Source of the DNA: Escherichia coli
Lineage (GTDB): Bacteria > Pseudomonadota > Gammaproteobacteria > Enterobacterales > Enterobacteriaceae
NCBI RefSeq assembly: GCF_003991155.1
Contig: NZ_CP031293.1
Length of the DNA stretch: 64,000 nucleotides
Reading direction: 5' to 3' (one strand)
Part shown: piece by piece, positions 1-64,000 of the stretch
Layout: every line of letters starts with the position of its first letter
Numbering within the stretch: position 1 is the first letter of the stretch
The notes under the pieces: model-generated
What the model was told of the DNA's origin: nothing
Databases searched by the model: none
What the model saw: the letters and a program-made list of their open reading frames with translations, nothing else
Translations under genes and position numbers: made by a program

Positions 1-1335
1 TTCAACAGATGCATCGGTGATCACCTGCCAGCGCGTTTTATTATCCAGCGTGGCGTCAGGATGCTGGTGCTGCCACTCTTCCAGCCGTTTATGCGCATTC
101 TCGATCATGACGATAGCGGCATCGACCATCGCCCCGACGGCAATCGCAATGCCACCCAACGACATAATATTGGCGTTCAGTCCCTGAAAGTGCATGACAA
201 TAAAAGCAATACACAACCCCAGCGGCAACGAAATAATCGCCACCAGCGCCGAGCGCACATGCCAGAGAAACAGCGCACAGACTACCGCCACCACAATAAA
301 CTCTTCCAGCAACTTGCCACTGAGGTTGTCAATGGCGCGGTCAATGAGCTGGCTGCGATCGTATGTTGTAACTATCTCCACGCCTTCCGGCAGACTGCTT
401 TTCAGCGTTTCCAGTTTGTCCTTCACGGCAGCGATCACTTCACGGGCGTTTTTGCCGGAACGCAGGATCACCACCCCGCCCGCCACTTCGCCTTCGCCGT
501 TCAGTTCGGCAATGCCCCGGCGCATCTCCGGGCCAACCTGGACCTTCGCAACATCACGCAGATAAACGGGCACGCCATTTTCACTGGCTTTTAAAACGAT
601 GTGATTAAAGTCGTCGAGCGTTTGCAGATAGCCGCTGGCGCGCACCATATATTCCGCTTCCGCCAGTTCGATCGACGAACCGCCCGTTTCCTGGTTTGAA
701 GCATCCAGCGCGCTTTTTACTTCGGCGAGACTGATGCCATACTGCGCCAGGCGCTGAGGATCGATAACCACCTGATACTCTTTCACCACACCGCCCACCG
801 ACGCCACTTCCGCAACGTCAGGGATGGTTTTTAGCTCATATTTGAGAAACCAGTCCTGCAATGAGCGTAAATCGGCCAGATCGTGCTTACCGCTGCGATC
901 CACCAGTGCATATTCATAGATCCAGCCAACACCCGTGGCATCTGGCCCCAGCTCGGCGCTGACTCCCGCAGGCAGCTTACCCTGTACCTGGTTGAGGTAC
1001 TCCAGCACCCGCGAGCGCGCCCAGTACGGATCGGTGCCATCTTCGAAAATGACATACACATAAGAGTCGCCAAACTGCGAGAAACCGCGCACAGTCTTCG
1101 CGCCAGGCACCGACAACATGGTGGTGGTTAGCGGATAAGTCACCTGATTTTCAACGATTTGCGGTGCCTGACCGGGATAGCTGGTTTTAATAATCACCTG
1201 TACATCAGAGAGATCCGGCAGTGCATCCACTGGCGTGTTAATGATAGTCCAGGTGCCCCAGATACTCAGAAACAACGCGCCCATCAGCACCAGAAAACGG
1301 TTCGTCACCGAGCGACGAATAATCCATTCAATCAT
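1..1335 (-). CDS. cusA: CusA RND copper/silver efflux pump, N-terminal ~445 codons (gene runs off window start)
   Basis: Reverse-strand translation from ATG at 1333-1335 reads [16 protein letters not shown]...; directly downstream of cusB in cusCFBA order; not in ORF track because it has no stop in window. Confidence 0.9.
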
Positions 1336-1346
1336 TGGCTATTCCC

Positions 1347-2570
1347 TCAATGCGCATGGGTAGCACTTTCAGAGCGCATCCGCTCCAGTGCGCCAGAAAT
1401 ATTGGCTTCAGAATCAATCAGGAACAGGCCGCTGGAAACCACCTTTTCACCTTCCGCCAGACCAGAGCGTAACGCGGTGACGCCTTGCGATGCCTGGAAA
1501 ACGGCAACGCGTTTCGGTACAAAGCATCCGTCAGCATCAACGGTAATCACCCGCTGTTCACTGCCGGTATCAATCAGCGCCTGTGACGGAATGAGCAGCA
1601 TCGGTTCGCTGGCGGTATTGAGTTGCAACCAGGCGTTCATGCCCGGTTTTAGCGCCTCGTCGGCGTTGTCGATTTCCAGACGCAACTGCAGCGTGCGGGT
1701 CGCGGCATCCACGCCGGGTAGCAGGGTCCATTTGCGAATGGTGAGTGTTTTATCAGGTCGCGCCGGAACGGTGAGCGTAAACTGCGAGGCATCTTTCACC
1801 AGCCAGGCGATGGACTCCGGGATCGCAGCAGTGACCCACACCGGGTCCATACCCTGAATTTTCGCGACCACGTTATCTTTGGCGATATTCATTCCCGCGC
1901 GCAGATCAAACGCGGTGATCACGCCATCAATGGGCGCTTTGAGCGTAAAGCGAGTCTGGATTTTTTGCGTGGCGATCAGGCGGCGAATATCCGCCTCCGG
2001 CATTCCCGCCAGTCTCAGCCGCTCAAGAATGCCTTCAGTCTGGGTCGCCGTACCGCCGGTTTCGCGCAGCAGTAAATACTCACTCTGCGCTTCCACCCAG
2101 TCGGGAATGGTCAGGTCGAGAAGCGGCGCGCCCTTTTGCACTTTATCGCCCACGGTAAGCGGATACACCTTGTCGATAAACCCGGCGGCGCGGGCCTGCA
2201 CAATGGCAAACTGATACTCGTTGTAACTGACATTAGCGGGGAAACTCTGGGCAAAAGTCAGCGGCCCGCGCGTGACGGTCGCCGTTTTCACCCCCAGATT
2301 CTGCGTCTGGGTCGGGTCAATGCGTACACCAGACGCAGAACTCTCTTCATCGGCATATTTCGGCACCAGATCCATATCCATAAACGGCGATTTACCTGGT
2401 TTATCGAACCGCGTATTGGGATACATCGGGTCGTACCAGAATAAGATTTTACGTTCTGCGGTCGGCGTTTTTTCTGCGGGCGGTTCAGCCTTTGCAAACC
2501 AGGTAAAACCTGCCGCAGAAATAATACCGCCCGCGATCATGCTGCCGATAATAAGCGCGATTTTTTTCAT
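1347..2570 (-). CDS. cusB: CusB periplasmic adaptor of the Cus efflux system
   Basis: 407-aa ORF MKKIALIIGSMIAGGIISAAG...; membrane-fusion protein; synteny cusC-cusF-cusB-cusA. Confidence 0.95.
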   Translation of the reverse strand: MKKIALIIGSMIAGGIISAAGFTWFAKAEPPAEKTPTAERKILFWYDPMYPNTRFDKPGKSPFMDMDLVPKYADEESSASGVRIDPTQTQNLGVKTATVTRGPLTFAQSFPANVSYNEYQFAIVQARAAGFIDKVYPLTVGDKVQKGAPLLDLTIPDWVEAQSEYLLLRETGGTATQTEGILERLRLAGMPEADIRRLIATQKIQTRFTLKAPIDGVITAFDLRAGMNIAKDNVVAKIQGMDPVWVTAAIPESIAWLVKDASQFTLTVPARPDKTLTIRKWTLLPGVDAATRTLQLRLEIDNADEALKPGMNAWLQLNTASEPMLLIPSQALIDTGSEQRVITVDADGCFVPKRVAVFQASQGVTALRSGLAEGEKVVSSGLFLIDSEANISGALERMRSESATHAH

Positions 2571-2585
2571 CTCATTAAACCTGGG

Positions 2586-2918
2586 TTACTGGCTGACTTT
2601 AATATCCTGTAATAAAGAAAGGTTGCCCTGCTGGACAAAATTAAACGCCACTTTGTCGCCAGTTTTAATTTCGCTCATTTTCGTCTGCGGGGTGATGGTA
2701 AAGCGCATGGTCATCTCCGGCCAGTTCACGGCAGCAATCGGAGCGTGATGGATGGTGATTTTTTTGCTTTCCAGATCAATACCTTTTACCACGCCAGTGG
2801 CGCTAATAACCTGTGGTTGTGCTTCGCTCATGGTTTCATGATGATGTTCGTTAGCCTGGGCATTAAAGCCAATAACGGTAAACAGACTGAACATTGCGAC
2901 TTGCAGTGCTTTTCTCAT
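2586..2918 (-). CDS. cusF: CusF periplasmic copper chaperone
   Basis: ORF from internal Met MRKALQVAMFSLFTVIGFNAQANEHHHETMSEAQ...; ~110 aa; between cusC and cusB. Confidence 0.9.
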   Translation of the reverse strand: MRKALQVAMFSLFTVIGFNAQANEHHHETMSEAQPQVISATGVVKGIDLESKKITIHHAPIAAVNWPEMTMRFTITPQTKMSEIKTGDKVAFNFVQQGNLSLLQDIKVSQ

Positions 2919-2941
2919 ATATTCTCTCCTGGAGTTAAAAA

Positions 2942-4324
2942 TTATTGCTGCCAACCGCCGCCTAAGGCGGCATATAAAGAAATTTCGTTAACCTGACGGG
3001 CATAATTCAGGTCAAGTAAAGTTTGTCGGGTTGCAAATAAAGAACGCTCAGCATCCAGCACTTCCAGATAACTTACCGCGCCGTGCTGATATAATGCCCG
3101 CGCCCGTTGCAAAGTAATTTGCAGCGACGCAAGATAACGCTGCTGGGCGCTGATTTGATCGTTCAGGCTTTGACGTAATGCCAGCGCATCTGCCACTTCT
3201 TTAAAGGCGTTCTGGATTTTCTGTTCATAATTCACCACCGACTGCTGCTGGCGAATTTCGGCGATATCCAGATTGGCCTGGTTGCGTCCGGCATTAAAAA
3301 TGGGGATCTCAATTTTAGGAATAAAATTCCACATCCCGCTGCTGGCGTTAAATAATGACGACAGATCGCTGCTGGCGGTTGATATTTCGCTGGTCAGGCT
3401 GATAGACGGGAAAAATGCCGCACGCGCAGCACCAATATTGGCATTAGCCGCCATTAACGCGTGTTCAGCTTCCATAATATCCGGGCGCTGCAATAAGATT
3501 TGCGACGACAAGCCCGCCGGTAATTTAACGCTTTGCAGGCTGTCGCTGTTTACTGTCTGCGCTTGCGGCAGCTTGCCGTAGCTTCCCAATAACAGTTGCA
3601 ATGCATTATTCGCCTGCGCCAGTTCCCCCTGACGTTTAGCGATGTCGCTGCGGGTACTTTCTATCACCCCGCGAGCCTGTTCCAGCGCCAGAACATTGCT
3701 GCTACCGGTCAACAGTTGTTTTTCGACAAACGCATATGACTGCTGATAATTACGCAGCGTTTCTTCGGCTATTTGCAATTGCGCATACGCCAGTTGCTGA
3801 TTGAAATAGCTTTGTGCGACATTAGAAACTAGCAAAATATGCACCGCGCGCTGAGCTTCCTCAGTGGCTAAATAATTTTGGCGCTCGGCTTCGCTCATGT
3901 TCTTTAAGCGACCGAAAAAATCGAGATCAAAGCTGGCGTTAAGGCCAGTCGAGAACTCCCGCGTCGTGGCTGAATCGCCTTTAAGATTGCCGCTCCAGCT
4001 GCCGCTGCCCTCGCCATTGAGCTGTGGGTAGCGGTCGGCATCGGTCAGACGATATTGCGCCCGCGCTTCCTGCACTTTCAGCGCCGCCATGCGCAAATCC
4101 CGGTTATTCACCAACGCCTCGCTAATCAGCGTCTTCACCCGATTATCAACAAAAAAGGTGCGCCAGCCCGCGTTCTGGTAGTTATCTGCTGCGTTAACCA
4201 GGCCGTTCTGGCTGAGTGAGAACTGCTGCGGCACGGGCATTGCCGGACGCTGATAATCCGGTGCCAGTGAACAACCGGTTAGCGCAAGGGCCACACAAAA
4301 TGGCAGAAGTTTACAAGGAGACAT
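2942..4324 (-). CDS. cusC: CusC outer membrane factor lipoprotein
   Basis: 460-aa ORF MSPCKLLPFCVALALTGCSLAPDYQRP... with lipobox; OMF family. Confidence 0.95.
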   Translation of the reverse strand: MSPCKLLPFCVALALTGCSLAPDYQRPAMPVPQQFSLSQNGLVNAADNYQNAGWRTFFVDNRVKTLISEALVNNRDLRMAALKVQEARAQYRLTDADRYPQLNGEGSGSWSGNLKGDSATTREFSTGLNASFDLDFFGRLKNMSEAERQNYLATEEAQRAVHILLVSNVAQSYFNQQLAYAQLQIAEETLRNYQQSYAFVEKQLLTGSSNVLALEQARGVIESTRSDIAKRQGELAQANNALQLLLGSYGKLPQAQTVNSDSLQSVKLPAGLSSQILLQRPDIMEAEHALMAANANIGAARAAFFPSISLTSEISTASSDLSSLFNASSGMWNFIPKIEIPIFNAGRNQANLDIAEIRQQQSVVNYEQKIQNAFKEVADALALRQSLNDQISAQQRYLASLQITLQRARALYQHGAVSYLEVLDAERSLFATRQTLLDLNYARQVNEISLYAALGGGWQQ

Positions 4325-4393
4325 AGGCTCATAATTTCTGGTGATTTTATGCCGCCAACTTTACTCGCCAGGCTCTGATTTTCCGGTGACAGG

Positions 4394-4415
4394 AAAATGA
4401 CAAAATTGTCATTTT
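4394..4415. promoter_or_regulatory. CusR box palindrome in the cusC-cusR divergent intergenic region
   Basis: Palindrome AAAATGACAAAATTGTCATTTT between the divergent cusC and cusR starts. Confidence 0.75.
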
Positions 4416-4480
4416 GCCAATAAGCGATTGCCATCTGATCCCGCTACTCTAGAATTGCCCGGGCAACATGCGGAGGAAAT

Positions 4481-5164
4481 ATGAAACTGTTGATTGTCGA
4501 AGATGAAAAGAAAACCGGAGAATACTTGACCAAAGGGTTAACCGAAGCCGGTTTTGTGGTCGATTTGGCCGACAACGGGCTGAATGGCTACCATCTGGCG
4601 ATGACCGGTGATTATGATCTGATAATCCTCGATATTATGCTGCCGGACGTGAACGGCTGGGATATCGTGCGCATGTTGCGTTCCGCCAATAAGGGGATGC
4701 CGATTCTGTTGCTTACCGCGCTTGGCACCATTGAACATCGCGTCAAGGGGCTGGAGTTGGGGGCCGATGACTATCTGGTGAAGCCGTTCGCTTTTGCTGA
4801 ACTGCTGGCGCGGGTGCGCACTCTCCTGCGGCGCGGGGCGGCGGTGATTATCGAAAGTCAGTTTCAGGTTGCCGATCTGATGGTCGATCTCGTCAGCCGC
4901 AAAGTCACCCGCAGCGGCACGCGCATCACTCTGACCAGTAAAGAATTTACTCTGCTGGAGTTTTTCCTTCGCCATCAGGGCGAAGTGCTGCCCCGCTCGC
5001 TTATCGCCTCGCAGGTATGGGACATGAATTTCGACAGCGACACTAACGCCATTGATGTGGCGGTGAAGCGGCTACGCGGCAAAATCGACAACGACTTTGA
5101 GCCGAAGCTGATTCAAACCGTGCGCGGCGTGGGTTACATGCTTGAGGTACCGGATGGCCAGTAA
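4481..5164 (+). CDS. cusR: CusR OmpR-family response regulator
   Basis: 227-aa [19 protein letters not shown]...; receiver plus winged-helix domains. Confidence 0.95.
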
Positions 5165-6596
5165 GCCATTTCAGCGCCCGTTTTCGCTGGCAACCCGCCT
5201 GACCTTTTTTATCAGCCTGGCCACCATCGCGGCGTTTTTCGCCTTTGCATGGATCATGATCCACTCAGTAAAAGTGCATTTTGCCGAGCAGGATATTAAT
5301 GATTTAAAAGAGATTAGCGCCACCCTTGAACGGGTACTAAATCACCCTGACGAAACGCAAGCCCGACGCTTAATGACGCTGGAAGATATTGTCAGTGGTT
5401 ATTCCAACGTGTTGATTTCCCTGGCAGATAGCCACGGCAAAACGGTGTATCACTCCCCCGGTGCGCCTGATATCCGCGAGTTTGCACGTGATGCCATACC
5501 CGATAAAGACGCTCGGAGCGGCGAGGTGTATCTCCTTTCCGGCCCGACAATGATGATGCCAGGCCACGGTCACGGGCATATGGAACACAGCAACTGGCGG
5601 ATGATTAACTTGCCGGTTGGCCCGTTGGTGGACGGCAAACCGATTTATACGCTCTACATCGCGCTTTCGATCGATTTTCATCTTCATTACATAAATGATT
5701 TGATGAATAAACTTATTATGACCGCATCGATCATCAGCATCCTGATCGTCTTTATCGTGCTGCTGGCGGTACATAAAGGCCACGCGCCAATTCGCAGCGT
5801 CAGCCGTCAAATCCAGAACATTACCTCGAAAGATCTCGACGTTCGCCTCGATCCACAGACCGTGCCCATTGAACTCGAACAACTGGTGCTGTCGTTCAAC
5901 CATATGATCGAGCGTATCGAGGATGTCTTTACCCGCCAGTCCAATTTCTCAGCGGATATCGCTCACGAAATTCGCACGCCGATTACGAATCTCATAACGC
6001 AAACGGAAATCGCCCTCAGCCAGTCGCGCAGTCAGAAGGAGCTGGAAGATGTGCTCTACTCTAATCTCGAAGAGCTGACTCGAATGGCGAAAATGGTCAG
6101 CGATATGTTGTTTCTCGCCCAGGCCGATAACAACCAGTTAATCCCCGAAAAGAAAATGCTCAACCTGGCGGATGAAGTCGGCAAAGTGTTCGATTTTTTC
6201 GAGGCGTTAGCGGAAGATCGCGGCGTGGAGTTGCGGTTTGTTGGTGACGAGTGTCAGGTTGCGGGCGATCCGCTGATGTTGCGTCGGGCGTTAAGCAACC
6301 TGCTTTCGAACGCCCTGCGTTATACGCCACCCGGAGAGGCAATTGTTGTGCGCTGCCAGACGGTCGATCACCAGGTGCAAGTTTCCGTCGAAAACCCCGG
6401 TACGCCCATTGCGCCCGAACACTTACCGCGATTGTTTGACCGTTTCTACCGCGTTGATCCTTCCCGCCAGCGAAAAGGCGAAGGTAGCGGCATTGGGCTG
6501 GCGATAGTGAAATCAATTGTTGTCGCGCATAAAGGCACGGTTGCAGTAACTTCAGATGCGCGCGGAACAAGGTTTGTTATCATATTACCCGCTTAA
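5154..6596 (+). CDS. cusS: CusS copper-sensing histidine kinase
   Basis: Start [16 protein letters not shown] overlaps the cusR stop; H-box HEIRTPIT; HATPase C-terminus. Confidence 0.9.
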
Positions 6597-6745
6597 TCCT
6601 TCAGCAAACGGCAACTTTTATAACCAGTGTAAAAATAACGTGCCGCAATAATCCTACCTATTAATGATAAAAAGCTGTCACAATTCATAAAAAACTTTAA
6701 TATACGCCACCCTAAACATAACCAGCGTTAATGTAAGGTTTTTGT

Positions 6746-8983
6746 GTGGACTGGCTTCTTGATGTTTTTGCTACCTGGCTCTACGGCTTAAAAGTAATCG
6801 CGATAACGTTAGCGGTCATCATGTTCATCAGCGGGCTGGACGATTTTTTTATTGATGTCGTCTACTGGGTACGCCGCATTAAACGCAAGTTGAGTGTTTA
6901 TCGCCGCTACCCGCGAATGAGTTACCGCGAACTGTATAAACCAGATGAAAAACCGTTAGCGATTATGGTTCCGGCGTGGAATGAAACGGGCGTCATCGGC
7001 AATATGGCCGAGCTGGCGGCGACCACGCTCGACTACGAAAACTATCATATCTTTGTTGGCACCTACCCCAACGACCCCGATACTCAGCGTGATGTTGACG
7101 AAGTGTGCGCTCGCTTCCCGAACGTGCATAAGGTAGTCTGCGCGCGTCCTGGCCCCACCAGCAAAGCCGACTGTCTGAACAACGTGCTGGACGCCATCAC
7201 CCAATTTGAACGTAGCGCCAATTTCGCTTTTGCTGGTTTTATTCTGCATGACGCCGAAGATGTGATTTCACCGATGGAATTGCGTCTGTTCAACTATCTG
7301 GTCGAGCGTAAAGATCTGATTCAGATCCCAGTGTATCCGTTCGAACGCGAATGGACGCACTTCACCAGCATGACTTACATTGATGAGTTTTCAGAACTGC
7401 ATGGCAAAGATGTTCCGGTGCGTGAAGCCCTCGCCGGACAAGTGCCCAGCGCAGGCGTCGGCACCTGTTTCAGCCGCCGCGCCGTGACCGCTCTGTTAGC
7501 TGACGGTGACGGTATTGCTTTCGACGTGCAGAGTCTGACTGAAGATTACGATATTGGCTTCCGCCTGAAAGAAAAAGGTATGACGGAAATTTTTGTCCGT
7601 TTTCCGGTGGTGGACGAAGCCAAAGAACGCGAGCAGCGTAAATTTTTACAGCACGCGCGGACGTCAAACATGATCTGCGTGCGCGAATATTTCCCCGATA
7701 CCTTTTCGACGGCGGTTCGACAAAAATCTCGCTGGATCATCGGCATTGTTTTCCAGGGCTTTAAAACCCATAAATGGACCTCCAGCCTGACGCTGAACTA
7801 CTTTCTCTGGCGCGACCGCAAAGGGGCAATCAGTAACTTTGTCAGCTTCCTCGCGATGCTGGTGATGATCCAGCTTTTGCTGTTACTGGCGTATGAAAGT
7901 TTGTGGCCCGATGCCTGGCATTTCCTTTCTATTTTCAGCGGCAGCGCATGGTTAATGACCCTGCTGTGGCTAAACTTTGGTTTGATGGTTAACCGCATCG
8001 TGCAGCGGGTGATTTTTGTCACTGGCTACTACGGTCTGACGCAGGGGCTGCTATCTGTCCTGCGTCTTTTCTGGGGCAACCTGATTAACTTCATGGCCAA
8101 CTGGCGCGCGTTAAAACAGGTACTTCAACACGGCGATCCACGTCGCGTCGCGTGGGATAAAACAACGCATGACTTCCCCAGCGTGACTGGCGATACCCGC
8201 TCGTTGCGCCCGTTAGGCCAAATTCTGCTGGAAAATCAGGTCATCACTGAAGAACAACTCGATACAGCACTGCGTAATCGCGTCGAAGGTCTACGCCTGG
8301 GCGGTTCAATGCTGATGCAGGGGCTGATTAGCGCCGAACAGCTGGCACAGGCGCTGGCAGAGCAAAACGGCGTGGCGTGGGAGTCGATCGACGCCTGGCA
8401 GATCCCTTCATCACTGATTGCCGAAATGCCGGCTTCCGTGGCGCTGCATTATGCAGTACTGCCGCTGCGTCTGGAAAATGATGAGTTAATTGTCGGCAGT
8501 GAAGATGGTATTGACCCGGTTTCGCTGGCAGCCCTGACGCGTAAAGTCGGACGCAAAGTGCGTTACGTCATTGTTCTGCGGGGACAAATTGTCACCGGAT
8601 TACGCCACTGGTATGCACGCCGACGCGGTCACGATCCGCGGGCAATGTTGTACAATGCAGTTCAGCATCAGTGGCTCACGGAACAGCAGGCCGGTGAAAT
8701 CTGGCGGCAATATGTGCCGCATCAGTTCCTGTTCGCCGAAATACTGACCACGCTCGGTCATATTAATCGTTCAGCAATTAACGTGTTGTTATTGCGCCAT
8801 GAACGCAGTTCTCTGCCGCTCGGCAAGTTTTTGGTCACCGAAGGCGTTATCAGCCAGGAAACGTTGGATCGCGTCCTGACAATTCAACGCGAATTACAAG
8901 TTTCGATGCAATCACTATTACTCAAAGCAGGTTTAAACACAGAAAAGGTTGCGCAACTGGAGTCCGAAAATGAAGGAGAATAA
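6746..8983 (+). CDS. nfrB: NfrB inner-membrane glycosyltransferase-like protein (phage N4 adsorption protein B)
   Basis: 745-aa ORF, GTG start, MDWLLDVFATWLYGLKVIA...; synteny with nfrA. Confidence 0.9.
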   Translation: MDWLLDVFATWLYGLKVIAITLAVIMFISGLDDFFIDVVYWVRRIKRKLSVYRRYPRMSYRELYKPDEKPLAIMVPAWNETGVIGNMAELAATTLDYENYHIFVGTYPNDPDTQRDVDEVCARFPNVHKVVCARPGPTSKADCLNNVLDAITQFERSANFAFAGFILHDAEDVISPMELRLFNYLVERKDLIQIPVYPFEREWTHFTSMTYIDEFSELHGKDVPVREALAGQVPSAGVGTCFSRRAVTALLADGDGIAFDVQSLTEDYDIGFRLKEKGMTEIFVRFPVVDEAKEREQRKFLQHARTSNMICVREYFPDTFSTAVRQKSRWIIGIVFQGFKTHKWTSSLTLNYFLWRDRKGAISNFVSFLAMLVMIQLLLLLAYESLWPDAWHFLSIFSGSAWLMTLLWLNFGLMVNRIVQRVIFVTGYYGLTQGLLSVLRLFWGNLINFMANWRALKQVLQHGDPRRVAWDKTTHDFPSVTGDTRSLRPLGQILLENQVITEEQLDTALRNRVEGLRLGGSMLMQGLISAEQLAQALAEQNGVAWESIDAWQIPSSLIAEMPASVALHYAVLPLRLENDELIVGSEDGIDPVSLAALTRKVGRKVRYVIVLRGQIVTGLRHWYARRRGHDPRAMLYNAVQHQWLTEQQAGEIWRQYVPHQFLFAEILTTLGHINRSAINVLLLRHERSSLPLGKFLVTEGVISQETLDRVLTIQRELQVSMQSLLLKAGLNTEKVAQLESENEGE

Positions 8984-11942
8984 CCTTAATCGCGTCATCG
9001 GATGGTCTGGTTTACTGCTGACGTCTTTATTGAGTACCAGCGCACTCGCAGACAATATCGGCACCAGCGCAGAAGAGCTGGGGCTGAGCGATTATCGCCA
9101 TTTCGTTATTTATCCCCGTCTCGACAAGGCGCTGAAGGCACAGAAAAATAACGACGAAGCAACCGCCATCCGCGAATTTGAATATATACACCAACAGGTG
9201 CCGGATAATATTCCACTAACTTTATACCTTGCGGAAGCCTATCGCCATTTTGGTCATGATGACCGGGCGCGGCTGTTGCTTGAGGATCAACTGAAACGTC
9301 ACCCAGGAGATGCCCGACTTGAGCGCAGTCTGGCGGCTATTCCAGTTGAAGTGAAAAGCGTTACGACTGTTGAAGAACTGCTGGCCCAGCAAAAAGCGTG
9401 CGATGCTGCGCCGACCCTGCGTTGTCGCAGTGAAGTTGGGCAGAATGCCCTGCGGCTGGCACAATTACCTGTCGCCAGAGCGCAACTGAACGATGCGACG
9501 TTTGCTGCATCGCCGGAAGGAAAAACGCTGCGAACCGATCTGCTGCAACGGGCAATCTACCTGAAACAATGGTCCCAGGCAGATACGCTATACAATGAAG
9601 CACGCCAGCAGAACACATTAAGCGCGGCAGAACGCCGCCAGTGGTTTGATGTGCTTCTTGCCGGGCAGCTGGACGATCGGATCCTGGCGCTGCAATCACA
9701 GGGGATCTTCACCGATCCTCAGTCATATATTACTTACGCGACCGCGCTGGCTTATCGTGGCGAAAAAGCACGCCTCCAGCGTTATCTCATTGAAAATAAG
9801 CCGCTGTTTACCACGGACGCACAAGAGAAAAGTTGGCTCTATCTGATATCTAAATACAGCGCCAACCCCGTTCAGGCGTTGGCGAATTATACGGTACAGT
9901 TTGCCGATAACCGCCAGTATGTTGTTGGCGCGACGCTACCGGTGCTGTTAAAAGAAGGTCAGTACGACGCAGCGCAAAAACTGCTCGCCACCCTCCCCGC
10001 CAATGAAATGCTTGAGGAGCGTTATACCGTTAGCGTAGCGACCCATAACAAGGCTGAAGCTCTGCGTCTGGCACGATTGCTGTATCAGCAAGAACCGGCA
10101 AATCTTACCCGCCTGGATCAACTGACCTGGCAACTGATGCAGAACGAGCAGTCACGCGAAGCTGCCGATTTATTGCTGCAACGCTATCCTTTCCAGGGCG
10201 ATGCGCGTGTCAGCCAGACGTTAATGGCGCGACTGGCGTCTCTGCTGGAAAGTCATCCTTACCTGGCAACGCCGGCGAAGGTGGCGATTTTATCGAAACC
10301 CTTACCGCTGGCGGAGCAACGTCAGTGGCAAAGTCAGTTGCCGGGTATTGCAGATAATTGCCCGGCTATAGTTCGCTTGCTGGGCGATATGTCGCCTTCC
10401 TACGATGCCGCCGCCTGGAACCGTCTGGCAAAGTGTTATCGGGACACGCTACCCGGTGTGGCGTTGTATGCATGGCTTCAGGCCGAACAACGACAACCGA
10501 ACGCCTGGCAACATCGTGCGGTAGCCTATCAGGCGTATCAGGTTGAGGACTACGCCACCGCACTGGCGGCCTGGCAGAAAATCAGTCTTCACGACATGAG
10601 CAATGAGGATCTGCTTGCTGCTGCCAATACCGCCCAGGCGGCAGGAAATGGTGCGGCTCGCGATCGCTGGCTTCAGCAGGCAGAACAACGTGGGCTGGGA
10701 AACAATGCCCTCTACTGGTGGCTGCATGCGCAACGTTACATTCCTGGTCAGCCGGAACTCGCACTGAACGATCTCACGCGCTCAATCAATATTGCGCCTT
10801 CTGCCAACGCTTACGTTGCGCGGGCGACAATTTATCGCCAACGTCATAATGTCCCGGCGGCGGTGAGTGATTTGCGCGCCGCGCTGGAACTGGAACCGAA
10901 TAATAGCAACACCCAGGCAGCGCTCGGTTACGCCTTGTGGGATAGCGGTGATATCGCACAGTCGCGGGAAATGCTCGAACAGGCGCATAAAGGGCTACCG
11001 GACGATCCGGCACTTATCCGACAACTGGCCTACGTGAACCAGCGTCTGGATGACATGCCTGCGACGCAGCACTACGCCCGGCTGGTGATTGATGACATTG
11101 ATAATCAGGCGCTGATAACCCCACTGACCCCAGAGCAAAATCAGCAACGCTTCAATTTCCGCCGTCTGCATGAGGAGGTCGGTCGCCGCTGGACGTTCAG
11201 TTTCGATTCTTCTATCGGCTTGCGTTCCGGCGCAATGAGTACCGCTAACAATAATGTCGGCGGCGCAGCGCCAGGGAAAAGCTATCGTAGCTACGGGCAA
11301 CTGGAAGCCGAGTACCGCATCGGACGCAATATGCTGCTGGAAGGCGACCTGCTCTCGGTTTACAGCCGTGTATTTGCCGATACCGGTGAAAACGGGGTGA
11401 TGATGCCGGTGAAAAATCCGATGTCCGGCACCGGTCTGCGCTGGAAGCCGCTGCGCGATCAGATCTTTTTCCTCGCCGTCGAACAGCAGTTGCCGCTGAA
11501 CGGCCAAAATGGCGCATCCGATACCATGCTGCGCGCCAGCGCCTCATTCTTTAATGGCGGCAAATACAGCGACGAATGGCACCCGAACGGTTCAGGCTGG
11601 TTTGCCCAAAACCTGTACCTCGATGCGGCGCAATATGTCCGCCAGGATATTCAGGCGTGGACGGCAGATTATCGCGTCAGCTGGCATCAGAAGGTGGCTA
11701 ACGGACAGACTATTGAGCCTTACGCTCACGTTCAGGACAACGGCTATCGTGATAAAGGCACTCAGGGCGCGCAGCTTGGCGGAGTCGGGGTCCGCTGGAA
11801 TATCTGGACCGGCGAGACGCACTACGACGCCTGGCCGCACAAAGTCAGTCTCGGCGTCGAGTATCAACATACCTTTAAGGCGATTAATCAACGTAACGGA
11901 GAGCGCAACAACGCGTTTCTCACCATTGGAGTGCACTGGTAA
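8970..11942 (+). CDS. nfrA: NfrA outer-membrane protein (phage N4 receptor)
   Basis: Start MKENNLNRVIGWSGLLLTSLLSTSALA (signal peptide); ~990 aa; TPR-like N-terminus. Confidence 0.9.
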   Translation: MKENNLNRVIGWSGLLLTSLLSTSALADNIGTSAEELGLSDYRHFVIYPRLDKALKAQKNNDEATAIREFEYIHQQVPDNIPLTLYLAEAYRHFGHDDRARLLLEDQLKRHPGDARLERSLAAIPVEVKSVTTVEELLAQQKACDAAPTLRCRSEVGQNALRLAQLPVARAQLNDATFAASPEGKTLRTDLLQRAIYLKQWSQADTLYNEARQQNTLSAAERRQWFDVLLAGQLDDRILALQSQGIFTDPQSYITYATALAYRGEKARLQRYLIENKPLFTTDAQEKSWLYLISKYSANPVQALANYTVQFADNRQYVVGATLPVLLKEGQYDAAQKLLATLPANEMLEERYTVSVATHNKAEALRLARLLYQQEPANLTRLDQLTWQLMQNEQSREAADLLLQRYPFQGDARVSQTLMARLASLLESHPYLATPAKVAILSKPLPLAEQRQWQSQLPGIADNCPAIVRLLGDMSPSYDAAAWNRLAKCYRDTLPGVALYAWLQAEQRQPNAWQHRAVAYQAYQVEDYATALAAWQKISLHDMSNEDLLAAANTAQAAGNGAARDRWLQQAEQRGLGNNALYWWLHAQRYIPGQPELALNDLTRSINIAPSANAYVARATIYRQRHNVPAAVSDLRAALELEPNNSNTQAALGYALWDSGDIAQSREMLEQAHKGLPDDPALIRQLAYVNQRLDDMPATQHYARLVIDDIDNQALITPLTPEQNQQRFNFRRLHEEVGRRWTFSFDSSIGLRSGAMSTANNNVGGAAPGKSYRSYGQLEAEYRIGRNMLLEGDLLSVYSRVFADTGENGVMMPVKNPMSGTGLRWKPLRDQIFFLAVEQQLPLNGQNGASDTMLRASASFFNGGKYSDEWHPNGSGWFAQNLYLDAAQYVRQDIQAWTADYRVSWHQKVANGQTIEPYAHVQDNGYRDKGTQGAQLGGVGVRWNIWTGETHYDAWPHKVSLGVEYQHTFKAINQRNGERNNAFLTIGVHW

Positions 11943-12833
11943 ATGCGTAAGTTCATTTTCGTATTGCTGACACTGCTTTTGGTCAGCCCTTTTTCCTTTG
12001 CGATGAAAGGTATTATCTGGCAACCACAAAACCGTGATAGTCAGGTTACCGATACCCAGTGGCAGGGGCTGATGAGTCAGTTACGTTTGCAAGGCTTCGA
12101 TACCCTGGTTTTGCAATGGACTCGTTACGGCGATGCATTCACCCAGCCAGAACAGCGCGCGTTATTGTTTAAGCGTGCCGCAGCTGCGCAACAGGCTGGC
12201 CTGAAGCTGATTGTCGGGCTGAATGCCGATCCGGAATTTTTTATGCACCAGAAACAGTCGTCTGCAGCGCTGGAAAGCTATCTTAACCGCCTGCTGGCTG
12301 CCGATCTCCAGCAAGCCAGATTATGGAGCGCCGTACCTGGCGTAACGCCGGATGGCTGGTACATCAGCGCGGAAATTGACGACCTGAACTGGCGCAGCGA
12401 AGCCGCCCGTCAGCCTTTGCTAACATGGTTAAACAACGCGCAGCGGTTGATTAGCGATGTTTCAGCAAAACCGGTTTATATCAGTAGTTTTTTCGCCGGA
12501 AACATGTCGCCCGATGGCTATCGCCAACTGCTGGAACACGTTAAAGCAACCGGCGTTAATGTCTGGGTACAGGATGGCAGCGGCGTGGATAAACTGACCG
12601 CTGAACAGCGTGAACGTTATCTACAGGCCAGCGCCGATTGCCAAAGCTCCGCCCCAGCAAGCGGCATTGTTTATGAACTGTTTGTCGCCGGCAAAGGCAA
12701 AACCTTTACAGCGAAACCGAAACCGGACGCAGAAATTGCCTCGCTGTTAGCGAAACGTTCCTCTTGCGGTAAAGACACGCTCTATTTCTCTCTGCGCTAT
12801 TTGCCCGTCGCGCACGGCATTCTCGAGTATTAA
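11943..12833 (+). CDS. ybcH: YbcH family protein (DUF4434-like)
   Basis: 296-aa ORF MRKFIFVLLTLLLVSPFSFA...; ATG abuts the nfrA stop. Confidence 0.85.
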   Translation: MRKFIFVLLTLLLVSPFSFAMKGIIWQPQNRDSQVTDTQWQGLMSQLRLQGFDTLVLQWTRYGDAFTQPEQRALLFKRAAAAQQAGLKLIVGLNADPEFFMHQKQSSAALESYLNRLLAADLQQARLWSAVPGVTPDGWYISAEIDDLNWRSEAARQPLLTWLNNAQRLISDVSAKPVYISSFFAGNMSPDGYRQLLEHVKATGVNVWVQDGSGVDKLTAEQRERYLQASADCQSSAPASGIVYELFVAGKGKTFTAKPKPDAEIASLLAKRSSCGKDTLYFSLRYLPVAHGILEY

Positions 12834-13015
12834 ATCTCCTCCAGGTAAGTCGGGTACGACCTGGCTTACCTCTTTCGCTCTCGTCAGAATTCCATCAAGA
12901 TTAATTGCTAAAAAGCGTGCTAAAGAAAGAAGATCGTTATCGGCGAACGGGCCGATCACTCATGCAGGAAGCATAGATCCTTTGAGCGGAGTTTCTGATA
13001 TCTGAGGAGTGCGAA

Positions 13016-13777
13016 ATGCAATTGAGCAGCAGTGAACCTTGCGTGGTGATCCTGACCGAAAAAGAGGTAGAGGTAAGCGTCAATAACCATGCTACGTTTA
13101 CCCTTCCGAAAAACTACCTGGCCGCCTTCGCGTGCAACAATAACGTCATTGAACTCTCAACGTTAAATCACGTATTAATCACCCACATCAACCGTAACAT
13201 CATCAACGATTATCTGTTGTTTTTAAATAAGAACTTAACCTGTATAAAGCCCTGGTCGCGGCTGGCAACCCCGGTTATCGCTTGTCATAGCCGTACACCG
13301 GAAGTGTTCCGGCTAGCCGCCAACCACAGCAAGCAGCAACCCAGCAAACCCTGCGAAGCGGAGTTGACGCGCGCATTGCTTTTTACCGTATTGTCTAACT
13401 TTCTTGAGCAATCGCGGTTTATTGCCCTACTGATGTATATCTTACGCAGCAGCGTCCGCGACAGCGTCTGCCGCATTATTCAAAGCGATATTCAGCATTA
13501 CTGGAATCTGCGAATTGTCGCCAGTTCGCTATGTTTAAGCCCCAGCCTGCTCAAAAAGAAATTAAAAAACGAAAATACCAGCTATAGCCAGATTGTCACA
13601 GAGTGTCGTATGCGTTACGCCGTACAGATGTTATTGATGGATAACAAAAATATCACTCAGGTAGCGCAATTATGTGGCTATAGCAGCACGTCGTACTTTA
13701 TCTCTGTTTTTAAGGCGTTTTACGGCCTGACACCGTTGAATTATCTCGCCAAACAGCGACAAAAAGTGATGTGGTGA
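13016..13777 (+). CDS. envY: EnvY AraC-family transcriptional regulator
   Basis: 253-aa ORF with C-terminal AraC HTH (…VAQLCGYSSTSYFISVFKAFYGLTP). Confidence 0.85.
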   Translation: MQLSSSEPCVVILTEKEVEVSVNNHATFTLPKNYLAAFACNNNVIELSTLNHVLITHINRNIINDYLLFLNKNLTCIKPWSRLATPVIACHSRTPEVFRLAANHSKQQPSKPCEAELTRALLFTVLSNFLEQSRFIALLMYILRSSVRDSVCRIIQSDIQHYWNLRIVASSLCLSPSLLKKKLKNENTSYSQIVTECRMRYAVQMLLMDNKNITQVAQLCGYSSTSYFISVFKAFYGLTPLNYLAKQRQKVMW

Positions 13778-13822
13778 AGGGCAAAGCGGAAACGGATAAG
13801 ACGGGGATAAATGAAGAAGAAA

Positions 13823-13867
13823 TGGCGCGCCCTGCAGGATTCGAACCTGCGGCCCACGACTTAGAAG
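13823..13867. repeat. attR core: 45-bp duplicate of the argU 3' end
   Basis: TGGCGCGCCCTGCAGGATTCGAACCTGCGGCCCACGACTTAGAAG matches 62547-62591; sequence diverges after 13867. Confidence 0.9.
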
Positions 13868-14289
13868 TTCCTAGAACGACATTTTAAGTCAACAACTTAC
13901 CGCGCCATCTCTGCGCTCACACGTCCCACTACCTCAAAACATGTAAAGCCTTGCAAGCCATTGTGAGGCCTTATGTGTCTCAGTTTTGTCCCTCTTTTTT
14001 GTACCAAAAAACATAGCAATTGAGGATAAACCTCATGCTATTTTCGCTTATATGCCTCTAAAGGCATGGCGCTTAAATAGATAAAAACACCACAAAAGCA
14101 TAAAAAACCACACAGTAAAACCGCAACATAAAACAATAACAGATAATTAAACCAAAAACAGATAGCGCATTGTGATAATCATTCAATACTAAACAAAATA
14201 TAAACAGTGGAGCAATATGTAATTGACTCATTAAGTTAGATATAAAAAATACATATTCAATCATTAAAACGATTGAATGGAGAACTTTT

Positions 14290-15243
14290 ATGCGGGCGAA
14301 ACTTCTGGGAATAGTCCTGACAACCCCTATTGCGATCAGCTCTTTTGCTTCTACCGAGACTATATCGTTTACTCCTGACAACATAAATGCGGGCATTAGT
14401 CTTGGAACTCTGAGCGGAAAAACAAAAGAGCGCGTTTATCTAGCTGAAGAAGGAGGCCGAAAAGTCAGTCAACTCGACTGGAAATTCAATAACGCTGCAA
14501 TTATTAAAGGTGCAATTAATTGGGATTTGATGCCCCAGATATCTATTGGGGCTGCGGGCTGGACTACTCTCGGCAGCCGAGGTGGCAATATGGTCGATCA
14601 GGACTGGATGGATTCCAGTAACCCCGGAACCTGGACAGATGAAAGTAGGCACCCTGATACACAACTCAATTATGCCAACGAATTTGATCTGAATATCAAA
14701 GGCTGGCTCCTCAACGAACCCAATTACCGCCTGGGACTCATGGCCGGATATCAGGAAAGCCGTTATAGCTTTACAGCCAGAGGTGGTTCCTATATCTACA
14801 GTTCTGAGGAGGGATTCAGAGATGATATCGGCTCCTTCCCGAATGGAGAAAGAGCAATCGGCTACAAACAACGTTTTAAAATGCCCTACATTGGCTTGAC
14901 TGGAAGTTATCGTTATGAAGATTTTGAGCTAGGTGGCACATTTAAATACAGCGGCTGGGTGGAAGCATCTGATAACGATGAGCACTATGACCCAGGAAAA
15001 AGAATCACTTATCGCAGTAAAGTCAAAGACCAAAATTACTATTCTGTTGCAGTCAATGCAGGTTATTACGTAACACCTAACGCAAAAGTTTATGTTGAAG
15101 GCGCATGGAATCGGGTTACGAATAAAAAAGGTAATACTTCACTTTATGATCACAATGATAACACTTCAGACTACAGCAAAAATGGTGCAGGCATAGAAAA
15201 CTATAACTTCATCACTACTGCTGGTCTTAAGTACACCTTTTAA
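14290..15243 (+). CDS. ompT: OmpT outer-membrane protease (omptin)
   Basis: 317-aa ORF MRAKLLGIVLTTPIAISSFASTETISFTPDNIN... Confidence 0.95.
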   Translation: MRAKLLGIVLTTPIAISSFASTETISFTPDNINAGISLGTLSGKTKERVYLAEEGGRKVSQLDWKFNNAAIIKGAINWDLMPQISIGAAGWTTLGSRGGNMVDQDWMDSSNPGTWTDESRHPDTQLNYANEFDLNIKGWLLNEPNYRLGLMAGYQESRYSFTARGGSYIYSSEEGFRDDIGSFPNGERAIGYKQRFKMPYIGLTGSYRYEDFELGGTFKYSGWVEASDNDEHYDPGKRITYRSKVKDQNYYSVAVNAGYYVTPNAKVYVEGAWNRVTNKKGNTSLYDHNDNTSDYSKNGAGIENYNFITTAGLKYTF

Positions 15244-15429
15244 CGAAGTTAACCAGATTTTCTCCCCGGTGGTATTGTATAACCCCGGGGAATTTGTTTA
15301 CAGTTACAAGTAGACAATATCCACTAATTTTGTAAGCATTTAACCTATGTCATAACGTGTAATCTCTTACCGCAACACAAGACCTCAATATATTCAAATC
15401 TTATCTTTATTCCGATATTCAGAGACACA

Positions 15430-16914
15430 ATGCGAAAAATAATTACTCATTTCAAAGTTGTTTTAACGTTACTTCTACCAGTAACCGTATCTGCCCAGCA
15501 GATACAGTGGCAATCCTGTATGGCCAGTCAATTCAACCACTGGTTTGGTGAGGAAAAACCGTCTCCTGACTTACTATGTGGTTATTTGTCTGTTCCATTA
15601 AAATATACAGACACAGGCGGAGATGCTTCTTATGAAAAAAAATCACAAGTCAAACTAGCGTTGACAAAATTGCCGGCAAAAAGCAAGCATAAAGGAAGTA
15701 TCCTGATAATAAGTGGTGGTCCCGGGTTACCAGGCATAAATCCTTATATTAACTTTGACTGGCCAGTCACAAATCTTCGTGAGTCATGGGATATTATTGG
15801 ATTTGATCCTCGAGGCGTCGGACAGTCCACTCCGACAATAAACTGCCGGCAATCAGATACAGAGACTCAGGAAAACATAACCGAAAAGCAACAAGTATTA
15901 AATAAAATTAATGCCTGTATCCATAATACCGGAGCCGAAGTCATTCGCCATATCGGCTCTAACGAGGCTGTATACGATATTGATCGTATTAGGCAAGCCT
16001 TGGGGGATAAACAACTGACAGCCGTGGCGTATTCGTATGGAACTCAAATTGCAGCCTTATATGCAGAACGTTTTCCCTACAACGTAAGATCTATCGTTCT
16101 TGATGGAGTCGTCGATATCGATGACCTGGAGGACAACTTCACATGGCAACTCAAACAGGCACAGAGTTATCAGGAAACGTTTGATCGCTTTGCATCCTGG
16201 TGTGCGCGTACAAAAAGTTGCCCGCTTTCTTCAGACAGAGATAAGGCAATAACTCAGTTCCATGAGCTATTATCAAAATTACATCACAAACCTTTATTAG
16301 ACAGTAAGGGAGAAAATATATCTTCAGATGAACTCATATCATTAACAACAGACCTTCTGCTATGGCGTTCATCATGGCCAACCCTTGCAACTGCCATACG
16401 CCAGTTCTCTCAGGGGATTGTCAGTAATGAAATTGAAACTGCGCTCAGTGCTCCGATAGCCTCAGAAGAGTCAAGCGATGCTTCGGGGGTAATCCTCTGT
16501 GTAGATCAGGGGGATGAGCAATTAACACCAGAAGAGCGAAAATCCCGAAAAGACGCTCTTGCGAATGCCTTCCCGGCTATTAACTTTGACAATGGACGTT
16601 CCGATTCACCTGATTTTTGTGAATTATGGCCAATACATAGCGACCTGAACAAAACTCGCCTGAAAAATACTGTTCTGCCCTCTGGTTTACTGTTTGTAGC
16701 ACACAAATACGACCCAACAACGCCCTGGATTAATGCCCGTAAGATGGCAGAGAAATTTTCCAGCCCGTTACTAACAATAAATGGTGATGGGCATACATTA
16801 GCTCTCACCGGAGTTAATTTATGTGTAGATAAAGCAGTTGTACATCACCTGATCACTCCACAAAAAATAGAAAATATATACTGCCCAGGAAATTCTGAAG
16901 CAGAAATACAATAA
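15430..16914 (+). CDS. Secreted alpha/beta-hydrolase, S33 (tripeptidyl aminopeptidase-like) family
   Basis: 494-aa ORF with signal peptide MRKIITHFKVVLTLLLPVTVSA; nucleophile elbow AYSYGTQ (GxSxG). Confidence 0.7.
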   Translation: MRKIITHFKVVLTLLLPVTVSAQQIQWQSCMASQFNHWFGEEKPSPDLLCGYLSVPLKYTDTGGDASYEKKSQVKLALTKLPAKSKHKGSILIISGGPGLPGINPYINFDWPVTNLRESWDIIGFDPRGVGQSTPTINCRQSDTETQENITEKQQVLNKINACIHNTGAEVIRHIGSNEAVYDIDRIRQALGDKQLTAVAYSYGTQIAALYAERFPYNVRSIVLDGVVDIDDLEDNFTWQLKQAQSYQETFDRFASWCARTKSCPLSSDRDKAITQFHELLSKLHHKPLLDSKGENISSDELISLTTDLLLWRSSWPTLATAIRQFSQGIVSNEIETALSAPIASEESSDASGVILCVDQGDEQLTPEERKSRKDALANAFPAINFDNGRSDSPDFCELWPIHSDLNKTRLKNTVLPSGLLFVAHKYDPTTPWINARKMAEKFSSPLLTINGDGHTLALTGVNLCVDKAVVHHLITPQKIENIYCPGNSEAEIQ

Positions 16915-16926
16915 TTTCAAAATATT

Positions 16927-16976
16927 CCGCTATTTGCTCCCAATGCAAAACATATATTGCATTGGGAGCATATTCA
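16927..16976 (+). terminator. Rho-independent terminator after the hydrolase gene
   Basis: Inverted repeat GCTCCCAATGCAA...TTGCATTGGGAGC followed by a T-rich tract. Confidence 0.5.
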
Positions 16977-17180
16977 TATTTTTGTTATTCTTGTATGAAA
17001 TCGTCTCATGTACACGGTCCTTTTTTCGCCGAAAACTGATATTACTTTAATCAAAAGTTGACGTGCCAGATTCGAAGTAAATTTATAAAATATCAAATCA
17101 ATATACATTTTGCACCTTCGAGATAGTAATTGCTGTTACTGTAACATGAGTTACAAACAGCTTCATACCCAGAGCTACTG

Positions 17181-17400
17181 ATGTATCAACACGATTCAAC
17201 AATACCCGATATTTATTCCATGCCTCCAGCAACGATCTTTCTTCCTCCGTTGCGATTTCCCAGCATCCTGCAGTGGCGCAATATACTCACTGAATTCCTG
17301 GATGTAGAACTGTGTGGTGACGGTCTTCCAGCCATTCGGCTCCTGCTGTATCGAAGCATACCAGGCTATTTCAATATCGCTATGCTGCGGCAGCATTTAA
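17181..17400 (-). pseudogene. tfa: Tail fibre assembly (Tfa) 3' remnant, frameshifted
   Basis: Minus-strand frames read ...EYIAPLQDA and [27 protein letters not shown] in different frames; no N-terminus. Confidence 0.65.
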
Positions 17401-17452
17401 CCCCTTGTAATTCATCGCCATAATTGATTTAATTCACAAATAAAACTATAAC

Positions 17453-18121
17453 ATGGTGAAATTAATGAAAAAAAACACAGATGATGGGGCTAAAATTTAC
17501 ACACCACTTACCCTAAAGCTTTATGACTGGTGGGTTTTGGGAGTATCAAATCGGCTTGCATGGGGATGTCCTACAAAGGAACACCTTCTTCCACACTTTC
17601 TGGAACATTTAGGTAACAACCATCTGGATATTGGTGTTGGAACTGGGTTTTACCTTACTCACGTACCTGAGAGCAGTCTGATATCTTTAATGGATTTGAA
17701 CGAAGCTAGCCTGAACGCGGCATCTACAAGGGCTGGGGAATCAAAAATTAAACATAAAATTAGCCATGATGTTTTTGAACCTTATCCCGCGGCGTTACAT
17801 GGTCAATTTGATTCCATTTCCATGTTTTACCTTCTTCACTGCCTGCCTGGAAATATATCTACAAAAAGCTGTGTAATACGCAATGCGGCGCAGGCCTTAA
17901 CTGACGATGGAACTCTATACGGAGCCACAATTCTTGGCGATGGAGTTGTGCACAATAGCTTCGGTCAAAAACTGATGCGCATTTACAATCAGAAAGGCAT
18001 CTTTTCAAACACAAAAGATTCCGAAGAAGGCTTAACACATATACTCTCAGAGCATTTCGAGAATGTTAAAACCAAGGTTCAAGGTACTGTAGTAATGTTT
18101 TCCGCTTCAGGGAAAAAATAG
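17453..18121 (+). CDS. ybcY: Class I SAM-dependent methyltransferase (YbcY-like)
   Basis: 222-aa ORF with motif I LDIGVGTGFY; sits between tfa remnants as ybcY does in DLP12. Confidence 0.7.
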   Translation: MVKLMKKNTDDGAKIYTPLTLKLYDWWVLGVSNRLAWGCPTKEHLLPHFLEHLGNNHLDIGVGTGFYLTHVPESSLISLMDLNEASLNAASTRAGESKIKHKISHDVFEPYPAALHGQFDSISMFYLLHCLPGNISTKSCVIRNAAQALTDDGTLYGATILGDGVVHNSFGQKLMRIYNQKGIFSNTKDSEEGLTHILSEHFENVKTKVQGTVVMFSASGKK

Positions 18122-18222
18122 CATCCAACCGCAGCACGTTCTTGCTTAAGACGTGCTGCGGCATAATCCCAATGATTACTCCCTGACAGGGTTCGTAGGC
18201 CACTCAATATCAGGTGCAGTTG

Positions 18223-18300
18223 ATGTATCAACACGGTTCAGCAACACCCGATACTTCTTCCAGGCTTCCAGCAACGAGGTTTCTTCCTCCGTTGCATATA
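18223..18300 (-). pseudogene. tfa: Tail fibre assembly (Tfa) C-terminal remnant, second copy
   Basis: Minus-strand frame reads [25 protein letters not shown]; direct-repeat homolog of 17181-17260. Confidence 0.6.
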
Positions 18301-18313
18301 CAGCTCACTTTTT

Positions 18314-18607
18314 TCACCCACGATTAACCAACAGCCAGACCAGCAGACACGCCACCACCGGCACAGCAAAATCCATCAGACTTGCTACATCCCACGCGCG
18401 CGGATCAAAACCGCCCCACCACGGCATATTCATTCGCTTGCCATGCCCGAACATTTCAATCCAGCGATATTCTGCCTGGGTGTGTTCACGCGCAATGAAG
18501 AACGTACAACCGGCTATCGCCCCGTAAACCCAGTTTCCGGTAAAAAGACCAATCAGTACCTGCGCAGCCACAGCACAAAGCGCATGAAGAAAAGGTGTTA
18601 TATCCAT
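18314..18607 (-). CDS. Small hydrophobic protein of unknown function
   Basis: 97-aa ORF MDITPFLHALCAVAAQVLIGLF... with predicted TM helices; same strand as tail genes. Confidence 0.35.
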   Translation of the reverse strand: MDITPFLHALCAVAAQVLIGLFTGNWVYGAIAGCTFFIAREHTQAEYRWIEMFGHGKRMNMPWWGGFDPRAWDVASLMDFAVPVVACLLVWLLVNRG

Positions 18608-18617
18608 TACTCCTCCT

Positions 18618-19322
18618 TTATCTAATATCGCTTCGGGAAGTTAATAACAACTTTAATTCTGACTCAAGTTCATCAACTCTTTCAGTCAGTTTCTGGATAT
18701 GGTGAATCAGTGGAACAACCAGACGTTCGTACATTACACCTTCGGCAACAAGGCCATTGCTGGAAATAGCTTCAGGAGCATCATCTTCGTTAGCTGGTCG
18801 CCAGTGTACAAACTGAGGAGCAATTTCTCCTACTTCCTCGGCAATCAATCCGTAGAATCCCCAGTCACGCCTGTCATTTTCGCATTGCGACCTGTACCAC
18901 ACAGGGCGCATCCTGAAAATGAGATCGGCGTGCTCTGAATCTATTGTCTCTACTGAATGTTTATAGCGGATAGACGATGTTGACCGCAGCACAGACGAAA
19001 TTGCAGGGTCAGGATTAAGATAAAGGTTTGCCGCCGCTGTAGTCGTGGCCAAATTCCATAAATAAAACGCTTCACGACCTGTCAGTGGATAAAAATCTCC
19101 GCCATAACGACCACTTTCCAGATCGTTCACTTCCACTTTGTTTTTCAGCTTATTATCAACTTCAGTTTTTGTGTATCTGGAGCTGATATCCTGCTTTGCA
19201 CTGGTCATCTCAGTCTGAAGCGTTGATACTTTTCTGCTAATTGATGAAATATCTTCCTTAGCTTTACTGACATCTCCCTTTAGCTTGGTGATATCTCCTG
19301 GAATTACTGTCGATGTAGCCAT
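18618..19322 (-). CDS. Tail-fibre-like protein with coiled coil and C-terminal S74-type intramolecular chaperone domain
   Basis: 234-aa ORF; C-terminal pattern RPVWYR...GFYGLIAEEVGEIAPQFV...LVVPLIHHIQKL resembles S74 chaperone domains. Confidence 0.55.
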   Translation of the reverse strand: MATSTVIPGDITKLKGDVSKAKEDISSISRKVSTLQTEMTSAKQDISSRYTKTEVDNKLKNKVEVNDLESGRYGGDFYPLTGREAFYLWNLATTTAAANLYLNPDPAISSVLRSTSSIRYKHSVETIDSEHADLIFRMRPVWYRSQCENDRRDWGFYGLIAEEVGEIAPQFVHWRPANEDDAPEAISSNGLVAEGVMYERLVVPLIHHIQKLTERVDELESELKLLLTSRSDIR

Positions 19323-19331
19323 TTTTCTGCC

Positions 19332-19613
19332 TCACATCCAGCCACGAAGTTGATGCTCAACAACAACCGCGTATTTATCGAATATTGACGATTTTTTTGC
19401 ATCATTAATGATGCGCACGTTTACAAAATATCCATCTTCCTTAACACATACCGGTTCGCCATCTTCAGTCAGCTCTCCGGTTTCTTTGTACACGTTACCT
19501 ATCACGTCAATAAGAATATCATCCTGCATCGACTCGTCATCATAATAACCAGCACTCTCCATAAAGGTCGAAAAGTCGGCCCTGTCGGCAAATTTGAGTG
19601 TTAAATCTTTCAT
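19332..19613 (-). CDS. Hypothetical small phage protein
   Basis: 93-aa ORF directly downstream of stf with overlapping stop/start. Confidence 0.4.
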   Translation of the reverse strand: MKDLTLKFADRADFSTFMESAGYYDDESMQDDILIDVIGNVYKETGELTEDGEPVCVKEDGYFVNVRIINDAKKSSIFDKYAVVVEHQLRGWM

Positions 19614-21991
19614 TAGATTGACTCCCCCACCTGAGCATCAGTCAATGCCTTGTGCCATATTCTGAAATTCCTGACATGACCAAATAAATGACGTAACCCG
19701 GCTGTAGTCTGGCCTCCAATACGGATAATTGCGGTGTTCTGAATATAGGACCATGTGGTTTTTGTTTCGCTGGATATACGCCCGTTACTTACTGAGCACG
19801 TAGACTGATCTGACTTTACACGCATCCCCATAACCATTTTTTCAAGCAATGCGTTTTCGTTTACCCGTCTGTTAGCTCCTCCAATATCGCAATAAGGAAA
19901 TCCGTCGTAATCTGTTGAATGACCGAAGCCAAGAATAATAGCCGCTCCGGTTTGATGACCGCCGGTATCAAAAACACGCGGTGCTGCATTTGGCGTTTTA
20001 TACCAGTTCTTATGTACCTCACAAAGAACCGTAAAAGGAAGATTATAAAGGTTATTCTTGATTGGGACTGTCACCATATCGCTTGCGCGGGTCGCTGCCG
20101 TCGTTTCTGATATAATAAAAGATGATGCGCAAGGGCCATTTTCAACCTGAGGGGTGGACAGGAAAATATAATCTCCCGATTCAACGACACCACCTTCTTT
20201 TGGTGCGTATTGTATTGCCGAGGTTATGCAGGACTCGTCAATTGCCTGAATCGTTGCCTCTGCAAAAATCCAGCCCGTAACCTCATCCTTGTTAACTCGA
20301 GCAGTGAGCCTGTCGGCAGCTACACCGGTGATTTCAACCGATAAAGACCGCGTATTAACAATGGCATATCCAAGATTAGATGAAGCGCTGCCATCGAAGG
20401 CTTCAAACCTGATCCTTAACCGGAGTTCCAAATCCGTTTTAAATCTGCACGATGTCGTCACACACTTATTATCGCCTGATACATCGACAGCCCCGGTTAC
20501 TGTAACTGACGCCATGTTAACAGGAGAGGTTTTCCCAATCAGAGAATCGTTACAGACAAATTTTCCATAAGTAAAACCAAAACTATCCGTCCCGGTTTCG
20601 GGCACATCCATATTTACCGACTTGCCCCAACTGGCAGGGGTTTCCGAATTGAGCATGTAGTTCGTTCTCTGACCCTCAATAAGCAGGCCATCACGTTCAA
20701 ATCGTGGCTCGTCAATGGCAGCCTCTGTCAGCACACCAGATTTATTAATATAGGTTGCTTTCGATGCGCGTTTAAACTTTACAACCTTATCGCCAGGCAT
20801 CGTTATTTCATCATCACCAATAACAATCTTTTTATATGATGGCGAAAACCCCGTAATCATATCCAGTGAATCGTTAAACGGTATCCACACATCAGGCAGT
20901 GGCTGTAAGACATATTTATACGGCTCTGCTGCCTGACTTGCATACTCTCTGGCTGCGTCTTCACTTGCTTTTGCAGCGGTCTGGCTTGCAGCGGATGCTT
21001 TCGCCGAGTTCGCCGCTGCAGTCTCGCTTGTCTTTGCATTGGTTTCACTGGTTTTTGCTGCTTTTTGACTGTTGGCTGATGCAGTGGCAGAAGCAGCCGC
21101 CGCACTTGCAGAACCAGCTGCGGCACTCTCGCTTTGGGCTGCTGCATCCTGACTGTTTTTCGCCGCAGTTTCGCTGGCTTTAGCATTCGTTTCGCTGGTC
21201 TTCGCTGCCGTCTGGCTGGACTTTGCGTTGGTTTCGCTCGTCTTCGCTGCTTTCTGACTGTTAGCCGCAGCAGTTGCTGATCCAGCTGCTGAAGTCGCAG
21301 AACCGGCTGCTGCGCTCTCGCTTTCAGCTGCTGCAGCCTGGCTGTTTTTCGCCGCAGTTTCACTGGCTTTAGCATTCGTTTCGCTGGTCTTCGCTGCCGT
21401 CTGGCTTGACTTTGCGTTGGTTTCGCTCGTCTTTGCTGCTGTCTCGCTATTTTTCGCGTTGGTTTCTGATTTTTTGGCTGCTGTCGCGGAATTTGCCGAT
21501 GCAGTCTGTGAGGTCGCTGCCGCCTGTGCGCTGTTAGCTGCATTCGTTTCTGAGGTTTTCGCCGCGTTCTTCGATGATGCCGCTGCAGTTTCGGATTTCT
21601 TTGCCGCCGCTGCGCTCTGAGAGGCGGCTTCGGCGTTGCGTGCCACTTCTTCCACCATTGCCTCAAAACGACGCAATGCCTCCGGCATGACATCATCTTC
21701 CGTCATGGCACCGAGAAAATCATTCAGCGTACCTGGTCTGGAGCCTTCATAGACGGTAATGGTCCCAGCATGTGAAGGCGGAAAACCTTCAACCAGCAGG
21801 GTGACGCTGTACTGGCCATACTCAACATCCATGCTGTAACGTCCGGCTTCATCCGGATTTTCAGAAGCCACCGTGTTCACCAGTACCGTGGTGCTGTTAC
21901 GCTTTGCCTTCAGTTGAATAGTGCAGTTCTGTATTGGTTTTCCCGCACCATCTTTCAGCACACCTGAGATTTTTACTGCTGCCATATCCAC
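19613..21991 (-). CDS. stf: Side tail fibre protein Stf: lambda/Rac-type N-terminus, Ser/Thr/Ala repeat array, divergent C-terminal domain
   Basis: 792-aa ORF ...AAVKISGVLKDGAGKPIQNCTIQLKAKRNSTTV...; repeated KTSETNAKxSxTAAK units. Confidence 0.85.
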   Translation of the reverse strand: MDMAAVKISGVLKDGAGKPIQNCTIQLKAKRNSTTVLVNTVASENPDEAGRYSMDVEYGQYSVTLLVEGFPPSHAGTITVYEGSRPGTLNDFLGAMTEDDVMPEALRRFEAMVEEVARNAEAASQSAAAAKKSETAAASSKNAAKTSETNAANSAQAAATSQTASANSATAAKKSETNAKNSETAAKTSETNAKSSQTAAKTSETNAKASETAAKNSQAAAAESESAAAGSATSAAGSATAAANSQKAAKTSETNAKSSQTAAKTSETNAKASETAAKNSQDAAAQSESAAAGSASAAAASATASANSQKAAKTSETNAKTSETAAANSAKASAASQTAAKASEDAAREYASQAAEPYKYVLQPLPDVWIPFNDSLDMITGFSPSYKKIVIGDDEITMPGDKVVKFKRASKATYINKSGVLTEAAIDEPRFERDGLLIEGQRTNYMLNSETPASWGKSVNMDVPETGTDSFGFTYGKFVCNDSLIGKTSPVNMASVTVTGAVDVSGDNKCVTTSCRFKTDLELRLRIRFEAFDGSASSNLGYAIVNTRSLSVEITGVAADRLTARVNKDEVTGWIFAEATIQAIDESCITSAIQYAPKEGGVVESGDYIFLSTPQVENGPCASSFIISETTAATRASDMVTVPIKNNLYNLPFTVLCEVHKNWYKTPNAAPRVFDTGGHQTGAAIILGFGHSTDYDGFPYCDIGGANRRVNENALLEKMVMGMRVKSDQSTCSVSNGRISSETKTTWSYIQNTAIIRIGGQTTAGLRHLFGHVRNFRIWHKALTDAQVGESI

Positions 21992-22049
21992 TCCACAAAA
22001 AAGCCCGCCTGAACCGGCGGGCTGTCATAACACTGTGTTACCTGGCTAA

Positions 22050-22649
22050 TCAGAATTTATAACCGACACCCACGATGAAACCGTCAGTGCGCCAGTCGCC
22101 ACTGCCGGAGCCTTCATAAGCAATATCAATGGCCACGGATTCGGTCGGGTTAAACTGCACGCCAGCTCCCCACGCCAGAGACGTGTTGCTGTGGCGATCG
22201 TCATCACTTCCGGTCAGCACATCGTGCGTTTTCCCCTTGTTGTCAGTTACGCGGAGATAATCCCCGGAGAACGTCGAAACACGGCTGTAAGCCACACCTG
22301 CCATCGCATAAGCACTGAACCATTCATTCACGCGTACAGATGGCCCCGCCATCATGCTGAACCAGCGGTTACGCACTGAATCTTCATGCCAGCGGGTATC
22401 GCTGTAATGCGTTTTTTGCTCATCTTTGGCATTGGCATAACTGAATGACGTCACCAGCCCCAGCGTGTCCGTAAATTCATAACGGTATTTCACGTTAATG
22501 CCCTTCAGGTCATCACTGCCTGGCATATCAGTATGGGTCTGAAGATACCCGGCGCTTAGTGTGGACTGATGCTCTGCTGCGCTCGCTGGCGTACCAGCGG
22601 CAACCAGCCAGACTACTGCGGACAGAATAACAGCACATAATTTACGCAT
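22050..22649 (-). CDS. lom: Lom outer-membrane protein (Ail/Lom family)
   Basis: Start MRKLCAVILSAVVWLVAAGTPASA; C-terminus ...DGFIVGVGYKF. Confidence 0.9.
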   Translation of the reverse strand: MRKLCAVILSAVVWLVAAGTPASAAEHQSTLSAGYLQTHTDMPGSDDLKGINVKYRYEFTDTLGLVTSFSYANAKDEQKTHYSDTRWHEDSVRNRWFSMMAGPSVRVNEWFSAYAMAGVAYSRVSTFSGDYLRVTDNKGKTHDVLTGSDDDRHSNTSLAWGAGVQFNPTESVAIDIAYEGSGSGDWRTDGFIVGVGYKF

Positions 22650-22716
22650 AATTACCTCTCGCTTTTCTGCAATAAAAAAGGCGTCATTTCTGACGCCCAT
22701 ATTGGGGTTATAAAAT

Positions 22717-25700
22717 TCAGCTGATACTGATGCCTGCGGTGGCTTTCTTCATCACCACAACCAGCAAATCGCTGATACTTGCTGTGGGATACCAGCCATT
22801 TACCAGCCATGCCGATACAGAAAATTCCAGTGTCATGACACCACTGCCTGCAGGCATATCAATAACACCCGTATATATCAGCGTATTATCCAGAGCCGTT
22901 CGGTTATAAATTTCAGCACCGTTTTTTCGTACTATCAGACGGCATGAGGAGTAGATATCAGTATGATCTTGCTCATGTTTAGCGCCACTGAATGCCACCG
23001 CCGGGATAACAATTTGCCGGTCAAACGGCTGATCGTCATAAACCCTGACGGTAATGGTTCCTGATGGCCACCGCTCCGGTGCACGGGAGTCCCGGGGGAA
23101 AGCTTTGCCCACCGTTTTAACAATATCGCCTTCAATCTGGTTGGCTGACAGTTTTCCCAGAATCCGGCAGTTCTGATTAATCGTGACATTGTTGAGCGTC
23201 CCGGAGTTCGCATTCACGTTACCGCTGATATCGGCATTTTTCGCCGTCAGCCGCCCGTCCGGTGTCAGGGAAAATGCCGGAGGATTACCGCCGCTGGTAA
23301 TGGTGGGAGCCGTCAGGTATTTCAGGAACACTTCGTTCATGAATATCTGATCGCCCTGACCAACAAACATCGGCTTTGTGTTGCCATTCGCAGGATTAAT
23401 CATCGCAATCCTGTCTGCCGCCAGCAGCACCTGACTCTGCATGCCGTCAGGGGTGTTTTCAATACCGGCACCAATACCCGCGATATAAAGGCGTCCGTCC
23501 TGCATCTGCTGCAGCTTCACAGCCCACATGCTGTTCAGGTTATTATTTGTATCAACCTGAACCTTCTGTATCTGCTGGATCGCTGCACTCTGGTCTTCCA
23601 GTTTCTTATTGACGGTCTGCGTGATTTCATTACTGACATCCGTGATGGACGTTCTGATTTCCGCCAGGTCAGGCGCAAGCTGACCGTTATCAATCTGCGT
23701 CCACAACTCCTGAGCCAGATGGGTTTTCCCTATCTCTCCTTTGAAAAAATCCAGATAGCCGGATGCATCATCACTCGGCTGGCCAACAGCCTCCACGAAT
23801 GCCGATTTGCCAACGGTGTTCACACTGCGGATGTAAAAATAATAATCATGGCCCGGCCTGATATTGATACTGGCAGCTATCCAGTACAGCGCCGTGCCAA
23901 GATAGCGCGCTGTGGTTTCAACCTGTCTGATATCCGCAATCCGCTTTTCCGAGAACCAGAACTCAAACTGTACCGTCGGGTCATAAACGGCAAGATGCGG
24001 CGTGGCGGTGATCTGAAAATAGCCCGGCGTCAGCTCAATCTGTGACGGCGCTGCCGGTGCGGCAATCCGGAACGATACCGATGCAGGATCGCCCTGCTGT
24101 CCCCACGCATTTACCGCCCGGACTGTCAGCCTGTAGTTCCCCAGCGCCAGTTGCGTGAAGCGGTATGTGGTTTCCGCCGTCCGGGCCGTGCTGACCAGCC
24201 GCTCACTGCCGTCATCCGCTGCCACGGTCAGGCGAAGCATGAAACTCACGCCCTTCACCACCTTCGGCGTGTCCCAGCGGGCCAGTACCTGATACTCCCC
24301 GCTGTCTGCGGTGACTTCGGCAGTCAGGTGCTGCACCGCTGGCGGCGTGACACCATTCACCGTGCCGCTCTGGTCGCCGTCAAAGTGCGCCCCGTTATCC
24401 ACGATGGCTTCTTTTTCCGGTACATGCTGCACGGCGGTGATGGCATACGTGCCGTCGTCGTTCTCACGGATACTCACGCAGCGGAACAGGCGCTGGCGCA
24501 GCGTCGGCAGCTTCAGCCCCCACACGCTGTATTCGGCTATCCCGTCAGGAAACCGGCTCACTTTCACCTTCACGCCGTCGGTGACGGACTGGACTTCCAC
24601 GCTGACCGGATTGCCCTGCCCGTCAACCAGGCTTATCAGCGTGGTACCGGAGGATGGCAGCGTGATTTCACGGTCGAGCGTCAGCGTCCGGGTCTGGCTG
24701 TTCACCGCCAGCACGCGCCCGCCAATGCTGATCCCCGCATAGTCATCATCGCAGATTTCAATAACATCACCCGGTACATGGCGAAGCCCTTCTGCGCCGA
24801 CGCTGAAATCCACGGTCTGCGTTTCCAGCAGTTCTGTTTTAATCAGCCACAGCCCGGCGCGGTGTGCCTGCCCCCGGCTGGTACAGCCAAAGGCATCCAT
24901 CTTCGTGACGTTACGACCGTAACGGGCAATGGCCTGCGTGTCCTCCACAAGCTCTGTCGCCGTCTCCCAGCCGTTATTCGGGTCAATCCAGTTCACCTCA
25001 ACGGCATTATGACGGTCCTTCAGGGCGCTGAAGCTGTAGCGGAACGGCGCGCCATCATCCGGCATCACCACATTACTACGGTTATAGGTCCACACCTTAT
25101 CCGATGGCCGGTCCTGCACGAACGTCAGCGTCTGCCCGTTCCATACCGGCATACAGCGCATCGCCGAGCAGAAATCACTGAGCACATCCCACGCCTTGCG
25201 CTGCGTGGTCAGCCAGGCATTACAGGTGATGCGCGGCTCCGTGCCACCAAAGCCATCCGGCACCGACTGGTCGCAATTCTGGCCGATGACATACAGCGCC
25301 CATTTGTCCACATCCGCCGCACCGAGACGCTTCCCCATGCCGTAGCGCGGATGGGTCAGCATATCCCACAGACACCAGGCCATGTTGTTGCTGTATGCCG
25401 GTTTAAACGTCCCGTCCCAGATACCGCTGTATTGCCGCGTCTGCGGGTTATAGTTCGACGGCACCTGCAGAATACGCCCGCGCAGATGATAATTACGGCT
25501 CACCTGCTGGCTGCCGAACTGCTCCGAGTCCACCTGCACGCCGACCAGTGCCGTGTTCGGGTAGCACTGTTTCACATCGATGATTTCGGTGTATGACGAC
25601 CAGAGCGTTTTGTTCTGCAGCTGGTCTGTGGTGCTGTCCGGCGTCATCCTGCGCATCCGGATATTAAACGGGCGCGGCGGCAGGTTATCCACCACCACTG

Positions 25701-26196
25701 AGGCCAGATACTGCGAGGTGGTTTTACCCTTAATGGTGATGTCTTTTTCCGTCACCCAGCCACCGTTACGTTGTATCTGAACCAGCAGGCGGACTTCCGA
25801 TGGATTCCTGTCCCCCTTTGAGGTGGTTTCCACCAGTGCCTGCACACCGAAGGTAAAGCGCAGACGGTCGATGTTTGCCGACGTGATGGTGCGGGTGATC
25901 GGCGTGTCATATTTCACTTCCGTACCCAGCACCGTCTCGGAACCGGAGGATTCAAATCCCTCCGGCGGAGTCTGCTCCTGCTCACCGGCCCGGAACACCA
26001 CCGTGACGCCGGATATATTGGTATTCCCCTCACTGTCCAGCACCGGCGTACTGTTCAGCAGCACGCTTTTTAATCCATCCACCGGACCTTCAACCGGCCC
26101 TTCGCTGATGGCATCGATCACACTCAGCAGCTGCGTGGACTTCAGGTTGTCCTTCGCTTCGCGCGGGGTATGCCCCTTACTGCTGCCTTTACCCAT
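22717..26196 (-). CDS. J: Tail tip host-specificity protein J
   Basis: 1159-aa [29 protein letters not shown]...; position after I. Confidence 0.9.
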
Positions 26197-26256
26197 TCGT
26201 CATGCTCCATAAACGATAAAACCGCCCGGAGGCGGTTTCACATAAAACGTTTTTCA

Positions 26257-26898
26257 TCAGCGACCAATCACCACAACCTGACCACCATCACCTTCATCTG
26301 CTGTGCTGATCTCCTGAGATACCACACGTGATCCCACGCGCATTTCACCGTACAGAACGGGCAGAACATTGCCCTGGGCAACCATATTATCCAGTGAAGA
26401 AAAATAGGTGTTCTGTTTGCCGTTATCCGTTGTCTGTGTGCGGGGGGTTTTGGGTTTAGGGGCCAGCATCTGTGCAACACCGCCAAGCGTCATACTGGCA
26501 CCGAGAGAAAACAGCAGATTACTCGCCATAATTCCTACCCCCGGCATCCATATAGCAACCGCCATAACAGCCGCCCCCAGCACAGCCTGAAACACACCGC
26601 CACTTTTGGCTCCTGCCAGACGCGGCACGATATGGATCACAGCACCATTTGCCAGCGGTTCATTAAGACGGGCTGATAATTCCGTTTCACCTGTATCACG
26701 CCCGGCAATCCGTACCTGATACCAGCCGTCGCTCAGTTTCTGACGAAACGCCGGGAGCTGTGTGGCCAGCGCCCGGATGGCTTCAGCCCCCGTTTTCACA
26801 CGAAGGTCGATGCGGCGACCAAATCGTTGTAAATCCCCGTAAAGGCAGATGCGCGCCATGCCCGGTGACGCCAGAGGGAGTGTGTGCGTCGCTGCCAT
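26257..26898 (-). CDS. I: Tail assembly protein I
   Basis: 213-aa ORF MAATHTLPLASPGMARICLYGDLQRFGRR...; overlaps K 3' end as in lambda. Confidence 0.85.
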   Translation of the reverse strand: MAATHTLPLASPGMARICLYGDLQRFGRRIDLRVKTGAEAIRALATQLPAFRQKLSDGWYQVRIAGRDTGETELSARLNEPLANGAVIHIVPRLAGAKSGGVFQAVLGAAVMAVAIWMPGVGIMASNLLFSLGASMTLGGVAQMLAPKPKTPRTQTTDNGKQNTYFSSLDNMVAQGNVLPVLYGEMRVGSRVVSQEISTADEGDGGQVVVIGR

Positions 26899-27539
26899 TT
26901 GTCGGTATACCTCTCTCGTTTGCTCAGTTGTTCAGGAATATGGTGCAGCAGCTCGCCATCACCACAGTAAATGGCGGCATGATTCGGCACCGATGAACCA
27001 AAACAGCACAGCAGCACATCGCCCGGTTGTGCTGATGACAACGGCACCTGATACAGCCCTGTGGCCTCCAGATTATCCAGATAGAGATTCTGACCGTGAC
27101 GCCACCAGTCATCCTCGCGATGAAAATCCGGCATCTCAATCCCCGCCAGATGATAAGCATCCCGGAACAGCGTGTAACAGTCCGTCACCCCGTGCTCAAA
27201 GCGCCGCCCGGTGAGATGCGGCACACAGCGGAACTTATGAATCGCCCCCCGGCAGACCAGCAACCACGGCAAATCACTCTGCACCTGCAGCCGCCGGTCA
27301 GCCTCACTCAGCCAGGGCAGACCACCGGGGTGGCTGTGGACCAGCGCCACAATCTCACCCTGCATTTCTGCCTGCAGCCAGTCCTCCGGAGCCATCCGGA
27401 AATAATCCTCCGGCTCACCGGAGATATTCACGCAGGGGAAATATCTTTCCCCCTCCGGCGTGCTTACCACGAAGCCGCACGACTCCGCTGGCGCACATCG
27501 CCGGGCGTGCGCCAGAATCGCTGATTCTGTCTCTGTCAT
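26796..27539 (-). CDS. K: Tail tip assembly protein K (JAB/MPN plus NlpC/P60)
   Basis: Start MTETESAILAHARRCAPAESCGFV...; HSHP motif. Confidence 0.85.
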   Translation of the reverse strand: MTETESAILAHARRCAPAESCGFVVSTPEGERYFPCVNISGEPEDYFRMAPEDWLQAEMQGEIVALVHSHPGGLPWLSEADRRLQVQSDLPWLLVCRGAIHKFRCVPHLTGRRFEHGVTDCYTLFRDAYHLAGIEMPDFHREDDWWRHGQNLYLDNLEATGLYQVPLSSAQPGDVLLCCFGSSVPNHAAIYCGDGELLHHIPEQLSKRERYTDKWQRRTHSLWRHRAWRASAFTGIYNDLVAASTFV

Positions 27540-27543
27540 GGGA

Positions 27544-28242
27544 TTACTGCGAAAGTTTGTTAATGGAAAGGAAGCCGCCAAAGTTGCCGACGTTATTGCG
27601 GAACTTACAACCGCTCAGGCATTTGCTGCATTTATCCTTCGTGATATCGGACGTTGGCTGGTCATATTCATCCGCGACCGCCGGACCGTGATAACCGCAC
27701 TCATCGCCGCGATAGGTCCAGGTGCAGGTGTTGGCCAGCATGATACGTCCCGGAAAAACAGCGCCGTCCGTTTCCGTCGGCGTGGACAGTACAAAGGAGG
27801 CACTGACCGCGCTCAGTTCGCTGCACTGCTCAATGCGCCAGCGGCTGATCACCTCCTGCTCCGAATCGGCGTCTCTGTTTCCGTTGACGAAGTTCACCGC
27901 ATCCAGAAAACGGGCGTAAACCTTACGCCTGACCACCGTTCCGCCGACCAGACTCTGCAGATCTTCCGCCATCCCGGTGACCATGCCGTACAGGTTAGAA
28001 ACCGTCAGCGTGGGGCGCGTACTGGTGCCTTTGCCATTCAGTTCAAAACCACTCCCCTGAATGGGATACGCCTGATACTGCCGCCCCTGCCAGGTGACCG
28101 GCTCACCTTTTTCGTTCTGCTCATTACAGAAAAAATAACGTTCTCCACCAACCTCTGTCAGATCGATTTCCCAGAGCACCACGCTGGCCGACTGCTCCGC
28201 ACGGGTGCATTCATTCAGTGTTTCCTGCCGGATATCCTGCAT
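27544..28242 (-). CDS. L: Minor tail protein L
   Basis: 232-aa ORF MQDIRQETLNECTRAEQSASVVLWEIDL... Confidence 0.9.
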   Translation of the reverse strand: MQDIRQETLNECTRAEQSASVVLWEIDLTEVGGERYFFCNEQNEKGEPVTWQGRQYQAYPIQGSGFELNGKGTSTRPTLTVSNLYGMVTGMAEDLQSLVGGTVVRRKVYARFLDAVNFVNGNRDADSEQEVISRWRIEQCSELSAVSASFVLSTPTETDGAVFPGRIMLANTCTWTYRGDECGYHGPAVADEYDQPTSDITKDKCSKCLSGCKFRNNVGNFGGFLSINKLSQ

Positions 28243-28571
28243 CAGTTCACCACCTGTTTAAACTCTGCGCTGAACTCAACACGCAACATACTGACCTGCG
28301 ACGACCATTTTGCGCAGGTCACCTTTATCTGCCTGTAACCATAAGGCGGCGTCCACAGAAAGGCCTTCCAGCCCCCGTGCTCAGCCAGAAACGACTCCAG
28401 CGCCGTGGCCTCCTCACGGGAGACAGACAGCGTCACGCTGTACGTTTTCAGGTCAGCGTTCAGCCCGGCAGGCGCACGCTGGGAATAGCCATCACCAAAG
28501 CGCACCTCCCTGACGGAAGGAGCCGATGTCACATCCATACCGGGTTTCACTTTCCAGCGGAAGGTCTTCAT
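28242..28571 (-). CDS. M: Minor tail protein M
   Basis: 109-aa ORF MKTFRWKVKPGMDVTSAPSVREV... Confidence 0.9.
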   Translation of the reverse strand: MKTFRWKVKPGMDVTSAPSVREVRFGDGYSQRAPAGLNADLKTYSVTLSVSREEATALESFLAEHGGWKAFLWTPPYGYRQIKVTCAKWSSQVSMLRVEFSAEFKQVVN

Positions 28572-31129
28572 CGTCCACCTCCGGAGAACAGGCCACCATC
28601 ACGCATCTGTGTCTGAATTTCATCACGGGCACCCTTGCGGGCCATGTCATACACCGCCTTCAGAGCGGCCGGACCTATCTGCCCGTTCGTGCCGTCGTTG
28701 TTAATCACCACATGGTTATTCTGCTCAAACGTCCCGGACGCCTGCGACCGGCTGTCTGCCATGCTGCCCGGTGTACCGACATAACCGCCGGTGGCATAGC
28801 CGCGCATCAGCCGGTAAAGATTCCCCACGCCAATCCGGCTGGTTGCCTCCTTCGTGAAGACAAACTCACCACGGTGAACAATCCCCGCTGGCTCATATTT
28901 GCCGCCGGTTCCCGTAAATCCTCCGGTTGCAAAATGGAATTTCGCCGCAGCGGCCTGAATGGCTGTACCGCCTGACGCGGATGCGCCGCCACCAACAGCC
29001 CCGCCAATGGCGCTGCCGATACTCCCGACAATCCCCACCATTGCCTGCTTAAGCAGAATTTCTGTCATCATGGACAGCACGGAACGGGTGAAGCTGCGCC
29101 AGTTCTGCTCACTGCCGGTCAGCATCGCCGCCATATTCTGTGCAATACCATCAAAGGTCTGCGTGGCTGCACTTTTTACCTGCGACATACTGTCCGTGGC
29201 GCTCTCTTCCCACTCACTCCAGCCGGACTTCAGGCCTGCCATCCAGTTCCCGCGAAGCTGGTCTTCAGCCGCCCAGGTCTTTTTCTGCTCTGACATGACG
29301 TTATTCAGCGCCAGCGGATTATCGCCATACTGTTCCTTCAGGCGCTGTTCCGTGGCTTCCCGTTCTGCCTGCCGGTCAGTCAGCCCCCGGCTTTTCGCAT
29401 CAATGGCGGCCCGTTTTGCCCGTTGCTGCTGTGCGAATTTATCCGCCTGCTGCGCCAGCGCGTTCAGGCGCTCCTGATACGTAACCTTGTCGCCAAGCGC
29501 AGCCAGCTGGCGTTTGTACTCCAGCGTCTCATCTTTATGCGCCAGCAGGGATTTCTCCTGTGCAGACAGCTGGCGACGTTGCGCCGCCTCCTCCAGTACC
29601 GCGAACTGACTCTCCGCCTTCCACAAATCCCGGCGCTGCTGGCTGATTTTCTCATTTGCTCCGGCATGCTTCTCCAGCGTCCGGAGTTCTGCCTGAAGCG
29701 TCAGCAGAGCAGCATGAGCACTGTCTTCCTGACGATCGCCCGCAGACACCTTCACGCCGGACTGTTTCGGCTTTTTCAGCGTCGCTTCATAATCCTTTTT
29801 CGCCGCCGCCATCAGCGTGTTGTAATCCGCCTGCAGGATTTTCCCGTCTTTCAGTGCCTTGTTCAGTTCTTCCTGACGGGCGGTATATTTCTCCAGCGGC
29901 GTCTGCAGCCGTTCGTAAGCCTTCTGCGCCTCTTCGGTATATTTCAGCCGTGACGCTTCGGTATCGCTCTGCTGCTGCGCATTTTTGTCCTGTTGAGTCT
30001 GCTGCTCAGCCTTCTTTCGGGCGGCTTCAAGCGCAAGACGGGCCTTTTCACGGTCATCCCAGTAACGCGCCCGCGCTTCATCGTTAACAAAATAATCATC
30101 CTTGCGCAGATTCCAGATGTCGTCTGCTTTCTTAAACGCAGCCTCTGCCTTAATCAGCATCTCCTGCGCGGTATCAGGACGACCAATATCCAGCACCGCA
30201 TCCCACATGGATTTGAATGCCCGCGCAGTCCTGTCTGCCCAGGTCTCCAGCGTGCCCATGTTCTCTTTCAGGCGGCGGGTCTGGTCATCAAACCCTTTCG
30301 TTGCGGCCTCGTTCGCCGCCTGCAATGCCCCGGCTTCATCGCCGGAACGCTGCAACTGAGCAACATACGCAATCTGCTCCGCCGTCACGTTATGGAACTG
30401 GCGTGCCATCGCCGTCAGCCCCGACGTCGGGTCTGTGGTCAGCTTCCCGAAGGCTTCAGCGACCTTGTCCACCTCCACGCTGGATGCAGAGGAGAAACGC
30501 GCCACACTCTGGCTGATGGACGCAATCTGAGCCTCACCGCTTACCCCCGCCTTAACCAGTGCGCTGAGTGACTCGCTGGTCTGGTCAAACGTCAGCCCTG
30601 CCGCCTGCCCGGCTCTGGACAGGACCAGCATGCGATCTGCCGTCAGCCCCGACTGATTGCCGGAAAGGACCAGCGTTTTGTTGAAATCGGACAGGGTTGA
30701 GTTGCCCTGATACCAGGCATACGCCAGCGCACCGGTCGCCACCGCCAGCGAGGTGGCCCCGACCATCGGCAGGGTGAGCGCACCGGCAAGCCCCCTGAAC
30801 ATGGGGATCATCCCGCCGAAGGAGTCCTTCACCTGACCACCCTGTTGCAGCAGGATCAGCCACGGACTTTGCCCGCCTGCAAGCTGCGTGGCCACGTCAG
30901 TGAACTGCGCAGGCAGCATACGCATGGCAGCTTTATACTGCCCAACGGAAATCCCCGCTTTCTGTGCAGCCAGCGCCTGTCGGCTCAGCGACTGTTCAAC
31001 GACTGCCGCTGTTTTTTTCGCATCACTTTCCGTACCGGAAAAATGACGCCTGACTCTGGCCATCTGCTCGTCAAATCTGGCCGCATCCAGACTCAAATCA
31101 ACGACCAGATCGCCTACCGGTTCAGCCAT
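28568..31129 (-). CDS. H: Tail tape measure protein H
   Basis: 853-aa ORF MAEPVGDLVVDLSLDAARFDEQMARV...; long coiled coils. Confidence 0.9.
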   Translation of the reverse strand: MAEPVGDLVVDLSLDAARFDEQMARVRRHFSGTESDAKKTAAVVEQSLSRQALAAQKAGISVGQYKAAMRMLPAQFTDVATQLAGGQSPWLILLQQGGQVKDSFGGMIPMFRGLAGALTLPMVGATSLAVATGALAYAWYQGNSTLSDFNKTLVLSGNQSGLTADRMLVLSRAGQAAGLTFDQTSESLSALVKAGVSGEAQIASISQSVARFSSASSVEVDKVAEAFGKLTTDPTSGLTAMARQFHNVTAEQIAYVAQLQRSGDEAGALQAANEAATKGFDDQTRRLKENMGTLETWADRTARAFKSMWDAVLDIGRPDTAQEMLIKAEAAFKKADDIWNLRKDDYFVNDEARARYWDDREKARLALEAARKKAEQQTQQDKNAQQQSDTEASRLKYTEEAQKAYERLQTPLEKYTARQEELNKALKDGKILQADYNTLMAAAKKDYEATLKKPKQSGVKVSAGDRQEDSAHAALLTLQAELRTLEKHAGANEKISQQRRDLWKAESQFAVLEEAAQRRQLSAQEKSLLAHKDETLEYKRQLAALGDKVTYQERLNALAQQADKFAQQQRAKRAAIDAKSRGLTDRQAEREATEQRLKEQYGDNPLALNNVMSEQKKTWAAEDQLRGNWMAGLKSGWSEWEESATDSMSQVKSAATQTFDGIAQNMAAMLTGSEQNWRSFTRSVLSMMTEILLKQAMVGIVGSIGSAIGGAVGGGASASGGTAIQAAAAKFHFATGGFTGTGGKYEPAGIVHRGEFVFTKEATSRIGVGNLYRLMRGYATGGYVGTPGSMADSRSQASGTFEQNNHVVINNDGTNGQIGPAALKAVYDMARKGARDEIQTQMRDGGLFSGGGR

Positions 31130-31960
31130 ACCGGACTCCTCCTGCGATCCCTTCTGATACTGTCATCAGCATTACGTCATCCTCCGTCATGTCCGCCACA
31201 TCCGTGGAAGTAGGGATAACTTCATTCCCGTCCGGGCCAAAGCGGACACCTCCGGCAAGCCCTGCCGCTTTCTGCATCAGCACATCATCTTCAGGCTCTT
31301 CGTCAGCCTCGCGCCGGTTCAGCAGACTGAAATCCAGCGGATGCATATCCGGATCGCTGAAAAACAGGCTGAGCACGGTGTACGTCAGCCCGGAAAAGTG
31401 CATATCCAGCAGAACATCATGAAAATAATGGGTACTGTAAAAGCGGTGCCAGTCGGCATACTCCGTGGATGACATCCCGGCAAGCATGGCACGCCAGTCG
31501 GGTCGCCCCATCTCACGCGCCAGTTTCAGGGCAAAACTCAGCTCACCGTCGAACGCTTTCCCGCAGAAACAGGCTCTGCAGGCCCGGAGTCCTCTGCCTG
31601 TTCAGGGGCATCATTCACCACAAACTCATACATACCGGACAGCCGGTACACCACGTTTTCAGCATGAGAAATTGCCTCCGTGGGCCAGGTGGTAAGCACT
31701 TCCTGCTCAATCTGTTTAACGGCTTCATTCATGGAAGGCAGCTTTGTCTTCTGCGGATGGTTATGCCACAGGGACATCGCCACCACAAAAGCACCGGTTC
31801 TGATGGCGTCTTCCACAGTAAACTTCCGGTTGCTGTCTGACTCCGCCTGTTCTGCCTGCCGTTTCATCAGGGCGAGATGCTCAATACGCTGCAGGGCTGA
31901 CAGTTCAGAAAGCGTGACGGTCACACCGTTATGTTCAAATGATTCGGTTTTCAGGAACAT
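31122..31960 (-). CDS. GT: Tail assembly chaperone G-T fusion, made by -1 programmed frameshift
   Basis: G frame (31538-31960) and T frame (31122-31511) overlap at slippery heptamer GGGAAAG. Confidence 0.8.
31538..31960 (-). CDS. G: Tail assembly chaperone G
   Basis: 140-aa ORF MFLKTESFEHNGVTVTLSELSALQRIEHL... Confidence 0.9.
   Translation of the reverse strand: MFLKTESFEHNGVTVTLSELSALQRIEHLALMKRQAEQAESDSNRKFTVEDAIRTGAFVVAMSLWHNHPQKTKLPSMNEAVKQIEQEVLTTWPTEAISHAENVVYRLSGMYEFVVNDAPEQAEDSGPAEPVSAGKRSTVS
31556..31562 (-). promoter_or_regulatory. G-T -1 ribosomal frameshift slippery site
   Basis: Minus-strand GGGAAAG (plus-strand CTTTCCC) near the 3' end of G. Confidence 0.75.
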
Positions 31961-31975
31961 CGCTGACTCTCCGGA

Positions 31976-32716
31976 TTAACTGGCGGTGACGTTGATTTCT
32001 GCAACCGCAGCAAGTTCACCATTACCGGATACGACCGGAATGTTGACCTTGCCTGCAGCAACACCTTTCACGGTGATGGTCATACCACTGACCGACACGG
32101 TGGCTTTTGTTTTATCCGCAGACACCGCACGGAAGCTCTTGTCGGTTGCGCCTTCCGGCTGGAATGCCACGGTCAGCGTCGTGCTCTTCCCTTTCACCAC
32201 CGAGGTGCTGGCAGGCGTCACGGTCATGCCGGTTGCCGCTGTTACCGTGCTGCGATCTTCTGCCATCGACGGACGTCCCACATTGGTGACTTTCACCGTG
32301 CGGGTGATCACTTCCTTCGCCGTCACCGCCTTACCGATACTGCTGACCCAGCCGCGGAACACATCGATCGTGCCGTTCGGGAAGCGGATTTTATAGGCAC
32401 GGGTATCACCTTCATTAAACCACGCCAGCAGCGCCTGCTGCCCCTGCTCTCCGGGCATCCACGCCAGCGTGAAGCTGGTATCTCCGGCAGATTTCTGCCC
32501 CTGTCCGGTCGCGGTCCAGTCCGCATCTTCATCATCGAGATAACTGTCGTCATAGGACTCAGCGGTCAGTTCGCCGGGCGTCAGGTCTTTAACCTTTGCC
32601 AGACGCGACCAGTCATTGTCTGAAAGCGGGTTTGCATAAGGGTCGCCGCTCCCGTTATAAACCCACAGTGTGGTCCCGGCCCCTTTCACCGGTGCCAGAG
32701 GATTTGGTGTTGGCAT
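31976..32716 (-). CDS. V: Major tail protein V
   Basis: Start [27 protein letters not shown]...; Ig-like C-terminus. Confidence 0.9.
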
Positions 32717-32723
32717 ATCGTCC

Positions 32724-33119
32724 TCACATTTCATAGGTAATGACATAAGTCAGATCGGCTGAACTCCACAGGCCCGCATCATCGTCGCGCCGGTAGTCAT
32801 AGCCACTGGCCACCATACTGGTGATCAAATCTGACAGTGCCGGGATATCGCTCATCACCGGATAAATCCGGGACTCCATCCACGAATCCAGCTCTGAATC
32901 CGGCACCTGAGCAGGCAGGAAAACTTCAATATGCAGCTCCGCCTGCCAGGTATCGCTGTCCAGCTCTTCGCCCGTGTATTCAGCGCCGGTGAGATAAACG
33001 GCAATTGCCGGAAAATCTTCCTCATCAAAAACAGCAGGGCGACCATCAAAAAGCGTCGCCCCGGTGTCATGCTTCTCCAGTGCATCCAGTACGGCTGCAC
33101 GGAGTTCAGTATGTTTCAT
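32724..33119 (-). CDS. U: Tail terminator protein U
   Basis: 131-aa [27 protein letters not shown]... Confidence 0.9.
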
Positions 33120-33694
33120 CGCTTTATTACCATTCTCAGTTGATGCTGCAGCGCATAGCCCAGCTCTTTCGGAAGACGCTCACGCCGTATCCGCTCAATA
33201 TTCTGTTTAAACGCCGTGGTCAGCGGCACCGCCATCGGGATTTTCACCACATCAATGGGGTAACGGTTTTTCCCGGCCACACGCTGCATGACATGCCACC
33301 GGCCATTTTTCAGTTGCTGAATAAACGCGCCGGGAATACGACGGTTTCCCACCACAAGCACGCTGCCGCCACCTTTCAGGGATGAACGCTGCCCCTTTTT
33401 ACGACGCCTGCGTCGGGACAGGACAACCCGCGCGTTACCCAGCCTGATTACGGGCAAATCCCCCCGGTTAACCTTGATTCTGGCCTGCGGATTTTTGACC
33501 GTGGCCCTTTTCAGCCTGGCCCTTTCCTTTACCAGTTTCCGGCGTACCTTTGTCTCACGGGCAACCTGTGACGCCGACTGCGATATCGCGGATGAAGCAA
33601 CGCGGTTAATGGCCATTGCGGCGGCACCGGGCACCGCCGTTCTGCTGATACGGCTGAGGTTTTCAACGGCCTGCTCAAGACCTTTTATGGCCAT
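33116..33694 (-). CDS. Z: Tail completion protein Z
   Basis: 192-aa ORF MAIKGLEQAVENLSRISRTAVPG... Confidence 0.9.
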   Translation of the reverse strand: MAIKGLEQAVENLSRISRTAVPGAAAMAINRVASSAISQSASQVARETKVRRKLVKERARLKRATVKNPQARIKVNRGDLPVIRLGNARVVLSRRRRRKKGQRSSLKGGGSVLVVGNRRIPGAFIQQLKNGRWHVMQRVAGKNRYPIDVVKIPMAVPLTTAFKQNIERIRRERLPKELGYALQHQLRMVIKR

Positions 33695-33705
33695 ACATCC
33701 CCCTT

Positions 33706-34059
33706 TCAGCGGCGACGGTTAACGGCAGGCGGTACGCCCCGCCCAAGCCAGAGATGACAGCTTCCGCCATCATCCGGCGAAATCCGGTCTATCCAGAAGT
33801 TTTCCTCACCGATGGTCAGCGTGTCGCCGCGCCGCAGCTGCCGCACATCATCAGTCCGGACAAACAGGGACGGGCTGGAGCCTTCAACGCGCACGCCCTG
33901 TCCGGCATAGCTGATATTTTCAGGGTCATCAAAAACACCACGTATCACAGCACCGGACTGCTCACCGGATGTCATGGTGGCTGACGTTCCCATGTACCCG
34001 CGTATCGTTTCATCGGCGCGGGCAATGGCAGCATCGAACAGGTTATCGAAATCAGCCAC
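33706..34059 (-). CDS. FII: Head-tail joining protein FII
   Basis: 117-aa ORF MADFDNLFDAAIARADETIRGYMG... Confidence 0.9.
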   Translation of the reverse strand: MADFDNLFDAAIARADETIRGYMGTSATMTSGEQSGAVIRGVFDDPENISYAGQGVRVEGSSPSLFVRTDDVRQLRRGDTLTIGEENFWIDRISPDDGGSCHLWLGRGVPPAVNRRR

Positions 34060-34070
34060 AGCGCCTCCCG

Positions 34071-34469
34071 TTATTGCATTCTGGCCAGGCCGCGCTCTGT
34101 CATTTCAGCTGCCACACCGGCAGAGACACGGAACGCCGTTCCCGGCAGCACAAATGCCACAGGTTCATCCCGCGTGGCGTGAAGTGCATCAGTATGCAGC
34201 GTCACCAGTGCCACAACCGTGACCAGTTCAGCCGTATCCTGAATCACGGTATCCGGCTGCGCTGATACCACCTCATTTTCATGCCCGGTCAGCACATTTT
34301 CCCGGCTGAGAGGGGTGTCCTGACCGGCAGTTTCATCCGTGTCATCAAGCTCTTCTTCCAGCTCTGCCACACGAAGCGCCAGTTCTTCTTTCGTTCCCGT
34401 CAAACTGACATCGCGGTTCAGTTGCTCACCCAGCTCCTGAAGACGGGCAATCAGTTCATCTTTCGTCAT
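34071..34469 (-). CDS. FI: DNA packaging protein FI
   Basis: Start MTKDELIARLQELGEQLNRDVSLTG... (internal Met of the 145-aa ORF). Confidence 0.85.
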   Translation of the reverse strand: MTKDELIARLQELGEQLNRDVSLTGTKEELALRVAELEEELDDTDETAGQDTPLSRENVLTGHENEVVSAQPDTVIQDTAELVTVVALVTLHTDALHATRDEPVAFVLPGTAFRVSAGVAAEMTERGLARMQ

Positions 34470-34510
34470 GAACTCCTCCACAGAGAGAAAATGGCCCCGA
34501 AGGGCCATGA

Positions 34511-35536
34511 TTACGCCAGTTGTACAGACACGAACTCATCAGGATCAGCCAGCAGCATCAGCGGTGCTGACTGAATCATGGTGAACTCACGCGCCGGATC
34601 GCCGGTGGTCACCCAGTTTTTCGGGTAACGGGCAGAGGCGTTAATGCCTTCGCGCTGTGCGTCCGCATCCTGAATGCAGCCATAGGTGCGCAGACCGCGT
34701 GCCTGAGTGTTCCCCAGCACCATCGTGTTGTCCGGCAGGAAGTTCTTTTTGACGCCGTTTTCCACGTACTGTCCGGAATACACGACGATGGCCACATCGC
34801 CATACATCCCCTTGTAGGACACCGCTTTGCCCAGGTCTTTCACCGCTGTCTCCAGCTCGGAATGAGAGCCGCGACGAGTATCCAGCTTCTCCTTGACGGC
34901 TTTGAAGGAACGGAACAGCGCCCAGCCTTTCGGATCAAACACGATGATATTCACCACTCCGCTGGCGTTCAGCGCGTAGGCTTCGATATCGTCGGTCGGG
35001 TCATACGTGGACTTGTCACGCTTGCTCCACTCCGTGCCGCCGGACTGCGTGATGTTGTTGGCCGCACTGCGGCCCATATCCACCTCAACCGGATCGAAAG
35101 CTTCACCGGTCATGGTGTATTTGCCCTTAAGCACGGCAGAAACTGCCTGCATCTCTTCGACCTGGGCAATGGCCAGCTCTTCGTCACGCATGTTCTGCAT
35201 AATGATGCGACGGCGGCGGTAAGCCGGGTCCGCCAGATTCTGCGGATCTTCATCCGGCAGGCGACGCAGGGTCATCTGCGGATTCACCTCATGCTTCGGC
35301 TTGACATATCCCGGCGTAAATTCAGAGGTGGAGCCGCCACGGGAGCGGATAACCTCACCGGAAACAATCGGCGAAACGTACAGCGCCATGTTTACCAGCC
35401 CCGGAATTTGTGAGAGATAGACTTTCTCCGTGGTGAAGGGATAGCTCTCACGGAAAAAGAGACGCAGAAACAGCGGATCAAACTTAAATTTCTGCTCATT
35501 TGCCGCCAGCAGCTGGGCGGTTGTGTACATCGACAT
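34511..35536 (-). CDS. E: Major capsid protein E
   Basis: Start MSMYTTAQLLAANEQKFKFDPLFLRL... Confidence 0.9.
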   Translation of the reverse strand: MSMYTTAQLLAANEQKFKFDPLFLRLFFRESYPFTTEKVYLSQIPGLVNMALYVSPIVSGEVIRSRGGSTSEFTPGYVKPKHEVNPQMTLRRLPDEDPQNLADPAYRRRRIIMQNMRDEELAIAQVEEMQAVSAVLKGKYTMTGEAFDPVEVDMGRSAANNITQSGGTEWSKRDKSTYDPTDDIEAYALNASGVVNIIVFDPKGWALFRSFKAVKEKLDTRRGSHSELETAVKDLGKAVSYKGMYGDVAIVVYSGQYVENGVKKNFLPDNTMVLGNTQARGLRTYGCIQDADAQREGINASARYPKNWVTTGDPAREFTMIQSAPLMLLADPDEFVSVQLA

Positions 35537-35591
35537 AAAAAAATCCCGTAAAAAAAGCCGCACAGGCGGCCTTTAGTGATGAAGGGTAAGG

Positions 35592-35924
35592 TTAAACGAT
35601 GCTGATTGCCGTTCCGGCAAACGCGGTCCGTTTTTTCGTCTCGTCGCTGGCAGCCTCCGGCCAGAGCACATCCTCATAACGGAACGTGCCGGACTTGTAG
35701 AACGTCAGCGTGGTGCTGGTCTGGTCAGCAGCAACAGCAAGAATGCCAACGGCAGCACCGTCGGTGGTGCCATCCCACGCAACCAGCTTACGGGTGGAGG
35801 TGTCCAGCATCAGCGGGGTCATTGCAGGCGCTTTCGCACTCAATCCGCCTGGCGCGGTTGCGGTATGAGCCGGGTCACTGTTGCCCAGCGGCTGGTAATG
35901 GGTAAAGGTTTCTTTGCTCGTCAT
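35592..35924 (-). CDS. D: Capsid decoration protein D
   Basis: Start [27 protein letters not shown]... Confidence 0.9.
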
Positions 35925-35933
35925 AAACATCCC

Positions 35934-37233
35934 TTACACTGGTGTGTTCAGCAAATCGTTAACGGCATCAGATGCCGGGTTACCTGCAGCCAGCGGTGCC
36001 GGTGCACCCTGCATCAGACGATCCAGCGCAGTGTCACTGCGCGCCTGTGCACTCTGTGGTGCTGCGGCCAGAATGCGGCGGGCCGTTTCCACGGTCATAC
36101 CGGGGGTTTCTGCCAGAACGCGCGCCTGTTCTTCGCGTCCGTGAGCCTCCTCACAGTTGAGGATCCCCATAATGCGGCTGTTTTCTGCCGCAACCGCTGC
36201 AGTGATCTGCGCGTTCACGTCCGGCTGCGCCGCGCTGGCGTTTTCGCCCTCCGTCGCTGGCACCACCTCAGTAACGTCAGCCTGCGAAGCAGTGGCTGAA
36301 ACAGTTGTTGATTGAGTCTCTTTGGTCATTCGCCCTCCTGAGAGACGGGATTTATGTGCATCCAGTGCATCACGCATGACGGTGATCGCATCGGTGCTGT
36401 TAACAAGTTCATCAGCCAGTCCGGCATCAATGGCCTCCTGACCGCTGTACACTGCAGCCTCGGTATCCAGCACAGCCTGCACAGACAGGCCGGTATATGC
36501 CGACACCTTCTGCGCAAACATCCGGCGGGTTGCGTCCATCCGGGACTGCAGTGTCTCCCGGACGTCATCCGGAAGATGGCTGTAAGGATTGCCATCCACC
36601 TTATGGCTGCCGCTGTAAATCAGCGTGATTTCCACGCCCTGTTTCTCCAGGGCAGCACCGTAATTACTGTGAGCCATCATGACGCCGATGGAGCCTGTCC
36701 GGGCGGTCTGCGTGACCAGACGCCGGGAGGCGGCACTGGCAAGCAGCTGACCTGCACTGCAGTTCATGTCGTTGGCCAGCGCCCATACCGGTTTTATGTC
36801 ACGCACACGGGCGATGATGTCAGCGCAGTCAAATGCCCCCGCCACCATTCCGCCTGGCGTGTCCATATCGAGCAGAATGCCGTCCACCATCGGGTCGCTG
36901 GCGGCCTGTTGCAGACGGGCGATAATGCCGTTGTAACCGGTCATCCCCGAGTACGGCTGCAGCGCCCGCGTCCGGCTGACCAGCGTGCCGGACACCGGCA
37001 GCACGGCGATGCCGTTCATGACCTGATAACTGCGGGCCTGTCGTGGTCCGTCATCATCACCGGATAATGCCAGCGTCGCGAGTGCCTCCTGGGCAGTCAG
37101 GCTGTCGCCGGACACCGCATCCGTCAGGCGGCTGATCCCAAGCTGGCCTGCAAGCGCACAAAAGAAAACCCGCGCATAGGCGGGTTCAAGCATCAGCGGC
37201 TCATTAAAGGCCATGCTGGCAATATGCGGGAGA

Positions 37234-37252
<19 letters not shown>
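35934..37252 (-). CDS. C: Head maturation protease C (scaffold Nu3 nested in the same frame)
   Basis: ORF contains VTAELRNLPHIASMAFNEPLMLEP...; probable GTG start after an AGGAGG run; start coordinate approximate. Confidence 0.8.
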
Positions 37253-40934
<3,682 letters not shown>

Positions 40935-40960
<26 letters not shown>

Positions 40961-41480
40961 TCAGCAACCCCGGTATCAGTTCATCCAGCGCGGCTGCTTT
41001 GTTCATGGCTTTGATGATATCCCGTTTCAGGAAATCAACATGTCGGTTTTCCAGTTCCGGAAAACGCCGCTGCACCGACAGGGGGATCCCGTCGAGAATA
41101 CTGGCAATTTCACCTGCGATACGCGACAGCACGAAAGTACAGAATGCGGTTTCCACCACTTCAGCGGAGTCTCTGGCATTTTTCAGCTCCTGTGCGTCGG
41201 CCTGCGCACGCGTAAGTCGATGGCGTTCGTACTCAATAGTCCCTGGCTGGAGATCTGTCTCGCTGGCCTGCAGCAGTTCTTCAACCTCCCGGCGCAGCTT
41301 TTCGTTCTCAATTTCAGCATCCCTTTCGGCATACCATTTTATGACGGCGGCAGAGTCATAAAGCACCTCATTACCCTTGCCACCGCCTCGCAGAACGGGC
41401 ATTCCCTGTTCCTGCCAGTTCTGAATGGTACGGATACTCGCACCGAAAATGTCAGCCAGCTGCTTTTTGTTGACTTCCAT
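40935..41480 (-). CDS. nu1: Terminase small subunit Nu1
   Basis: 181-aa ORF MEVNKKQLADIFGASIRTIQNWQEQGMPV... (HTH). Confidence 0.95.
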
Positions 41481-41657
41481 TGCTCATTCCACGGACAAAA
41501 ACAGAGAAAGGAAACGACAGAGGCCAAAAAGCTCGCTTTCAGCACCTGTCGTTTCCTTTCTTTTCAGGGGGTGTTTTAAATAAAAACATTAGGTTACGGC
41601 GAAGAAGAACGGAAACACCTTAAACCGGAAAATTTTCATAAATAGCGAAAACCCGCG

Positions 41658-41669
41658 AGGTCGCCGCCC
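41658..41669. other. cosN cohesive-end site, lambda type
   Basis: Plus strand AGGTCGCCGCCC is the reverse complement of GGGCGGCGACCT; flanking sequence matches lambda left-end TTTTCGCTATTTATG. Confidence 0.85.
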
Positions 41670-41868
41670 CGTAACCTGTCGGATCGCCGGAAAGGACCCG
41701 CAAAATGATAATAATTATCATCTACATGTCACAACGTGCATCTACGCCATCAAACCACGTCAAATAATCAATTATGACGCAGGTATCGTATTAATTGATC
41801 TGCATCAACTTAACGTAAAAACAACTTCAGACAATACAAATCAGCGACACTGAATACGGGGCAACCTC

Positions 41869-42063
41869 ATGTCAACGAAGAACAGAACCCGCAGAACAAC
41901 AACCCGCAACATCCGCTTTCCTAACCAAATGATTGAACAAATTAACATCGCTCTTGAGCAAAAAGGGTCCGGGAATTTCTCAGCCTGGGTCATTGAAGCC
42001 TGCCGTCGGAGACTAACGTCAGAAAAGAGAGCATATACATCAATCCAAAGTGATGATGGATGA
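41869..42063 (+). CDS. Small protein, possibly ribbon-helix-helix type
   Basis: 64-aa ORF MSTKNRTRRTTTRNIRFPNQMIEQINIALEQKG...; between cos and bor. Confidence 0.4.
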   Translation: MSTKNRTRRTTTRNIRFPNQMIEQINIALEQKGSGNFSAWVIEACRRRLTSEKRAYTSIQSDDG

Positions 42064-42425
42064 ACATCCCGGTTTCTTCCACCATCGCACCGGAAAAGCG
42101 ACTATGAGGGTAACCCTGCGTCTGTCAGCACAGTAAAACCCGGTGTGCATCGTTTTTGATTATTCCCGCACACTCACGCAGAAGGAATTCCCCGTCGGGC
42201 TACGGTCATGGTTAATGCGGGAATACGGCGACGATACAGCGCAGCTAAAAGGGTAATAGACGGATAGACCGGTTTATTTCATTCCACAGGATTCTGAGTG
42301 TCCCCAACTTCCTCCAATAGTCTGAGCGTACACCTATATAGTTTTAATTTTCATCAATCCATTTAACTATCGTTTAATTGTTGTCACATAGGATTCTGCC
42401 GTTTTTAACAATGCAGGATAATAAG

Positions 42426-42719
42426 ATGAAAAAAATGTTGTTTTCTGCCGCTCTGGCAATGCTTATTACAGGATGTGCTCAACAGACGTTTACTGTTGGA
42501 AACAAACCGACAGCAGTAACACCAAAGGAAACCATCACCCATCACTTCTTCGTTTCGGGAATTGGACAGGAGAAAACTGTTGATGCAGCCAAAATTTGTG
42601 GCGGCGCAGAAAATGTTGTTAAAACAGAAACCCAGCAAACATTCGTAAATGGATTGCTCGGTTTTATTACTTTAGGCATTTATACTCCGCTGGAAGCGCG
42701 TGTGTATTGCTCACAATAA
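42426..42719 (+). CDS. bor: Bor lipoprotein (Iss-family serum-resistance protein)
   Basis: Start MKKMLFSAALAMLITGCAQQTFTV... with lipobox; convergent with Rz as in lambda. Confidence 0.9.
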   Translation: MKKMLFSAALAMLITGCAQQTFTVGNKPTAVTPKETITHHFFVSGIGQEKTVDAAKICGGAENVVKTETQQTFVNGLLGFITLGIYTPLEARVYCSQ

Positions 42720-42750
42720 TTGCATGAGTTGCCCATCGATATGGGCAGCT

Positions 42751-43212
42751 CTATCTGCACTGCTCATTAATATACTTCTGGGTTCCTTCCAGTTGTTTTT
42801 GCATAGTGATCAGCCTCTCTCTGAGGGTGAAATAATCCCGTTCAGCGGTGTCTGCCAGTCGGGGGGAGGCTGCATTATCCACGCCGGAGGCGGTGGTGGC
42901 TTCACGCACTGACTGACAGACTGCTTTGATGTGCAACCGACGACGACCAGCGGCAACATCATCACGCAGAGCATCATTTTCAGCTTTCGCATCAGCTAAC
43001 TCCTTCGTGTATTTTGCATCGAGCGCAGCAACATCACGCTGACGCATCTGCATGTCAGTAATTGCCGCGTTCGCCAGCTTCAGTTCTCTGGCATTTTTGT
43101 CGCGCTGGGCTTTGTAGGTAATGGCGTTATCACGGTAATGATTAACCGCCCATGACAGACAGACGATGATGCAGATAACCAGAGCGGAGATAATCGCGGT
43201 TAATCTGTTCAT
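42751..43212 (-). CDS. Rz: Rz inner-membrane spanin
   Basis: 153-aa [39 protein letters not shown]... Confidence 0.9.
42810..42992 (-). CDS. Rz1: Rz1 outer-membrane lipoprotein spanin, embedded in Rz in another frame
   Basis: 60-aa ORF ...[19 protein letters not shown]...PPPPPAW... Confidence 0.85.
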
Positions 43213-43685
43213 ACCTCAATCTCTCTGACCATTCCGCCCGCTTCTTTGAATTTTGCAATCAGGCTGTCAGCCTTATGCTCGAACTGACCATAACCAGCGC
43301 CCGGAAGTGAAGCCCAGATATTGCTGCAACGGTCGATAGCCTGACGAATATCACCGCGATCAATCATCGGTAAAGCGCCACGCTCTTTAATCTGTTGCAG
43401 TGCCACAGCGTCCTGGCTTTTCGGAGAGAAGTCTTTCAGGCCAAGCTGCTTGCGGTAAGCAACCCACCAGCGTGAAAGAAGTTGATAACGGCCTGCAGCT
43501 GTTGATTTGAGTTTCGGGTTTAGCGTGACAAGTTTGCGAGGGTGATCGGAGTAATCAGTGAAGAGTTCTCCACCGACAATAACGTCATAACCGTGGTTAC
43601 GTGTCGGTTGTCGCCCGTTATCCGTTCCCTCTGACCATGCCACCATATCAAGGAAAGCTTTACGCTGGGAATTTAGTACCTGCAT
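43209..43685 (-). CDS. R: Endolysin R (lambda-type lytic transglycosylase)
   Basis: 158-aa ORF ...[38 protein letters not shown]... Confidence 0.9.
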
Positions 43686-43688
43686 AAA

Positions 43689-44015
43689 TTACTCCTTAGA
43701 GCCACCAAACTTGTTACCGATTACTCTCATTGCAGCCCCACGAATAGCATCAACACCGATCAGCCCCACCCCACCACCAATGGCAACAGATAGTGATTTA
43801 GGCCATCCGACATACTCAAGAGCGGATGCAAAAGTCAGCGTCAGAGCGCCACAGAGTAGAATTTCGAGTGTTTTTCGCTTCCAGCCGCCACCACCGCCAA
43901 AATAGGCAATACGTAAACCAGCCATAACAATCGACATAATCACTGCGCCCAGCGGTGTGTCTCCACGCCACCAGCTCTGGACCAACTCCAGCCATGTATT
44001 TGGGTTATGAGGCAT
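43689..44015 (-). CDS. Putative holin, not lambda S type
   Basis: 108-aa ORF with about three hydrophobic segments, immediately upstream of R. Confidence 0.6.
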   Translation of the reverse strand: MPHNPNTWLELVQSWWRGDTPLGAVIMSIVMAGLRIAYFGGGGGWKRKTLEILLCGALTLTFASALEYVGWPKSLSVAIGGGVGLIGVDAIRGAAMRVIGNKFGGSKE

Positions 44016-44160
44016 TTGTAGTTATCTCTCACCTCGCTGATACAGCAGGTGCAAATTGAGGAAACATCATGTACCGCAAATCAGAAGCGGAAACGTCAAA
44101 GAAGCCGAGTCAATGGATAACTGCGGGATAGGCTAGGACCAAGGAATCCCCAGACCCAGA

Positions 44161-44189
44161 AACGACAAAACCCGCTCGATGGCGGGTTT
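44161..44189 (-). terminator. Candidate tR'-like terminator upstream of the lysis genes
   Basis: Hairpin AAACCCGC-TCGATG-GCGGGTTT; on the minus strand it is followed by a U-rich tract. Confidence 0.4.
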
Positions 44190-44306
44190 AAGCTGTGTGG
44201 CGAAGTGAGCACACTTAACAGATTACGATATTTTTTGCGTACGCGTTAGTGTTTTGATAGAATTTTCAGCCACATAAAAATTCATTCTTATAATTCGGGA
44301 TATATA

Positions 44307-45170
44307 ATGGATATAACTTGTTTAGAATGTGGCAATGTTCTTGACGACCCAACTGTAGCTTGCGATAAATGCGGTGCCACGCCTCATGTTGTAGTGCTGG
44401 GCAAACAATCGTACTTTCCTATTGGTGCTGTAACAGCAAATCTTGAAAAAAATGATTCAAGAGCATTTGATTATCGATTAGGTGAAGTTTGGGATCTAAA
44501 AAATGAAGTCACATCTGAATTCATAACCAGAATTGAGAAAAAATTTAGCCGAAAAAACAAATTTCATAACTTCCTAGACTCAGATCACAACCCTTCATCC
44601 ATTCCTACGATCCTAAAAAAATACATTAATAAGAATAATGAATTCATTGATTTATCTAGAGCTATAATAGAGAAGCTTAAACATAATGCTAATAACGAAT
44701 CGAGAGTTGCCCAACTTCAGGGGGGGAGCGTTGTTTTCATCCACTATAAGTCTACCGAACCAGAGGATTTGGGGAAACTTCTAATCGTAATGGTTGATAA
44801 ACAAAGCGCCTATGACTTTGATTCGGATAAGTTGACCCCAACAAGATTAAATCCAATTAATACCGATGCCTTACGGCAGGCTGCGATGTTCGATTTAACT
44901 TTATTCGAAGCCAGTTATCCAGAAAACAAGGGTGACTCATATGTACATTTCTTGCAAGGTAAATCTAAAAGCGATTTTTTCAAAGACTCATTAGGTTGCC
45001 GACATGATTCGGACAATAAAAGAAGCATTCAGCAATTATTCAGTGCTATAGATATTTTTGCTAGTAAAAACTCACTCGGTCGTGTACTGCGTGATACTAT
45101 TGACAATGAAGTTAAATCCTTACTGGAAAAAAATCAAAAGATAAACACGGAAATAAGTCCGTTAAGATAG
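44307..45170 (+). CDS. Zn-ribbon + NdpA/YejK-like nucleoid-associated-protein-family protein, truncated by frameshift at an A7 tract
   Basis: 287-aa ORF; N-terminal CLECGN-x10-CDKCG; FSRKNKFHNF, GGSVVFIHYK and YVHFLQGKSKSDFFKDSLG align by eye to YejK; AT-rich. Confidence 0.7.
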   Translation: MDITCLECGNVLDDPTVACDKCGATPHVVVLGKQSYFPIGAVTANLEKNDSRAFDYRLGEVWDLKNEVTSEFITRIEKKFSRKNKFHNFLDSDHNPSSIPTILKKYINKNNEFIDLSRAIIEKLKHNANNESRVAQLQGGSVVFIHYKSTEPEDLGKLLIVMVDKQSAYDFDSDKLTPTRLNPINTDALRQAAMFDLTLFEASYPENKGDSYVHFLQGKSKSDFFKDSLGCRHDSDNKRSIQQLFSAIDIFASKNSLGRVLRDTIDNEVKSLLEKNQKINTEISPLR

Positions 45171-45481
45171 AGGATATTTCAAAAATAATTGACTCATGCC
45201 TGACTGATTCACACAAATGTAAGGGAACGTTTGTCGATTTTGTTAATCTTAATGGTTTCCAGATTGACCCTCAATTTGAACCAACTCCTAAAGCAGCTGA
45301 AAGCGCGCTTACAATTGAAGTGGCAGATAACGACAATAATTTTAAGTTGAAAATAATGCGTGGAGCTATTGGAGACGAAAAGTCAAATAAGCCTGTAATT
45401 CTCACTGACAACAAATGCGAAATTGTGATAAAATTGAGTCAGGCAAATTATGATGAACTCAAAAGATATAGAGACAGCTAA
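45116..45481 (+). other. Open -1 frame continuing the upstream gene (YejK-like C-terminal region)
   Basis: Frame open from 45116 to TAA at 45479-45481, 2 nt before the next ATG; needs a -1 shift at AAAAAAA 45127-45133. Confidence 0.55.
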
Positions 45482-45483
45482 TA

Positions 45484-46698
45484 ATGACAATTGCTGATGA
45501 CTTATCAAGATTAGCGCAGATTATTAACGGAGCCTCAAGCAGAGTTGAGGGCTACTACACTGTCATAAGTCTTGAAGAAAGCATTGTTATTGTAAATAGT
45601 TCTGAAATAATTAGACTGTTACAATCTATAGGTTATAAAAAGGCAACAACCTGCATCGAAAATAATGAAATTTGGCTAGATCGCCAAGCTTCATCTTGGG
45701 ATGATGCTATAATTTATGAGAATGTTGAGTCTTTTTGGTCTAGAGTAAACACCCAAAACGCTCTTCCGAAAAATTATATCATCGGAACGCCGTTAATACT
45801 CCCTACTTCTAAGAATGAAAGCATCGAAAAAATCCATATTTTCTTTATGTGGAAAGATATCCTTTCATTAATTGCTGATCATCATAACAGTGACTGCTCT
45901 GTCTTATTTTTCACCAATGAAGACAAAAGTTATACAGTCGAACTCACGCATTTTTTACAATATAGCGAGATTAATCGCTTATCGAACTCGTCTCTTAAAT
46001 ATGAAATTATAAAGGAGCTTCTCGACACAATAAAAATCAATGATTTACACAAAAGCGAGCGCAAGCTCGTTATACGCTCAGCCATAAACGAAGTATTTAA
46101 AGCAAATGGTACGTTCAATTTCTTTGACTTGCTTAACTCTACTGAACTCGTCAGGAAAAAATATGATGAACTATATGAGATTTACACAAAGAGGTTTTCT
46201 GTAAATAAAATTCTTAACGAACTCGATGAGAAAAATCTTGAGTTCACGAGTAAAATTAACGAATTCATATCATCTAATCAGACAAAAGCATTGACTATTC
46301 CCGGTGCATTAATAGCAGCTGGTGGCTTAGTGAAGGCTAATGAAACAACCGAAGCAATATTGATTATCGCAGGACTTTGGATGATAAAAAAAGTCAATTA
46401 CATTTCTATTGAGATATTCAATGAAACATTCGACAACTTACGTTCTCGAGTGGAGTCCGCTTTCGATAAGTATTTAAAGTTTGAAGAAAATAAAGAAATC
46501 AAAGATAATGCAGATAGTATTAAGAGTAGCATTACAGGTTTGATTGATAAAGCTAAAAAAAGGATGAGAACTGTTAAATATCTCGCATCAGCCATGTTTT
46601 ATGGAGGCCTTATTTACGTTGGATATAAACAGTTCCCAGTCTTTTTTGAAAAATCGGCAGTAAATCTATTTTATTTTTTATGCCATACTATAAGCTAA
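45484..46698 (+). CDS. Hypothetical membrane-anchored protein, two C-terminal TM segments
   Basis: 404-aa AT-rich ORF; hydrophobic LTIPGALIAAGGLV...ILIIAGLWMI and YLASAMFYGGLIYVGY; no Walker or nuclease motifs seen. Confidence 0.7.
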   Translation: MTIADDLSRLAQIINGASSRVEGYYTVISLEESIVIVNSSEIIRLLQSIGYKKATTCIENNEIWLDRQASSWDDAIIYENVESFWSRVNTQNALPKNYIIGTPLILPTSKNESIEKIHIFFMWKDILSLIADHHNSDCSVLFFTNEDKSYTVELTHFLQYSEINRLSNSSLKYEIIKELLDTIKINDLHKSERKLVIRSAINEVFKANGTFNFFDLLNSTELVRKKYDELYEIYTKRFSVNKILNELDEKNLEFTSKINEFISSNQTKALTIPGALIAAGGLVKANETTEAILIIAGLWMIKKVNYISIEIFNETFDNLRSRVESAFDKYLKFEENKEIKDNADSIKSSITGLIDKAKKRMRTVKYLASAMFYGGLIYVGYKQFPVFFEKSAVNLFYFLCHTIS

Positions 46699-47034
46699 CA
46701 TTGCTAAACAGCCGTCAACAAACCCCATTGCAGTTTGCAGTTCCTTCCTAATTGTGCCATCAGAGCATTTTCTCTTCTTCGCAATAGTGCGTAATGAGAT
46801 ACCGATAACAAAGTGGGCGATGATGAGCTCATATTCCTCTGGTTTATACCTTCTCAACCGAGCCACACAACTGTCTATCATGATGCCTTCGTCATCATCA
46901 CACTGAATCCGTGACTTTTTGCCATGAGGTAAAAGTCCCTTGAAACCAGCCGCTATCGGCTGCCAGTCCACTCCGCTATTGTCTGAAGCAGCCCAAGCTC
47001 CCCAACGATCCATTACTTCATACATATCACGCAT
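46678..47034 (-). CDS. quuD: Late-gene antiterminator Q (DLP12 QuuD-like)
   Basis: Start MRDMYEVMDRWGAWAASDNSGVDWQPIAAGFKGLLP...; 3' end overlaps the convergent 45484-46698 gene. Confidence 0.8.
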   Translation of the reverse strand: MRDMYEVMDRWGAWAASDNSGVDWQPIAAGFKGLLPHGKKSRIQCDDDEGIMIDSCVARLRRYKPEEYELIIAHFVIGISLRTIAKKRKCSDGTIRKELQTAMGFVDGCLAMLAYSMA

Positions 47035-47255
47035 CAACTTTCTCCACAAAATCAGGCCAGAACGCCAATTACAAGCAAAAATCAACAAAACAGTATTAGT
47101 TGATTGTTATCTCTGACTTCATACTCCTGCTCCTGTCAGGGTTTTGGCGTAATTCTTCAGTATTCGGTAATCGGTCAAAACAGAACCGGGGAAACGATAT
47201 AAGCGCAGACGCCCCCAGCGGTGGCGAAGAAATTCTGCCATATTAAACTCAAACA

Positions 47256-47618
47256 TCATTCATTCCCCATTTCGGTGATGGTCAGTTCCAGCCTCCCACC
47301 TTTGGTAACAGGCATCTTCACAACGCGGTAATCAACGACCTGAGCATCATCCAGCCAGAAACCTGCTTTAGTGAGTGCGTCAAAAGCGGCTTTTTGCAGA
47401 TTATCCAGGTCACGGCGACGGCGATCCGGCATGTGGCACTCAATGCGGATTTTCACAGGCATAGCTAGGCCGATATCCAGCATTGCGTTTTTAATGATTC
47501 GGGCGACGTTATCGCGGTATGCCTGCCCCTCTGCGCTGACGTGCGTGCGCCCGCGATTATGGCGGTAATAGCGATTATTGCTCGGAGGCCAGGGTAATGT
47601 GATACTGTAGGTATTCAC
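47256..47618 (-). CDS. rusA: RusA Holliday-junction resolvase
   Basis: 120-aa [34 protein letters not shown]... Confidence 0.9.
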
Positions 47619-47905
47619 GCCTTAATAACCCCCTCTTTCAGCCAGATAACCTGTGTTCTCGCCATACCTTCCAGCGCGCATTCTTTTGCATATGCAGCAT
47701 CGACAAAATGTGTGCGGCGGTCGATTTCGTCGTGGCAGGCAGAACATGCAATGGTGGCAATCAGGTCTGGCGGTTTGATACCGGTACCGCACAATCCAGC
47801 CAGCCGGATATGTGCCAGTACAGACGTTTCAGAATTGCCATTACATACGCCAGGGATTCTTACCTGGCATTCCCGACCACGCGCTGCTTTTCTCAAATCA
47901 GCCAT
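47615..47905 (-). CDS. ybcO: YbcO-like protein (DUF1364, putative nuclease)
   Basis: Start [35 protein letters not shown]... Confidence 0.8.
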
Positions 47906-48068
47906 GATTCCTCCTTGCTGCCAGTCGCAACCATTTTTTATCAACCAGGCTAGCGGTATATCCGAGCAGTGTTGGTATTTCGGATGGCTTCGGCTCAGGC
48001 TTACGCTTACGACGATTTGATACTCTGTAGATGTGTCCGTTCATGACACGAATAAGCGGTGTAGCCAT
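47898..48068 (-). CDS. ninE: NinE family protein
   Basis: Reverse-strand translation [31 protein letters not shown]... (56 aa); start overlaps ybcN stop. Confidence 0.6.
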   Translation of the reverse strand: MATPLIRVMNGHIYRVSNRRKRKPEPKPSEIPTLLGYTASLVDKKWLRLAARRNHG

Positions 48069-48523
48069 TACGCCTCCTGCTTGTCACGGAGCAGCTGGAA
48101 CTCGCAGCTCTGCGGAATAGTCAGGTGGCAGCCAATATTCACCGCCCAGGCTTCAACCTTACACAGGAAGACATACATCTCTCCGGTATCAAGATCGGAG
48201 GTATGGCGTAACGACTGGATAGTGGTGATATCACCGGTTACGACATCAACCAGGTCTTTGGTTTCATAACCGAGATATGTGTGTTTGAGAGCATCTTTTA
48301 CCCAAGCTGGAGTGGCGAACGTTTTACCCCTGTTGATGAGGTATTCACTGATTTCGCTGTACCACATGTGGCTGAGTGCATTCTGGGAAAGACTGCGTTT
48401 CTCACGCCACGGTTTAAGCACCATGCGAAAGCATTTGCCCTCCTCCAGATAAGGCTGGATCTGCCGACCGATAGCGGTGAAGTTACCGCGATGTAATTTG
48501 ATGCCATCTTGTGGGAGATTCAC
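48068..48523 (-). CDS. ybcN: YbcN-like nin-region protein (DUF1367)
   Basis: 151-aa [37 protein letters not shown]... Confidence 0.8.
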
Positions 48524-48719
48524 GCTTCACCTCCGCAGAGGTCAAACGCTGGATGCAAAAAATCGCAGGTGCATCTCTGCATCTGTGAAGGGAGAAGAGA
48601 GTTTGGATTGTATGTGCGCATAAACGTCCCCGTTTAGCGCAGAAGTCACCGGAGTTGTTCAGGCTCCGATGACATGATTATGGCAAAATGATTATGTAAA
48701 ATCAAAAGCCAAAAAACAA

Positions 48720-49664
48720 TTATGGTTTATTTTCTAGCTCTGATTTTTTGAAAGCTTCTATCAGACGATTAGCATCTTCTGTACCACCAGGAAGCACGTT
48801 TGATTTTTTAAGAATATACGGTGGGAACTTTGTGGTTAAATATTCATGCTTAAACCATCTACGAAACTCTGACAATGCAGAATCAGGATAGGCATTAATG
48901 ATCTGAGGATTGGAACTTGCCTGAAGAAAATCTTCAGGGTAATAATGCTCACAGTCTACTCTTTCTCCAAATTCTGTTGCTAACCCCTTTGCTTTCCAGT
49001 GACGCGCCCAGCAAGAACCAACACTGCCATCAGGTACGGTATGCTGATTAATCGCTAATCCAGCATTGATGAGATCTACCATCATACCTGCAATTTCATT
49101 AAATATAATGAAATACCCATCAGGTATGGTTCCCTTATCTTTTAATAAAGATACTCTGTCATGGTAATGCCTCCACGGGTCCTCCGGTTGATATTTTAGC
49201 GCCTCGTATATAAATGTCTTGAGGCCTTTTTTAGCAAGCTCTCTGTAAGATCTAATTGCAGTCTCACTTTCTGCTTGTTTTGCTTCAAAGGCATAGTATT
49301 CAAGTATAGCCATGCATACAACATCTGGATAAGCATGGTACTCAACACCATTTCGAATTATTGGTATATAAAGTTTTTCATCTGTAAAACCTTCATTAAG
49401 AAGATATGTACCAATAAAAGTCATTCTTCCTTTTTTGAAAATACCGTTCTCAACAGATTGAGCCCACTCATCGGTAATTTCCTTGATTCGCAAACGCTGA
49501 ACACCACAAACATTTGCCAACCCATTCTGAGTAAGGTACGGAATTCCGTTATCGAGTACCCCCATTTCTATACCGTTAATGACAGCCTCTTGCTTAACAT
49601 CTAAGTCTAAAGGTATGGATCTGAGGGAGGTAGTTCTCTGTTGTGCCATTTTTGATCCTATCAA
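48720..49664 (-). CDS. Hypothetical protein with possible Bro-N/KilA-N-like N-terminus (nin-region moron)
   Basis: 314-aa AT-rich ORF; N-terminal GVLDNGIPYLTQNGLANVCGV loosely resembles Bro-N; C-terminal region unassigned. Confidence 0.55.
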   Translation of the reverse strand: MIGSKMAQQRTTSLRSIPLDLDVKQEAVINGIEMGVLDNGIPYLTQNGLANVCGVQRLRIKEITDEWAQSVENGIFKKGRMTFIGTYLLNEGFTDEKLYIPIIRNGVEYHAYPDVVCMAILEYYAFEAKQAESETAIRSYRELAKKGLKTFIYEALKYQPEDPWRHYHDRVSLLKDKGTIPDGYFIIFNEIAGMMVDLINAGLAINQHTVPDGSVGSCWARHWKAKGLATEFGERVDCEHYYPEDFLQASSNPQIINAYPDSALSEFRRWFKHEYLTTKFPPYILKKSNVLPGGTEDANRLIEAFKKSELENKP

Positions 49665-49853
49665 TTTGAATTCATTGAAAAAATTAGGTGTTCCCTATGC
49701 ATTAGAACACTCATCATAGTAACCCCACTCGTTTGTGAAAAAAACTAATTTCACAATCAGTTAACTCTCAAAATAACTGATATTCATACTCTCGCTATCC
49801 CATATATAGACATCCTTGTTTTAATACAACACTCATGGCTGGCGGCTATACTC

Positions 49854-50171
49854 CTAACAGATTTGACGCAAATACGGCAATACTCGACTCCACTTATCAT
49901 CCTGCCACGGCTGAAGTTTTACATGTGCCGTTTCTCGGACGAGGATTGCTCGCGCTCTGTTGAGTATCTGGGGATATTCTTGCTCGATGGAAGTGAAGTG
50001 ACCAGCTTCACCATGCTCCGCATCCTGAAGAAGATGAGTAACGTTCTGGTAGGCAATTAACATCACATTCCCTGCTCGCCATAACCAGGCGAGTGTGCAA
50101 AGTTCGTTATCAGTGAATTGTTTTGTGATTGGGGATTGTTGAACTGCTAGAACGAGAACGCCAGCATCCAT
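49854..50171 (-). CDS. Hypothetical phage protein
   Basis: 105-aa ORF (non-ATG start likely); between the 314-aa gene and the recombinase. Confidence 0.35.
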   Translation of the reverse strand: MDAGVLVLAVQQSPITKQFTDNELCTLAWLWRAGNVMLIAYQNVTHLLQDAEHGEAGHFTSIEQEYPQILNRARAILVRETAHVKLQPWQDDKWSRVLPYLRQIC

Positions 50172-50282
50172 TGGCAGTCCCTATAGTAAAACCATAGCTC
50201 AGGACGCTTCGTTCAGGATAGATAATTTTATTGTACTTACCTAACTTTCTTACTATAGCACGGTTGAAAAAGTGATTATTAC

Positions 50283-51809
50283 TCAAAAATAAACCTCACC
50301 ATCAACCATATATTTGAGAGTACTTATCGCCTGCTGGGCGGATATTGTTTTCATTAAAGGATAGTGTTTAAAAACAATGCCATTCATAAAATAGATATCA
50401 CAGGTTTTATTATCTGTATTGATTATGATTTTTTCGAATGTTTTATAGGCAAGTGTACGACATAGCTCTCGCCCATTTTTACTGGTTAAGTCAATAGCAT
50501 GAAAATCACCAAGTGAGCTCACCGCTTTACTCTTCAAAGTTTTTAATGATACAGAAGCCCTTCGTAATTCCTTATCTAATACTCTGATTTTTTCTGCTAT
50601 AGCGGTAACTTCAGGCGCAACAGATAATGCAGCAATTAAATTATTAATTTTCATCTGGAGCTCAATAATTTTCAACTCTAAAGTTTCATTAGCATCTTTC
50701 TTGTTTTCAACTGGTTGGATTTTACTACAATTAAAAAGCAACTCATTAATGATATTATAATCAACCAAATCTCTCTTTATTGATGGCCTGTCACATCGAT
50801 GCAGTCTTCTCATCGGACAAACATAATAGCCATGCAAACTTCCAGATACCGCATGAACAATCATGGTATTACCACAAGCCTCGCACTTCATAACTGTTCG
50901 AAGTAGATTTATCAACATAGGATTTTTGCTACTATTGCTAATACCAAAAGGTGCCAACCGAATTTCCTGCACAGCGTAAAACAAATCATCTGATATGACT
51001 CTGGGATAATAGCCAGCGATTTCACTTATTCCTTTACCTCTTGCACGATATGAAGGTACGCATATACCTATCAGAGCTTTATTCGCTAATAATTTTTCAA
51101 TTACAGAAGGTCCCCATGCACTTTCTTTTCCTGAGAAATTCTTTACAGCATGATCATTTAAATACTTGGCTATTGCATTCAATGAGCGCCTTTCCATCCT
51201 GAGTTTAAAAATTAGCTCAATAGTTTTCACCCTGTCGGGGTCTGGAACAAAAGCCGTTCTTTTGTCATCTAAGGAGAGCCATCTCGGACAAGACGCCGTC
51301 ATAATCGTGCCTGACTCCAGTGCATCCTGCCGTTTTTTCTTCCATGATAATTTAACCCGACTTGACTTTATCTCGCTTTCTTCATTTGCCCTTTGTGCTA
51401 TAAGTATGGCTTTTATTAATGAATATGGATCATTCAAAGAGTCAATATTATAGACTGTATTATCGCAAAGAGTTATAACATCAATACCGTGATTCAAAAT
51501 CAATTTCAGACGCTCAATCGCTTCACCGACTTTTTCTCTTGAAAGTCTGTCCAGACTTTCAACTAACAATGTAGTTCCTGGCAATATATAACCATGCTCT
51601 ATAGCATCTAAAAATTCCGAAAAAGCTCCTGATTGTGCATGCTTTCCTTTGAATGCACTTAATCCTAAATCTTCATATGTTATGGTATCAAGATAATAAT
51701 CACTATTTACCTTTAACCATTCAGCAATAAGTCTTCTCTGTCGGTTTAATGAGTCGCCAGACATCTGACCTGGTGATGAAAATCGCATATATGCTATGGC
51801 TTTTTTCAT
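50283..51809 (-). CDS. ybcK: Large serine recombinase (YbcK-like)
   Basis: 508-aa AT-rich ORF MKKAIAYMRFSSPGQ... with resolvase catalytic domain, recombinase domain and Cys-rich zinc ribbon. Confidence 0.8.
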   Translation of the reverse strand: MKKAIAYMRFSSPGQMSGDSLNRQRRLIAEWLKVNSDYYLDTITYEDLGLSAFKGKHAQSGAFSEFLDAIEHGYILPGTTLLVESLDRLSREKVGEAIERLKLILNHGIDVITLCDNTVYNIDSLNDPYSLIKAILIAQRANEESEIKSSRVKLSWKKKRQDALESGTIMTASCPRWLSLDDKRTAFVPDPDRVKTIELIFKLRMERRSLNAIAKYLNDHAVKNFSGKESAWGPSVIEKLLANKALIGICVPSYRARGKGISEIAGYYPRVISDDLFYAVQEIRLAPFGISNSSKNPMLINLLRTVMKCEACGNTMIVHAVSGSLHGYYVCPMRRLHRCDRPSIKRDLVDYNIINELLFNCSKIQPVENKKDANETLELKIIELQMKINNLIAALSVAPEVTAIAEKIRVLDKELRRASVSLKTLKSKAVSSLGDFHAIDLTSKNGRELCRTLAYKTFEKIIINTDNKTCDIYFMNGIVFKHYPLMKTISAQQAISTLKYMVDGEVYF

Positions 51810-52065
51810 GGTGACACCTGCTAACGTATGCTTTTATAAACCTTAGTGGTGAGATATAATTTTTGTTTAATTTTTATTTAAAAAGACAATTAAGGTCACA
51901 TTATCTTGAATATACAACAATAATCGTATTGCAATTTTCTTACGCCATAATCTTGAAAGCACAAAAGAATACATAAAAAAATAAAGACATTAACAAAAAG
52001 CATAAAACGAGGCTCATATAAATATAAGAGCCTCCATATTTTAGTCGTTTAGAAACAAATTATTT

Positions 52066-52398
52066 TTAATGTGGTGTGCTTCGTGACAATAAATTAATAA
52101 CCAACACACCGGCACAAATCAACATCATGCCTATAATGGCTGGCAGGTCCAGCCGTTGGCCGAAAAATCCCCATGACAGTAAGCTAATCAGGACAATACC
52201 GACTCCTGACCAGATAGCATAAGCAATCCCTGTAGGAATATAAGCCAGCGTCTGAGCTAATAACCAGAATGATGCACAATAACAAATAATTGTACCAACA
52301 GATGGCCATAACCGTGTAAAACCTTCTGAAAACTTCATTAAGGTTGTACCAATGACCTCTGCAAGTATTGCACCACCAAGATAAATATAAGGGTTCAT
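52066..52398 (-). CDS. emrE: EmrE small multidrug resistance transporter
   Basis: Start MNPYIYLGGAILAEVIGTTLMKFSEGF...; four TM helices. Confidence 0.9.
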   Translation of the reverse strand: MNPYIYLGGAILAEVIGTTLMKFSEGFTRLWPSVGTIICYCASFWLLAQTLAYIPTGIAYAIWSGVGIVLISLLSWGFFGQRLDLPAIIGMMLICAGVLVINLLSRSTPH

Positions 52399-52465
52399 AG
52401 CATATTCTTTCCTGTTCAAACTGGAGAGAATTGTACTACAGTTTGAAATCAACTCACCTGTTTCA

Positions 52466-52768
52466 TCATTGTGTACCCATTGATGTTCTTTTATATACCC
52501 TCAATAAGCGTTTCATCGCGGCACTCTGGCGACACTCCTTAAAAATCAGATTCGTGCTCACCTTTCCTTCCCGTTCTTCTCTGGTAGCGAACCGGTAATA
52601 CACCGTTCGCCAGACCTTACCATCAACGACCAGGATTCCTGCCCGCGCCATTTTAGCCGCAGCCTGATTTATGCTGGTTACGGTTGCGCCTGTTACCGCG
52701 GCAACGTCCTGTGCACAGAAGCTCTTATGCGTCCCCAGGTAATGAATAATTGCCTCTTTGCCCGTCAT
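52466..52768 (-). CDS. ren: Ren protein
   Basis: 100-aa ORF MTGKEAIIHYLGTHKSFCAQDVAAVTGATVTSINQAAAKMARAG... Confidence 0.85.
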   Translation of the reverse strand: MTGKEAIIHYLGTHKSFCAQDVAAVTGATVTSINQAAAKMARAGILVVDGKVWRTVYYRFATREEREGKVSTNLIFKECRQSAAMKRLLRVYKRTSMGTQ

Positions 52769-53466
52769 ACACTTGCTCCTTTCAGTCCGAACTTAGCTTT
52801 AATTTCTGCGATCTTCGCCAGAGCCTGTGCACGATTTAGAGGTCTACCGCCCATAACAGGAAGTTGTTTTACTGGTTCAGGGATCGCCTCACCACGGTTA
52901 ATTCGCGCGGTCATACAAGTCAGTTCATCGGCAGCCTTGCGCCGTAATTCCGTATCAGTAAGCGCATTGGCCCGCATATTCTGGTACAGGCTAGTAACCA
53001 GCCAGTAGTGCGCGTTTGATTTCCACGGATAAGACTCTGCATCCGGATACAGGCCACGCTTCCGGCAATACTCGTAAACCATATCAACCAGCTCGCTGGC
53101 GTTTGGCAGTCCGGCAATAACGGATACTTCTTCACGGCACCATGCAACAAACTGCCCGGGTGATGGCAGGAATGGTCGATTCTGCCGACGGGCTACGCGC
53201 ATTCCTGCGTTAACCTGTTCCATTGTGGTGATCCCGTTTTCCCGGAAAGCCAGAACCCACTGGCGGCGGATTTCGTTCAGTTCGTTCTGGTCCCGGTTAG
53301 CCAGGCTCGCCGGGAAAGTTGCCAGTAACTGGCTGAACACACCATTGATGATCTGCGCTACCTGCTGTACCTGAGGCTTTTCGTCGTACTGTTCCGGCAT
53401 GTTGTTGGCGATCCGACGCATCTGCTCACGGTCAAAGTTAATCATCTGTGCGGCGATGTTTTTCAT
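52765..53466 (-). CDS. P: Replication protein P (helicase loader), lambda type
   Basis: 233-aa ORF MKNIAAQMINFDREQMRRIANNMPEQYDEKPQ... Confidence 0.9.
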   Translation of the reverse strand: MKNIAAQMINFDREQMRRIANNMPEQYDEKPQVQQVAQIINGVFSQLLATFPASLANRDQNELNEIRRQWVLAFRENGITTMEQVNAGMRVARRQNRPFLPSPGQFVAWCREEVSVIAGLPNASELVDMVYEYCRKRGLYPDAESYPWKSNAHYWLVTSLYQNMRANALTDTELRRKAADELTCMTARINRGEAIPEPVKQLPVMGGRPLNRAQALAKIAEIKAKFGLKGASV

Positions 53467-54392
53467 AAATCCACCCCGTAAATCCAGTCTGTGTTTGTCA
53501 GGTCGAGTTTTGGTTTGCTAGCTGTCACGCCTGCCTGTTGCTTGTTACGGTTGATTTCGAGTTGGGTCCACTTGTCGCGGAGTTTGGCCGGACTTAGCAC
53601 GTTACCGGACCAGAAGTTGTCCTGGCATGCCCAGCGGAACAGCACGCACATGTCGCGGTGGTTACGTCCGTCACGTTCACGCATCAGGCGGATATCGTTA
53701 GCCCACCCTGCAAAATTCGGTTTTCTGGCTGATGGCGCGATGGTCTTCACCATGTCAAACATCCACTCTGCGGCGGTCAGGTCTTCTGCTGTCCCCCACC
53801 TGCTGCCGCTCTGAATTGCAGCATCTGGTTTCTCCACAGGAAGGTCGTTTTCTGGCTGGTCAGAGGATTCGCCAGAATTCTCGGACGAAAAAGGTTTTAT
53901 ATTGTCTTTTGTTAGTTTGTCTTTTGTGTTTACCTGATTCGGGTAAACGTCTTTACCTGATTTGGGTAAACTTTTTTTACCTGATTCAGGTAAATTTACC
54001 TCTTTCAGGTAAACTTTATTTTTCTTACCTGATTCGGGTAATGTTGACCATTCACTGACCACATTATTAATGCCGATATTCCGCCCGCTCTGAATAAAAA
54101 TCCCACGCTTTACCAGAACACTTTTTGCAGCAGAACACTTGTGCGGCAATATCCCGGTTAACTCGGAAAGTTGCTCGTTGCTCACCCAATCCATTTTTTT
54201 ATTAAAGCCATATGTTTTGCGCATGACAGCCAGGAAGACCAGAAGCTGGTGCTGTGTTAATCCGGCCAGCATCACAGCTTCCAGCAACTCATTTGCAATG
54301 CGCGTATAACCATCATCGAGATCTGCCACGCGCCGCTCCTTTTGTGCCGCATCCGGCACTGGAAAATTGAATATCTCAGCAGTGTTTGCCAT
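53463..54392 (-). CDS. O: Replication initiator O-like, non-lambda specificity
   Basis: Start MANTAEIFNFPVPDAAQKERRVADLDDGY...; iteron array inside gene; C-terminus lambda-O-like. Confidence 0.8.
   Translation of the reverse strand: MANTAEIFNFPVPDAAQKERRVADLDDGYTRIANELLEAVMLAGLTQHQLLVFLAVMRKTYGFNKKMDWVSNEQLSELTGILPHKCSAAKSVLVKRGIFIQSGRNIGINNVVSEWSTLPESGKKNKVYLKEVNLPESGKKSLPKSGKDVYPNQVNTKDKLTKDNIKPFSSENSGESSDQPENDLPVEKPDAAIQSGSRWGTAEDLTAAEWMFDMVKTIAPSARKPNFAGWANDIRLMRERDGRNHRDMCVLFRWACQDNFWSGNVLSPAKLRDKWTQLEINRNKQQAGVTASKPKLDLTNTDWIYGVDL
53929..54044. repeat. Replication origin iterons inside O
   Basis: Four to five ~20-bp repeats TTACCTGATTCGGGTAAAC (variants TTTGGG, TCAGG) at roughly 24-bp spacing. 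Confidence 0.75.
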
Positions 54393-54478
54393 AATTCCTC
54401 CCGCAATGAGTGTGTTACGATTTGCACCTGAAAGTCGGTTCTGTTCCAGCAGACCGGCTTTCGCCATTTCTGAACCTG

Positions 54479-55018
54479 TCATATTGCCCCCAGCATGGTG
54501 GTGACCATCGCCATCAGTGGACCAGCCAGATCTGGGTCCACACGAAACATCGACACAATACCTTCACTAATTTCCTTCAGTTTCTGGTGGCGTGGTGCGT
54601 TGAGAATGACAGCCTGTTTTGCCTCACTGAGTTCCTTTTCCATTTCAGCCAACCTAGCCATAAAGCTATCCTGCTCAACCAGGTAACCGCGATATTCCAG
54701 CGGTAGTACCGCCAGAATTGCCGGGGTCAGTTCACGCACGTTATTTCGGTATTTTTCAGAATCGAATTTGTTATCGAGGAAGCGGAACAGCTTCTGGCGT
54801 GCACGGCTGACATCATCAGGGAAATCGATGGTGCCGCCGCCCAGCTCCCGATACTCATTCACAATGAGTGCGGCAACAACATCCTGATTATCTGCAGCCG
54901 ACCAGGCGCGAACGGCATCACGGATTTTTTCGTGGCCTGGCGCCTGTTTTGTTTGAGAACGATTTATCACCGCAGTCGGGGTAAATCCGCTAGTCTGTTG
55001 GTATGTAATTGGTTGCAT
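54479..55018 (-). CDS. YdaT-like protein in the cII position
   Basis: 179-aa ORF; EYRELGGGTIDFP and LTPAILAVLPLEYRGYL resemble Rac YdaT. Confidence 0.55.
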   Translation of the reverse strand: MQPITYQQTSGFTPTAVINRSQTKQAPGHEKIRDAVRAWSAADNQDVVAALIVNEYRELGGGTIDFPDDVSRARQKLFRFLDNKFDSEKYRNNVRELTPAILAVLPLEYRGYLVEQDSFMARLAEMEKELSEAKQAVILNAPRHQKLKEISEGIVSMFRVDPDLAGPLMAMVTTMLGAI

Positions 55019-55099
55019 AATTGATTCCTTTAGTTTGAATTGACTGTTAATCAGTCTGTTAAGTTGATTGCTTATTGTTAAAGAGCGTGAAATGGAAAT

Positions 55100-55330
55100 T
55101 TAAGCTGCGTTCTTTTCGGTGTGTGGAAACAACTTCGGAAGATCCGGGCGAATCTGGTATGCCTTCACAACTCCACCAGTAGCCGTAACAATGCTGCCGA
55201 CATGTTCAGGGGATACCTTTGCTTTGTTGTGAAGCCACTTATAGACGGCCTGCTGTGAAACTTCGCAGGCATCGCCCAGTTTCTTTTGTGAACCAACTAT
55301 ATTGATCGCTGTTTTGATTGCTGGGTTCAT
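55100..55330 (-). CDS. Cro-like HTH regulator (YdaS family)
   Basis: 76-aa ORF MNPAIKTAINIVGSQKKLGDACEVSQQAVYKWLHNK...; divergent from the repressor. Confidence 0.7.
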   Translation of the reverse strand: MNPAIKTAINIVGSQKKLGDACEVSQQAVYKWLHNKAKVSPEHVGSIVTATGGVVKAYQIRPDLPKLFPHTEKNAA

Positions 55331-55434
55331 AACAACCTCCGTGGTTAATCTGAACCAAGATTAAAACTATGGTTGTTTTTAGTCAACAACCATTTTCGTT
55401 TGATGGAATAAAACCTTGGTTGTACATTTGGTCT
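55331..55434. promoter_or_regulatory. OR-like operator/promoter region between cro and cI
   Basis: Inverted repeats TTAATCTGAACCAAGATTAA (55345-55364) and ATGGTTGTT-N7-AACAACCAT (55369-55393). Confidence 0.6.
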
Positions 55435-56124
55435 ATGAAAACAACACTCTCAGAAAGACTTAAAGAAGCCAGATCAGCGCGAGGCCTTACACAAAAGGCA
55501 CTTGGGGATTTGGTTGGGGTTAGCCAGGCTGCTATTCAGAAAATCGAAACAGGGAAAGCTAACCAAACAACTAAAATCGTGGAGATCGCGAACGCTTTGG
55601 GTGTGCGCGCAGAATGGTTATCTTCTGGCATTGGAAATATGTCAGACAGTACAGTGCAACCAATACAATCAACTCTCAGCCATTCCAAATACTTCAAGAT
55701 TGACGTTCTTGATATAGAAGTCAGTGCTGGGCCGGGAGTCATCAACCGTGAGTTTGTAGAAGTTCTACGCTCGGTTGAGTACTCGTTTGACGATGCTCGT
55801 CACATGTTCGATGGTAGGAAAGCGGAAAATATCCGCATCATTAACGTGCGTGGTGACAGCATGTCAGGAACGATCGAACCAGGTGATCTGCTGTTCGTTG
55901 ATATCACTGTTAAATCTTTCGACGGTGATGGTATCTATGCGTTTCTGTACGACGACACAGCCCATGTAAAGCGCCTGCAAATGATGAAGGATAAGCTGCT
56001 GGTCATCTCTGATAACAAAAGCTACTCACCGTGGGACCCGATCGAGAAAGACGAGATGAACCGGGTGTTCATCTTCGGTAAGGTTATTGGGAGCATGCCG
56101 CAGACGTACAGGAAACACGGATAA
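55435..56124 (+). CDS. cI: CI-like repressor with S24 LexA-type autopeptidase domain
   Basis: Start MKTTLSERLKEARSARGLTQKALGDLVGVSQAAIQKIE (HTH); C-terminal GDSM and KRL catalytic motifs. Confidence 0.85.
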   Translation: MKTTLSERLKEARSARGLTQKALGDLVGVSQAAIQKIETGKANQTTKIVEIANALGVRAEWLSSGIGNMSDSTVQPIQSTLSHSKYFKIDVLDIEVSAGPGVINREFVEVLRSVEYSFDDARHMFDGRKAENIRIINVRGDSMSGTIEPGDLLFVDITVKSFDGDGIYAFLYDDTAHVKRLQMMKDKLLVISDNKSYSPWDPIEKDEMNRVFIFGKVIGSMPQTYRKHG

Positions 56125-56204
56125 TCAGCTGCGTGCTGATGAGGCTTTAGGGTAATGCGCTGAAAGAATTCTTTATAAAAATAACATTACGGGAAAGGCA
56201 AAAA

Positions 56205-56474
56205 ATGAGTGATAAAAAACTTATTAAAAAATCAAATAACTGTGTAGATGCATATGCTGATGCATTTGGATATTCATCTTTTGGGGAAGATGACGATCGC
56301 TTAGGCTCCATATCTTTCTTTCAGCATGTTACAGAATGGGACGCTGATGGTAGTAATGACACTGAAAGCGTAAAGTACAACATTGCAACAATTCGCATGA
56401 CGGAAGATTTAATGCTTAAACTCGCTGACTTTATTCGCGATCAGCATGATAGAGCTAAAACCAATAAGTCATAA
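56205..56474 (+). CDS. Hypothetical acidic protein, first gene in the rexAB position
   Basis: 89-aa AT-rich ORF MSDKKLIKKSNNCVDAYADAFGYSSFGEDDD... Confidence 0.5.
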   Translation: MSDKKLIKKSNNCVDAYADAFGYSSFGEDDDRLGSISFFQHVTEWDADGSNDTESVKYNIATIRMTEDLMLKLADFIRDQHDRAKTNKS

Positions 56475-56482
56475 TATTAACA

Positions 56483-56923
56483 ATGAAATACGGTTATTAC
56501 GAAGCTCCAAACCTAACTGAAAAGCTTGAACAAGCGGCAAGATCATCATCTTTGCACACCGCAGCATTTTCTCAATCAGCTGGTATGTCTGGCGATAATG
56601 TACCTATGCTACAATCAAGTGGTAGCGGTGGCTCTGGGAGTAATAATGTGCTTGAATCAAAAGTTGCAAAGCTTGAGTCTGATGTGTCCTACATCCGACG
56701 TGACGTTGATGAGCTTAAGACAGATGTCAAATCTATCGACAGAAACATGATCGCTGTTCTGGAGCGACTCGATTCAATAAAAGAGTCACTAGCCAAAAAA
56801 CCATCCATCGATGCTATCGATAAAAAGATTTCAGACGCAAAGCTTGCGGTATTGCTTGGTGTTCCAGCAATCATCGCTGCAGGAACAGGGCTTTATAAGC
56901 TATCAATGTACTTTTTTCTTTAG
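56483..56923 (+). CDS. Hypothetical coiled-coil protein with C-terminal TM anchor, second gene in the rexAB position
   Basis: 146 aa; heptad-like VLESKVAKLESDVSYIRRDVDELKTDVKSIDRNM; hydrophobic tail LAVLLGVPAIIAAGTGLYKLSMYFFL. Confidence 0.55.
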   Translation: MKYGYYEAPNLTEKLEQAARSSSLHTAAFSQSAGMSGDNVPMLQSSGSGGSGSNNVLESKVAKLESDVSYIRRDVDELKTDVKSIDRNMIAVLERLDSIKESLAKKPSIDAIDKKISDAKLAVLLGVPAIIAAGTGLYKLSMYFFL

Positions 56924-57002
56924 TGCTTAAGAAACTGCTCGCCACCTCGCATTAGGCAAAGCGATTTTTCATTCCCTATTACCCTTTCTTAACCAATCAT
57001 CT

Positions 57003-57031
57003 AAACCCGGCCCCGTGCCGGGTTTTCTTTT
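57003..57031 (+). terminator. Rho-independent terminator ending the cI operon
   Basis: AAACCCGGC-CCCGT-GCCGGGTTT hairpin followed by TTCTTTTG. Confidence 0.75.
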
Positions 57032-57158
57032 GCCCTCCCCTCATCACACACACCGTTAAAAAAACCACCATAACCTCGCTTCAGTTATCGCTATGCGATT
57101 CAAGTCACAAAATAAATCCATCCTAAATACAACCAGTTATATCTAAAACAACCAATAA

Positions 57159-57202
57159 AACAACTTTTGTTGTTGACGATAAAACAACTATAGTTTTAAA
57201 TA
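57159..57202 (+). promoter_or_regulatory. Candidate OL/pL: operator palindrome plus promoter elements
   Basis: AACAAC-TTTT-GTTGTT palindrome overlapping a TTGACG -35; TAAATA 18 bp downstream; half-sites shared with OR. Confidence 0.4.
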
Positions 57203-57274
57203 AGTTCATCGCAACAACACAACGATACGGCAACCACCTGATTCACCGTTGCGATGACCGCTTAGATCCGCAGC

Positions 57275-57685
57275 TTGAATTTCAGCAGGCTCCGGGGAGT
57301 GCGAGGGGTGAAGCGGACGCGTGAACGTCGGTGTGACCAGCTGAAATCAACTCAACACTTCATACCTCAGTCGCTTCAACGAGGCGGCTTAGTTATGACA
57401 ACCGGCGGCCATCCACCGCCTGAATACGCGCAGAAGTCTCTATATGTTCAGCAGCCCAGCTTACGGGCAGGAGTTTTTATGGTTCATCAACATTACGGTA
57501 CGCAGACCGTTAATCGCGGTGCGGTCATGCCAGGAATGCTGGTCAAACACAAAGATGGTACCTGGACTGCATCGGCTAATTTACGCGGACGGCTTTATCT
57601 GCATCGCGGCGTCGAGCGCACTTATACCCGTGACTTGCTCGTGGAAATTTTTCTCGACGGACGCGGCAACGGCCTGAATCACTAA
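57275..57685 (+). CDS. Hypothetical early-left protein with Arg-rich motif, possible N-like antiterminator
   Basis: ORF with non-ATG start; N-terminal [12 protein letters not shown] resembles the lambda N Arg-rich motif; rest of protein unlike N. Confidence 0.35.
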
Positions 57686-57760
57686 TCCCCTTTCCTGTTT
57701 TCCTAATCAGCCTGGCATTTCGCGGGCGATATTTTCACAGCCATTTTCAGGAGTTCAGCC

Positions 57761-58057
57761 ATGAACGCTTATTACATTCAGGATCGTCTTGAGGCTCAGA
57801 GCTGGGCACGTCACTACCAGCAGATCGCCCGTGAAGAGAAAGAGGCAGAACTGGCAGACGACATGGAAAAAGGCCTGCCCCAGCACCTGTTTGAATCGCT
57901 ATGCATCGATCATTTGCAACGCCACGGGGCCAGCAAAAAAGCCATTACCCGTGCGTTTGATGACGATGTTGAGTTTCAGGAGCGCATGGCAGAACACATC
58001 CGGTACATGGTTGAAACCATTGCTCACCACCAGGTTGATATTGATTCAGAGGTATAA
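57761..58057 (+). CDS. gam: Gam, host RecBCD inhibitor (short form)
   Basis: 98-aa [41 protein letters not shown]... Confidence 0.9.
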
Positions 58058-58062
58058 AACGG

Positions 58063-58848
58063 ATGAGTACAGCACTCGCAACGCTGGCTGGGAAGCTGGC
58101 TGAACGTGTCGGCATGGATTCAGTCGACCCACAGGAACTGATCACCACTCTTCGCCAGACGGCATTTAAAGGTGATGCCAGCGATGCGCAGTTCATCGCA
58201 TTGTTGATCGTCGCCAACCAGTACGGCCTTAATCCGTGGACGAAAGAAATTTACGCCTTCCCTGATAAGCAGAACGGCATCGTTCCGGTGGTGGGCGTTG
58301 ATGGCTGGTCCCGCATCATCAATGAAAACCAGCAGTTTGATGGCATGGACTTTGAGCAGGACAACGAATCCTGTACATGCCGAATTTACCGCAAGGACCG
58401 TAATCATCCGATCTGCGTTACCGAGTGGATGGATGAATGCCGCCGCGAACCATTCAAAACCCGCGAAGGCAGAGAAATCACGGGGCCGTGGCAGTCGCAT
58501 CCCAAACGGATGTTACGGCATAAAGCCATGATTCAGTGTGCCCGTCTGGCCTTCGGATTTGCTGGTATCTATGACAAGGATGAAGCCGAGCGCATTGTCG
58601 AAAATACCGCATACACTGCAGAACATCAGCCGGAACGCGACATCACTCCGGTTAACGATGAAACCATGCAGGAGATTAACACTCTGCTGATCGCCCTGGA
58701 TAAAACATGGGATGACGACTTATTGCCGCTCTGTTCCCAGATATTTCGCCGCGACATTCGCGCATCGTCAGAACTGACACAGGCCGAAGCAGTGAAAGCT
58801 CTTGGATTCCTGAAACAGAAAGCCACTGAGCAGAAGGTGGCAGCATGA
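58063..58848 (+). CDS. bet: Bet single-strand annealing recombinase
   Basis: 261-aa [35 protein letters not shown]... Confidence 0.95.
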
Positions 58849-59525
58849 CACCGGACATTATCCTGCAGCGTACCGGGATCGACGTGAGAGCTGTCGAACA
58901 GGGGGATGATGCATGGCACAAATTACGGCTCGGCGTCATCACCGCTTCAGAAGTTCACAACGTGATAGCAAAGCCCCGCTCAGGAAAGAAGTGGCCTGAC
59001 ATGAAAATGTCCTACTTCCACACCCTGCTGGCTGAGGTTTGCACCGGTGTGGCTCCGGAAGTTAATGCTAAGGCGCTGGCATGGGGAAAACAGTACGAGA
59101 ACGACGCCAGAACTCTGTTTGAATTCACTTCCGGCGTGAATGTTACTGAATCCCCGATCATCTATCGCGACGAAAGTATGCGCACCGCCTGCTCTCCCGA
59201 TGGTTTATGCAGTGACGGCAATGGCCTTGAGCTGAAATGCCCGTTTACCTCCCGGGATTTCATGAAGTTCCGGCTCGGTGGTTTCGAGGCCATAAAATCG
59301 GCTTACATGGCCCAGGTGCAGTACAGCATGTGGGTGACGCGAAAAGATGCCTGGTACTTTTCCAACTATGACCCGCGTATGAAGCGTGAAGGCCTGCATT
59401 ATGTCGTGGTTGAGCGGGATGAAAAGTACATGGCGAGTTTTGACGAGATGGTGCCGGAGTTCATCGAAAAAATGGACGAGGCACTGGCTGAAATTGGTTT
59501 TGTATTTGGGGAGCAATGGCGATGA
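58845..59525 (+). CDS. exo: Exo 5'-3' exonuclease (lambda Red alpha)
   Basis: 226-aa [43 protein letters not shown]... Confidence 0.95.
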
Positions 59526-59676
59526 CGCATCCTCACGATAATATCCGGGTAGGCGCGATCACTTTCGTCTACTCCATTACAAAGCGAGGCTGGGTATTTC
59601 CCGGCCTTTCTGTTATCAGAAATCCACTGAAAGCACAGCGGCTGGCTGAGGAGATAAATAATAAACGGGGGGCTGT

Positions 59677-60234
59677 ATGACTGATTTCACCGGAAGCAAT
59701 ACTCCTGCCGAACATCGCGACAGCTGGCGCACACCACCAGAGATTTTTGCTGCGCTTAATGCAGAGTTCGTTTTTCAACTTGATGCTGCAGCCAGCGAAA
59801 AAAACCGACTATGTCGGCTTTTTATCTCACAGGAGCAGAACACATTAACCACTTCATGGCCTGAAGCAATGGGATATGCCTCTGGTTATGTCTGGTTGAA
59901 TCCACCATACAGCAATATTTCCCCTTTTGTGAAAAAGGCAGCCACTGAAAACAAATTCAGTAGTGTGGGATGTGTAATGTTATTGCCTGCTGACACATCT
60001 GTCGGATGGTTTCATGAAGCGATACAAACCGCCAGTGAGGTCAGATTCATCACGGCAGGACGACTGGCATTTATTAACCCACTCACCGGGAAACCCGTCA
60101 GTGGAAATAATAAAGGCTCGATGCTCATTATCTGGCACCCATACCCCCGTACACACTGCCACTTTACGACCGTTGATCGTGGAGAGTTGATGGCGTTCGG
60201 CTCAAGGATTCTTGCCCGTCGGGAGGCTGCATGA
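59677..60234 (+). CDS. Phage N6-adenine DNA methyltransferase (Dam-like)
   Basis: 185-aa ORF with catalytic NPPY motif (WLNPPYSN). Confidence 0.7.
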   Translation: MTDFTGSNTPAEHRDSWRTPPEIFAALNAEFVFQLDAAASEKNRLCRLFISQEQNTLTTSWPEAMGYASGYVWLNPPYSNISPFVKKAATENKFSSVGCVMLLPADTSVGWFHEAIQTASEVRFITAGRLAFINPLTGKPVSGNNKGSMLIIWHPYPRTHCHFTTVDRGELMAFGSRILARREAA

Positions 60235-60310
60235 CAACCACGGAATGCATTTTTCTGGCAGCGGGCTTCATATTCTGTGTGCTTATGCTTGCCGACATGG
60301 GACTTGTTCA

Positions 60311-60526
60311 ATGACACCTCAGCAGGAAAACGCCCTTCGCAGCATTGCCCGTCAGGCTAATTCTGAAATCAAAAAAGCCAGACAGCAGTTTCCGGATAAA
60401 AACGTCGATGACATTTGCCGTAGCGTACTGAAGAAGCACCGCGAAACGGTAACGCTGATGGGATTCACACCGACTCATTTAAGCCTGGCGATCGGCATGT
60501 TAAACGGCGTCTTTAAGGAGCGATGA
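60311..60526 (+). CDS. Hypothetical small phage protein
   Basis: 71 aa from internal Met MTPQQENALRSIARQANSEIKKARQ... Confidence 0.4.
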   Translation: MTPQQENALRSIARQANSEIKKARQQFPDKNVDDICRSVLKKHRETVTLMGFTPTHLSLAIGMLNGVFKER

Positions 60527-60624
60527 ACATGAAAAGCAAAATCATCAGGGAGCTACAGGCTCCTTTTTTATTGTTCGCATTCATCCTCAAGCGTATTAAC
60601 CAACAATTCAGGGATTAATGGAAG

Positions 60625-60843
60625 ATGGCAGACATCATTGATTCAGCATCAGAAATCGAAGAATTACAGCGCAATACAGCAATAAAAATGCGTCGTCTGA
60701 ACTACCAGACTGTATCCGCAACTCATTGTTGTGAGTGTGGCGATCCGATAGATGAGCGAAGACGCCTGGCTGTTCAGGGTTGTCGGACTTGTGCAAGTTG
60801 CCAGGAGGAGATCGAACTTAAGAACAAACAATGGGGACTGTGA
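60625..60843 (+). CDS. TraR/DksA-family C4 zinc-finger protein
   Basis: 72-aa ORF with CCECGDPIDERRR...CRTCASC. Confidence 0.7.
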   Translation: MADIIDSASEIEELQRNTAIKMRRLNYQTVSATHCCECGDPIDERRRLAVQGCRTCASCQEEIELKNKQWGL

Positions 60844-60890
60844 TGGCCTCAAAGCAGCAAATTTCAACATCGTCCAACTGAGGTGTAAAA

Positions 60891-61169
60891 ATGTTCAGAA
60901 TCATTTTTCCTAACACCTGGTACGTCGACCACCACGGCACTCCCTGCAAAATCCTGCGTTCTACCCACAACAAAGTTCACTACATCCGAAAAGGCAGAAC
61001 ATGTATCGCCAGCATGTTCCGCTTTAATCATGACTTTGAACCTGTGAATAAAGCTGATGCAGATCGGATAGCAGAAGAGATCGAAACGGCAGAACACATT
61101 AAGAAGTTACGTGACATGCGTTCAAAAAGCAGAGGTAACCATGGAATCATACAGCCTCACACTCGATGA
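60891..61169 (+). CDS. Hypothetical phage protein
   Basis: 92-aa ORF upstream of xis. Confidence 0.35.
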   Translation: MFRIIFPNTWYVDHHGTPCKILRSTHNKVHYIRKGRTCIASMFRFNHDFEPVNKADADRIAEEIETAEHIKKLRDMRSKSRGNHGIIQPHTR

Positions 61170-61512
61170 GGCCTGTCAGTTTCTTAAGATATCCAGACCA
61201 ACCGCCACCAACTGGATACGAACAGGCCGCCTACAGGCAACACGTAAAGATCCAACCAAGCCAAAATCTCCTTACCTCACAACACGGCAAGCCTGCATTG
61301 CGGCGCTTCAGTCTCCGCTGCATACTGTCCAGGTGAGCGCGGGTGATGGCATAACAGAGGAAAGAAAATGTCACTCTTCCGCAGAAATGAAATATGGTAT
61401 GCCTCGTATTCGCTCCCGGGCGGGAAACGAATTAAGGAATCTCTTGGCACAAAGGACAAGCGGCAAGCTCAGGAGTTGCACGACAAGCGAAAAGCAGAAC
61501 TCTGGCGAGTAG
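61141..61512 (+). CDS. xis: Excisionase / AlpA-like HTH protein
   Basis: [31 protein letters not shown]... immediately upstream of and overlapping int; exact 3' extent uncertain. Confidence 0.5.
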
Positions 61513-62531
61513 AAAAGCTAGGGGATTTACCTGATGTCACTTTTGAAGAGGCCTGCCTAAGATGGCTTGAGGAAAAAGCTGATAAAAAATCTCTCGATTC
61601 AGATAAAAGCCGGATTGAGTTCTGGCTTGAACATTTTGAGGGTATAAGGCTTAAAGATATCTCGGAGGCAAAGATTTACTCTGCTGTAAGCAGAATGCAT
61701 AACAGAAAGACGAAAGAAATATGGAAACAGAAAGTTCAGGCCGCCATCAGGAAAGGTAAAGAACTGCCTGTTTATGAACCAAAGCCAGTATCAACTCAGA
61801 CAAAGGCAAAGCATCTTGCCATGATAAAGGCCATTCTCCGTGCTGCAGAACGCGACTGGAAGTGGCTGGAAAAAGCGCCTGTCATCAAGATACCAGCGGT
61901 CAGAAACAAGCGAGTCAGATGGCTGGAAAAGGAGGAAGCAAAACGCCTTATTGATGAGTGCCCCGAACCACTGAAATCTGTCGTCAAGTTTGCGCTGGCA
62001 ACTGGTCTGAGAAAGTCGAACATCATAAATCTGGAATGGCAACAAATCGACATGCAGCGACGAGTTGCCTGGGTGAATCCAGAAGAGAGCAAATCAAACC
62101 GCGCCATTGGTGTGGCGCTGAACGATACCGCCTGTAAAGTGTTGCGTGATCAAATAGGCAAGCATCGCAAATGGGTGTTTGTACATACCAAGGCGGCTAA
62201 GCGAGCAGATGGAACATCAACGCCTGCGGTCAGGAAGATGCGCATCGACAGCAAGACATCATGGCTATCAGCTTGTCGTCGTGCAGGAATTGAAGATTTC
62301 CGTTTCCATGACCTCAGACACACCTGGGCAAGCTGGCTGATTCAGTCAGGCGTCCCATTATCAGTGCTTCAGGAAATGGGCGGATGGGAGTCCATAGAAA
62401 TGGTTCGTAGGTATGCTCACCTTGCGCCTAATCATTTGACAGAGCATGCGAGGAAAATAGACGACATTTTTGGTGATAATGTCCCAAATATGTCCCACTC
62501 TGGAATTATGGAGGATATAAAGAAGGCGTAA
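61368..62531 (+). CDS. intD: Tyrosine integrase (DLP12 IntD-like, argU-specific)
   Basis: 387-aa [36 protein letters not shown]...; C-terminal [10 protein letters not shown]...RYAH catalytic motifs; next to tRNA-Arg. Confidence 0.9.
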
Positions 62532-62546
62532 CTGATTGAATTGTAA

Positions 62547-62623
62547 TGGCGCGCCCTGCAGGATTCGAACCTGCGGCCCACGACTTAGAAGGTCGTTGCT
62601 CTATCCAACTGAGCTAAGGGCGC
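62547..62623 (-). tRNA. argU: tRNA-Arg (anticodon UCU), attL site
   Basis: Reverse complement GCGCCCTTAGCTCAGTTGGATAGAGCAACGACCTTCTAAGTCGTGGGCCGCAGGTTCGAATCCTGCAGGGCGCGCCA; 3' 45 nt duplicated at 13823. Confidence 0.9.
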
Positions 62624-62864
62624 GTTGATACCGCAATGCGGTGTAATCGCGTGAATTATACGGTCAACCCTTGCTGAGTCAATGGCTTTTGATCTGGTTG
62701 CTGAACAAGTGAACGACCGCGTCTGATTTTCTGATTTATTTCGTTATAGCGGCAAACAAACGCACACCGCTGCGCGTCTGAATCAAGAAAACCCGTATTT
62801 TCATGTATCAAGTACAATTTCCCGCCCTAACGGAAAATTGTCCGATCCAATGAGACTGGTAACT

Positions 62865-63497
62865 ATGAAACCAACGTCGGTGATCATTATGGATACTCAT
62901 CCTATCATCAGAATGTCTATTGAAGTTCTGTTGCAAAAAAACAATGAATTGCAAATTGTCCTGAAAACGGATGATTATCGCATAACCATCGATTATCTCC
63001 GAACCCGTCCTGTTGATTTAATCATTATGGATATAGACTTGCCCGGAACAGACGGTTTTACCTTCCTGAAAAGGATCAAACAAATCCAGAGTACAGTGAA
63101 AGTATTATTTTTATCATCGAAATCAGAATGCTTTTATGCTGGCAGAGCGATACAAGCTGGTGCTAACGGTTTTGTCAGTAAATGCAATGATCAGAATGAT
63201 ATTTTTCATGCCGTTCAGATGATCCTCTCCGGATACACTTTTTTTCCCAGCGAAACGCTCAACTATATAAAAAGCAATAAATGCAGTACGAATAGTTCAA
63301 CGGTCACGGTGCTATCTAATCGTGAAGTAACCATATTACGTTATCTGGTTAGCGGATTATCTAATAAAGAAATTGCCGATAAGTTATTACTTAGCAATAA
63401 AACAGTTAGTGCACATAAATCTAATATTTATGGCAAGCTAGGTTTGCATTCAATTGTAGAGCTTATCGACTACGCCAAATTATATGAATTAATATAA
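62865..63497 (+). CDS. fimZ: FimZ LuxR-family response regulator
   Basis: Start MKPTSVIIMDTHPIIRMSIEVLLQKN...; LuxR HTH at C-terminus. Confidence 0.9.
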   Translation: MKPTSVIIMDTHPIIRMSIEVLLQKNNELQIVLKTDDYRITIDYLRTRPVDLIIMDIDLPGTDGFTFLKRIKQIQSTVKVLFLSSKSECFYAGRAIQAGANGFVSKCNDQNDIFHAVQMILSGYTFFPSETLNYIKSNKCSTNSSTVTVLSNREVTILRYLVSGLSNKEIADKLLLSNKTVSAHKSNIYGKLGLHSIVELIDYAKLYELI

Positions 63498-63499
63498 TA

Positions 63500-64000
63500 T
63501 TAATTATAATTGATCATAAATATCGCATCCGCTTTCGCCACACCAGGCTGAACACCGCTGGCTAACGCTCGATAATTGGCAAAAAAGTTTAGTGTGACAT
63601 TGCCATTAGCATCAACTTCCTCAGTCGAGCTCGCCTCCCCCAGTGCGAGCCGGGAGCGATCGCTATTACGTAATTCGATGGCGACGGTTTGTGCCATTGC
63701 GGGATCATCCAGAGCCAGCAGGTTGGCATCAGATGCCGGCGTTCCCGTAAATAAAATCGCAACTGAACCCGGAGGACATCCCTCCAGCCGCAGGCTAAAA
63801 GGGACGAGTGCCGTGGTATCGCCAGCGCTCAGTAATTGTGTCGTAGGCCATCTGCCTAAATCTACCGTCTTATCCTTATCCGCTGTGTTTACGGTACAGG
63901 AGAAATCAACAACGTTACCGTGCAAATTGATATTAATCGTTCCTAAAGGGTCAACTGCCCATCCACTGGAACTCCACAGTAGCCCGCAGAAACAGCTAAA
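63500..64000 (-). CDS. sfmF: Fimbrial subunit-like protein, C-terminal part (gene probably runs off window end)
   Basis: 141-aa ORF with fimbrial C-terminus ...ADAIFMINYN; synteny sfm-fimZ-argU. Confidence 0.7.
   Translation of the reverse strand, partial: FSCFCGLLWSSSGWAVDPLGTININLHGNVVDFSCTVNTADKDKTVDLGRWPTTQLLSAGDTTALVPFSLRLEGCPPGSVAILFTGTPASDANLLALDDPAMAQTVAIELRNSDRSRLALGEASSTEEVDANGNVTLNFFANYRALASGVQPGVAKADAIFMINYN

Follow-up and report, generated by a model that had tools for sequence, protein, structure and literature searches.

A putatively exported S33-family hydrolase of the TAP/Hip1 branch, encoded beside ompT at an Escherichia coli prophage end, belongs to an omptin–hydrolase pair found on phages and plasmids

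The Mycobacterium tuberculosis protein Hip1 (Rv2224c, also known as CaeA), a serine protease of the cell envelope, has GroEL2 as a substrate and damps the activation of macrophages. The Streptomyces Tap/TPP enzymes, classified in MEROPS family S33, are those that give the Pfam family PF08386 its name, "TAP-like". Hip1, which is 30-38% identical to the Streptomyces tripeptidyl aminopeptidases, was characterized as a serine protease that hydrolyses esters too (PMC4022732), and its oxyanion hole was shown to be formed by Gly110 and Tyr229 (PMC13041806). What is new here is a member of this known TAP/Hip1 family with a conserved omptin–hydrolase pairing. In the papers searched, we found no study of the hydrolase or of its F-plasmid paralogue, and no description of the pairing; searches for Z1930/Z1932, or for tripeptidyl aminopeptidase together with ompT, retrieved nothing, and those for phages 2G7b, ev243 and PhiR26 retrieved only unrelated papers.

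The window referred to below is the whole stretch of 64,000 nucleotides of E. coli DNA that was analyzed. The gene under study and the elements that define its surroundings are as follows:

13821-13867, no strand assigned: attR, an exact 47-bp copy of the argU 3' end (a pauD-like pseudo-tRNA) and the outer prophage limit on the ompT side
14290-15243, plus strand: ompT, encoding a 317-aa omptin outer-membrane protease (705 bits for NCBIfam NF008222, whose cut-off is 537)
15294-17173, plus strand: the 1880-bp hydrolase cassette, allelic to the 1529-bp appY cassette of K-12 (blastn against K-12)
15430-16914, plus strand: hydrolase CDS, ATG at 15430 and TAA at 16912-16914, 494 aa; ECs1662 in O157:H7 Sakai, WP_001226375-type
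15430-15495, plus strand: predicted signal peptide, residues 1-22, with predicted cleavage between VSA and QQ, by reading the sequence
16935-16970, plus strand: intrinsic terminator of the hydrolase gene
17453-18121, plus strand: gene for a ybcY-like class I SAM methyltransferase, which comes next in the cargo and around which homology to K-12 and B2 resumes
61368-62531, plus strand: prophage integrase, adjoining attL
62545-62623, minus strand: argU tRNA-Arg(tct) (62547-62623) and the 47-bp attL repeat (62545-62591)

The att repeat occurs exactly twice in the window, and Rfam gives a sub-threshold tRNA match to the pseudo-tRNA at 13834-13917. Since the two 47-bp copies bracket the element, ompT and the hydrolase gene, which follows it on the same strand after 186 bp, both lie inside a lambdoid prophage, as the initial annotation had it when it placed the gene next to ompT within an att-bounded element. 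This prophage is 95-98% identical to hydrolase-carrying phages over 60-88% of its length. The DS1_1/DS1_2 anti-phage pair is also found on it.

The product had been described as an S33-type alpha/beta-hydrolase with a nucleophile elbow, AYSYGT, and searches of Pfam, of PDB sequences and of folds all agreed with this, pointing to the TAP/Hip1 branch. Pfam recognized an alpha/beta-hydrolase core (Abhydrolase_1, PF00561, 5e-33) at residues 91-460 and a TAP-like C-terminal domain (Abhydrolase_4, PF08386, 6.1e-14) at residues 386-479. A phmmer search against PDB sequences aligned the protein with full-length Hip1 (E 3.5e-51; residues 21-475 on chain residues 5-468), and the best PDB folds for its AlphaFold model (pLDDT 91.6) were those of Hip1 (TM 0.80-0.84, E 2e-33). 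In the model, helices across residues 230-380 are inserted between core strands to form a helical lid, as in Hip1. Neighbours in AFDB are labelled, by automatic annotation, as tripeptidyl aminopeptidase, tripeptidyl peptidase B (MEROPS S33), putative protease or Hip1; the fold family also includes enzymes named esterases and the non-hydrolytic TnmK1. Mapping of the catalytic residues on Hip1 yielded the following positions:

15715-15726, plus strand: GGPG motif, residues 96-99, the predicted oxyanion-hole loop (Gly97 corresponds to Hip1 Gly110)
16033-16035, plus strand: codon of the predicted nucleophile Ser202, within the AYSYGT elbow at residues 200-205 (Hip1 Ser228)
16711-16713, plus strand: codon of Asp428, the D of YDPTTP (Hip1 Asp463)
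16792-16794, plus strand: codon of His455, the H of GDGHT (Hip1 His490)

Ser202, Asp428, His455, the GGPG motif and eight cysteines are invariant among 20 homologues. When 84 homologues were compared, Asp428 and G97-P98-G99 remained invariant, G96 was nearly so, and Ser202 and His455 were conserved in at least 90%. Sequence and model thus concur in assigning the protein to the TAP/Hip1 branch of peptidase family S33 (MEROPS clan SC), with a predicted triad that is complete. The candidate identity of proline iminopeptidase was rejected: NCBIfam TIGR01249 requires 259.75 bits and gave 35.8, on residues 167-263 only, and the fold comparison gave a TM of 0.35-0.57.

The resemblance to Hip1 extends to the alpha/beta core with its helical lid, the Ser-Asp-His triad, the GGPG/Tyr oxyanion hole and Hip1 Thr466, whose equivalent is Thr431. 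Hip1 contains 11 cysteines and five predicted disulfides; the hydrolase has 10 cysteines (eight invariant and two nearly invariant), nine of which align with those of Hip1. However, the two proteins are only about 27-30% identical, and residues that bind the substrate in Hip1 have changed: Glu113, which contacts the P2 Lys by a salt bridge, is replaced by Leu100, and Arg232, which lines the S1 pocket, by Gln206. The specificity of Hip1 (Lys at P2, Leu or Gln at P1) is therefore not transferable, and that of the hydrolase, judging by these substitutions, must differ from it. The setting differs as well, Hip1 being encoded by a core chromosomal gene of a mycobacterium, whereas the hydrolase gene is phage- or plasmid-borne in a Gram-negative host.

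Other known proteins resemble the hydrolase less closely or in fewer respects. Tap/TPP A, SlpD/TPP B and SlpE/TPP C of Streptomyces lividans share its Abhydrolase_1 plus TAP-like architecture, a likeness seen in Pfam architecture and AFDB labels. Prolyl aminopeptidase (S33.001) belongs to the same clan and has a GGPG-type oxyanion loop, but the hydrolase is about 180 residues longer and has a large lid. Some UniProt fragments of the hydrolase have been automatically named "proline iminopeptidase". TnmK1 and TnmK2, from tiancimycin biosynthesis, provide the second-best solved folds (TM 0.71-0.83), with E values of 4e-18 or weaker and 19-22% identity; they come from an actinomycete biosynthetic cluster and perform non-proteolytic chemistry, and no such cluster surrounds the hydrolase gene.

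The reading frame was found as originally drawn, with its ATG and TAA in place, and the gene has, as also noted then, its own terminator: a hairpin with a 14-bp stem followed by a T-run, 21 nt past the stop codon. In Rfam searches, this hairpin gave a chance match to mir-450, and there was a sub-threshold match to IS009. The GC content of the gene is 42%, compared with 50% for the window. The Pfam matches (5e-33 for Abhydrolase_1 and 6e-14 for Abhydrolase_4) and a dN/dS of 0.11-0.16 between alleles, which denotes purifying selection, show that this is not a chance ORF; it is intact in 1225 genomes, and identity is at least 99% in 1212 records. In the N-terminus, MRKIITHFKVVLTLLLPVTVSA followed by QQ, the n-region is basic, the core is hydrophobic and V-S-A occupies positions -3 to -1, when read by eye. 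By inspection, the hydrolase has a signal peptide that looks cleavable and contains no lipobox, in which it differs from Hip1, itself an exported protein. The F-plasmid paralogue retains the motif TVSA(Q/R)QI(Q/E)WQSC around the predicted cleavage site. The 494-aa long form is the real one, since two residues that precede the alternative start Met31, W27 and C30, never vary among the 20 homologues. The protein is accordingly considered putatively Sec-exported: of the earlier description as "secreted" and "signal-peptide-bearing", the Sec-type signal peptide stands as a prediction, and "secreted" is better worded as "exported by Sec".

The position downstream of ompT may be found in three states. 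Comparison at base level verified the proposal that K-12 carries appY in the equivalent place: homology to K-12 ends at window position 15293 and resumes at 17174 (blastn), and the intervening 1880 bp replace the 1529-bp appY cassette of K-12, which keeps ompT and in which no hydrolase remnant was detected at E <= 1e-5. In B2 strains such as Nissle, the segment corresponding to 15400-17369 is deleted, while ompT and the spacer upstream of the hydrolase are kept. Of 5426 complete E. coli genomes, 1225 (23%) have the hydrolase cassette and 827 the appY cassette; among those with the former are strains of serogroups O111, O145 and O103 and the O157:H7 genomes that were examined. The hydrolase gene is therefore an accessory gene, nearly always located on a mobile element, and not the core-genome enzyme that it might have proved to be when ompT neighbourhoods were compared.

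The initial annotation had also suggested that the two exported hydrolases, side by side at a prophage end, looked like lysogenic-conversion cargo. This notion received support from 11 phage GenBank records (nine distinct phages), the majority of which give a laboratory E. coli as host, that contain the hydrolase gene, in the order int-attP-ompT-hydrolase-tail fibres, so that in phages 2G7b and Turner the hydrolase is placed between attP and the tail fibres. The pair was also found at three further sites: the end of the Sp8 prophage of O157:H7, a cdt-adjacent prophage and a ColV-like plasmid. The lambda b-region morons (lom, bor) and the appY cassette of DLP12 occupy the same slot between tail fibres and attP, and they are likewise low-GC accessory genes with their own terminator, expressed in the lysogen. 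Unlike lom, bor and appY, the cargo described here is a two-gene protease module that also resides on plasmids, and the protein class is different.

"Side by side" understates the link to omptins, which is much tighter and older. In 1220 of the 1225 cassette-bearing genomes, ompT and the hydrolase gene are contiguous, and an omptin was seen in all IMG/VR E. coli contigs that include upstream sequence. In addition, IncF plasmids, F among them, carry ompP (70% identical) and a hydrolase gene (76% identical), contiguous in 156 of 180 cases. The F-plasmid "alpha/beta hydrolase" WP_072145210 is this 76%-identical paralogue, located behind the omptin in the same order and on the same strand and sharing the signal-peptide cleavage motif; the spacer is 92-104 bp on IncF plasmids versus 186 bp in the window, and the IncF gene lies near RepFIB. 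Nonetheless, the coupling is not obligatory, since K-12 has ompT with appY and B2 strains lost the hydrolase and kept ompT. A third hydrolase allele is known without any omptin. Outside E. coli, no omptin was found within 8 kb of homologues at 79 genome loci, which include Budvicia, Yersinia thracica, Serratia, Moraxella and Psychrobacter; homologues that are 40-55% identical, from Budvicia, Yersinia, Serratia and Salmonella, are omptin-free over that distance, and neighbours vary (an EprS-like autotransporter, Fic, EptB, transporters). Insertions of IS elements were found beside the hydrolase gene in some loci.

The sequences flanking ompT were inspected for signals that might govern both genes:

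14190-14206, minus strand: PhoP box of perfect consensus, TGTTTATATTTTGTTTA, upstream of ompT
15263-15300, plus strand: hairpin 3' of ompT, 10 bp and GC-rich, followed by UUUGUUU; homology to K-12 ends within it, at 15293

The PhoP box is the only zero-mismatch match among the 200 listed of 202 in the 64-kb window, and none of the matches listed, at three or fewer mismatches, falls in the spacer between ompT and the hydrolase gene. The 186-bp spacer had no match to the sigma-70 consensus, and by eye it offers a weak promoter candidate, TTACCG-N16-TATATT. The RNA of 15244-15330 folds with -25.8 kcal/mol (z = -3.4). Given a hairpin and U-tract between the genes, and a spacer without PhoP box or sigma-70 match, co-transcription is no more than a possibility. 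Published arrays of Sakai at entry to stationary phase show log2 changes of -2.53 for ECs1662 (a 5.8-fold fall) and -2.72 for ompT, and assign both to one expression cluster (PMC2241611). The hydrolase is thus transcribed in the lysogen; as evidence of co-regulation with ompT the shared cluster is weak, since it is large and growth-related.

All these observations can be integrated by assuming, as we think probable, that the protein is an exported, disulfide-stabilised S33 serine hydrolase that travels as lysogenic cargo in an omptin–hydrolase module and functions as a peptidase. The enzyme would be exported by Sec and stabilised by disulfides, using a Ser202-Asp428-His455 triad and an oxyanion hole made by GGPG and Tyr203. 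Its gene would be a "moron" of lambdoid coliphages, lying in the dispensable stretch that separates attP from the tail-fibre genes and expressed from the lysogen, not for phage growth. It would belong to an old two-gene module, omptin then hydrolase, whose genes are passed on together among prophages and plasmids. The activity may be that of an endopeptidase or of an N-terminal tripeptidyl peptidase, with an esterase side-activity as in Hip1, and the targets may be periplasmic or cell-envelope peptides or proteins. There the hydrolase could complement the surface endoprotease OmpT, for instance by finishing host cationic peptides or by processing envelope or secreted proteins. A bolder proposal, put forward only tentatively, is that the omptin and the Hip1-like hydrolase form a mobile two-enzyme host-interaction module, acting in sequence on host defence peptides and proteins or on bacterial surface and secreted proteins, as Hip1 does on GroEL2, and that the hydrolase might contribute, unrecognised so far, to the fitness or virulence of EHEC O157:H7, other EHEC (O111, O145, O103), APEC and many commensals.

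Alpha/beta hydrolases are promiscuous, which favours the notion that the main activity of the enzyme is that of a carboxylesterase, lipase or lactonase, with lipids or small esters of host or envelope origin as substrates. Hip1 itself was first deposited as "Carboxylesterase A", its peptide-binding Glu113 is not conserved in the hydrolase, and the gene is entered in GenBank as "putative lactone hydrolase" for phages 2G7b and ev243; moreover, Hip1 hydrolyses p-nitrophenyl butyrate (PMC4022732). We regard this reading as rather unlikely, because two features, the GGPG loop and the C-terminal TAP-like domain, typify the peptidase branch of S33, automatic annotation labels the closest AFDB clusters as peptidases, and peptidase activity is what the characterised close relatives named in the Hip1 paper have, namely Hip1 and Streptomyces TPP A, B and C (PMC4022732). 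A dedicated maturation or regulatory partner that processes, activates or restrains OmpT or OmpP would account for an omptin-then-hydrolase order kept over 70-76% identity in more than 1300 replicons. It is nevertheless quite improbable: OmpT of K-12 does without the hydrolase, B2 strains lost it and ompT stays, one hydrolase allele stands without omptin, OmpT activity was measured in strains of B2-type context such as CFT073, and arlC-type omptin loci were not reported with a hydrolase (PMC6854850).

Even less credible is an anti-phage superinfection-exclusion factor, which would attack components of an infecting phage in the periplasm. Defence genes are common in phage accessory regions like the one in which the gene lies, with DS1_1/DS1_2 on the same prophage, on F a P-loop NTPase gene and pifC are about 8 kb away from the pair, and PADLOC reports a match to PDLC01094, "C3a206 TAP-like protein" (6.8e-56). 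However, no adjacent partner genes of any known defence system accompany the hydrolase, neither cas nor CARF occurs near the window gene, and it is retained in decayed prophages beside a host-interaction protease. The reading of the PADLOC match as a defence system was discarded, because the model derives from a three-member actinobacterial (Nocardiopsis) cluster beside type III-D CRISPR cassettes (PMC6546367), and the match thus denotes family homology only. The least plausible view, already disfavoured, makes the hydrolase a non-functional passenger hitch-hiking with ompT, as its loss from the K-12 and B2 lineages at no obvious cost and the IS insertions beside it might suggest; yet its dN/dS, its intact ORF in all 1225 genomes, its invariant catalytic residues and cysteines, and its transcription in Sakai (PMC2241611) speak against it.

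About 23% of complete E. coli genomes possess a homologue of a validated virulence protease of M. tuberculosis, and this homologue is intact, under selection and transcribed. The near-invariant position behind an omptin, across the OmpT/OmpP split, suggests a shared function in the proteolysis of envelope proteins or host peptides, which omptin research, in which ompT is usually deleted or cloned alone, has left out of account; were the hydrolase merely a periplasmic peptidase of the housekeeping type, it would be ordinary accessory cargo. The module hypothesis is cheap to test, since natural "knock-outs" of the hydrolase exist: K-12, in which the cassette is swapped for appY, and B2 ExPEC strains, in which it is cleanly deleted.

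The 494-residue open reading frame that the initial annotation had described as a secreted S33-type alpha/beta hydrolase, with its own terminator and lying next to ompT inside an att-bounded element, was recovered with the ends and the setting attributed to it. ompT precedes the gene by 186 bp, and a 47-bp argU repeat, found in only two copies within the window, encloses both. The relevant features are as follows:

13821-13867 and 62545-62591: 47-bp exact direct repeat around the prophage, corresponding to the argU 3' end
14290-15243, + strand: ompT, an omptin (NCBIfam omptin profile, 705 bits)
15263-15300: ompT 3' hairpin, a 10-bp GC-rich stem followed by UUUGUUU
15430-16914, + strand: hydrolase coding sequence, ATG at 15430, TAA at 16912-16914, 494 aa
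16935-16970, + strand: terminator of the hydrolase gene, 14-bp-stem hairpin plus T-run, 3' of the stop codon

From the left, the gene order is cusCRS, nfrBA, ybcH, envY, attR, ompT, the hydrolase gene and remnants of tail-fibre-assembly and dinI genes, continuing with a ybcY-like methyltransferase, lambdoid tail, head and early genes, int and argU. The GC content of the hydrolase gene (42%) and of ompT (44%) compares with 50% for the window. Inspection of the N-terminus (MRKIITHFKVVLTLLLPVTVSA|QQ) points to a Sec type-I signal peptide with no lipobox, in agreement with the earlier claim. Residues W27 and C30, which precede an alternative start at Met31, are invariant in 20 homologues, which marks the longer form as the genuine product. 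The RefSeq call in phage 2G7b (locus L016, 7091-8485) and the PHROG 20134 profile both begin at Met31 (464 aa), thus cutting off the signal peptide, and in view of these two residues they are considered N-terminally truncated.

The assignment to an S33-type fold was supported at several levels. Pfam searches returned Abhydrolase_1 (5e-33) and a C-terminal TAP-like Abhydrolase_4 domain (6e-14), and the best PDB sequence matches were four deposited forms of Hip1 (Rv2224c/CaeA), the Mycobacterium tuberculosis serine protease (E-values from 3.5e-51 to 7e-50 over residues 21-475), with TnmK1 (4e-18) and then TnmK2 far behind and prolyl aminopeptidases marginal. Alignment with Hip1 pairs AYS202YGT with GYS228YGT, YD428PTTP with HD463PATP and GDGH455T with GTQH490T, so that the catalytic triad, whose mapping had been proposed as a check, is complete. 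Nine of the ten cysteines align with cysteines of Hip1, a protein with 11 Cys and five predicted disulfides (PMC4022732). Across 20 homologues with identities as low as 34%, no variation was seen in Ser202, Asp428, His455, the GGPG loop (96-99) or eight cysteines; in a wider set of 84, reaching down to 28% identity, each of these elements is either invariant or conserved to at least 90%. AlphaFold, run on the alignment of 84 sequences, gave a confident model (pLDDT 91.6, pTM 0.91) in which a large helical lid accompanies the alpha/beta core, and Foldseek placed six Hip1 entries on top of its PDB matches (E 2e-33 to 2e-30, TM 0.76-0.84), followed by TnmK1/K2 and then prolyl aminopeptidases (TM <0.6). 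The automatic labels of AFDB50 neighbours include tripeptidyl aminopeptidase, putative protease, TAP domain protein and 'Serine protease Hip1'. Proline iminopeptidase was ruled out (TIGR01249 scores 35.8 bits, the cut-off being 259.75). As judged from its sequence, the protein belongs to the TAP/Hip1 family, bears a signal peptide and has all catalytic elements. Two residues by which Hip1 contacts its substrate are not conserved: Glu113, which forms a salt bridge to the P2 lysine, is replaced by Leu100, and Arg232 of the S1 pocket by Gln206, so the specificity of Hip1 cannot be assumed.

Comparison with K-12 bore out the proposed equivalence with appY: homology stops at 15293, inside the ompT 3' hairpin, and restarts at 17174, with 1529 bp carrying appY in K-12 and 1880 bp carrying the hydrolase in the window at the same place. 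The two cassettes are alternatives for a single slot. Of 5426 complete E. coli genomes, 1225 had the hydrolase cassette over at least 80% of its length and 827 had the appY cassette; ompT and the hydrolase gene formed one unbroken stretch in 1220. In the B2 strain Nissle 1917, similarity extends from ompT to 15399, about 30 bp before the hydrolase ATG, and resumes from 17370 onward, a CFT073-type context described in PMC6854850. This B2-type locus (L126, 4455-4700) keeps 156 bp of the spacer (15244-15399) and lacks 15400-17369, its prophage being reduced to ompT, the methyltransferase, a tail-fibre-assembly remnant and an int remnant. The Nissle state is a clean deletion that left the upstream spacer as a scar. 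The ompT-hydrolase arrangement is thus the ancestral one here, and both K-12 and B2 strains are natural losses of the hydrolase.

At the right edge of the cassette, a full-length but sub-threshold Rfam IS009 match (17177-17373, - strand; score 79.9 bits, gathering threshold 117, E 1e-17) overlaps the tail-fibre-assembly/dinI remnants. IS elements are recurrent neighbours of the cassette; in O157:H7, ISEc8 lies directly downstream of it (L003, 10924-13236).

Comparison of ompT neighbourhoods revealed the pair at other sites: the right end of Sp8, a prophage of O157:H7 Sakai (ECs_1662 'hydrolase' and ECs_1663 ompT), a prophage at the ompN/uspF site beside cdtABC, and ColV-like plasmids, where it adjoins cvi and iroN. 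In Toth et al. 2009, as cited in PMC4606577, the pair beside cdtABC appears to correspond to the genes 'rorf1 putative protease' and 'rorf2 OmpT-like'. The gene is also present in 11 phage GenBank records, representing nine distinct phages (2G7b, ev243, Turner, PhiR26_1, PhiR30_1, PhiR49_1 and its _star variant, PhiR29_1 and PhiR29_2), several of which give the laboratory hosts K-12, C or ECOR13. In 2G7b and Turner the order is int, attP, ompT, hydrolase, tail-fibre-assembly remnant, methyltransferase and tail fibres, the slot being equivalent to the lambda b region, and the window prophage is 95-98% identical to such phages across 60-88% of its length. IMG/VR added 19 E. coli viral contigs, with an omptin in all those having upstream sequence; in one (L102, 1-786) an IS2-like insertion separates ompT from the hydrolase at the equivalent of window position 15349. 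Together with the low GC content, these data lend good support to the proposal of lysogenic-conversion cargo, the hydrolase being accessory cargo carried together with an omptin.

The methyltransferase (17453-18121, + strand; class I SAM-dependent, 222 aa; PHROG 2132, function unknown) travels with the module in the phages examined; it is intact in the window, whereas ybcY of K-12 is a pseudogene.

A paralogous pair was found on IncF plasmids near RepFIB, where a 76%-identical protein (495-499 aa) is encoded 92-104 bp downstream of ompP. On the K-12 F plasmid (NC_002483), ompP occupies 32322-33269 and the hydrolase 33374-34861 (L101, 7323-8270 and 8375-9862); the latter product (495 aa, annotated 'alpha/beta hydrolase') is 76% identical to the window protein, and the literature searched yielded no study of it. 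The paralogue allele is contiguous with ompP in 156 of 180 plasmids. OmpP and OmpT are 70% identical; omptin and hydrolase have thus diverged together, with order and strand retained. A third E. coli allele (78% identity, 527 aa as called) is plasmid-borne (L010/L011, 701-7584) among Mig-14-family (DUF535), LptD_N, HlyF-like dehydrogenase, PAPS-reductase-like and PerC genes, with no omptin within 6 kb. Outside E. coli the link disappears: no omptin was found within 8 kb of homologues of 32-53% identity (Budvicia, Yersinia thracica, Serratia, Moraxella, Psychrobacter) or within the 6 kb examined around a Salmonella plasmid homologue, and the neighbouring genes are not conserved. In two IMG/VR prophages of another host (L120, 5128-7410; L121, 5200-7479), a 42-44% homologue, itself 65% identical to a Serratia chromosomal copy, ends the prophage after J protein, tail fibres and a Lom-family outer-membrane protein, repeating the pattern of a barrel gene followed by a hydrolase at a prophage end.

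With regard to expression, the only zero-mismatch PhoP-box consensus among the matches listed for the 64-kb window lies upstream of ompT (14190-14206, - strand), consistent with published PhoPQ control of omptins. In the ompT-hydrolase spacer there was no PhoP-box match even at three mismatches, among the matches listed, and no sigma-70 consensus match. Considering also the ompT hairpin, the hydrolase gene would be read through from ompT or served by a weak non-consensus promoter, for which TTACCG-N16-TATATT (about 15367-15394), noticed by eye and kept in the plasmid and cdt alleles, is a candidate. Arrays of O157:H7 Sakai recorded log2 changes of -2.53 for ECs1662 (4.6 to 5 h) and -2.72 for ompT (4.6 to 5.5 h), both in one large expression cluster (PMC2241611). 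This indicates that the hydrolase gene is transcribed during growth and behaves like ompT; shared cluster membership hints at co-regulation.

The gene is intact, selected and transcribed. A junk passenger is contradicted by the dN/dS among alleles (0.11-0.16), which denotes purifying selection. The product would be exported and would fold oxidatively, forming as many as five disulfides; by analogy with Hip1 it would cleave peptide bonds and probably esters too. Esterase or lactonase chemistry is a plausible alternative. It might complement the omptin, for instance by degrading pieces of cationic host peptides cut by OmpT at the surface or, speculatively as well, by processing envelope or secreted proteins. 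An obligatory coupling is argued against by K-12, with ompT and no hydrolase, and by B2 strains, where ompT was kept after hydrolase loss; a role as omptin maturation factor is unlikely. An anti-phage defence factor could be invoked from a PADLOC match, but this reflects only family homology with a three-member CRISPR-adjacent cluster.

Existing annotations of the gene read 'alpha/beta hydrolase', 'hydrolase' or 'putative protease' throughout, its PHROGs family (20134) is of unknown function, and no characterisation was found in the literature searched. In isolate 'cystitis 6', Desloges et al. 2019 (PMC6854850) gave the name 'ymcE, a putative cold shock gene' to a gene located 186 bp downstream of ompT; since the ompT-hydrolase spacer here has the same length, this is probably the hydrolase mislabelled. 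The enzyme family, as assigned here, is already known, and nothing mechanistically strange is involved. The relationship to Hip1 in E. coli looks unreported, as does the deep conservation of the omptin-hydrolase pair over phages and plasmids, F included; the hypothesis can be put to the test and may bear on virulence.

Elsewhere in the prophage, a 792-aa tail-fibre ORF (19613-21991, - strand) contains a long Ala/Ser/Thr/Lys-rich repeat (…AAKTSETNAKSSQT…), which causes a strong local AT-skew anomaly (minimum -0.59, at 21000-21500) and gives rise to a spurious overlapping ORF of 279 aa. Two adjacent genes match the NCBIfam equivalogs DS1_1, a nucleoid-associated anti-phage protein (44307-45170, + strand; 349 bits, cut-off 330), and DS1_2 (45484-46698, + strand; 375 bits, cut-off 315), forming a two-gene anti-phage system in the same prophage as the hydrolase.

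Follow-up and report, generated by a model that had tools for sequence, protein, structure and literature searches.

At this locus a plus-strand gene for a ybcY-type SAM-dependent methyltransferase lies between two minus-strand pieces of tfa, with an alpha/beta hydrolase gene on one side and the end of a tail-fibre module on the other. The window, i.e. the whole 64-kb stretch of Escherichia coli DNA that was analysed, contains a 47-nt att core that exactly repeats the 3' part of argU at 62545-62591 (blastn, 47/47), so that the whole locus falls inside a 48.8-kb prophage. The locus is part of the accessory, probably non-essential ('b') region of this prophage, a full-length lambdoid element of the DLP12 family that sits at argU and whose structural half is 96% identical to the inducible phage ev243 over 88% of its length. 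A search of 12000-23000 against Rfam returned zero RNA families. The features are as follows.

13821-13867, unstranded: prophage end, att core (blastn of the argU region against the window)
15430-16914, plus strand: alpha/beta hydrolase (TAP-like), 494 aa (Pfam Abhydrolase_1, 3e-33, and Abhydrolase_4; PGAP annotation of an identical locus)
16935-16970: terminator-like hairpin 3' of the hydrolase (terminator scan and folding, z -6.1)
17098-17259, minus strand: left tfa remnant, C-terminal part (translation; tblastn with K-12 TfaD, 90% over 29 aa)
17179-17253, unstranded: direct repeat, copy 1
17262-17396, minus strand: tfaX-like ORF, N-terminal part (MLPQHSDIEIAW...IAPLQDA; translation; phrog_2341, 5e-31)
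17397-17452, plus strand: spacer with promoter-like hexamers (consensus scan)
17465-18121, plus strand: ybcY-type class I SAM-dependent methyltransferase, 218 aa (Pfam, phrog_2132, alignment, AF2)
18129-18161, unstranded: strong GC-rich hairpin (RNA folding energies for the two strands, -28 and -33 kcal/mol; z -5.0 and -5.5)
18176-18295, minus strand: right tfa remnant, last 39 codons of a TfaD-type gene (translation; tblastn)
18221-18295, unstranded: direct repeat, copy 2
18314-19322, minus strand: tail-fibre module end abutting the tfa stump (Pfam and phrog matches)
18314-18607, minus strand: hydrophobic 97-aa ORF, phrog_1443
18618-19322, minus strand: 234-aa tail-fibre piece with an S74 intramolecular-chaperone domain
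61368-62531: integrase ORF
62547-62623: tRNA-Arg(TCT)

The methyltransferase reading frame, which the first-pass annotation had described as intact, is indeed open and full length. The preferred start is the ATG at 17465, with GGTGA 5 nt upstream; an alternative PGAP start at 17453 gives a protein of 222 aa. The match to phrog_2132 (E 7.9e-157) covers profile positions 1-218 of 218 and begins at residue 5 of the 222-aa form; together with 99% DNA identity to K-12 ybcY in the same position, it places the gene in the YbcY family. The Pfam models Methyltransf_12, 23, 25 and 11 all score above their cut-offs (PF08242, 37.6 bits against 30; PF13489, 28.8 against 27; PF13649, 27.7 against 27; PF08241, 24.6 against 21.2). 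Motif I, LDIGVGTG, occupies residues 54-61, and its G57, G59 and G61 are nearly invariant in 70 homologues, in which the acidic residue at the end of strand 2, D77, is invariant; in the family alignment the protein keeps all invariant residues. The AF2 model has a mean pLDDT of 94.8 and displays the seven-stranded alpha/beta fold. The ybcY product is a stand-alone class I (Rossmann-fold) SAM-dependent enzyme, for which SAM binding and methyl transfer are predicted.

Both tfa pieces are remnants, neither having a complete Caudo_TAP domain with a start codon. The right one is 100% identical to K-12 TfaD residues 149-187, aligns to positions 95-130 of 131 in Pfam Caudo_TAP (E 1.7e-17), has no start codon, and is preceded by an in-frame stop 3 codons upstream; PGAP labels it 'incomplete, missing N-terminus'. 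The left one (PGAP: 'tail fiber assembly protein, frameshifted, incomplete') corresponds to TfaD residues 147-175 followed by a divergent tail, and its frame differs from that of the N-terminal part of the tfaX-like ORF. Alignment with ev243, 2G7b, K-12 and Kati indicates that the loss of 7 bp (AGATCTA) between 17260 and 17261 has broken this ORF in two. The active phage 2G7b has the identical deletion; in ev243 the ORF is unbroken and encodes 101 aa, of which only residues 30-76 are covered by Caudo_TAP (profile positions 75-121). PGAP also labels 17298-17378, on the plus strand, as a fragment of the 'DinI family'. The 80-aa ORF there has no Pfam DinI signal in a test in which a genuine DinI-like gene of a dusA-site prophage does score; the label is unconfirmed, and we treat the stretch as the N-terminal part of the tfaX-like ORF.

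A repeat search found one direct-repeat family, the two 75-nt copies listed above, which match at 66/75 positions (88%) with a spacing of 1042 nt and encode Tfa C-termini on the minus strand. By a binomial estimate, 66/75 matches would arise by chance with a probability of ~2e-28 per alignment, or ~1e-18 over all window offsets; blastn and tblastn found no further tfa-like pieces in the window. The first-pass annotation had reported just such a direct duplication of the Tfa C-terminus, and it holds up: the copies lie within 2-5 nt of where it put them, their similarity is significant, and the peptides that it quoted match the minus-strand translations exactly.

Two tfa-derived pieces around a foreign gene could be what is left of a single tfa into which the methyltransferase inserted, or of an invertible tail-fibre segment that has since decayed, of the kind with two tfa genes that is known as G in Mu, C in P1 and P in e14, and the related phage Kati does have a DNA invertase beside tfa, ~1.1 kb beyond the methyltransferase. 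Simple insertion is excluded, however, because the two pieces are not complementary halves: each comes from the C-terminal part of Tfa, the left one covering residues 125/147-175 and the right one 149-187. The Mu, P1 and e14 segments resemble the locus in having more than one tfa-type sequence by the tail-fibre genes, but in segments of this Gin/Cin/Pin type the copies are inverted, whereas those in the window have the same orientation and are 3' fragments only, and PGAP annotates no invertase within 6 kb of the identical locus. We therefore regard an origin of either kind as highly improbable.

The breakpoints of the cassette emerge from comparison with the tfaD-ybcY-tfaX region (b0561-b0563) of K-12 DLP12, which is 95-100% identical to the window over 17220-18299, a stretch that takes in spacer, hairpin and the 3' ends of both tfa copies. 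Beyond the cassette, identity drops on the left, first to 0.72 and then to 0.6, and on the right to 0.4-0.6. On the left, the hydrolase occupies the slot of the appY cargo of K-12; on the right, the 97-aa ORF and the tail-fibre module stand where K-12 has a full tfaD. Since identity to K-12 holds over 17220-18299 and the flanks are unrelated, both breakpoints lie in tfa 3' sequence, and the one with the tail-fibre module coincides with the upstream edge of copy 2, at 18295/18296. The last ~55 nt of the left copy are an allele other than that of K-12, which suggests that a crossover inside the conserved tfa 3' end swapped the downstream cargo, hydrolase for appY or the reverse. The earlier reading of the repeats as footprints of cassette exchange fits these data.

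Other loci tell a similar story of variable flanks. The right flank is a full tfa in K-12, the 39-codon stump in ev243, 2G7b and a dusA-site prophage that bears the same cassette, and a distant full tfa, with extra cargo in between, in O157 and phage Kati; next to the stump, 2G7b and the dusA-site prophage also have the same tail-fibre module end as the window. The left copy spans Tfa residues 125-175/187 in 6 of the 7 comparison loci (L002-L005, L014 and L016), and is missing from the seventh, in strain E7 (L015). In the reconstruction that we favour, the right copy would be the last 39 codons of the phage's own tfa, everything upstream of tfa codon 149 having been replaced by a different tail-fibre end module that ends in the 97-aa ORF. 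The left copy would stem from a second tfa, of which the C-terminal third became attached to a short N-terminus of unrelated sequence, giving the 'tfaX' ORF, which the 7-bp deletion would have killed here. The order of these recombination events is a reconstruction, because a search for a donor phage, in which the hydrolase would directly follow a complete tfa, brought up none; only methyltransferase-bearing phages share that junction.

The first-pass annotation had further proposed that the repeats may still mediate deletion or duplication of the methyltransferase; in that case, RecA or Red crossover between them would let populations gain and lose the gene. Direct copies of this length, identity and spacing invite such a proposal, the prophage, being lambdoid, may have recombinases of the Red type (Bet is annotated in related phages), and the presence of the cassette varies among related phages. 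However, the longest perfect run shared by the two copies is 16 nt, which falls short of the minimal efficient processing segment for RecA-dependent recombination in E. coli, some 20-30 nt. The junction that such a deletion would leave, at a query coverage of at least 80%, occurs in 0 of 5426 complete E. coli genomes. A search for the duplication junction gave no perfect single-piece match above the normal locus, which is a weak test, as halves of the normal locus get joined. The deletion in strain E7 took neighbouring cargo along with the left copy and spared the methyltransferase, and thus was an event different from a deletion between the repeats. Continuing activity of the repeats is very improbable on this evidence; both are best read as recombination scars and not as working parts.

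The same earlier note had described ybcY of K-12 as a pseudogene between tfaD and tfaX, correctly so: 2 nt are missing from ATGAAAAAAAAC, which abolishes the start codon and causes a frameshift. Its implication that an intact copy is a rarity was mistaken. At an identity of at least 95%, ybcY is found in 3836 of the 5426 complete E. coli genomes (~70-71%), and the intact 222-aa form makes up by far the largest cluster of YbcY proteins, i.e. the intact allele is the norm in E. coli, and K-12 is the exception. Phage records with ybcY number only 15; among them, ev243, 2G7b and the PhiR26/29/30/49 isolates encode a methyltransferase with 100% identity to that of the window. The related phage PhiR46_1 lacks the cassette region, since its match to the window begins only at ~20.66 kb.

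Several properties of ybcY are those of a moron. The gene lies inside the att repeats and at the same place in sequenced phage genomes, is oriented opposite to the late genes, and is of variable occurrence, given the few phage records and its absence from PhiR46_1. These observations, and the broken tfa' of the active phage 2G7b, suggest that the phage can do without the region. GC content is low, 0.40-0.45 across 17100-18299, as compared to 0.51-0.56 across 20900-22699, where the side-tail-fibre and Lom-type genes reside. Homologues of YbcY are encoded by solitary genes in non-phage contexts in Enterobacter, Erwinia, Yersinia, a metagenome bacterium and a fungus, and the gene was probably captured from an enterobacterial chromosome. 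No operon is conserved across the neighbourhoods of these homologues; that genes for a hydrolase, esterase or dehydrogenase are repeatedly close by is at most suggestive. Among family representatives, one is fused to a cytochrome P450 domain and one to RCC1, and the other long ones have no recognisable extra domain.

Expression from the gene's own signals would be in keeping with cargo status. The spacer upstream contains two pairs of hexamers, TTAACC-16-CATAAT (17397-17424) and TTGATT-17-TATAAC (17424-17452), such as are no commoner there than in shuffled sequence. In K-12, the ybcY/tfaX spacer coincides with an in vitro SELEX peak of the sigma-70 holoenzyme and with H-NS, and TTGATT-17-TATAAC was assigned to ybcY (Shimada et al. 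2014, PMC3946193). The spacer differs from that of K-12 by a single base, outside all four hexamers (17414, C here and T in K-12), and the -10 element of Shimada et al. ends just 12 nt before the preferred ATG. It is probable that the 56-nt spacer contains a separate, H-NS-bound promoter for ybcY, from which the gene would be expressed in the lysogen.

Downstream, ybcY appears to run into the strong hairpin, which lies where the two reading frames converge, with the methyltransferase stop codon (18121) on one side and that of the tfa stump (18176) on the other, and would also close the opposed late operon. On the minus strand it is followed by UUGGAUGCUAUUUUUU; the plus strand has no T-run, and a strict terminator scan did not call the hairpin. 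Transcription of the late tail-fibre operon probably terminates at this hairpin; that of ybcY possibly does so too, but this is uncertain because the T-run is missing on that strand.

As to the target, orphan DNA methyltransferases are frequent in phages, and YbcY might be one, or an RNA methyltransferase, with an anti-restriction or epigenetic role. PADLOC matches it to mad2 of the methylation-associated defence system, weakly and at chance level (E 0.0033), and the RNA methyltransferases CmoA, METTL6 and RsmC occur far down the structure and sequence lists. However, a regular-expression search of the protein found neither motif IV of DNA methyltransferases, (D/N/S)PP(Y/F/W), nor PCQ, nor indeed PC as a dipeptide; ENV occurs just once, at residue 199. 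The absence of these motifs, of a target-recognition domain, of a restriction partner and of structural likeness to DNA methyltransferases, together with the top structural neighbours, which are all small-molecule or lipid methyltransferases, makes DNA a very unlikely target, and we give hardly any credence to a nucleic acid-modifying role as a whole.

The neighbours in question are solved structures, namely MM_2633 (3dtn), bacterial PmtA (8ys9), PsmD (7zgt), BelI (9fce), DhpI (3ou2), JHAMT (7ec0) and Rv0560c (7bgg). They are only 9-21% identical to YbcY and none stands out; because the ranking is flat, they point to a class and not to a substrate. The NCBIfam families CpaM, RquA and PmtA were considered as the family of YbcY and rejected, all matches being far below the cut-offs. 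In the library searched, papers on ybcY, tfaX and DLP12 offer neither a functional study of the enzyme nor transcript, protein or activity measurements for the gene, just a table of SELEX promoters and remarks on synteny.

The explanation that we consider probable is that ybcY is a lysogen-expressed cargo gene for a small-molecule or lipid methyltransferase in a DLP12-family prophage, and that the flanking tfa repeats are inert recombination scars. Of this, the anatomy, homology, distribution, breakpoints and fold class are shown by the analysis, and the use of the promoter, the function of the terminator, the order of recombination, expression in the lysogen and the small-molecule substrate are inferred. 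A bolder version, which we think rather unlikely, would make YbcY a lysogenic-conversion enzyme that acts on an envelope lipid or metabolite of the host, or else on a toxin of a competitor or a xenobiotic, and so changes the phenotype of the host. The effect would have been missed because ybcY is defective in K-12; the almost constant association with tfa' and the recurrent hydrolase and esterase genes might then reflect a two-step modification pathway. Analogies for such an enzyme are the PmtA-type phospholipid N-methyltransferases and the toxin methyltransferase Rv0560c, both among the fold neighbours. Hydrolase or esterase genes are seen near YbcY homologues in phages, Enterobacter, Erwinia and the fungal locus, and not in Yersinia or the metagenome bacterium.

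The ybcY locus of DLP12-type prophages was already known, and is common and ordinary in E. coli. Its structure in the window adds little, being the textbook DLP12 end region in undecayed form, for which hundreds of genomes, and sequenced phages too, already have annotations. The locus is nonetheless a clean example of the conserved tfa 3' end as the crossover point at which lambdoid phages swap tail-fibre modules and downstream cargo. The enzyme is of some interest: ~71% of complete E. coli genomes have this phage-borne methyltransferase in nearly invariant form, and the name of its substrate would annotate thousands of genomes. The model strain K-12 cannot reveal that substrate, because its copy is dead.

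The closest known system is DLP12 of K-12 itself, with the same gene order, orientation and site (argU ... ompT-envY). Where the window has an intact ybcY, the 7-bp deletion in the tfaX-like ORF, a 39-codon stump of tfaD and a prophage of 48.8 kb, K-12 has the start-codon deletion, a TGA nonsense codon, a full-length tfaD fused to a terminase fragment, and a 21-kb remnant. The inducible phages ev243 and 2G7b (genus Nesevirus) share with the window the series of tail fibre, tfa stump, methyltransferase, tfa', hydrolase, ompT, attP and int, and 96% identity over 82-88% of the structural half. In phages of this type the early regions are only 47-71% covered, and the tail-fibre end modules differ in detail from that of the window, ev243 having no separate 234-aa piece. 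More generally, the locus resembles the moron or b-region slots of lambdoid phages, such as lambda lom and bor and the effector loci by the tail-fibre genes in O157 prophages: foreign composition, a putative promoter of its own and a hairpin, a position between the late operon and attP, and a gene that is dispensable and variable among related phages. Those slots, however, carry envelope proteins or secreted effectors, whereas this one carries a soluble methyltransferase.

The sole outstanding direct repeat found by a repeat search between positions 14000 and 21000 is a pair of 75-nt copies, 17179-17253 and 18221-18295, which are 88% identical and lie 1042 nt apart. The copies agree at 66 of 75 positions, a match with a binomial tail of ~2e-28 per alignment and ~1e-18 over all offsets of the 64-kb window, and their minus-strand translations are the peptides read in the first-pass annotation. 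The observation made there, two direct copies of the Tfa C-terminus bracketing a methyltransferase gene, is confirmed and non-random, with coordinates off by only 2-5 nt.

Features of the locus and its surroundings (window coordinates)
13821-13867: att repeat, a 47-nt exact copy of the 3' part of tRNA-Arg(TCT)
15430-16914, plus strand: alpha/beta hydrolase (TAP-like), 494 aa, replacing K-12 appY inside the prophage
17453 or 17465 to 18121, plus strand: open ORF of the ybcY-type methyltransferase (MTase), between the copies
18129-18161, both strands: GC-rich hairpin of 33 nt, z ~ -5 on either strand (fold)
18176-18295, minus strand: right tfa piece, protein 100% identical to the C-terminal 39 residues of K-12 TfaD
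18314-19322 (234-aa S74 piece and 97-aa ORF abutting the tfa stump) and 19332-21991, minus strand: side-tail-fibre region
62547-62623: tRNA-Arg(TCT), adjoining the integrase ORF

The 47-nt copy, together with the tRNA and the integrase, places the locus inside a 48.8-kb prophage at argU, whose structural half aligns at 96% identity and 82-88% coverage with sequenced inducible lambdoid phages, namely ev243 and PhiR26/29/30 isolates (coverage by phage 2G7b is 76%). GC content is 0.40-0.45 at the MTase locus; in the side-tail-fibre and Lom-type genes (20900-22699) it is 0.51-0.56. Many complete E. coli genomes contain the identical 1.7 kb, and 358 of 5426 have at least 80% of 17000-18700; the PGAP order at an identical locus is nfrA, ybcH, envY, ompT, alpha/beta hydrolase, frameshifted tfa, MTase, incomplete tfa, hypothetical, tail-fibre domain protein, further tail-fibre genes, Lom-type gene and J. 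The hydrolase is a stand-alone cargo gene, strongly terminated, which scores E 6.8e-56 against a PADLOC candidate-defence model, PDLC01094 ('C3a206 TAP-like protein'), and is called 'putative lactone hydrolase' in one phage record.

The K-12 equivalent is, as had been proposed, the ybcY pseudogene between tfaD and tfaX: the end of cryptic prophage DLP12 in MG1655 has the mirror-image order tfaD, ybcY (pseudogene), tfaX, appY, ompT, envY, and 17220-18299 is 95-100% identical to K-12. Leftward, identity drops to 0.72 in the terminal ~55 nt of the left tfa piece and the sequences are then unrelated, with the hydrolase in the window versus appY in K-12; rightward, homology ends at 18295/18296, beyond which K-12 has full-length tfaD whereas the window has the 97-aa ORF. 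The conserved cassette is thus bounded on either side within tfa 3' sequence. Separately, the first ~42 residues of K-12 TfaD (7535-8095 of comparison locus L002) match a terminase large-subunit ATPase domain (GpA_ATPase, 4.5e-05), so that TfaD itself is the product of a deletion that fused a terminase fragment to tfa; the window counterpart of the terminase segment is at 40565-40780.

State of the tfa pieces around the MTase gene in seven comparison loci
K-12 (L002): left piece, Tfa 125-184; right flank, full tfa
ev243 (L003): left piece, Tfa 125-175; right flank, 39-codon stump
2G7b (L004): left piece, Tfa 125-175, split by a 7-bp deletion; right flank, 39-codon stump
Phage Kati (L005): left piece, Tfa 134-184; complete tfa ~1.8 kb off, with a DNA invertase between
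O157:H7 (L014): left piece, Tfa 125-175; complete tfa ~2.8 kb off, with cargo genes between
Strain E7 (L015): left piece absent, ompT abutting the MTase; right flank, long frameshifted tfa remnant
dusA-site prophage (L016): left piece, Tfa 125-187; right flank, 39-codon stump

In O157:H7 C1-057 (L014), the block between the MTase and the complete tfa (4680-6893) comprises four genes, general stress, two ferritin-like and Mn catalase, and an ISEc8 element separates the left tfa piece from the hydrolase.

The state of the tfa pieces in these loci fits a reading of the pieces as recombination scars, and the cassette-exchange origin suggested in the first pass is largely right. Crossing-over within the conserved 3' part of tfa would have swapped downstream cargo, and the phage's own tfa would have been truncated when tail-fibre modules were replaced. 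Insertion of the MTase gene into a single tfa does not fit, as both pieces represent the same C-terminal part; nor does an invertible segment, as the copies are direct and an identical locus has no annotated invertase within 6 kb. The further proposal, that the repeats may still mediate deletion or duplication, finds no support. Efficient RecA-dependent exchange in E. coli needs more than 16 nt of identity, and 16 nt is the longest unbroken identity between the copies. When the left flank, a single repeat and the right flank were joined into a synthetic deletion junction, none of 5426 complete genomes had a place with at least 80% query coverage. With a synthetic duplication junction as query, the normal locus was not outranked by any perfect single-piece match, a weak test, since the search joins pieces. 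Given the short identity and the unmatched junctions, we regard the repeats as inert scars, save perhaps for rare events.

The left copy is part of a tfaX-like ORF which is intact (101 aa) in ev243, where Caudo_TAP covers residues 30-76 only. In the window, loss of 7 bp (AGATCTA, between 17260 and 17261) splits this ORF, and the same deletion is found in active phage 2G7b, so that the ORF is dispensable for phage growth. A public 'DinI family protein' fragment antisense to it (17298-17378, plus strand) is doubtful, and Pfam does not reproduce the annotation. The right piece covers positions 95-130/131 of Pfam Caudo_TAP (E 1.7e-17), lacks a start codon and has an in-frame stop three codons upstream; 18 nt beyond it is the stop codon of the 97-aa hydrophobic ORF (phrog_1443), preceded by the 234-aa tail-fibre piece with its S74 intramolecular-chaperone domain. 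No complete tfa gene is found anywhere in the prophage, and since the region ends in the S74-chaperone piece and the 97-aa ORF, the side tail fibre may fold independently of Tfa. The 792-aa side-tail-fibre ORF (minus strand) contains a long Ala/Ser/Thr-rich near-repeat run (AAKTSETNAKSSQTAAKTSETNAKASETAAKNSQ..., ~20860-21700), which makes the AT skew extreme (-0.5 to -0.6); in an identical RefSeq locus PGAP breaks this gene into fragments and pseudogenes.

The ybcY ORF is intact, as the first reading had it: the frame is open and four generic class I methyltransferase models of Pfam match above curated cut-offs. The likely start is ATG 17465, judging by GGTGA 5 nt upstream, the phrog profile beginning at residue 5 of the 222-aa form, the typical family length of 218 aa, and the 218-aa form picked by PGAP in another strain. 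The 56-nt spacer 17397-17452 holds TTAACC-16-CATAAT and TTGATT-17-TATAAC, detected by scan and direct reading, and differs from K-12 by a single base (17414), not within the hexamers. The K-12 ybcY/tfaX spacer has a sigma-70 holoenzyme SELEX peak with H-NS, and TTGATT-17-TATAAC was assigned to ybcY (Shimada et al. 2014, PMC3946193). The hairpin sits between the convergent stop codons at 18121 and 18176 and is followed on the minus strand by a U-rich stretch, which would fit a late-operon terminator. A doubtful 45-aa 'hypothetical protein' (18066-18203, minus strand), labelled 'nucleocapsid protein' in K-12-type genomes, overlaps the hairpin as well as the 3' end of the MTase gene.

The target of the enzyme can be sharpened. 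The protein has the SAM-binding signature LDIGVGTG, and Y20, D77, H125, G153 and D185 are invariant across 70 diverse homologues; its AlphaFold model is confident (pLDDT 94.8, pTM 0.90). Neither a (D/N/S)PP(Y/F/W) or PCQ motif nor an extra domain is present in the protein, and there is no restriction partner at the annotated identical locus. Sequence searches of PDB gave weak generic matches only (JHAMT, UbiG, NodS, ToxA, PE N-methyltransferase); PHROGs assigns the protein to phrog_2132, and NCBIfam membership was rejected, all matches being far under cut-offs. The family comprises as many as 1319 clusters (50% level, E <=0.001). Enterobacter, Erwinia and Yersinia carry homologues of 55-70% identity as solitary chromosomal genes, with non-phage, non-conserved neighbourhoods; more distant relatives occur in a metagenome bacterium and a fungal genome, and one representative is fused to cytochrome P450. 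A small-molecule or lipid methyltransferase, carried as phage cargo, is the best-supported assignment.

Intact ybcY is not rare, contrary to what the first reading implied. The gene (17440-18175) occurs at >=95% identity in 3836 of 5426 genomes, in up to four places per genome and in prophages at different attachment sites, and among the protein clusters that of the intact 222-aa form is much the largest. K-12 lacks 2 nt of ATGAAAAAAAAC, which abolishes the start codon and causes a frameshift. The value of the locus lies in the enzyme's substrate, which K-12 could not reveal; the enzyme is phage-borne and found in ~71% of complete E. coli genomes. The locus itself is already known and annotated, in K-12 (b0561-b0563), in hundreds of RefSeq genomes, and in phages ev243 and 2G7b, whose accessory region has the layout of the window: tail fibre, tfa stump, MTase, tfa' (the tfaX-like ORF), hydrolase, ompT, int.

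Follow-up and report, generated by a model that had tools for sequence, protein, structure and literature searches.

In lambdoid phages, the late genes are transcribed by Q-modified polymerase, and the Q-modified late complex ignores ordinary terminators. A classical moron carries its own factor-independent terminator. The t'J terminators reportedly go back to Luk and Szybalski, and the moron terminators of lambdoid phages are said to have been treated by Juhala et al. 2000 (cited in PMC4104026). Rho-dependent transcripts end at stable stem-loops without U-tracts, with C enriched over G just downstream, and these stem-loops protect the RNA from PNPase and RNase II (Dar and Sorek 2018, PMC6061677). 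Overlapping bidirectional terminators of convergent E. coli genes are hairpins that pause polymerase from both sides and are not intrinsic-terminator-like (Ju et al. 2019; 10.1101/2022.10.23.513370); this class was reported to be Rho-independent. In Shigella flexneri, CssrB was seen on northern blots as an RNA of ~180 nt, and a predicted rho-independent terminator, not mapping, defined its 3' end (Peng et al. 2011, PMC3071730). The literature searched for a lambda late-operon terminator downstream of tfa gave no usable description, that on ybcY/tfaX contained nothing on the hairpin described here, and a paper on EHEC prophage sRNAs was set aside, as its subject, the PR' moron site, is another locus.

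The hairpin lies in a stretch of 64,000 nucleotides of E. coli DNA (the window, meaning the whole stretch that was analyzed), which is 100% identical to E. coli 2016C-3878 and belongs to the ompT/envY/nfrA side of the DLP12 prophage site. Its sequence, CCGCAGCACGT-TCTTGCTTAAG-ACGTGCTGCGG, spans window positions 18129-18161 and contains an 11-bp inverted repeat, CCGCAGCACGT-N11-ACGTGCTGCGG, with no mismatch. The preliminary description had placed this perfect repeat at 18149-18181; the repeat is real and its coordinates were shifted by exactly +20 nt. It had also located the repeat between a methyltransferase gene and a tfa remnant, and this agrees with the reading frames listed here.

17453-18121, plus strand: ybcY-like class I SAM-dependent methyltransferase, 222 aa (Pfam Methyltransf_12/23/25/11; RefSeq annotation of the 100% identical genome)
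18113-18118, minus strand: displaced U6 run, 10 nt past the stem base, complement of the A6 of the methyltransferase's terminal Lys codons
18122-18128, no strand assigned: 7-nt linker CATCCAA (TTGGATG on the minus strand), also found in hairpin copies without the methyltransferase
18129-18139 and 18151-18161: arms of the stem-loop, 11 perfect pairs, with an 11-nt loop at 18140-18150 that holds 3 further pairs
18176-18274, minus strand: C-terminal remnant of tfa, 32 codons (Pfam Caudo_TAP, E=5e-14, profile positions 103-130 of 131)
18260-18457, plus strand: C-rich, G-poor stretch, C/G 2.4-3.1, candidate Rho utilisation region downstream of the hairpin
18314-18607, minus strand: 97-aa ORF, distal late-operon gene
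18618-19322, minus strand: Peptidase_S74 tail-fibre protein, distal late-operon gene
19332-19613, minus strand: 93-aa ORF, distal late-operon gene
19613-21991, minus strand: stf-like tail fibre, 792 aa, distal late-operon gene

The convergent stop codons are 54 nt apart and the hairpin lies inside that gap, 7 nt beyond the methyltransferase stop TAG (18119-18121) and, on the minus strand, 14 nt past the stop of the tfa remnant (18176-18178). The remnant is the final reading frame of the minus-strand late operon. The large minus-strand ORFs, from ~41.5 kb (terminase) via J, lom, and the tail-fibre genes to 18.3 kb, form a single block ending at the hairpin. The sequenced phage 2G7b has the same layout and gene order, hairpin included, with int, ompT, an alpha/beta hydrolase, and the methyltransferase on one strand, converging on the tail-fibre genes. 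Since the late operon meets a convergent gene at the hairpin in both the window and 2G7b, the hairpin marks the late-operon end and not a boundary between two cargo blocks; of the earlier proposal that two cargo blocks join here, the module junction stands, but one of its sides is the end of the late tail-fibre operon. A promoter-like site lies at 17397-17424, upstream of the methyltransferase. In K-12, the counterparts of the methyltransferase and the tfa remnant are the pseudogenes known as ybcY and tfaD/tfaX.

The hairpin is an ordinary element of well-described kinds. With a probability of roughly 60%, it is a shared transcript-end stem-loop of two convergent units that holds back 3' exonucleases and pauses polymerase, Rho being the factor that frees polymerase on the methyltransferase strand. 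It would close the late operon, from terminase through the tfa remnant, on the minus strand, and on the plus strand it would cap the methyltransferase mRNA, whose gene is ybcY-like cargo and has a promoter-like site of its own. That RNA 3' ends in this prophage are set or protected by the hairpin is our inference.

The preliminary description had called the hairpin strong. The predicted dG of the RNA is -21.9 kcal/mol on both strands, and none of 200 shuffled sequences was as stable. As a repeat taken alone, it is mildly unusual. Perfect inverted repeats of at least 11 bp with a spacer of 3-20 were found at 3 loci in the 64-kb window against 0.24 expected from dinucleotide shuffles, and at least one such repeat occurred in 18% of the shuffled windows. 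The hairpin is therefore judged real because of its conservation and not by the statistics of a single window. Only one copy is present in the 64 kb, according to a pattern search allowing up to 3 mismatches and to a covariance model of the hairpin family, the latter built on a first alignment with a misplaced bulge gap. Processing by RNase III would be unlikely for a stem of 14 pairs.

A GC-rich stem of 5-15 pairs with a short loop is typical of canonical terminators, and the 11+3 pairs of the hairpin fall within this range. The bases past the stem are CAUAAUCC on the plus strand and UUGGAUGC on the minus strand, with T at 2 and 3 of the first 8 positions, respectively, which on either strand is below the at least ~5 U in the 8 nt right after the stem that make a canonical U-tract. 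A T6 run lies 10 nt downstream on the minus strand. A consensus terminator scan of 16800-19500 did not call the hairpin, its sole call being 16935-16970. That no T-tract adjoins the stem on either strand had been recognized from the beginning; without an adjacent U-tract, the hairpin is not a typical intrinsic terminator, as the preliminary description had also held, and it probably does not release RNA polymerase alone.

The relatives differ in this respect. At one locus (L161), the hairpin is flanked by AAAAAGAAAAA, an A-tract, and by TTTATGC, between tfa and a convergent gene of 257 aa, and judged by sequence it is a textbook bidirectional terminator. In O157:H7 (L003) and MY1-8 (L005), TTTAATTTTT or TTTTTC comes after the methyltransferase and hairpin. 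Canonical T-tracts thus occur in some relatives, and the family is therefore a transcript-end element whose U-tracts vary with the flanking module.

On the plus strand, the locus resembles the class of Dar and Sorek. A stable stem-loop follows soon after the stop codon, it has neither a U-rich tail nor an upstream A-tract, and C exceeds G downstream, with C/G = 1.95 for 18162-18400 and reaching 3.1 in windows of 78 nt, compared to 0.96 in the methyltransferase ORF. In the methyltransferase sense, the RNA downstream of the hairpin would be untranslated. In the K-12 orthologue, a Rho termination region was reported at 582001 on the minus strand, in the ybcY sense, with a Rho score of 3.15 and P=9.6e-6 (Adams et al. 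2021, PMC7815308). Reads upstream and downstream on the ybcY strand numbered 78 and 17 without bicyclomycin and 452 and 310 with it (PMC7815308). With bicyclomycin, coverage downstream thus rises from 22% to 69% of that upstream on the methyltransferase strand, in a comparison made in 800-nt windows and hence of low resolution, so most termination there is Rho-dependent. This bicyclomycin-sensitive region lies ~110 nt past the orthologous hairpin, which was placed at ~582112-582144 by a constant offset from AG100 and not by direct MG1655 alignment. The K-12 ybcY is a frameshifted pseudogene, which by itself invites Rho.

Two features set the locus apart from this class. The window hairpin serves two convergent units, and no 3' end is listed at the K-12 orthologue: the curated Term-seq table (PMC7815308) has none within ~15 nt of either stem base, in a cryptic DLP12 prophage that is poorly expressed there. 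The read-through upon Rho inhibition is a result for the K-12 orthologue. In the methyltransferase direction, polymerase would most likely read through the hairpin, and Rho would release it 100-300 nt further on, in the C-rich untranslated stretch, after which 3'-to-5' exonucleases may trim the RNA back to the hairpin, fixing and protecting its 3' end.

With the bidirectional terminators of Ju et al. and 10.1101/2022.10.23.513370, the locus shares its location, a palindrome in a short convergent gap, and the ability to form a hairpin in both directions. Unlike that class, the K-12 data for the hairpin orthologue indicate Rho dependence on the methyltransferase strand. The collision model proposed for the class needs simultaneous expression, which is unlikely in a lysogen with its late operon silent. 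In the late-operon direction, the hairpin may likewise pause polymerase and block exonucleases, or it may terminate weakly.

On the minus strand, the hairpin is base-for-base identical to the consensus 3' hairpin of Rfam CssrB (RF02799). The match scored 32.6 bits against a gathering score of 76, and the terminal hairpin alone aligned to the 180-nt model, so that the locus is not a member of the family; the Rfam scan at the hairpin gave sub-threshold matches only. The 130-nt body of CssrB comes from ipaH-upstream DNA, which is absent in the window. An E. coli locus with a CssrB-type left flank leads from ipaH-upstream DNA straight to the hairpin and then to TTGGATG and the same methyltransferase. 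This CssrB-type locus and the window have one and the same 3' flank, and the minus-strand context in which Shigella apparently makes a discrete RNA end is therefore also that of the window. In some strains, as in E. coli CFSAN029787 (L211, 2200-2560), DNA preceding a frameshifted ipaH type III effector gene runs straight into the hairpin and methyltransferase, which is the setting of CssrB in Shigella. A promoter-like site, TTGATT-N17-TACTAT, lies ~170 nt upstream of the hairpin at this locus and would fit the ~180-nt northern band.

Like a moron, the methyltransferase is cargo inserted beside tail-fibre genes, preceded by a promoter-like site and followed by a hairpin. It differs in that the hairpin belongs to the tfa module, while the methyltransferase module ends at its own stop codon.

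A homologous stem-loop is found in phage lambda. Positions 22518-22608 of lambda match the hairpin and the tfa 3' end (blastn, 79.3% over 89 nt, E=7e-11, ~15 lambda-type records), and a stem-loop at 22573-22606, CCGCAGAAACGTT-N9-AACGTTCTGCGG or in full CCGCAGAAACGTT-GTATGAAAT-AACGTTCTGCGG, lies 15 nt past the tfa stop, between tfa and the convergent ea47. Both lambda records examined carry no annotation of it. The two stem-loops are homologous, they share the CCGCAG/CTGCGG outer stem 13-15 nt past the tfa stop, and both are found where the late operon converges with leftward accessory genes (ea47 in lambda). In the lambda version, one A is bulged, A-U stands in place of the window's C-G pair, the loop differs, and the tail is somewhat richer in U (UUAGUUAGUAUAUU). 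The palindrome is, on this homology, inherited from a site just past the lambda tail-fibre assembly gene tfa.

A search for the palindrome elsewhere, which the preliminary description had suggested, showed that 2711 of the 5426 complete E. coli genomes contain the exact 47-nt core, the median being 1 and the maximum 4 copies per genome. All copies whose surroundings were examined lay in a prophage or prophage-remnant region. With few copies, in prophage contexts only at the loci examined, the palindrome is therefore no dispersed REP-like repeat; a dispersed extragenic palindrome (REP/BIME) would be present in many copies, and the median of 1 per genome and the single copy in the window led to its rejection. 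Preservation as far as phage lambda also contradicts the idea, raised at the outset, of a chance occurrence without conservation.

The position after tfa was surveyed in 80 viral contigs fetched via the Tfa protein, so that the sampling was unbiased toward the hairpin, and counts were based on the 67 contigs with at least 70 nt after the tfa stop. The hairpin family was present 13-15 nt past the stop in 50/67 tfa homologues, in 25 of which the exact window hairpin was followed by the convergent methyltransferase. An unrelated stable hairpin occupied the same spot in nine of the 67 loci (e.g., CTGCAGGATATTAT...ATAATATTCTGCAG and AAAGCCCGC...GCGGGCTT), and a hairpin after the tfa stop was absent in eight. 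The swap-in of nonhomologous hairpins is the strongest argument for what would be a structural requirement at the RNA level. A scan of viral contigs with the pattern GGAGTAATC-N(8-20)-CCGCAG returned mostly chance matches and about a dozen true family members.

Across 20 distinct hairpin variants, 96% of cells were paired; the MAFFT alignment of the variants had put the bulge gap wrongly, and pairs were counted on a second alignment with N placeholders. Covariation consisted of a single double change, C-G to A-U (lambda type), with a broken intermediate in one variant, and is weak because the hairpin copies are close relatives. Transitions that leave G-U pairs favored the tfa-sense strand by 4 to 2, too few for the selected strand to be decided from them. 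Most relatives carry a bulged A in one arm, and the window copy has lost this bulge, leaving a perfect stem. The K-12 hairpin has one C-to-T change in an arm, and one further copy (L190) also carries a mismatch.

The flanks of the hairpin are exchanged between relatives. Homology breaks at 18161 or 18167 in O157:H7, MY1-8, and phages Turner, Kati, and PhiR68_2, in which unrelated DNA comes after the methyltransferase and hairpin; at 18122 in strain B1 and phages PhiR49_2 and SPF_0923, which have the hairpin and tfa but no methyltransferase; and at 18127 in lambda. On the methyltransferase side, TTGGATG is continued by GTGAACTTT or by CTATTTTTT, and because TTGGATG is common to copies without the gene, the methyltransferase module ends exactly at its TAG (18121/18122). 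Opposite the methyltransferase flank stands either the tfa flank or one of three unrelated A-rich flanks, and the tfa flank pairs with at least five right-hand flanks. O157:H7 and MY1-8 share only the methyltransferase-proximal half of the hairpin, so the joint there lies inside the loop. Since unrelated flanking modules abut the stem base, the hairpin is also a mosaic joint, and new gene combinations join at its base or in its loop because it is the sole short sequence kept between unrelated modules. We read these joints as a consequence of every module keeping an end signal, with the short shared homology possibly helping.

The same breaks at the stem bases or 7 nt off (18161, 18167, 18122, and 18127), the free reassortment of left and right flank types, and the joint inside the loop in O157:H7 and MY1-8 would also be expected of a DNA-level role, in which the hairpin is a short linker for lambdoid module exchange by homologous recombination and any RNA role is secondary. 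This is rather improbable, as 33 bases are very short as a homologous target, selection for an end signal on every module would give the same pattern, and the unrelated hairpins after other tfa genes point to a structural and not a sequence requirement. Of the recombination site proposed earlier, the part that survives is the mosaic joint of exchanged flanking modules; a dedicated recombinase site, such as an invertase crossover or an attC-like hairpin, is hardly credible. The module junction and a Pin-type recombinase gene ~1 kb away in MY1-8 would suit such a site, but no partner for inversion or excision was found in the 64 kb, no recombinase gene is among the annotated neighbors in the identical genome 2016C-3878, copies are typically one per genome, and the hairpin follows tfa in lambda, which has no invertase. 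An operator-like site for a dimeric DNA-binding protein, the protein-binding palindrome of the preliminary description, is very improbable. The perfect dyad symmetry of the window copy would be in its favor, but the bulge in one arm of most family members destroys duplex symmetry, the spacer and loops vary, the one clear double change keeps complementarity and not a half-site, and nonhomologous hairpins substitute at the same position; moreover, the one window copy sits between two stop codons and not near a promoter. Among the three roles originally proposed, the RNA element is the one that the evidence favors.

At the RNA level, it is unlikely that the hairpin, its poor U-tract notwithstanding, functions as an intrinsic (Rho-independent) terminator on one strand or both. 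In favor of this reading are the strong, GC-rich stem (dG -21.9), the canonical T-tracts of close relatives, and the minus strand, which begins U-U after the stem and on which an extended weak lower stem would end at U6. The same hairpin and minus-strand flank were predicted to be rho-independent for Shigella CssrB, with a discrete ~180-nt RNA observed. However, U makes up only 2/8 (plus) and 3/8 (minus) of the adjoining positions, and the scan that called 16935-16970 passed over the hairpin. In K-12, the bicyclomycin response (22% to 69%) and the Term-seq table, with no 3' end at the hairpin, argue against it, and the published data, of low resolution, give no Rho-insensitive 3' ends at a U-tract. 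It is similarly improbable, on a par with the linker role, that the hairpin is an inherited relic without present function in this prophage. The tfa gene that once preceded it is now reduced to 32 codons, a chance 11-bp repeat arises in 18% of shuffled windows, and a mismatch is tolerated in the K-12 and L190 copies; yet the window stem is perfect and free of its relatives' usual bulge, the identical 33 nt are kept in half of complete E. coli genomes, and the late operon, which looks intact, still ends with the hairpin, in the same layout as in phage 2G7b. A slim chance is left to the hairpin having been preserved from lambda to half of the E. coli genomes, at the meeting point of late and leftward transcription in the loci examined, as a specific stop or end-definition signal for the Q-modified late complex, which could act, for example, as a programmed pause and a collision point with converging transcription, or, in a variant, forming with the tfa 3' end a 3'-derived lysogen sRNA of the CssrB/IS009 type.

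As a shared transcript-end stem-loop, the hairpin accounts in annotation for a strong hairpin without a U-tract and for the short tfa fragment retained before it. In phage genomics, it is a very common and concrete case of a transcript-end hairpin doubling as a tail-fibre/cargo mosaic joint, and the cargo seen at the joint includes the ybcY-like methyltransferase, ipaH-adjacent DNA, a dinI-like gene, and others. Where the lambda late operon ends, it is conserved and carries no annotation, and it also offers a handle there on how Q-modified transcription ends. The current understanding of terminators is unchanged by it.

A 45-codon ORF with a GTG start (18066-18203, minus strand) runs across the hairpin, antisense to the methyltransferase 3' end. 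It is labeled "hypothetical protein" by RefSeq, and its K-12 counterpart "nucleocapsid protein". The ORF was rejected as a coding explanation of the hairpin, as it has no Pfam or NCBIfam match, and its annotation, called over the hairpin, is probably spurious.

Two C-terminal remnants of tfa, in direct orientation, lie on either side of the methyltransferase (17098-17232 and 18176-18274, both on the minus strand), and they contain a repeat of 75 nt with 88% identity (17179-17253 and 18221-18295). The upstream remnant has neither the hairpin nor the last ~45 nt of tfa. Both remnant regions match Rfam IS009 (RF02111), with 79.9 and 72.1 bits, below the threshold of 117. Between the upstream remnant and the methyltransferase, RefSeq annotates a fragment of a DinI-family gene at ~17298-17378 on the plus strand; in phage PhiR49_2 and also in L211, the corresponding convergent position is taken by intact dinI-like genes.

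Two other perfect inverted repeats were noted in the window. The one called by the terminator scan at 16935-16970 on the plus strand has 14 bp, TGCTCCCAATGCAA/TTGCATTGGGAGCA, with an 8-nt loop followed by TATTCATATT, and lies 21 nt past the stop of a 494-aa alpha/beta hydrolase; Rfam microRNA-type matches on this palindrome were dismissed as chance. The other, of 12 bp (TTCTGCGTCTGG...) with an 18-nt spacer, is at 2299-2340, within a 407-aa minus-strand ORF (1347-2570). In the late operon, the 792-aa side-tail-fibre-like protein (19613-21991, minus strand) contains a long low-complexity run of near repeats (KTSETNAKSSQTAAKTSETNAKASETAAKNSQ...), and in the identical genome the stf-like gene is annotated by RefSeq as several fragments.

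Follow-up and report, generated by a model that had tools for sequence, protein, structure and literature searches.

The lambdoid prophage integrated at the DLP12/ompT locus of the window, i.e., the whole 64,000-nucleotide stretch of Escherichia coli DNA that was analysed, is reasonably likely to encode a working side tail fibre cassette composed of exchangeable modules: a shaft, a lectin head, a 93-aa partner protein (p93) and a branch fibre with an S74 chaperone domain (p234). The module follows J and lom on the minus strand and runs in the order stf, p93, p234, p97 and tfa stubs (Table 1). The original prediction had placed its four elements correctly, almost to the base, including the 93-aa and 234-aa proteins that follow Stf in place of tfa. 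Side or lateral tail fibres determine the range of E. coli strains that a phage reaches through the O-antigen layer, and lambda Stf chimeras are in use for retargeting delivery particles (PMC11338833). If p93, and not the S74 protein, is the obligatory partner of the head, engineers would learn which genes travel with a lectin-type head; if the S74 gene encodes a separate branch that can be swapped on its own, they would learn which gene is open to exchange.

Table 1. Features of the side tail fibre cassette and neighbouring genes (positions in the window)
Feature	Position	Strand	Remarks
J	22717-26196	same strand as stf	
lom	22050-22700	same strand as stf	
stf, side tail fibre gene	19613..21991	-	phrog_1419 end to end, 1463 bits
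Stf aa 5-134, lambda-type N-terminal collar domain and linker	21590..21979	-	Pfam PF08400, E=5e-67
Stf aa 118-348, Ala/Ser-rich heptad shaft	20948..21640	-	homologous to lambda proximal coiled coil
Higher-order tandem repeat inside shaft	21014..21444	-	Tandem Repeats Finder, score 638
Stf aa 347-792, non-lambda distal head	19616..20953	-	conserved neck, then two ConA-like/LamG-like beta-sandwich domains
Stf aa 437-636, domain homologous to RcGTA head spike fibre	20084..20683	-	NCBIfam NF048003
p93, 93-aa acidic alpha/beta protein in tfa position	19332..19613	-	start overlaps stf stop
p234, short fibre protein	18618..19322	-	anchor peptide, repeat/coiled-coil-like stalk, small beta region, S74 domain
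p234 aa 1-20 (MATSTVIPGDITKLKGDVSK), presumed docking peptide	19263..19322	-	conserved among otherwise different S74 proteins
p234 aa 116-234, S74 chaperone domain	18621..18977	-	Pfam PF13884, E=2.2e-5
p97, 97-aa predicted membrane protein, conserved right flank of cassette	18314..18607	-	phrog_1443
tfa remnant, last 39 codons	18179..18295	-	lambda Tfa aa 156-194, 90% identity
Second tfa remnant, frameshifted	17173..17318	-	lambda Tfa aa ~132-182

The proximal part of Stf is of the lambda type, both in its place downstream of J and lom in the lambdoid tail operon and in its sequence. The open reading frame contains 792 aa when counted from a GTG codon; the true start is likely the ATG at 21985, which has GGAG in front of it and would give a protein of 790 aa beginning with MAAVKIS as in lambda. 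The collar domain matched PF08400 over aa 5-134 (E=5.4e-67) and, by analogy with the architecture of Ur-lambda gpStf, would attach the fibre to the tail tip (PMC12617516). Residues 5-346 are 58% identical to lambda orf-401, as expected from the lambda-like N-terminus noticed earlier. The shaft consists of 33 unbroken heptads (xSxTxAK), with 37% Ala and 19% Ser, and is homologous to the proximal coiled coil of lambda Stf, which spans residues 102-393 and precedes a hinge at 394-422 (PMC12617516). The homologous segment ends at a junction located at aa ~347-365, and Stf switches to its 446-aa head at the position of the lambda hinge. From this homology, Stf would trimerise through the collar domain and the 33-heptad coiled coil and attach to the tail tip as Ur-lambda Stf does.

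Within stf, Tandem Repeats Finder identified a 189-nt period present in 2.3 copies (85% matches), with nested periods of 42 and 21 nt. The unit corresponds to 63 aa, or nine heptads, and its copies are 90% identical in amino acids and 87% in nucleotides, the longest exact match being 44 nt. The Stf proteins of relatives carry one copy fewer, the same number or one copy more of the 63-aa unit, and fall into length classes of 726-730, 779-797 and 852 aa. A repeat tract at 20990-21640 with units of 14-15 aa had been proposed; the tract is essentially right, the heptads extending a little beyond it, to 20948, and the unit equals two heptads. The proposed expansion and contraction by slippage held only in part, since the variation in length is real, but unequal recombination is likelier than polymerase slippage for 189-nt units that agree exactly over stretches of at most 44 nt. 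Fibre length would thus change through gain or loss of 63-aa shaft units by unequal recombination.

Beyond the junction, Stf is no longer lambda-like. Residues 347-792 matched neither lambda orf-314 nor Tfa significantly, and neither the gp37-like distal domain nor the cognate Tfa of lambda-type Stf proteins was found, in agreement with the description of the last ~450 aa as unlike lambda Stf; no full alignment with the canonical protein was obtained. Residues 437-636 matched NF048003 with 49.5 bits, above the curated cut-off of 36, and the head showed both homology (profile E=1.9e-42) and a shared ConA-like beta-sandwich fold with the solved chain of Rcc01080, the head spike fibre of the gene transfer agent RcGTA (PDB 6tb9). 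The predicted structure, modelled as a single chain, is a confident monomer of lectin-like beta-sandwiches; each Stf chain would accordingly end, past the hinge position, in a self-contained head of two such domains. Rcc01080 likewise works as a single subunit, and its ligand is capsular polysaccharide (PMC7296036), although the protein is located on the capsid and not on the tail, lacks a shaft and uses an N-terminal Leu-Gly peptide as its anchor.

The head is presumed to be the glycan-binding, receptor-binding part of Stf. In related prophages, identity is at least 96% for the N-terminal and repeat parts (down to 91% for the N-terminal part in a few), whereas the heads form discrete identity classes of 44, 48, 57, 69, 77 and 86-88%; this pattern marks a receptor-binding part that is swapped and diversifies, and it favours the exchange of receptor specificity suggested by the original prediction. 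The ligand is most likely a surface polysaccharide, O-antigen or LPS, bound reversibly as primary receptor, by analogy with the RcGTA fibre (PMC7296036) and with phage IrisVonRoten (Bas32), which infects K-12 expressing O16 (PMC8594841). Allelic classes of the head, the fold and homology of which are established above, would then set strain specificity.

That the head is instead an enzyme, a glycanase or lyase degrading O-antigen or capsule, seems quite improbable. The ConA-like fold does include enzymes (GH16, lyases), but CBM40, AbnA domain 4, BoNT Hc, pentraxins and the RcGTA head fibre, the best matches of the head by structure and sequence, are all non-catalytic, Pfam and NCBIfam gave no hit to a glycoside-hydrolase or lyase family, and no GH16-type catalytic motif was seen by eye. 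Still less probable, and to be given hardly any weight, is the view of the module as a decaying remnant of a cryptic prophage that makes no functional fibre. The DLP12 site, the adjoining tfa stubs and the stf genes annotated as pieces or pseudogenes in some RefSeq genomes agree with decay. However, the DNA of these split genes is 100% identical to the unbroken frame of the window; all four frames (stf, p93, p234 and p97) are intact and tightly packed, the ATG of p93 overlapping the stf stop codon (TAATG); dN/dS across the module is 0.1-0.28; and the isolated phages 2G7b and IdasGreatGrand have the same arrangement, tfa stubs included. For the three small genes, dN/dS is 0.22-0.28, which at the sequence level indicates purifying selection on p93, p234 and p97.

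The slot of tfa is occupied by p93. No known fold was matched by p93, which showed neither sequence nor fold similarity to the Tfa/gpG/gpU chaperone family and no significant match in NCBIfam or PADLOC. As is typical of chaperones, the gene is directly downstream of the fibre distal domain and co-varies with it. Homologues of p93 were found directly after lectin-head fibre genes in the inspected lambda-, T1-, 9g-, T5-, P2- and P1-like contexts, and are also present in rV5-like records. This adjacency holds with or without an S74 gene: in a P2-like phage the homologue stands at the gpG position, after a lectin-head fibre, and a P1-like contig has two fibre/p93 pairs in tandem, both without an S74 gene. 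The pairing is not universal, since one distant homologue of the head (33% identity), whose neighbouring genes are XkdV-like and glycine-rich, has no p93 gene. These distant contexts were reached by inspecting the regions downstream of distant head homologues; a locus search with the p93 alignment recovered only close relatives (88-98% identity) and served as a census.

The presence of p93 homologues after lectin heads irrespective of the S74 gene points to p93 as the head's own partner in the tfa slot. Most likely p93 assists the assembly or the stability of the head, and it may remain attached afterwards; p93 and head are genetically coupled, with one p93 gene per lectin-type head in many phage lineages, and p93 would replace Tfa as the dedicated accessory protein. 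In the annotations examined, p93 and the short S74 protein are labelled only 'hypothetical' or 'putative chaperone'.

The second fibre gene encodes p234, the C-terminus of which had been assigned to the S74 family. PF13884 (Peptidase_S74) matched aa 116-172 with a modest score (E=2.2e-5), and a phmmer comparison with PDB 8hqz_d gave E=2.7e-6; no significant match was obtained in NCBIfam or PADLOC. The catalytic Ser-Lys dyad is intact, as S116-x4-K121 in the motif TSSIRYK (Ser116 at 18975-18977, Lys121 at 18960-18962), and aligns with SGIEYK of 8hqz_d and with SDRDLK or SDSRVK of longer alleles; all 46 short alleles retain TSSIRYK. The N-terminal peptide of p234 is common to S74 alleles of 345-574 aa in which the middle part is swapped, and DNA similarity to phage 2G7b stops ~22 nt into the gene. 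This conserved peptide and the recombination breakpoint suggest that p234 attaches to Stf rather than to the tail, and the sharing of the peptide with longer alleles that replace p234 as a cassette suggests a branch fibre like LtfB of phage DT57C. In the proposed model, p234 is a second, short trimeric fibre whose S74 domain would template its own stalk and cleave itself at Ser116; the N-terminal peptide would then dock the ~115-aa remainder onto Stf-p93. A different fibre-folding solution had been anticipated for this locus, and is supported, with the qualification that the S74 domain would fold p234 and not Stf, p93 being the protein that tracks the head.

Two other assignments of roles to these small proteins were considered, both of them unlikely. 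In one of them, p234 would be a chaperone acting in trans on Stf, a functional replacement of Tfa and not a structural fibre. Its gene lies in the region where tfa is expected, its passenger part is very short, and its homologues are annotated as 'putative lateral tail fiber chaperone' in the BASEL phages or as 'endosialidase chaperone'. However, the characterised S74 domains are known to act in cis, each on its own polypeptide. Moreover, the P2- and P1-like lectin-head fibres accompanied by p93 alone imply that the head needs no S74 protein, beta-rich passengers of 230-460 aa replace p234 behind the same N-terminal peptide, as happens with alternative fibres, and S74 and head alleles assort independently. 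The other assignment makes p93 a structural adaptor joining the S74 fibre to Stf, in place of a head assembly factor; it draws on the location of p93 between both fibre genes and on its co-inheritance with the S74 N-terminal peptide, the two lying to one side of the recombination breakpoint. Against it, p93 occurs in at least 181 phage records and the S74 anchor peptide in 51, p93 is kept where the S74 gene is absent, and in one contig the gene that follows a p93 homologue encodes an S74 protein without the anchor motif. A partner of the head (p93) and a separate branch fibre (p234) are preferred.

A distinctly tentative extension of this preferred reading, possible but not one that we would lean towards, is that p93 represents an undescribed accessory family, unrelated to Tfa, gpG or gpU in both sequence and fold and paired one-to-one with lectin-type heads that fold as monomers across the phage contexts listed above, and that p234 docks by its conserved N-terminal peptide of ~15 residues on the head-p93 complex, producing in such lambdoid phages branched fibres with two exchangeable specificities. 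The precedent for branched fibres is LtfA/LtfB of DT57C (PMC4728585, PMC10713586; PDB 8hqz), which also has tandem fibre genes, the second product being thought to hang on the first, an S74 domain (p234 aa 110-222 align with LtfA residues 953-1068) and a role in O-antigen recognition, as would be the case for the window. Unlike in DT57C, the first fibre of the window ends in a lectin head without any S74 domain, a 93-aa protein is encoded between the two fibres, and the second fibre is very short; its mature part of ~115 aa, mostly stalk and with no obvious receptor-binding domain, is unusual for a branch fibre. The S74 domain of p234 resembles those of endosialidases and T5 pb1 in its C-terminal location directly after a fibre passenger and in its Ser-x4-Lys dyad, and cleavage is predicted, but the p234 passenger is a stalk of that length instead of a large beta-helical spike or fibre tip.

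The closest counterparts of the whole set occur in the BASEL siphoviruses KarlJaspers (Bas06), VogelGryff (Bas25) and IrisVonRoten, which possess a lectin-head fibre (43-53% identical to that of the window in Bas06 and Bas32, similar at the DNA level in Bas25), a p93 homologue (37-52% identity) and an S74 protein that shares the N-terminal peptide of p234. The Bas06 S74 protein is a short allele, 59% identical to p234 over its full length, and those of Bas25 (388 aa) and Bas32 (574 aa) have longer passengers. These phages differ from the prophage in being virulent and in having lineage-specific N-terminal attachment parts. With Ur-lambda, the window shares the position after J and lom, the collar, the proximal coiled coil and the heptads; past the hinge all is replaced, with no OmpC-binding tip, and tfa, of which no intact copy had been predicted to remain, is reduced to 39-codon stubs.

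At least 80% of the region was found in 301 of 5,426 complete E. coli genomes (~5%), and the same cassette is present in the plaque-forming phages IdasGreatGrand, 2G7b, KarlJaspers, VogelGryff and IrisVonRoten. The cassette is common, and sequenced, annotated copies from isolated phages already exist; the window is an ordinary example that adds one more hypervariable head allele.

On the right flank, p97 had no significant match in Pfam, NCBIfam or PADLOC. An apparent co-variation of p97 with the S74 allele (95/97 versus 100/102 aa) was a start-codon artefact, the proteins beside both alleles being 98% identical (dN/dS 0.22, compared with 0.23 for p234). The p97 gene also occurs after other Stf types and in the P1-like contig.

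The tail-fibre module, which sits at the E. coli DLP12/ompT-envY site, is a new allele of a known and widespread kind of tail-fibre locus. As originally predicted, the gene for the lambda-type side tail fibre (Stf) is followed by a 93-aa ORF (p93) and a 234-aa protein (p234), and only fragments remain of tfa, the usual lambda fibre-assembly chaperone gene. The stf ORF opens with GTG, but the true start is likely the ATG two codons in, at 21985, which is preceded by GGAG and would start the protein with MAAVKIS, like that of lambda. A strong terminator-like hairpin of 8 pairs (7 G-C) followed by a T-run directly precedes the stf ribosome-binding site.

Features of the fibre locus and related loci (window coordinates unless a contig is named)
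Feature	Position	Strand	Remarks
J	22717-26196	-	upstream of the fibre module
lom	22050-22700	-	upstream of stf
Terminator-like hairpin	22002-22023	-	lom-stf gap
stf	19613-21991	-	directly downstream of J and lom
Stf repeat	21014-21444		189-nt unit, 2.3 copies
279-aa ORF	20857-21696	-	Arg/Gln-rich; other frame of the stf repeat tract
Invariant head residues	19616-20953	-	seven positions of Stf
p93	19332-19613	-	ATG overlaps stf stop codon (TAATG)
p234	18618-19322	-	after p93
p97	18314-18607	-	97-aa predicted membrane ORF, after p234
tfa stub 1	18179-18295	-	last 39 codons only
tfa stub 2	17173-17318	-	roughly 50 codons only
Class I SAM methyltransferase	17453-18121	+	beyond fibre module (15430-18121)
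Alpha/beta-hydrolase	15430-16914	+	beyond fibre module (15430-18121)
Split-annotated stf	NZ_CP054556.1, 6116-8488		equivalent to window 19613-21985
Tandem lectin-head fibres	P1-like contig L095, 1075-6727		711 and 979 aa, each with own p93 homologue
p97 homologue	L095, 6835-7122		after the fibre/p93 pairs, just before lydA/lydB-like genes

The N-terminal part of Stf is lambda-like, with 58% identity to lambda orf-401 over aa 5-346 and a PF08400 match (E=5e-67). Tandem Repeats Finder recovered the predicted repeat tract (score 638), within which periods of 42 and 21 nt are nested. At the protein level, aa 118-348 form 33 heptads of unbroken phase, composed of 37% Ala and 19% Ser, on which a 63-aa unit is superimposed with copies 90% identical. 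Relatives measure 726-730, 779-797 or 852 aa, and their length indels, at aa ~220-321, correspond to one 63-aa unit less or more; in a set of 5.8 billion proteins, homologue lengths span 665-792 aa. The tract thus changes length as anticipated, but unequal recombination is a likelier cause than the slippage first proposed, since repeat copies share exact DNA matches of up to 44 nt. The 279-aa ORF almost certainly results from the repeats and does not represent a gene. Several RefSeq genomes that share the window's DNA at 100% identity have the intact stf broken into three annotated features: an N-terminal pseudogene labelled ‘partial’, a 330-nt other-frame ORF inside the repeats, and a ‘phage head spike fiber domain-containing protein’. 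This split looks like an annotation artefact of the low-complexity repeats.

The C-terminal ~450 aa proved as unlike lambda Stf as had been claimed, aa 347-792 (the head) matching neither lambda orf-314 nor Tfa significantly. The junction (aa ~347-365) falls where the segment homologous to the lambda proximal coiled coil ends. Ur-lambda Stf runs from a collar (1-91) and a linker through the proximal coiled coil (102-393) and the hinge (394-422) to a distal part (PMC12617516), and lambda chimeras have been engineered with a join at R393, one of the same places (PMC11338833). Among 1.84 billion representative proteins searched, 1,928 head relatives were found, including P2-type fibres with PF12571/PF03406 N-termini; among the matches listed, the head is the protein C-terminus in every fully head-aligned relative. 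Its modelled fold resembles concanavalin-like, LamG and CBM40 lectin domains, the clostridial neurotoxin receptor-binding domain, pentraxins, and the phage baseplate proteins Pa193 gp46 and E217 gp45. NCBIfam NF048003 scores above its cut-off on Stf, and the head-family profile matches the RcGTA head-spike fibre Rcc01080 (PDB 6tb9) at E=1.9e-42, a single subunit that attaches particles to capsule polysaccharide (PMC7296036).

Across 48 distinct Stf sequences from prophages, the repeat tract never drops below 96% identity and the N-terminal part mostly does not (down to 91% in a few), and the heads fall into discrete identity classes of 44, 48, 57, 69, 77 and 86-88%. This combination has the look of a diversifying receptor-binding part, whose ligand is probably a glycan. 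Residues R430, G435, E439, N444, Q615, E617 and S624 are invariant in 53 head homologues with identities as low as 25%, and may belong to a site that binds sugars or cations, or to a catalytic site; a catalytic role for the head is considered unlikely.

Homologues of p93 (27-52% identity) lie immediately 3' of lectin-head fibre genes in a P2-like myophage (in the gpG position, directly before gpU, with no S74 gene), in the P1-like contig, in metagenomic contigs L087, L093 and L094, and in the T5-like HMD-P4 and IrisVonRoten, the T1-like KarlJaspers and the 9g-like VogelGryff and ESCO3. One distant head homologue (33% identity) is without p93. Homologues covering at least 80% of p93 are encoded in 181 phage-collection records, which take in rV5-like myoviruses, the gene neighbourhoods inspected being those of other loci; among the matches listed, most touch a gene annotated as tail fibre. 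The N-terminal peptide of the S74 protein occurs in only 51 records. These neighbourhoods and counts show that p93 is tied to the head and not to the S74 protein, and that it occupies the slot held elsewhere by tfa, gpG or U. The two-fibre, two-partner arrangement of the P1-like contig offers a natural setting for testing partner specificity. Five records labelled Campylobacter or Listeria phage (MG065653, MG065635, MG065655, MG065652, OR848352) have p93 homologues scoring the same as those of rV5-like or T5-like coliphages, which suggests wrong host labels or mixed assemblies.

The expected S74 intramolecular chaperone domain was found in p234 (Peptidase_S74, aa 116-172, E=2.2e-5), together with a match to 8hqz_d, a solved chain of the L-shaped tail fibre. 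The Ser116-Lys121 dyad is present (TSSIRYK), aligns with SGIEYK, SDRDLK or SDSRVK of homologues, and the motif is kept in 46/46 short alleles of a census of 80 related loci. There the order fibre, p93, S74 protein, small membrane ORF has almost no exception. Two S74 alleles occur, of 234 and 346 aa; the N-terminal ~20 residues (MATSTVIPxDIxxLK) and the S74 domain are common to both, and the middle differs. Given these shared ends, the break-off of the DNA match to phage 2G7b ~22 nt inside the gene, and p97 being 98% identical beside either allele, the variable part is a cassette between conserved flanks. The S74 alleles assort independently of the head alleles. The same peptide is found at the start of S74 proteins, 225-574 aa long, of T1-, 9g- and T5-like phages. 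Short homologues matching over the full length (221-245 aa, 55-71% identity) are common on phage genomes and contigs of ~50 kb, among them BEBK14, PeterMerian and Jahat_MG145. With dN/dS of 0.23 (p234), 0.28 (p93) and 0.22 (p97), all three are under purifying selection and are maintained genes, not debris.

Together, the Stf shaft and collar would function as in lambda, and the lectin head would fold chain by chain and bind a surface polysaccharide, with p93 as its putative dedicated accessory or assembly protein. p234 may be a short trimeric fibre folded on its own S74 domain, cleaving itself at Ser116 and docking via its N-terminal peptide to give a branched fibre. A precedent is DT57C, where LtfB hangs on the tail-anchored LtfA and each recognizes an O-antigen (PMC10713586). 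IrisVonRoten (Bas32), which has the same fibre/p93/S74 cassette, is the sole BASEL T5-like phage infecting K-12 with restored O16 antigen (PMC8594841), which is consistent with one of the two fibre parts recognizing O-antigen.

At least 80% of the region is contained in 301 of 5,426 complete E. coli genomes, and 27 records are at least 99% identical to it. Owing to the different head allele, DNA coverage reaches 80% in no phage record; the fibre cassette is found in isolated phages all the same. The 2G7b genome carries the same tfa stubs, hydrolase and methyltransferase in the same order; being inside an isolated phage, these two enzyme genes are phage cargo rather than host genes. In the literature searched, p93 and the short S74 protein are described by annotation labels at most. 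p97, without a match in Pfam or PADLOC, has the motif FIAREHTQAEYRW and is conserved 3' of several Stf types, including those of phage 21, ev017 and Perceval, with weaker matches in Halomonas, Cobetia and Aeromonas phages.

Follow-up and report, generated by a model that had tools for sequence, protein, structure and literature searches.

The closest described counterparts of the locus analysed here are the late control regions of phage 21 and of DLP12. In the phage 21 record, which is annotated from experimental papers, the -35 element of the late promoter pR' lies 7 nt after Q, the Q-binding element (QBE) lies in the spacer, a pause element (TAAGCTG) covers +2 to +8, and the terminator ends at +50. 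Phage lambda (pR'-qut-6S RNA-tR') and the Stx phages (pR'/StxS) follow the same logic that we propose below, in which the promoter gives only a short, terminated transcript until Q is loaded at a pause close to the promoter, although lambda Q belongs to an unrelated family, PF03589. For the DLP12 lysis operon, control by a Q-type antiterminator and a regulatory region directly upstream of essD are mentioned in those passages of PMC7918800 that cite its references 27 and 28. The pause of phage 82 is at +25, from an extended -10-like element followed by GCC (PMC5001585). A preprint on Q21 places Q82 in a family of its own that shows no sequence similarity to Q21, and the Pfam number printed there for Q82 duplicates that of Q21.

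We analyzed a 64,000-nt stretch of Escherichia coli DNA (contig NZ_CP031293.1), referred to here as the window, in which the region 44016-44306 belongs to a lambdoid prophage. The prophage region was the same in strain LWY24 (100% identity) and nearly so in at least 75 other complete genomes (~99.97%). Its minus-strand genes run in the order ybcN, ninE, ybcO, rusA, ylcG, Q, a 2.66-kb interruption, holin, endolysin, and spanins. The Q gene (46678-47034, minus strand; 118 aa from the ATG) is labelled 'antiterminator Q family protein' in RefSeq and matched PF06530 over residues 1-115 in a Pfam search (E=2.7e-47), and we assigned it to clade A of the Q21/QuuD family of late antiterminators. The match to the Q21 structures 6p18 and 6jnx was weak (E=1.3e-3, residues 8-86), and residues 39-104 gave ECF sigma-R4-like matches in profile searches. 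The first late gene, a lambda-family holin S (43689-44015, minus strand; PF05106, E=5.7e-25, in agreement with the RefSeq annotation), begins 2662 nt from the Q stop. An earlier sequence-only reading of this stretch had placed Q at these positions and the holin 2.7 kb away, with a plus-strand cassette in between, and the open reading frames and the measured gap confirm that layout.

The interruption is a two-gene, plus-strand cassette (44307-46698) with a GC content of 0.31-0.39, versus ~0.5 in the flanks. The first gene, DS-1A (44307-45481), is a YejK/NA37-type (PF04245) nucleoid-associated anti-phage gene that scored 451 bits against NF053868 (DS1_1_antiphage), and the second, DS-1B (45484-46698; 404 aa), is an anti-phage gene that scored 375 bits against NF053869 (DS1_2_antiphage). 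When scored on an intact copy, both adjacent, same-strand genes passed the NCBIfam equivalog cutoffs of 330 bits for DS1_1 and 315 bits for DS1_2, and on these profile matches we identify the cassette as the DS-1 anti-phage system. PADLOC (2023) contained no model matching it. DS-1 comes from the DefensePredictor study, where the YejK nucleoid-associated domain is among the newly validated defence domains (PMC13092281), and we found no discussion of its placement between Q and pR' in the literature searched. In the window DS-1A is frameshifted: alignment with the intact copy of strain PEC403 showed an A7 run at 45127-45133 in place of the A8 of intact copies, and the gene is split into two open reading frames (44307-45170 and 45320-45481). 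The window and LWY24 agree at every base, while the alignments of the other top-listed genomes are 3702 rather than 3701 bases long. The last 21 nt of DS-1B (46678-46698) overlap the 3' end of Q, tail to tail on opposite strands. No plus-strand terminator-like site was found after DS-1B in the terminator scan, so the DS-1B transcript may run antisense into Q, an arrangement that recalls paQ. The locus has also received insertion sequences elsewhere; in NZ_OZ547033.1 and NZ_CP097170.1 there is an IS1 in the nucleoid-associated gene or an IS3 splitting Q. A 314-aa open reading frame upstream of the nin region (48720-49664, minus strand), which RefSeq calls 'BstA C-terminal domain-containing protein', adds a second prophage-borne defence gene to the element that holds DS-1.

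Immediately before the holin leader, we found a candidate late control module of ~105 bp on the minus strand (44262-44159). An alignment of five phages gave the order of its elements as A-tract, TAAC, palindrome, A5-6, about 5 variable nt, TAnnnT, GTTAAGAGTGGTTACTTCGCCACACAGCTT, hairpin, and T-run. The leader itself, from the terminator to the holin start codon (44016-44158, minus strand), is 92-95% identical to the pre-holin region of SfII and SfIV. Two exact-pattern scans of IMG/VR returned over 150 loci with the module, and the phages and prophages that carry it include DLP12, 434B, PA-2, SfII, SfIV, and Stx phages; about 80 phage records besides 434B and PA-2 carry it. Eight matches of the 16-mer TGTTAAGAGTGGTTAC in coding regions were left out as chance. 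In RefSeq the module was unannotated in all 240 E. coli genomes matched, and a full-text literature search with module oligomers returned nothing relevant. The counts given below refer to 117 loci, from IMG/VR and reference phages, with both a full-length Q and a module.

The downstream end of the module is a hairpin followed by a U-rich tail (44189-44159, minus strand), and it was the top terminator-like site in the scan. The stem (44189-44168) closes a 6-nt loop with 8 pairs, 5 of them G-C, and the tail behind it reads TTTTGTCGTTTC and ends at 44159; RNA folding gave a dG of -17.6 and a z of -2.8. This agrees with the minus-strand hairpin and U-tract terminator that the first reading had put at 44161-44189. 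A 19-mer across the 5' arm recurred in at least 120 IMG/VR contigs. Relatives carried at least 10 different stem sequences at the same position, each followed by a T-run, and the more divergent ones had a different hairpin there. The recurrence of the 19-mer, together with same-position hairpins with a T-run in divergent relatives, argues that the hairpin did not arise by chance, and a tR'-like intrinsic terminator between the putative promoter and the first late gene is well supported.

The promoter-like part was placed with a conservation profile of 57 unique modules. Its upstream portion consists of an A-tract (44255-44252) and a -35-like hexamer, CTAACG (44249-44244), that matches TTGACA weakly (3/6), making the -35 assignment a putative one; homology to SfII stops at about 44255. 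The 8-bp palindrome GCGTACGC (44244-44237), our candidate QBE, comes next and is followed by A6 (44236-44231) and by the hexamer TAATCT (44225-44220), the candidate pR' -10. At this -10-like position, nAnnnT was present in 57/57 unique modules and TAnnnT in 50, the other bases being variable, and a TTnACG-like hexamer, preceded by an A-tract, lay 16-18 nt upstream with a clade-dependent spacer. Placing the -10 in the A-tract or in the distal TATCGT (44230-44225) was rejected; neither is nAnnnT-conserved across clades or has a -35 partner. We counted against the pR' assignment that a consensus promoter scan of 44016-44306 found no minus-strand sigma70-like site of 9/12 or better. The assignment is based on the fact that this is the sole promoter-like arrangement that stays with the terminator in every context. 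From these positions, transcription is predicted to start at about 44215 (+/- 2) and to yield a terminated RNA of ~50 nt. Both GCGTACGC and the module core TGTTAAG(A/T)GTG occur only once within the 64-kb window.

Between the -10-like hexamer and the hairpin lies a near-invariant initial transcribed region (44219-44190, minus strand; consensus GTTAAGAGTGGTTACTTCGCCACACAGCTT, window GTTAAGtGTGcTcACTTCGCCACACAGCTT). By analogy with phage 21 it is expected to hold a sigma-dependent pause element, for which the candidates are a second conserved nAnnnT (AAGWGT; AAGTGT at 44216-44211 in the window) and a TGGTTAC motif. The two nAnnnT hexamers are only 9 nt apart, which we counted against a confident placement of the pause. 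We also compared GGTTACTTCGC of the module with lambda +8 to +18 (GGTTAATTCGC) for the pause register, and discarded the comparison because 232 of 2000 shuffles reached the same match; this lambda-like stretch is absent from the window's own variant. An Rfam search of 43500-47500 (E<=1) found no family for a short leader RNA. In the PA-2 record (locus L007, J02580.1), a CRP site predicted in the 1980s overlies the transcribed region of the module at 1730-1750 (a GTGG...TCACAC dyad) and may simply be the leader inverted repeat.

The palindromes in these modules are 8-10 bp long and fall into eight classes: GCGTACGC (that of the window), TACGTACGTA (that of DLP12), GCGGTCCGC, TACGATCGTA, TACAATCGTA, GGAATTCC, TGTTATAACA, and TTCGTTACGAA. 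Each was associated with its own class of Q helix-turn-helix, with 0 exceptions in 117 loci. While residues 1-60 of Q are 62% identical among clades, residues 61-100 are only 35-40% identical, and closely related Qs that read SDGYIGK, SDTCIGK, and SDCWVGR around the start of the putative recognition helix pair with the palindrome centres CGTACG, CGATCG, and CAATCG, respectively. We found no description of palindromic Q-site classes in the literature searched. The exceptionless class pairing makes the palindrome the likely QBE. A competing explanation accepts the promoter and the terminator as real but takes the palindrome as the operator of some other dimeric regulator, or as a recombination or junction sequence, and has Q read something else, such as the A/T-rich spacer or the transcribed region. 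It draws on the observation that Q21 binds a direct repeat rather than a palindrome, and on the correlative nature of the association between Q and palindrome in loci that are related by descent; the pairing could partly reflect linkage rather than function. We nevertheless consider this explanation unlikely. The pairing of all eight classes has persisted despite repeated replacement of the cargo between the two partners and free reassortment of sequences downstream, where the leader beyond the terminator moves freely among palindrome classes. The small changes in the putative recognition helix (GY, TC, CW) track the palindrome centres, and the palindrome sits in the -35/-10 spacer, where the annotated QBE of phage 21 lies, and at the place of the lambda QBE as well. 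Furthermore, the rest of the module hardly varies between Q clades whose helix-turn-helix regions are just 35-40% identical, and thus cannot encode specificity.

In its transcribed region (44219-44205, minus strand; TGTTAAGtGTGcTcAC), the module of the window departs from the near-invariant consensus at three sites, and its activity could therefore be altered. The same changes lengthen a possible leader hairpin, GUGUGC/GCCACAC. Taken with the frameshift in DS-1A and with the insertion sequences at the locus in some related genomes, the three substitutions might suggest that the module is a decayed remnant of a late control region that no longer functions in this prophage. We regard this as quite improbable, given that 46 complete E. 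coli genomes carry this variant module unchanged, that the Q, holin, endolysin, spanin, and terminase open reading frames are all intact, and that the palindrome, the -10-like hexamer, and the terminator are intact too.

We then considered where the module lies relative to Q and to whatever separates Q from the late genes. Q was upstream of the module and on the same strand in 117/117 loci. The distance from the Q stop to the palindrome was 0-40 nt in 21 loci and at least 500 nt in the other 96 (about 0.86-3 kb, with a maximum of 2971 nt), and none of the 117 loci had an intermediate distance. In the compact loci, the module was the sole thing between Q and the late genes and its palindrome was contiguous with the terminator, which leaves no room there for another promoter. 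The 96 distant loci mostly carried opposite-strand cargo between Q and the module, and at least 13 types of cargo were seen. In the window, SfII, SfIV, Stx2a_1447, DLP12, 434B, and PA-2, the module directly precedes the first late gene. The window shares the module with SfII, SfIV, Stx2a_1447, and DLP12 despite differing late genes and unrelated cargos, which are DS-1 in the window, the PADLOC candidate system PDC-M53 (A and B) in SfII (L002, 2702-4316), unnamed genes in SfIV, two unnamed opposite-strand genes upstream of methylase-tRNA-stx2 late genes in Stx2a_1447 (L004, 2401-3964), and the porin gene nmpC in DLP12. On the late-gene side of the cargo, the terminator was always accompanied by both the promoter-like part and the candidate palindrome, and comparison of loci that carry different cargos found no conserved sequence adjoining the Q stop.

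The sequence-only reading had left two arrangements, with pR' either directly after Q, so that late transcription would cross the cassette antisense, or with pR'/qut inside 44016-44306 and divergent from the cassette promoter. The constant position of the module beside the late genes favours the second. Because the module is on the late-gene side of the cassette, late transcription would begin downstream of the cassette and never cross it, contrary to the antisense proposal; any antisense transcription of the cassette would come only from early pR transcripts that read through past Q. That pR'/qut is directly 3' of Q within the end of DS-1B, with the hairpin as tR' only and late transcripts antisense across the cassette, is suggested by lambda and phage 21, where pR' immediately follows Q, and by a weak minus-strand promoter-like site in the cassette (46408-46381, 9/12), but is very unlikely given that the 21-nt overlap with DS-1B leaves no intergenic space after Q, that cargos sharing a Q clade show no sequence relationship in the stretch 3' of Q, that the palindrome that tracks the Q class stays beside the terminator and not beside Q, that in compact loci it lies just after the Q stop and contiguous with the terminator, and that sigma would no longer be retained for a sigma-dependent pause 2.4 kb away from the promoter.

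Together, the membership of Q in the same Pfam family as Q21 and the compact-locus position, which matches that of pR' in phage 21, lead us to read the block as pR'-QBE-pause-tR' of a QuuD-like branch. It is quite probable that 44262-44159 (minus strand) is the complete late-gene control module of this phage. We infer from these comparisons its promoter activity, its start and pause positions, the binding of Q to the palindrome, termination, and antitermination. By analogy with phage 21, host RNA polymerase would start at pR' and, without Q, halt at the hairpin after ~50 nt of RNA. Q, made from the early operon 2.4 kb away, would act in trans, binding the palindrome and loading onto the paused polymerase, and the Q-loaded polymerase would then pass the terminator and transcribe S-R-Rz and the structural genes. 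The DS-1 cassette would have been inserted exactly between the Q stop and the module, in the opposite orientation and with its promoter back-to-back with pR'.

The cassette has a candidate promoter of its own on the plus strand, found by the consensus scan: TTGATA (44254-44259) and AAAAAT (44276-44281), 16 nt apart, upstream of an SD-like GGGA (44297-44300) and the ATG at 44307, both read directly from the sequence. The TATAAT-like element that had been noted near 44288 is present (44289-44294, plus strand), but the window holds 22 copies of TATAAT versus 25 expected; we dropped it as promoter evidence, and TTGATA/AAAAAT is the better-spaced candidate. The suspicion that the late control region is squeezed against the cassette promoter proved correct, the -35-like hexamers of pR' (44249-44244, minus strand) and of the cassette (44254-44259, plus strand) being 4 bp apart.

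Similar junctions were seen with other cargos. In the other non-porin cargos, the start codon was 31-132 nt from the palindrome, and a T-tract with TTGnnn abutted the module; these short distances and abutting hexamers indicate that back-to-back candidate promoters are the rule at the site between Q and the module. At least eight unrelated cargos had the T-tract and TTGnnn, a candidate -35, in the same position. Among the variants shared on the cargo strand, all equally far from the palindrome, were TTGATA, TTGTAA, TTGTAT, and TTGAAG (L002, L004, L018, L033, L064, L099, and the window at 44252-44259). Either the junction supplies a ready-made -35 for any insert or the convergence was repeated. 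At the other end, the last 10-15 residues of Q varied with the type of cargo (L002, L004, L018, L033, and others), which places the cargo junction inside the end of the Q coding sequence. Most other cargos also had a G+C-rich hairpin with A/T-run flanks right after the Q stop (L018, L037, L076, L118, L094, L051, L057, L033), likely a bidirectional terminator that insulates Q from the cargo; the DS-1 insertion is without it.

The cargo -35 lies only 4-10 bp from the -35 and QBE of pR'. A wider reading, which we put forward as tentative and rather unlikely, is that the gap between the Q stop and the palindrome serves specifically to dock defence cargo in the opposite orientation and brings a switch with it, in which Q at the palindrome and polymerase paused at pR' could, at so short a distance, occlude the cargo promoter in late development, while constant firing of pR' would set the cargo level in the lysogen; it adds that the at least eight pairs of palindrome and helix-turn-helix form a simple, previously undescribed recognition code, with this branch of the Q21 family binding as symmetric dimers. 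If the switch were real, a defence that protects the host would be silenced at the very stage at which the phage's replication might suffer from it.

For a large group of E. coli and Shigella prophages, sequence alone now suffices to predict the late promoter, Q site, and terminator with an accuracy of a few bases, which is relevant to forecasts of the timing of lysis genes, Stx genes, and other late cargo. A defence cargo between Q and pR' is outside the late transcription unit and should therefore be expressed from its own promoter in the lysogen, in contrast to stx-type cargo located after tR'. The pairing of palindrome and Q helix-turn-helix predicts Q specificity and cross-talk between co-resident prophages, and the tight back-to-back promoters offer a concrete test case for the coupling of late development and defence expression.

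Compared with phage 21, the window has a Q of the same family (PF06530, with a sigma-R4-like helix-turn-helix) and a similarly compact module, with the Q site, a candidate in the window, in the -35/-10 spacer and the terminator end ~50 nt from the start, itself a prediction in the window. The two Q proteins are distant, however (E about 1e-3), and that of the window is shorter (118 versus 162 aa). The candidate QBE is an 8-bp palindrome in the window and two direct 8-bp repeats in phage 21, no DNA similarity to pR'21 was detectable in the module, and the phage 21 module abuts Q, whereas 2.4 kb of cargo intervenes in the window. A late region of the phage 82 type was rejected, since Q is a PF06530 protein that matches the Q21 structures, and direct reading of the module showed no TGnTAnnnT-GCC pattern; the comparison with phage 82 that had been proposed is therefore not applicable. 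The comparison with quuD-nmpC-essD of DLP12 was the right lead, as DLP12 carries the same module. DLP12, and likewise 434B and the lc locus of PA-2, have the layout of the window, with Q, an opposite-strand moron, the module, and the lysis genes in that order, and their transcribed region and terminator are almost identical to those of the window. They differ in that DLP12 has a clade B Q with TACGTACGTA while the window has clade A with GCGTACGC, that the DLP12-type cargo is a porin gene ~310-370 nt from the module while the window has a defence system there, with 62 nt from its start codon to the palindrome, and that the DLP12-type holin is S21-type while that of the window is lambda-type. 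Lambda gives a terminated RNA of 194 nt, and that of Stx phages reaches up to at least 173 nt before processing into a 74-nt small RNA, versus a predicted ~50 nt in the window. Stx phages also carry morons such as stx within the interval from Q to S, but there the cargo is downstream of pR'-tR', on the late strand, and Q-dependent, whereas the cargo of the window lies on the opposite strand, upstream of pR', and is expected not to depend on Q. In the literature searched, the strict use by cargo of the gap between the Q stop and the QBE was not described. Related phages commonly show this layout, which does not amount to a new type of regulation; the palindrome classes and the strict cargo gap are modest extensions of a known mechanism rather than a new one.
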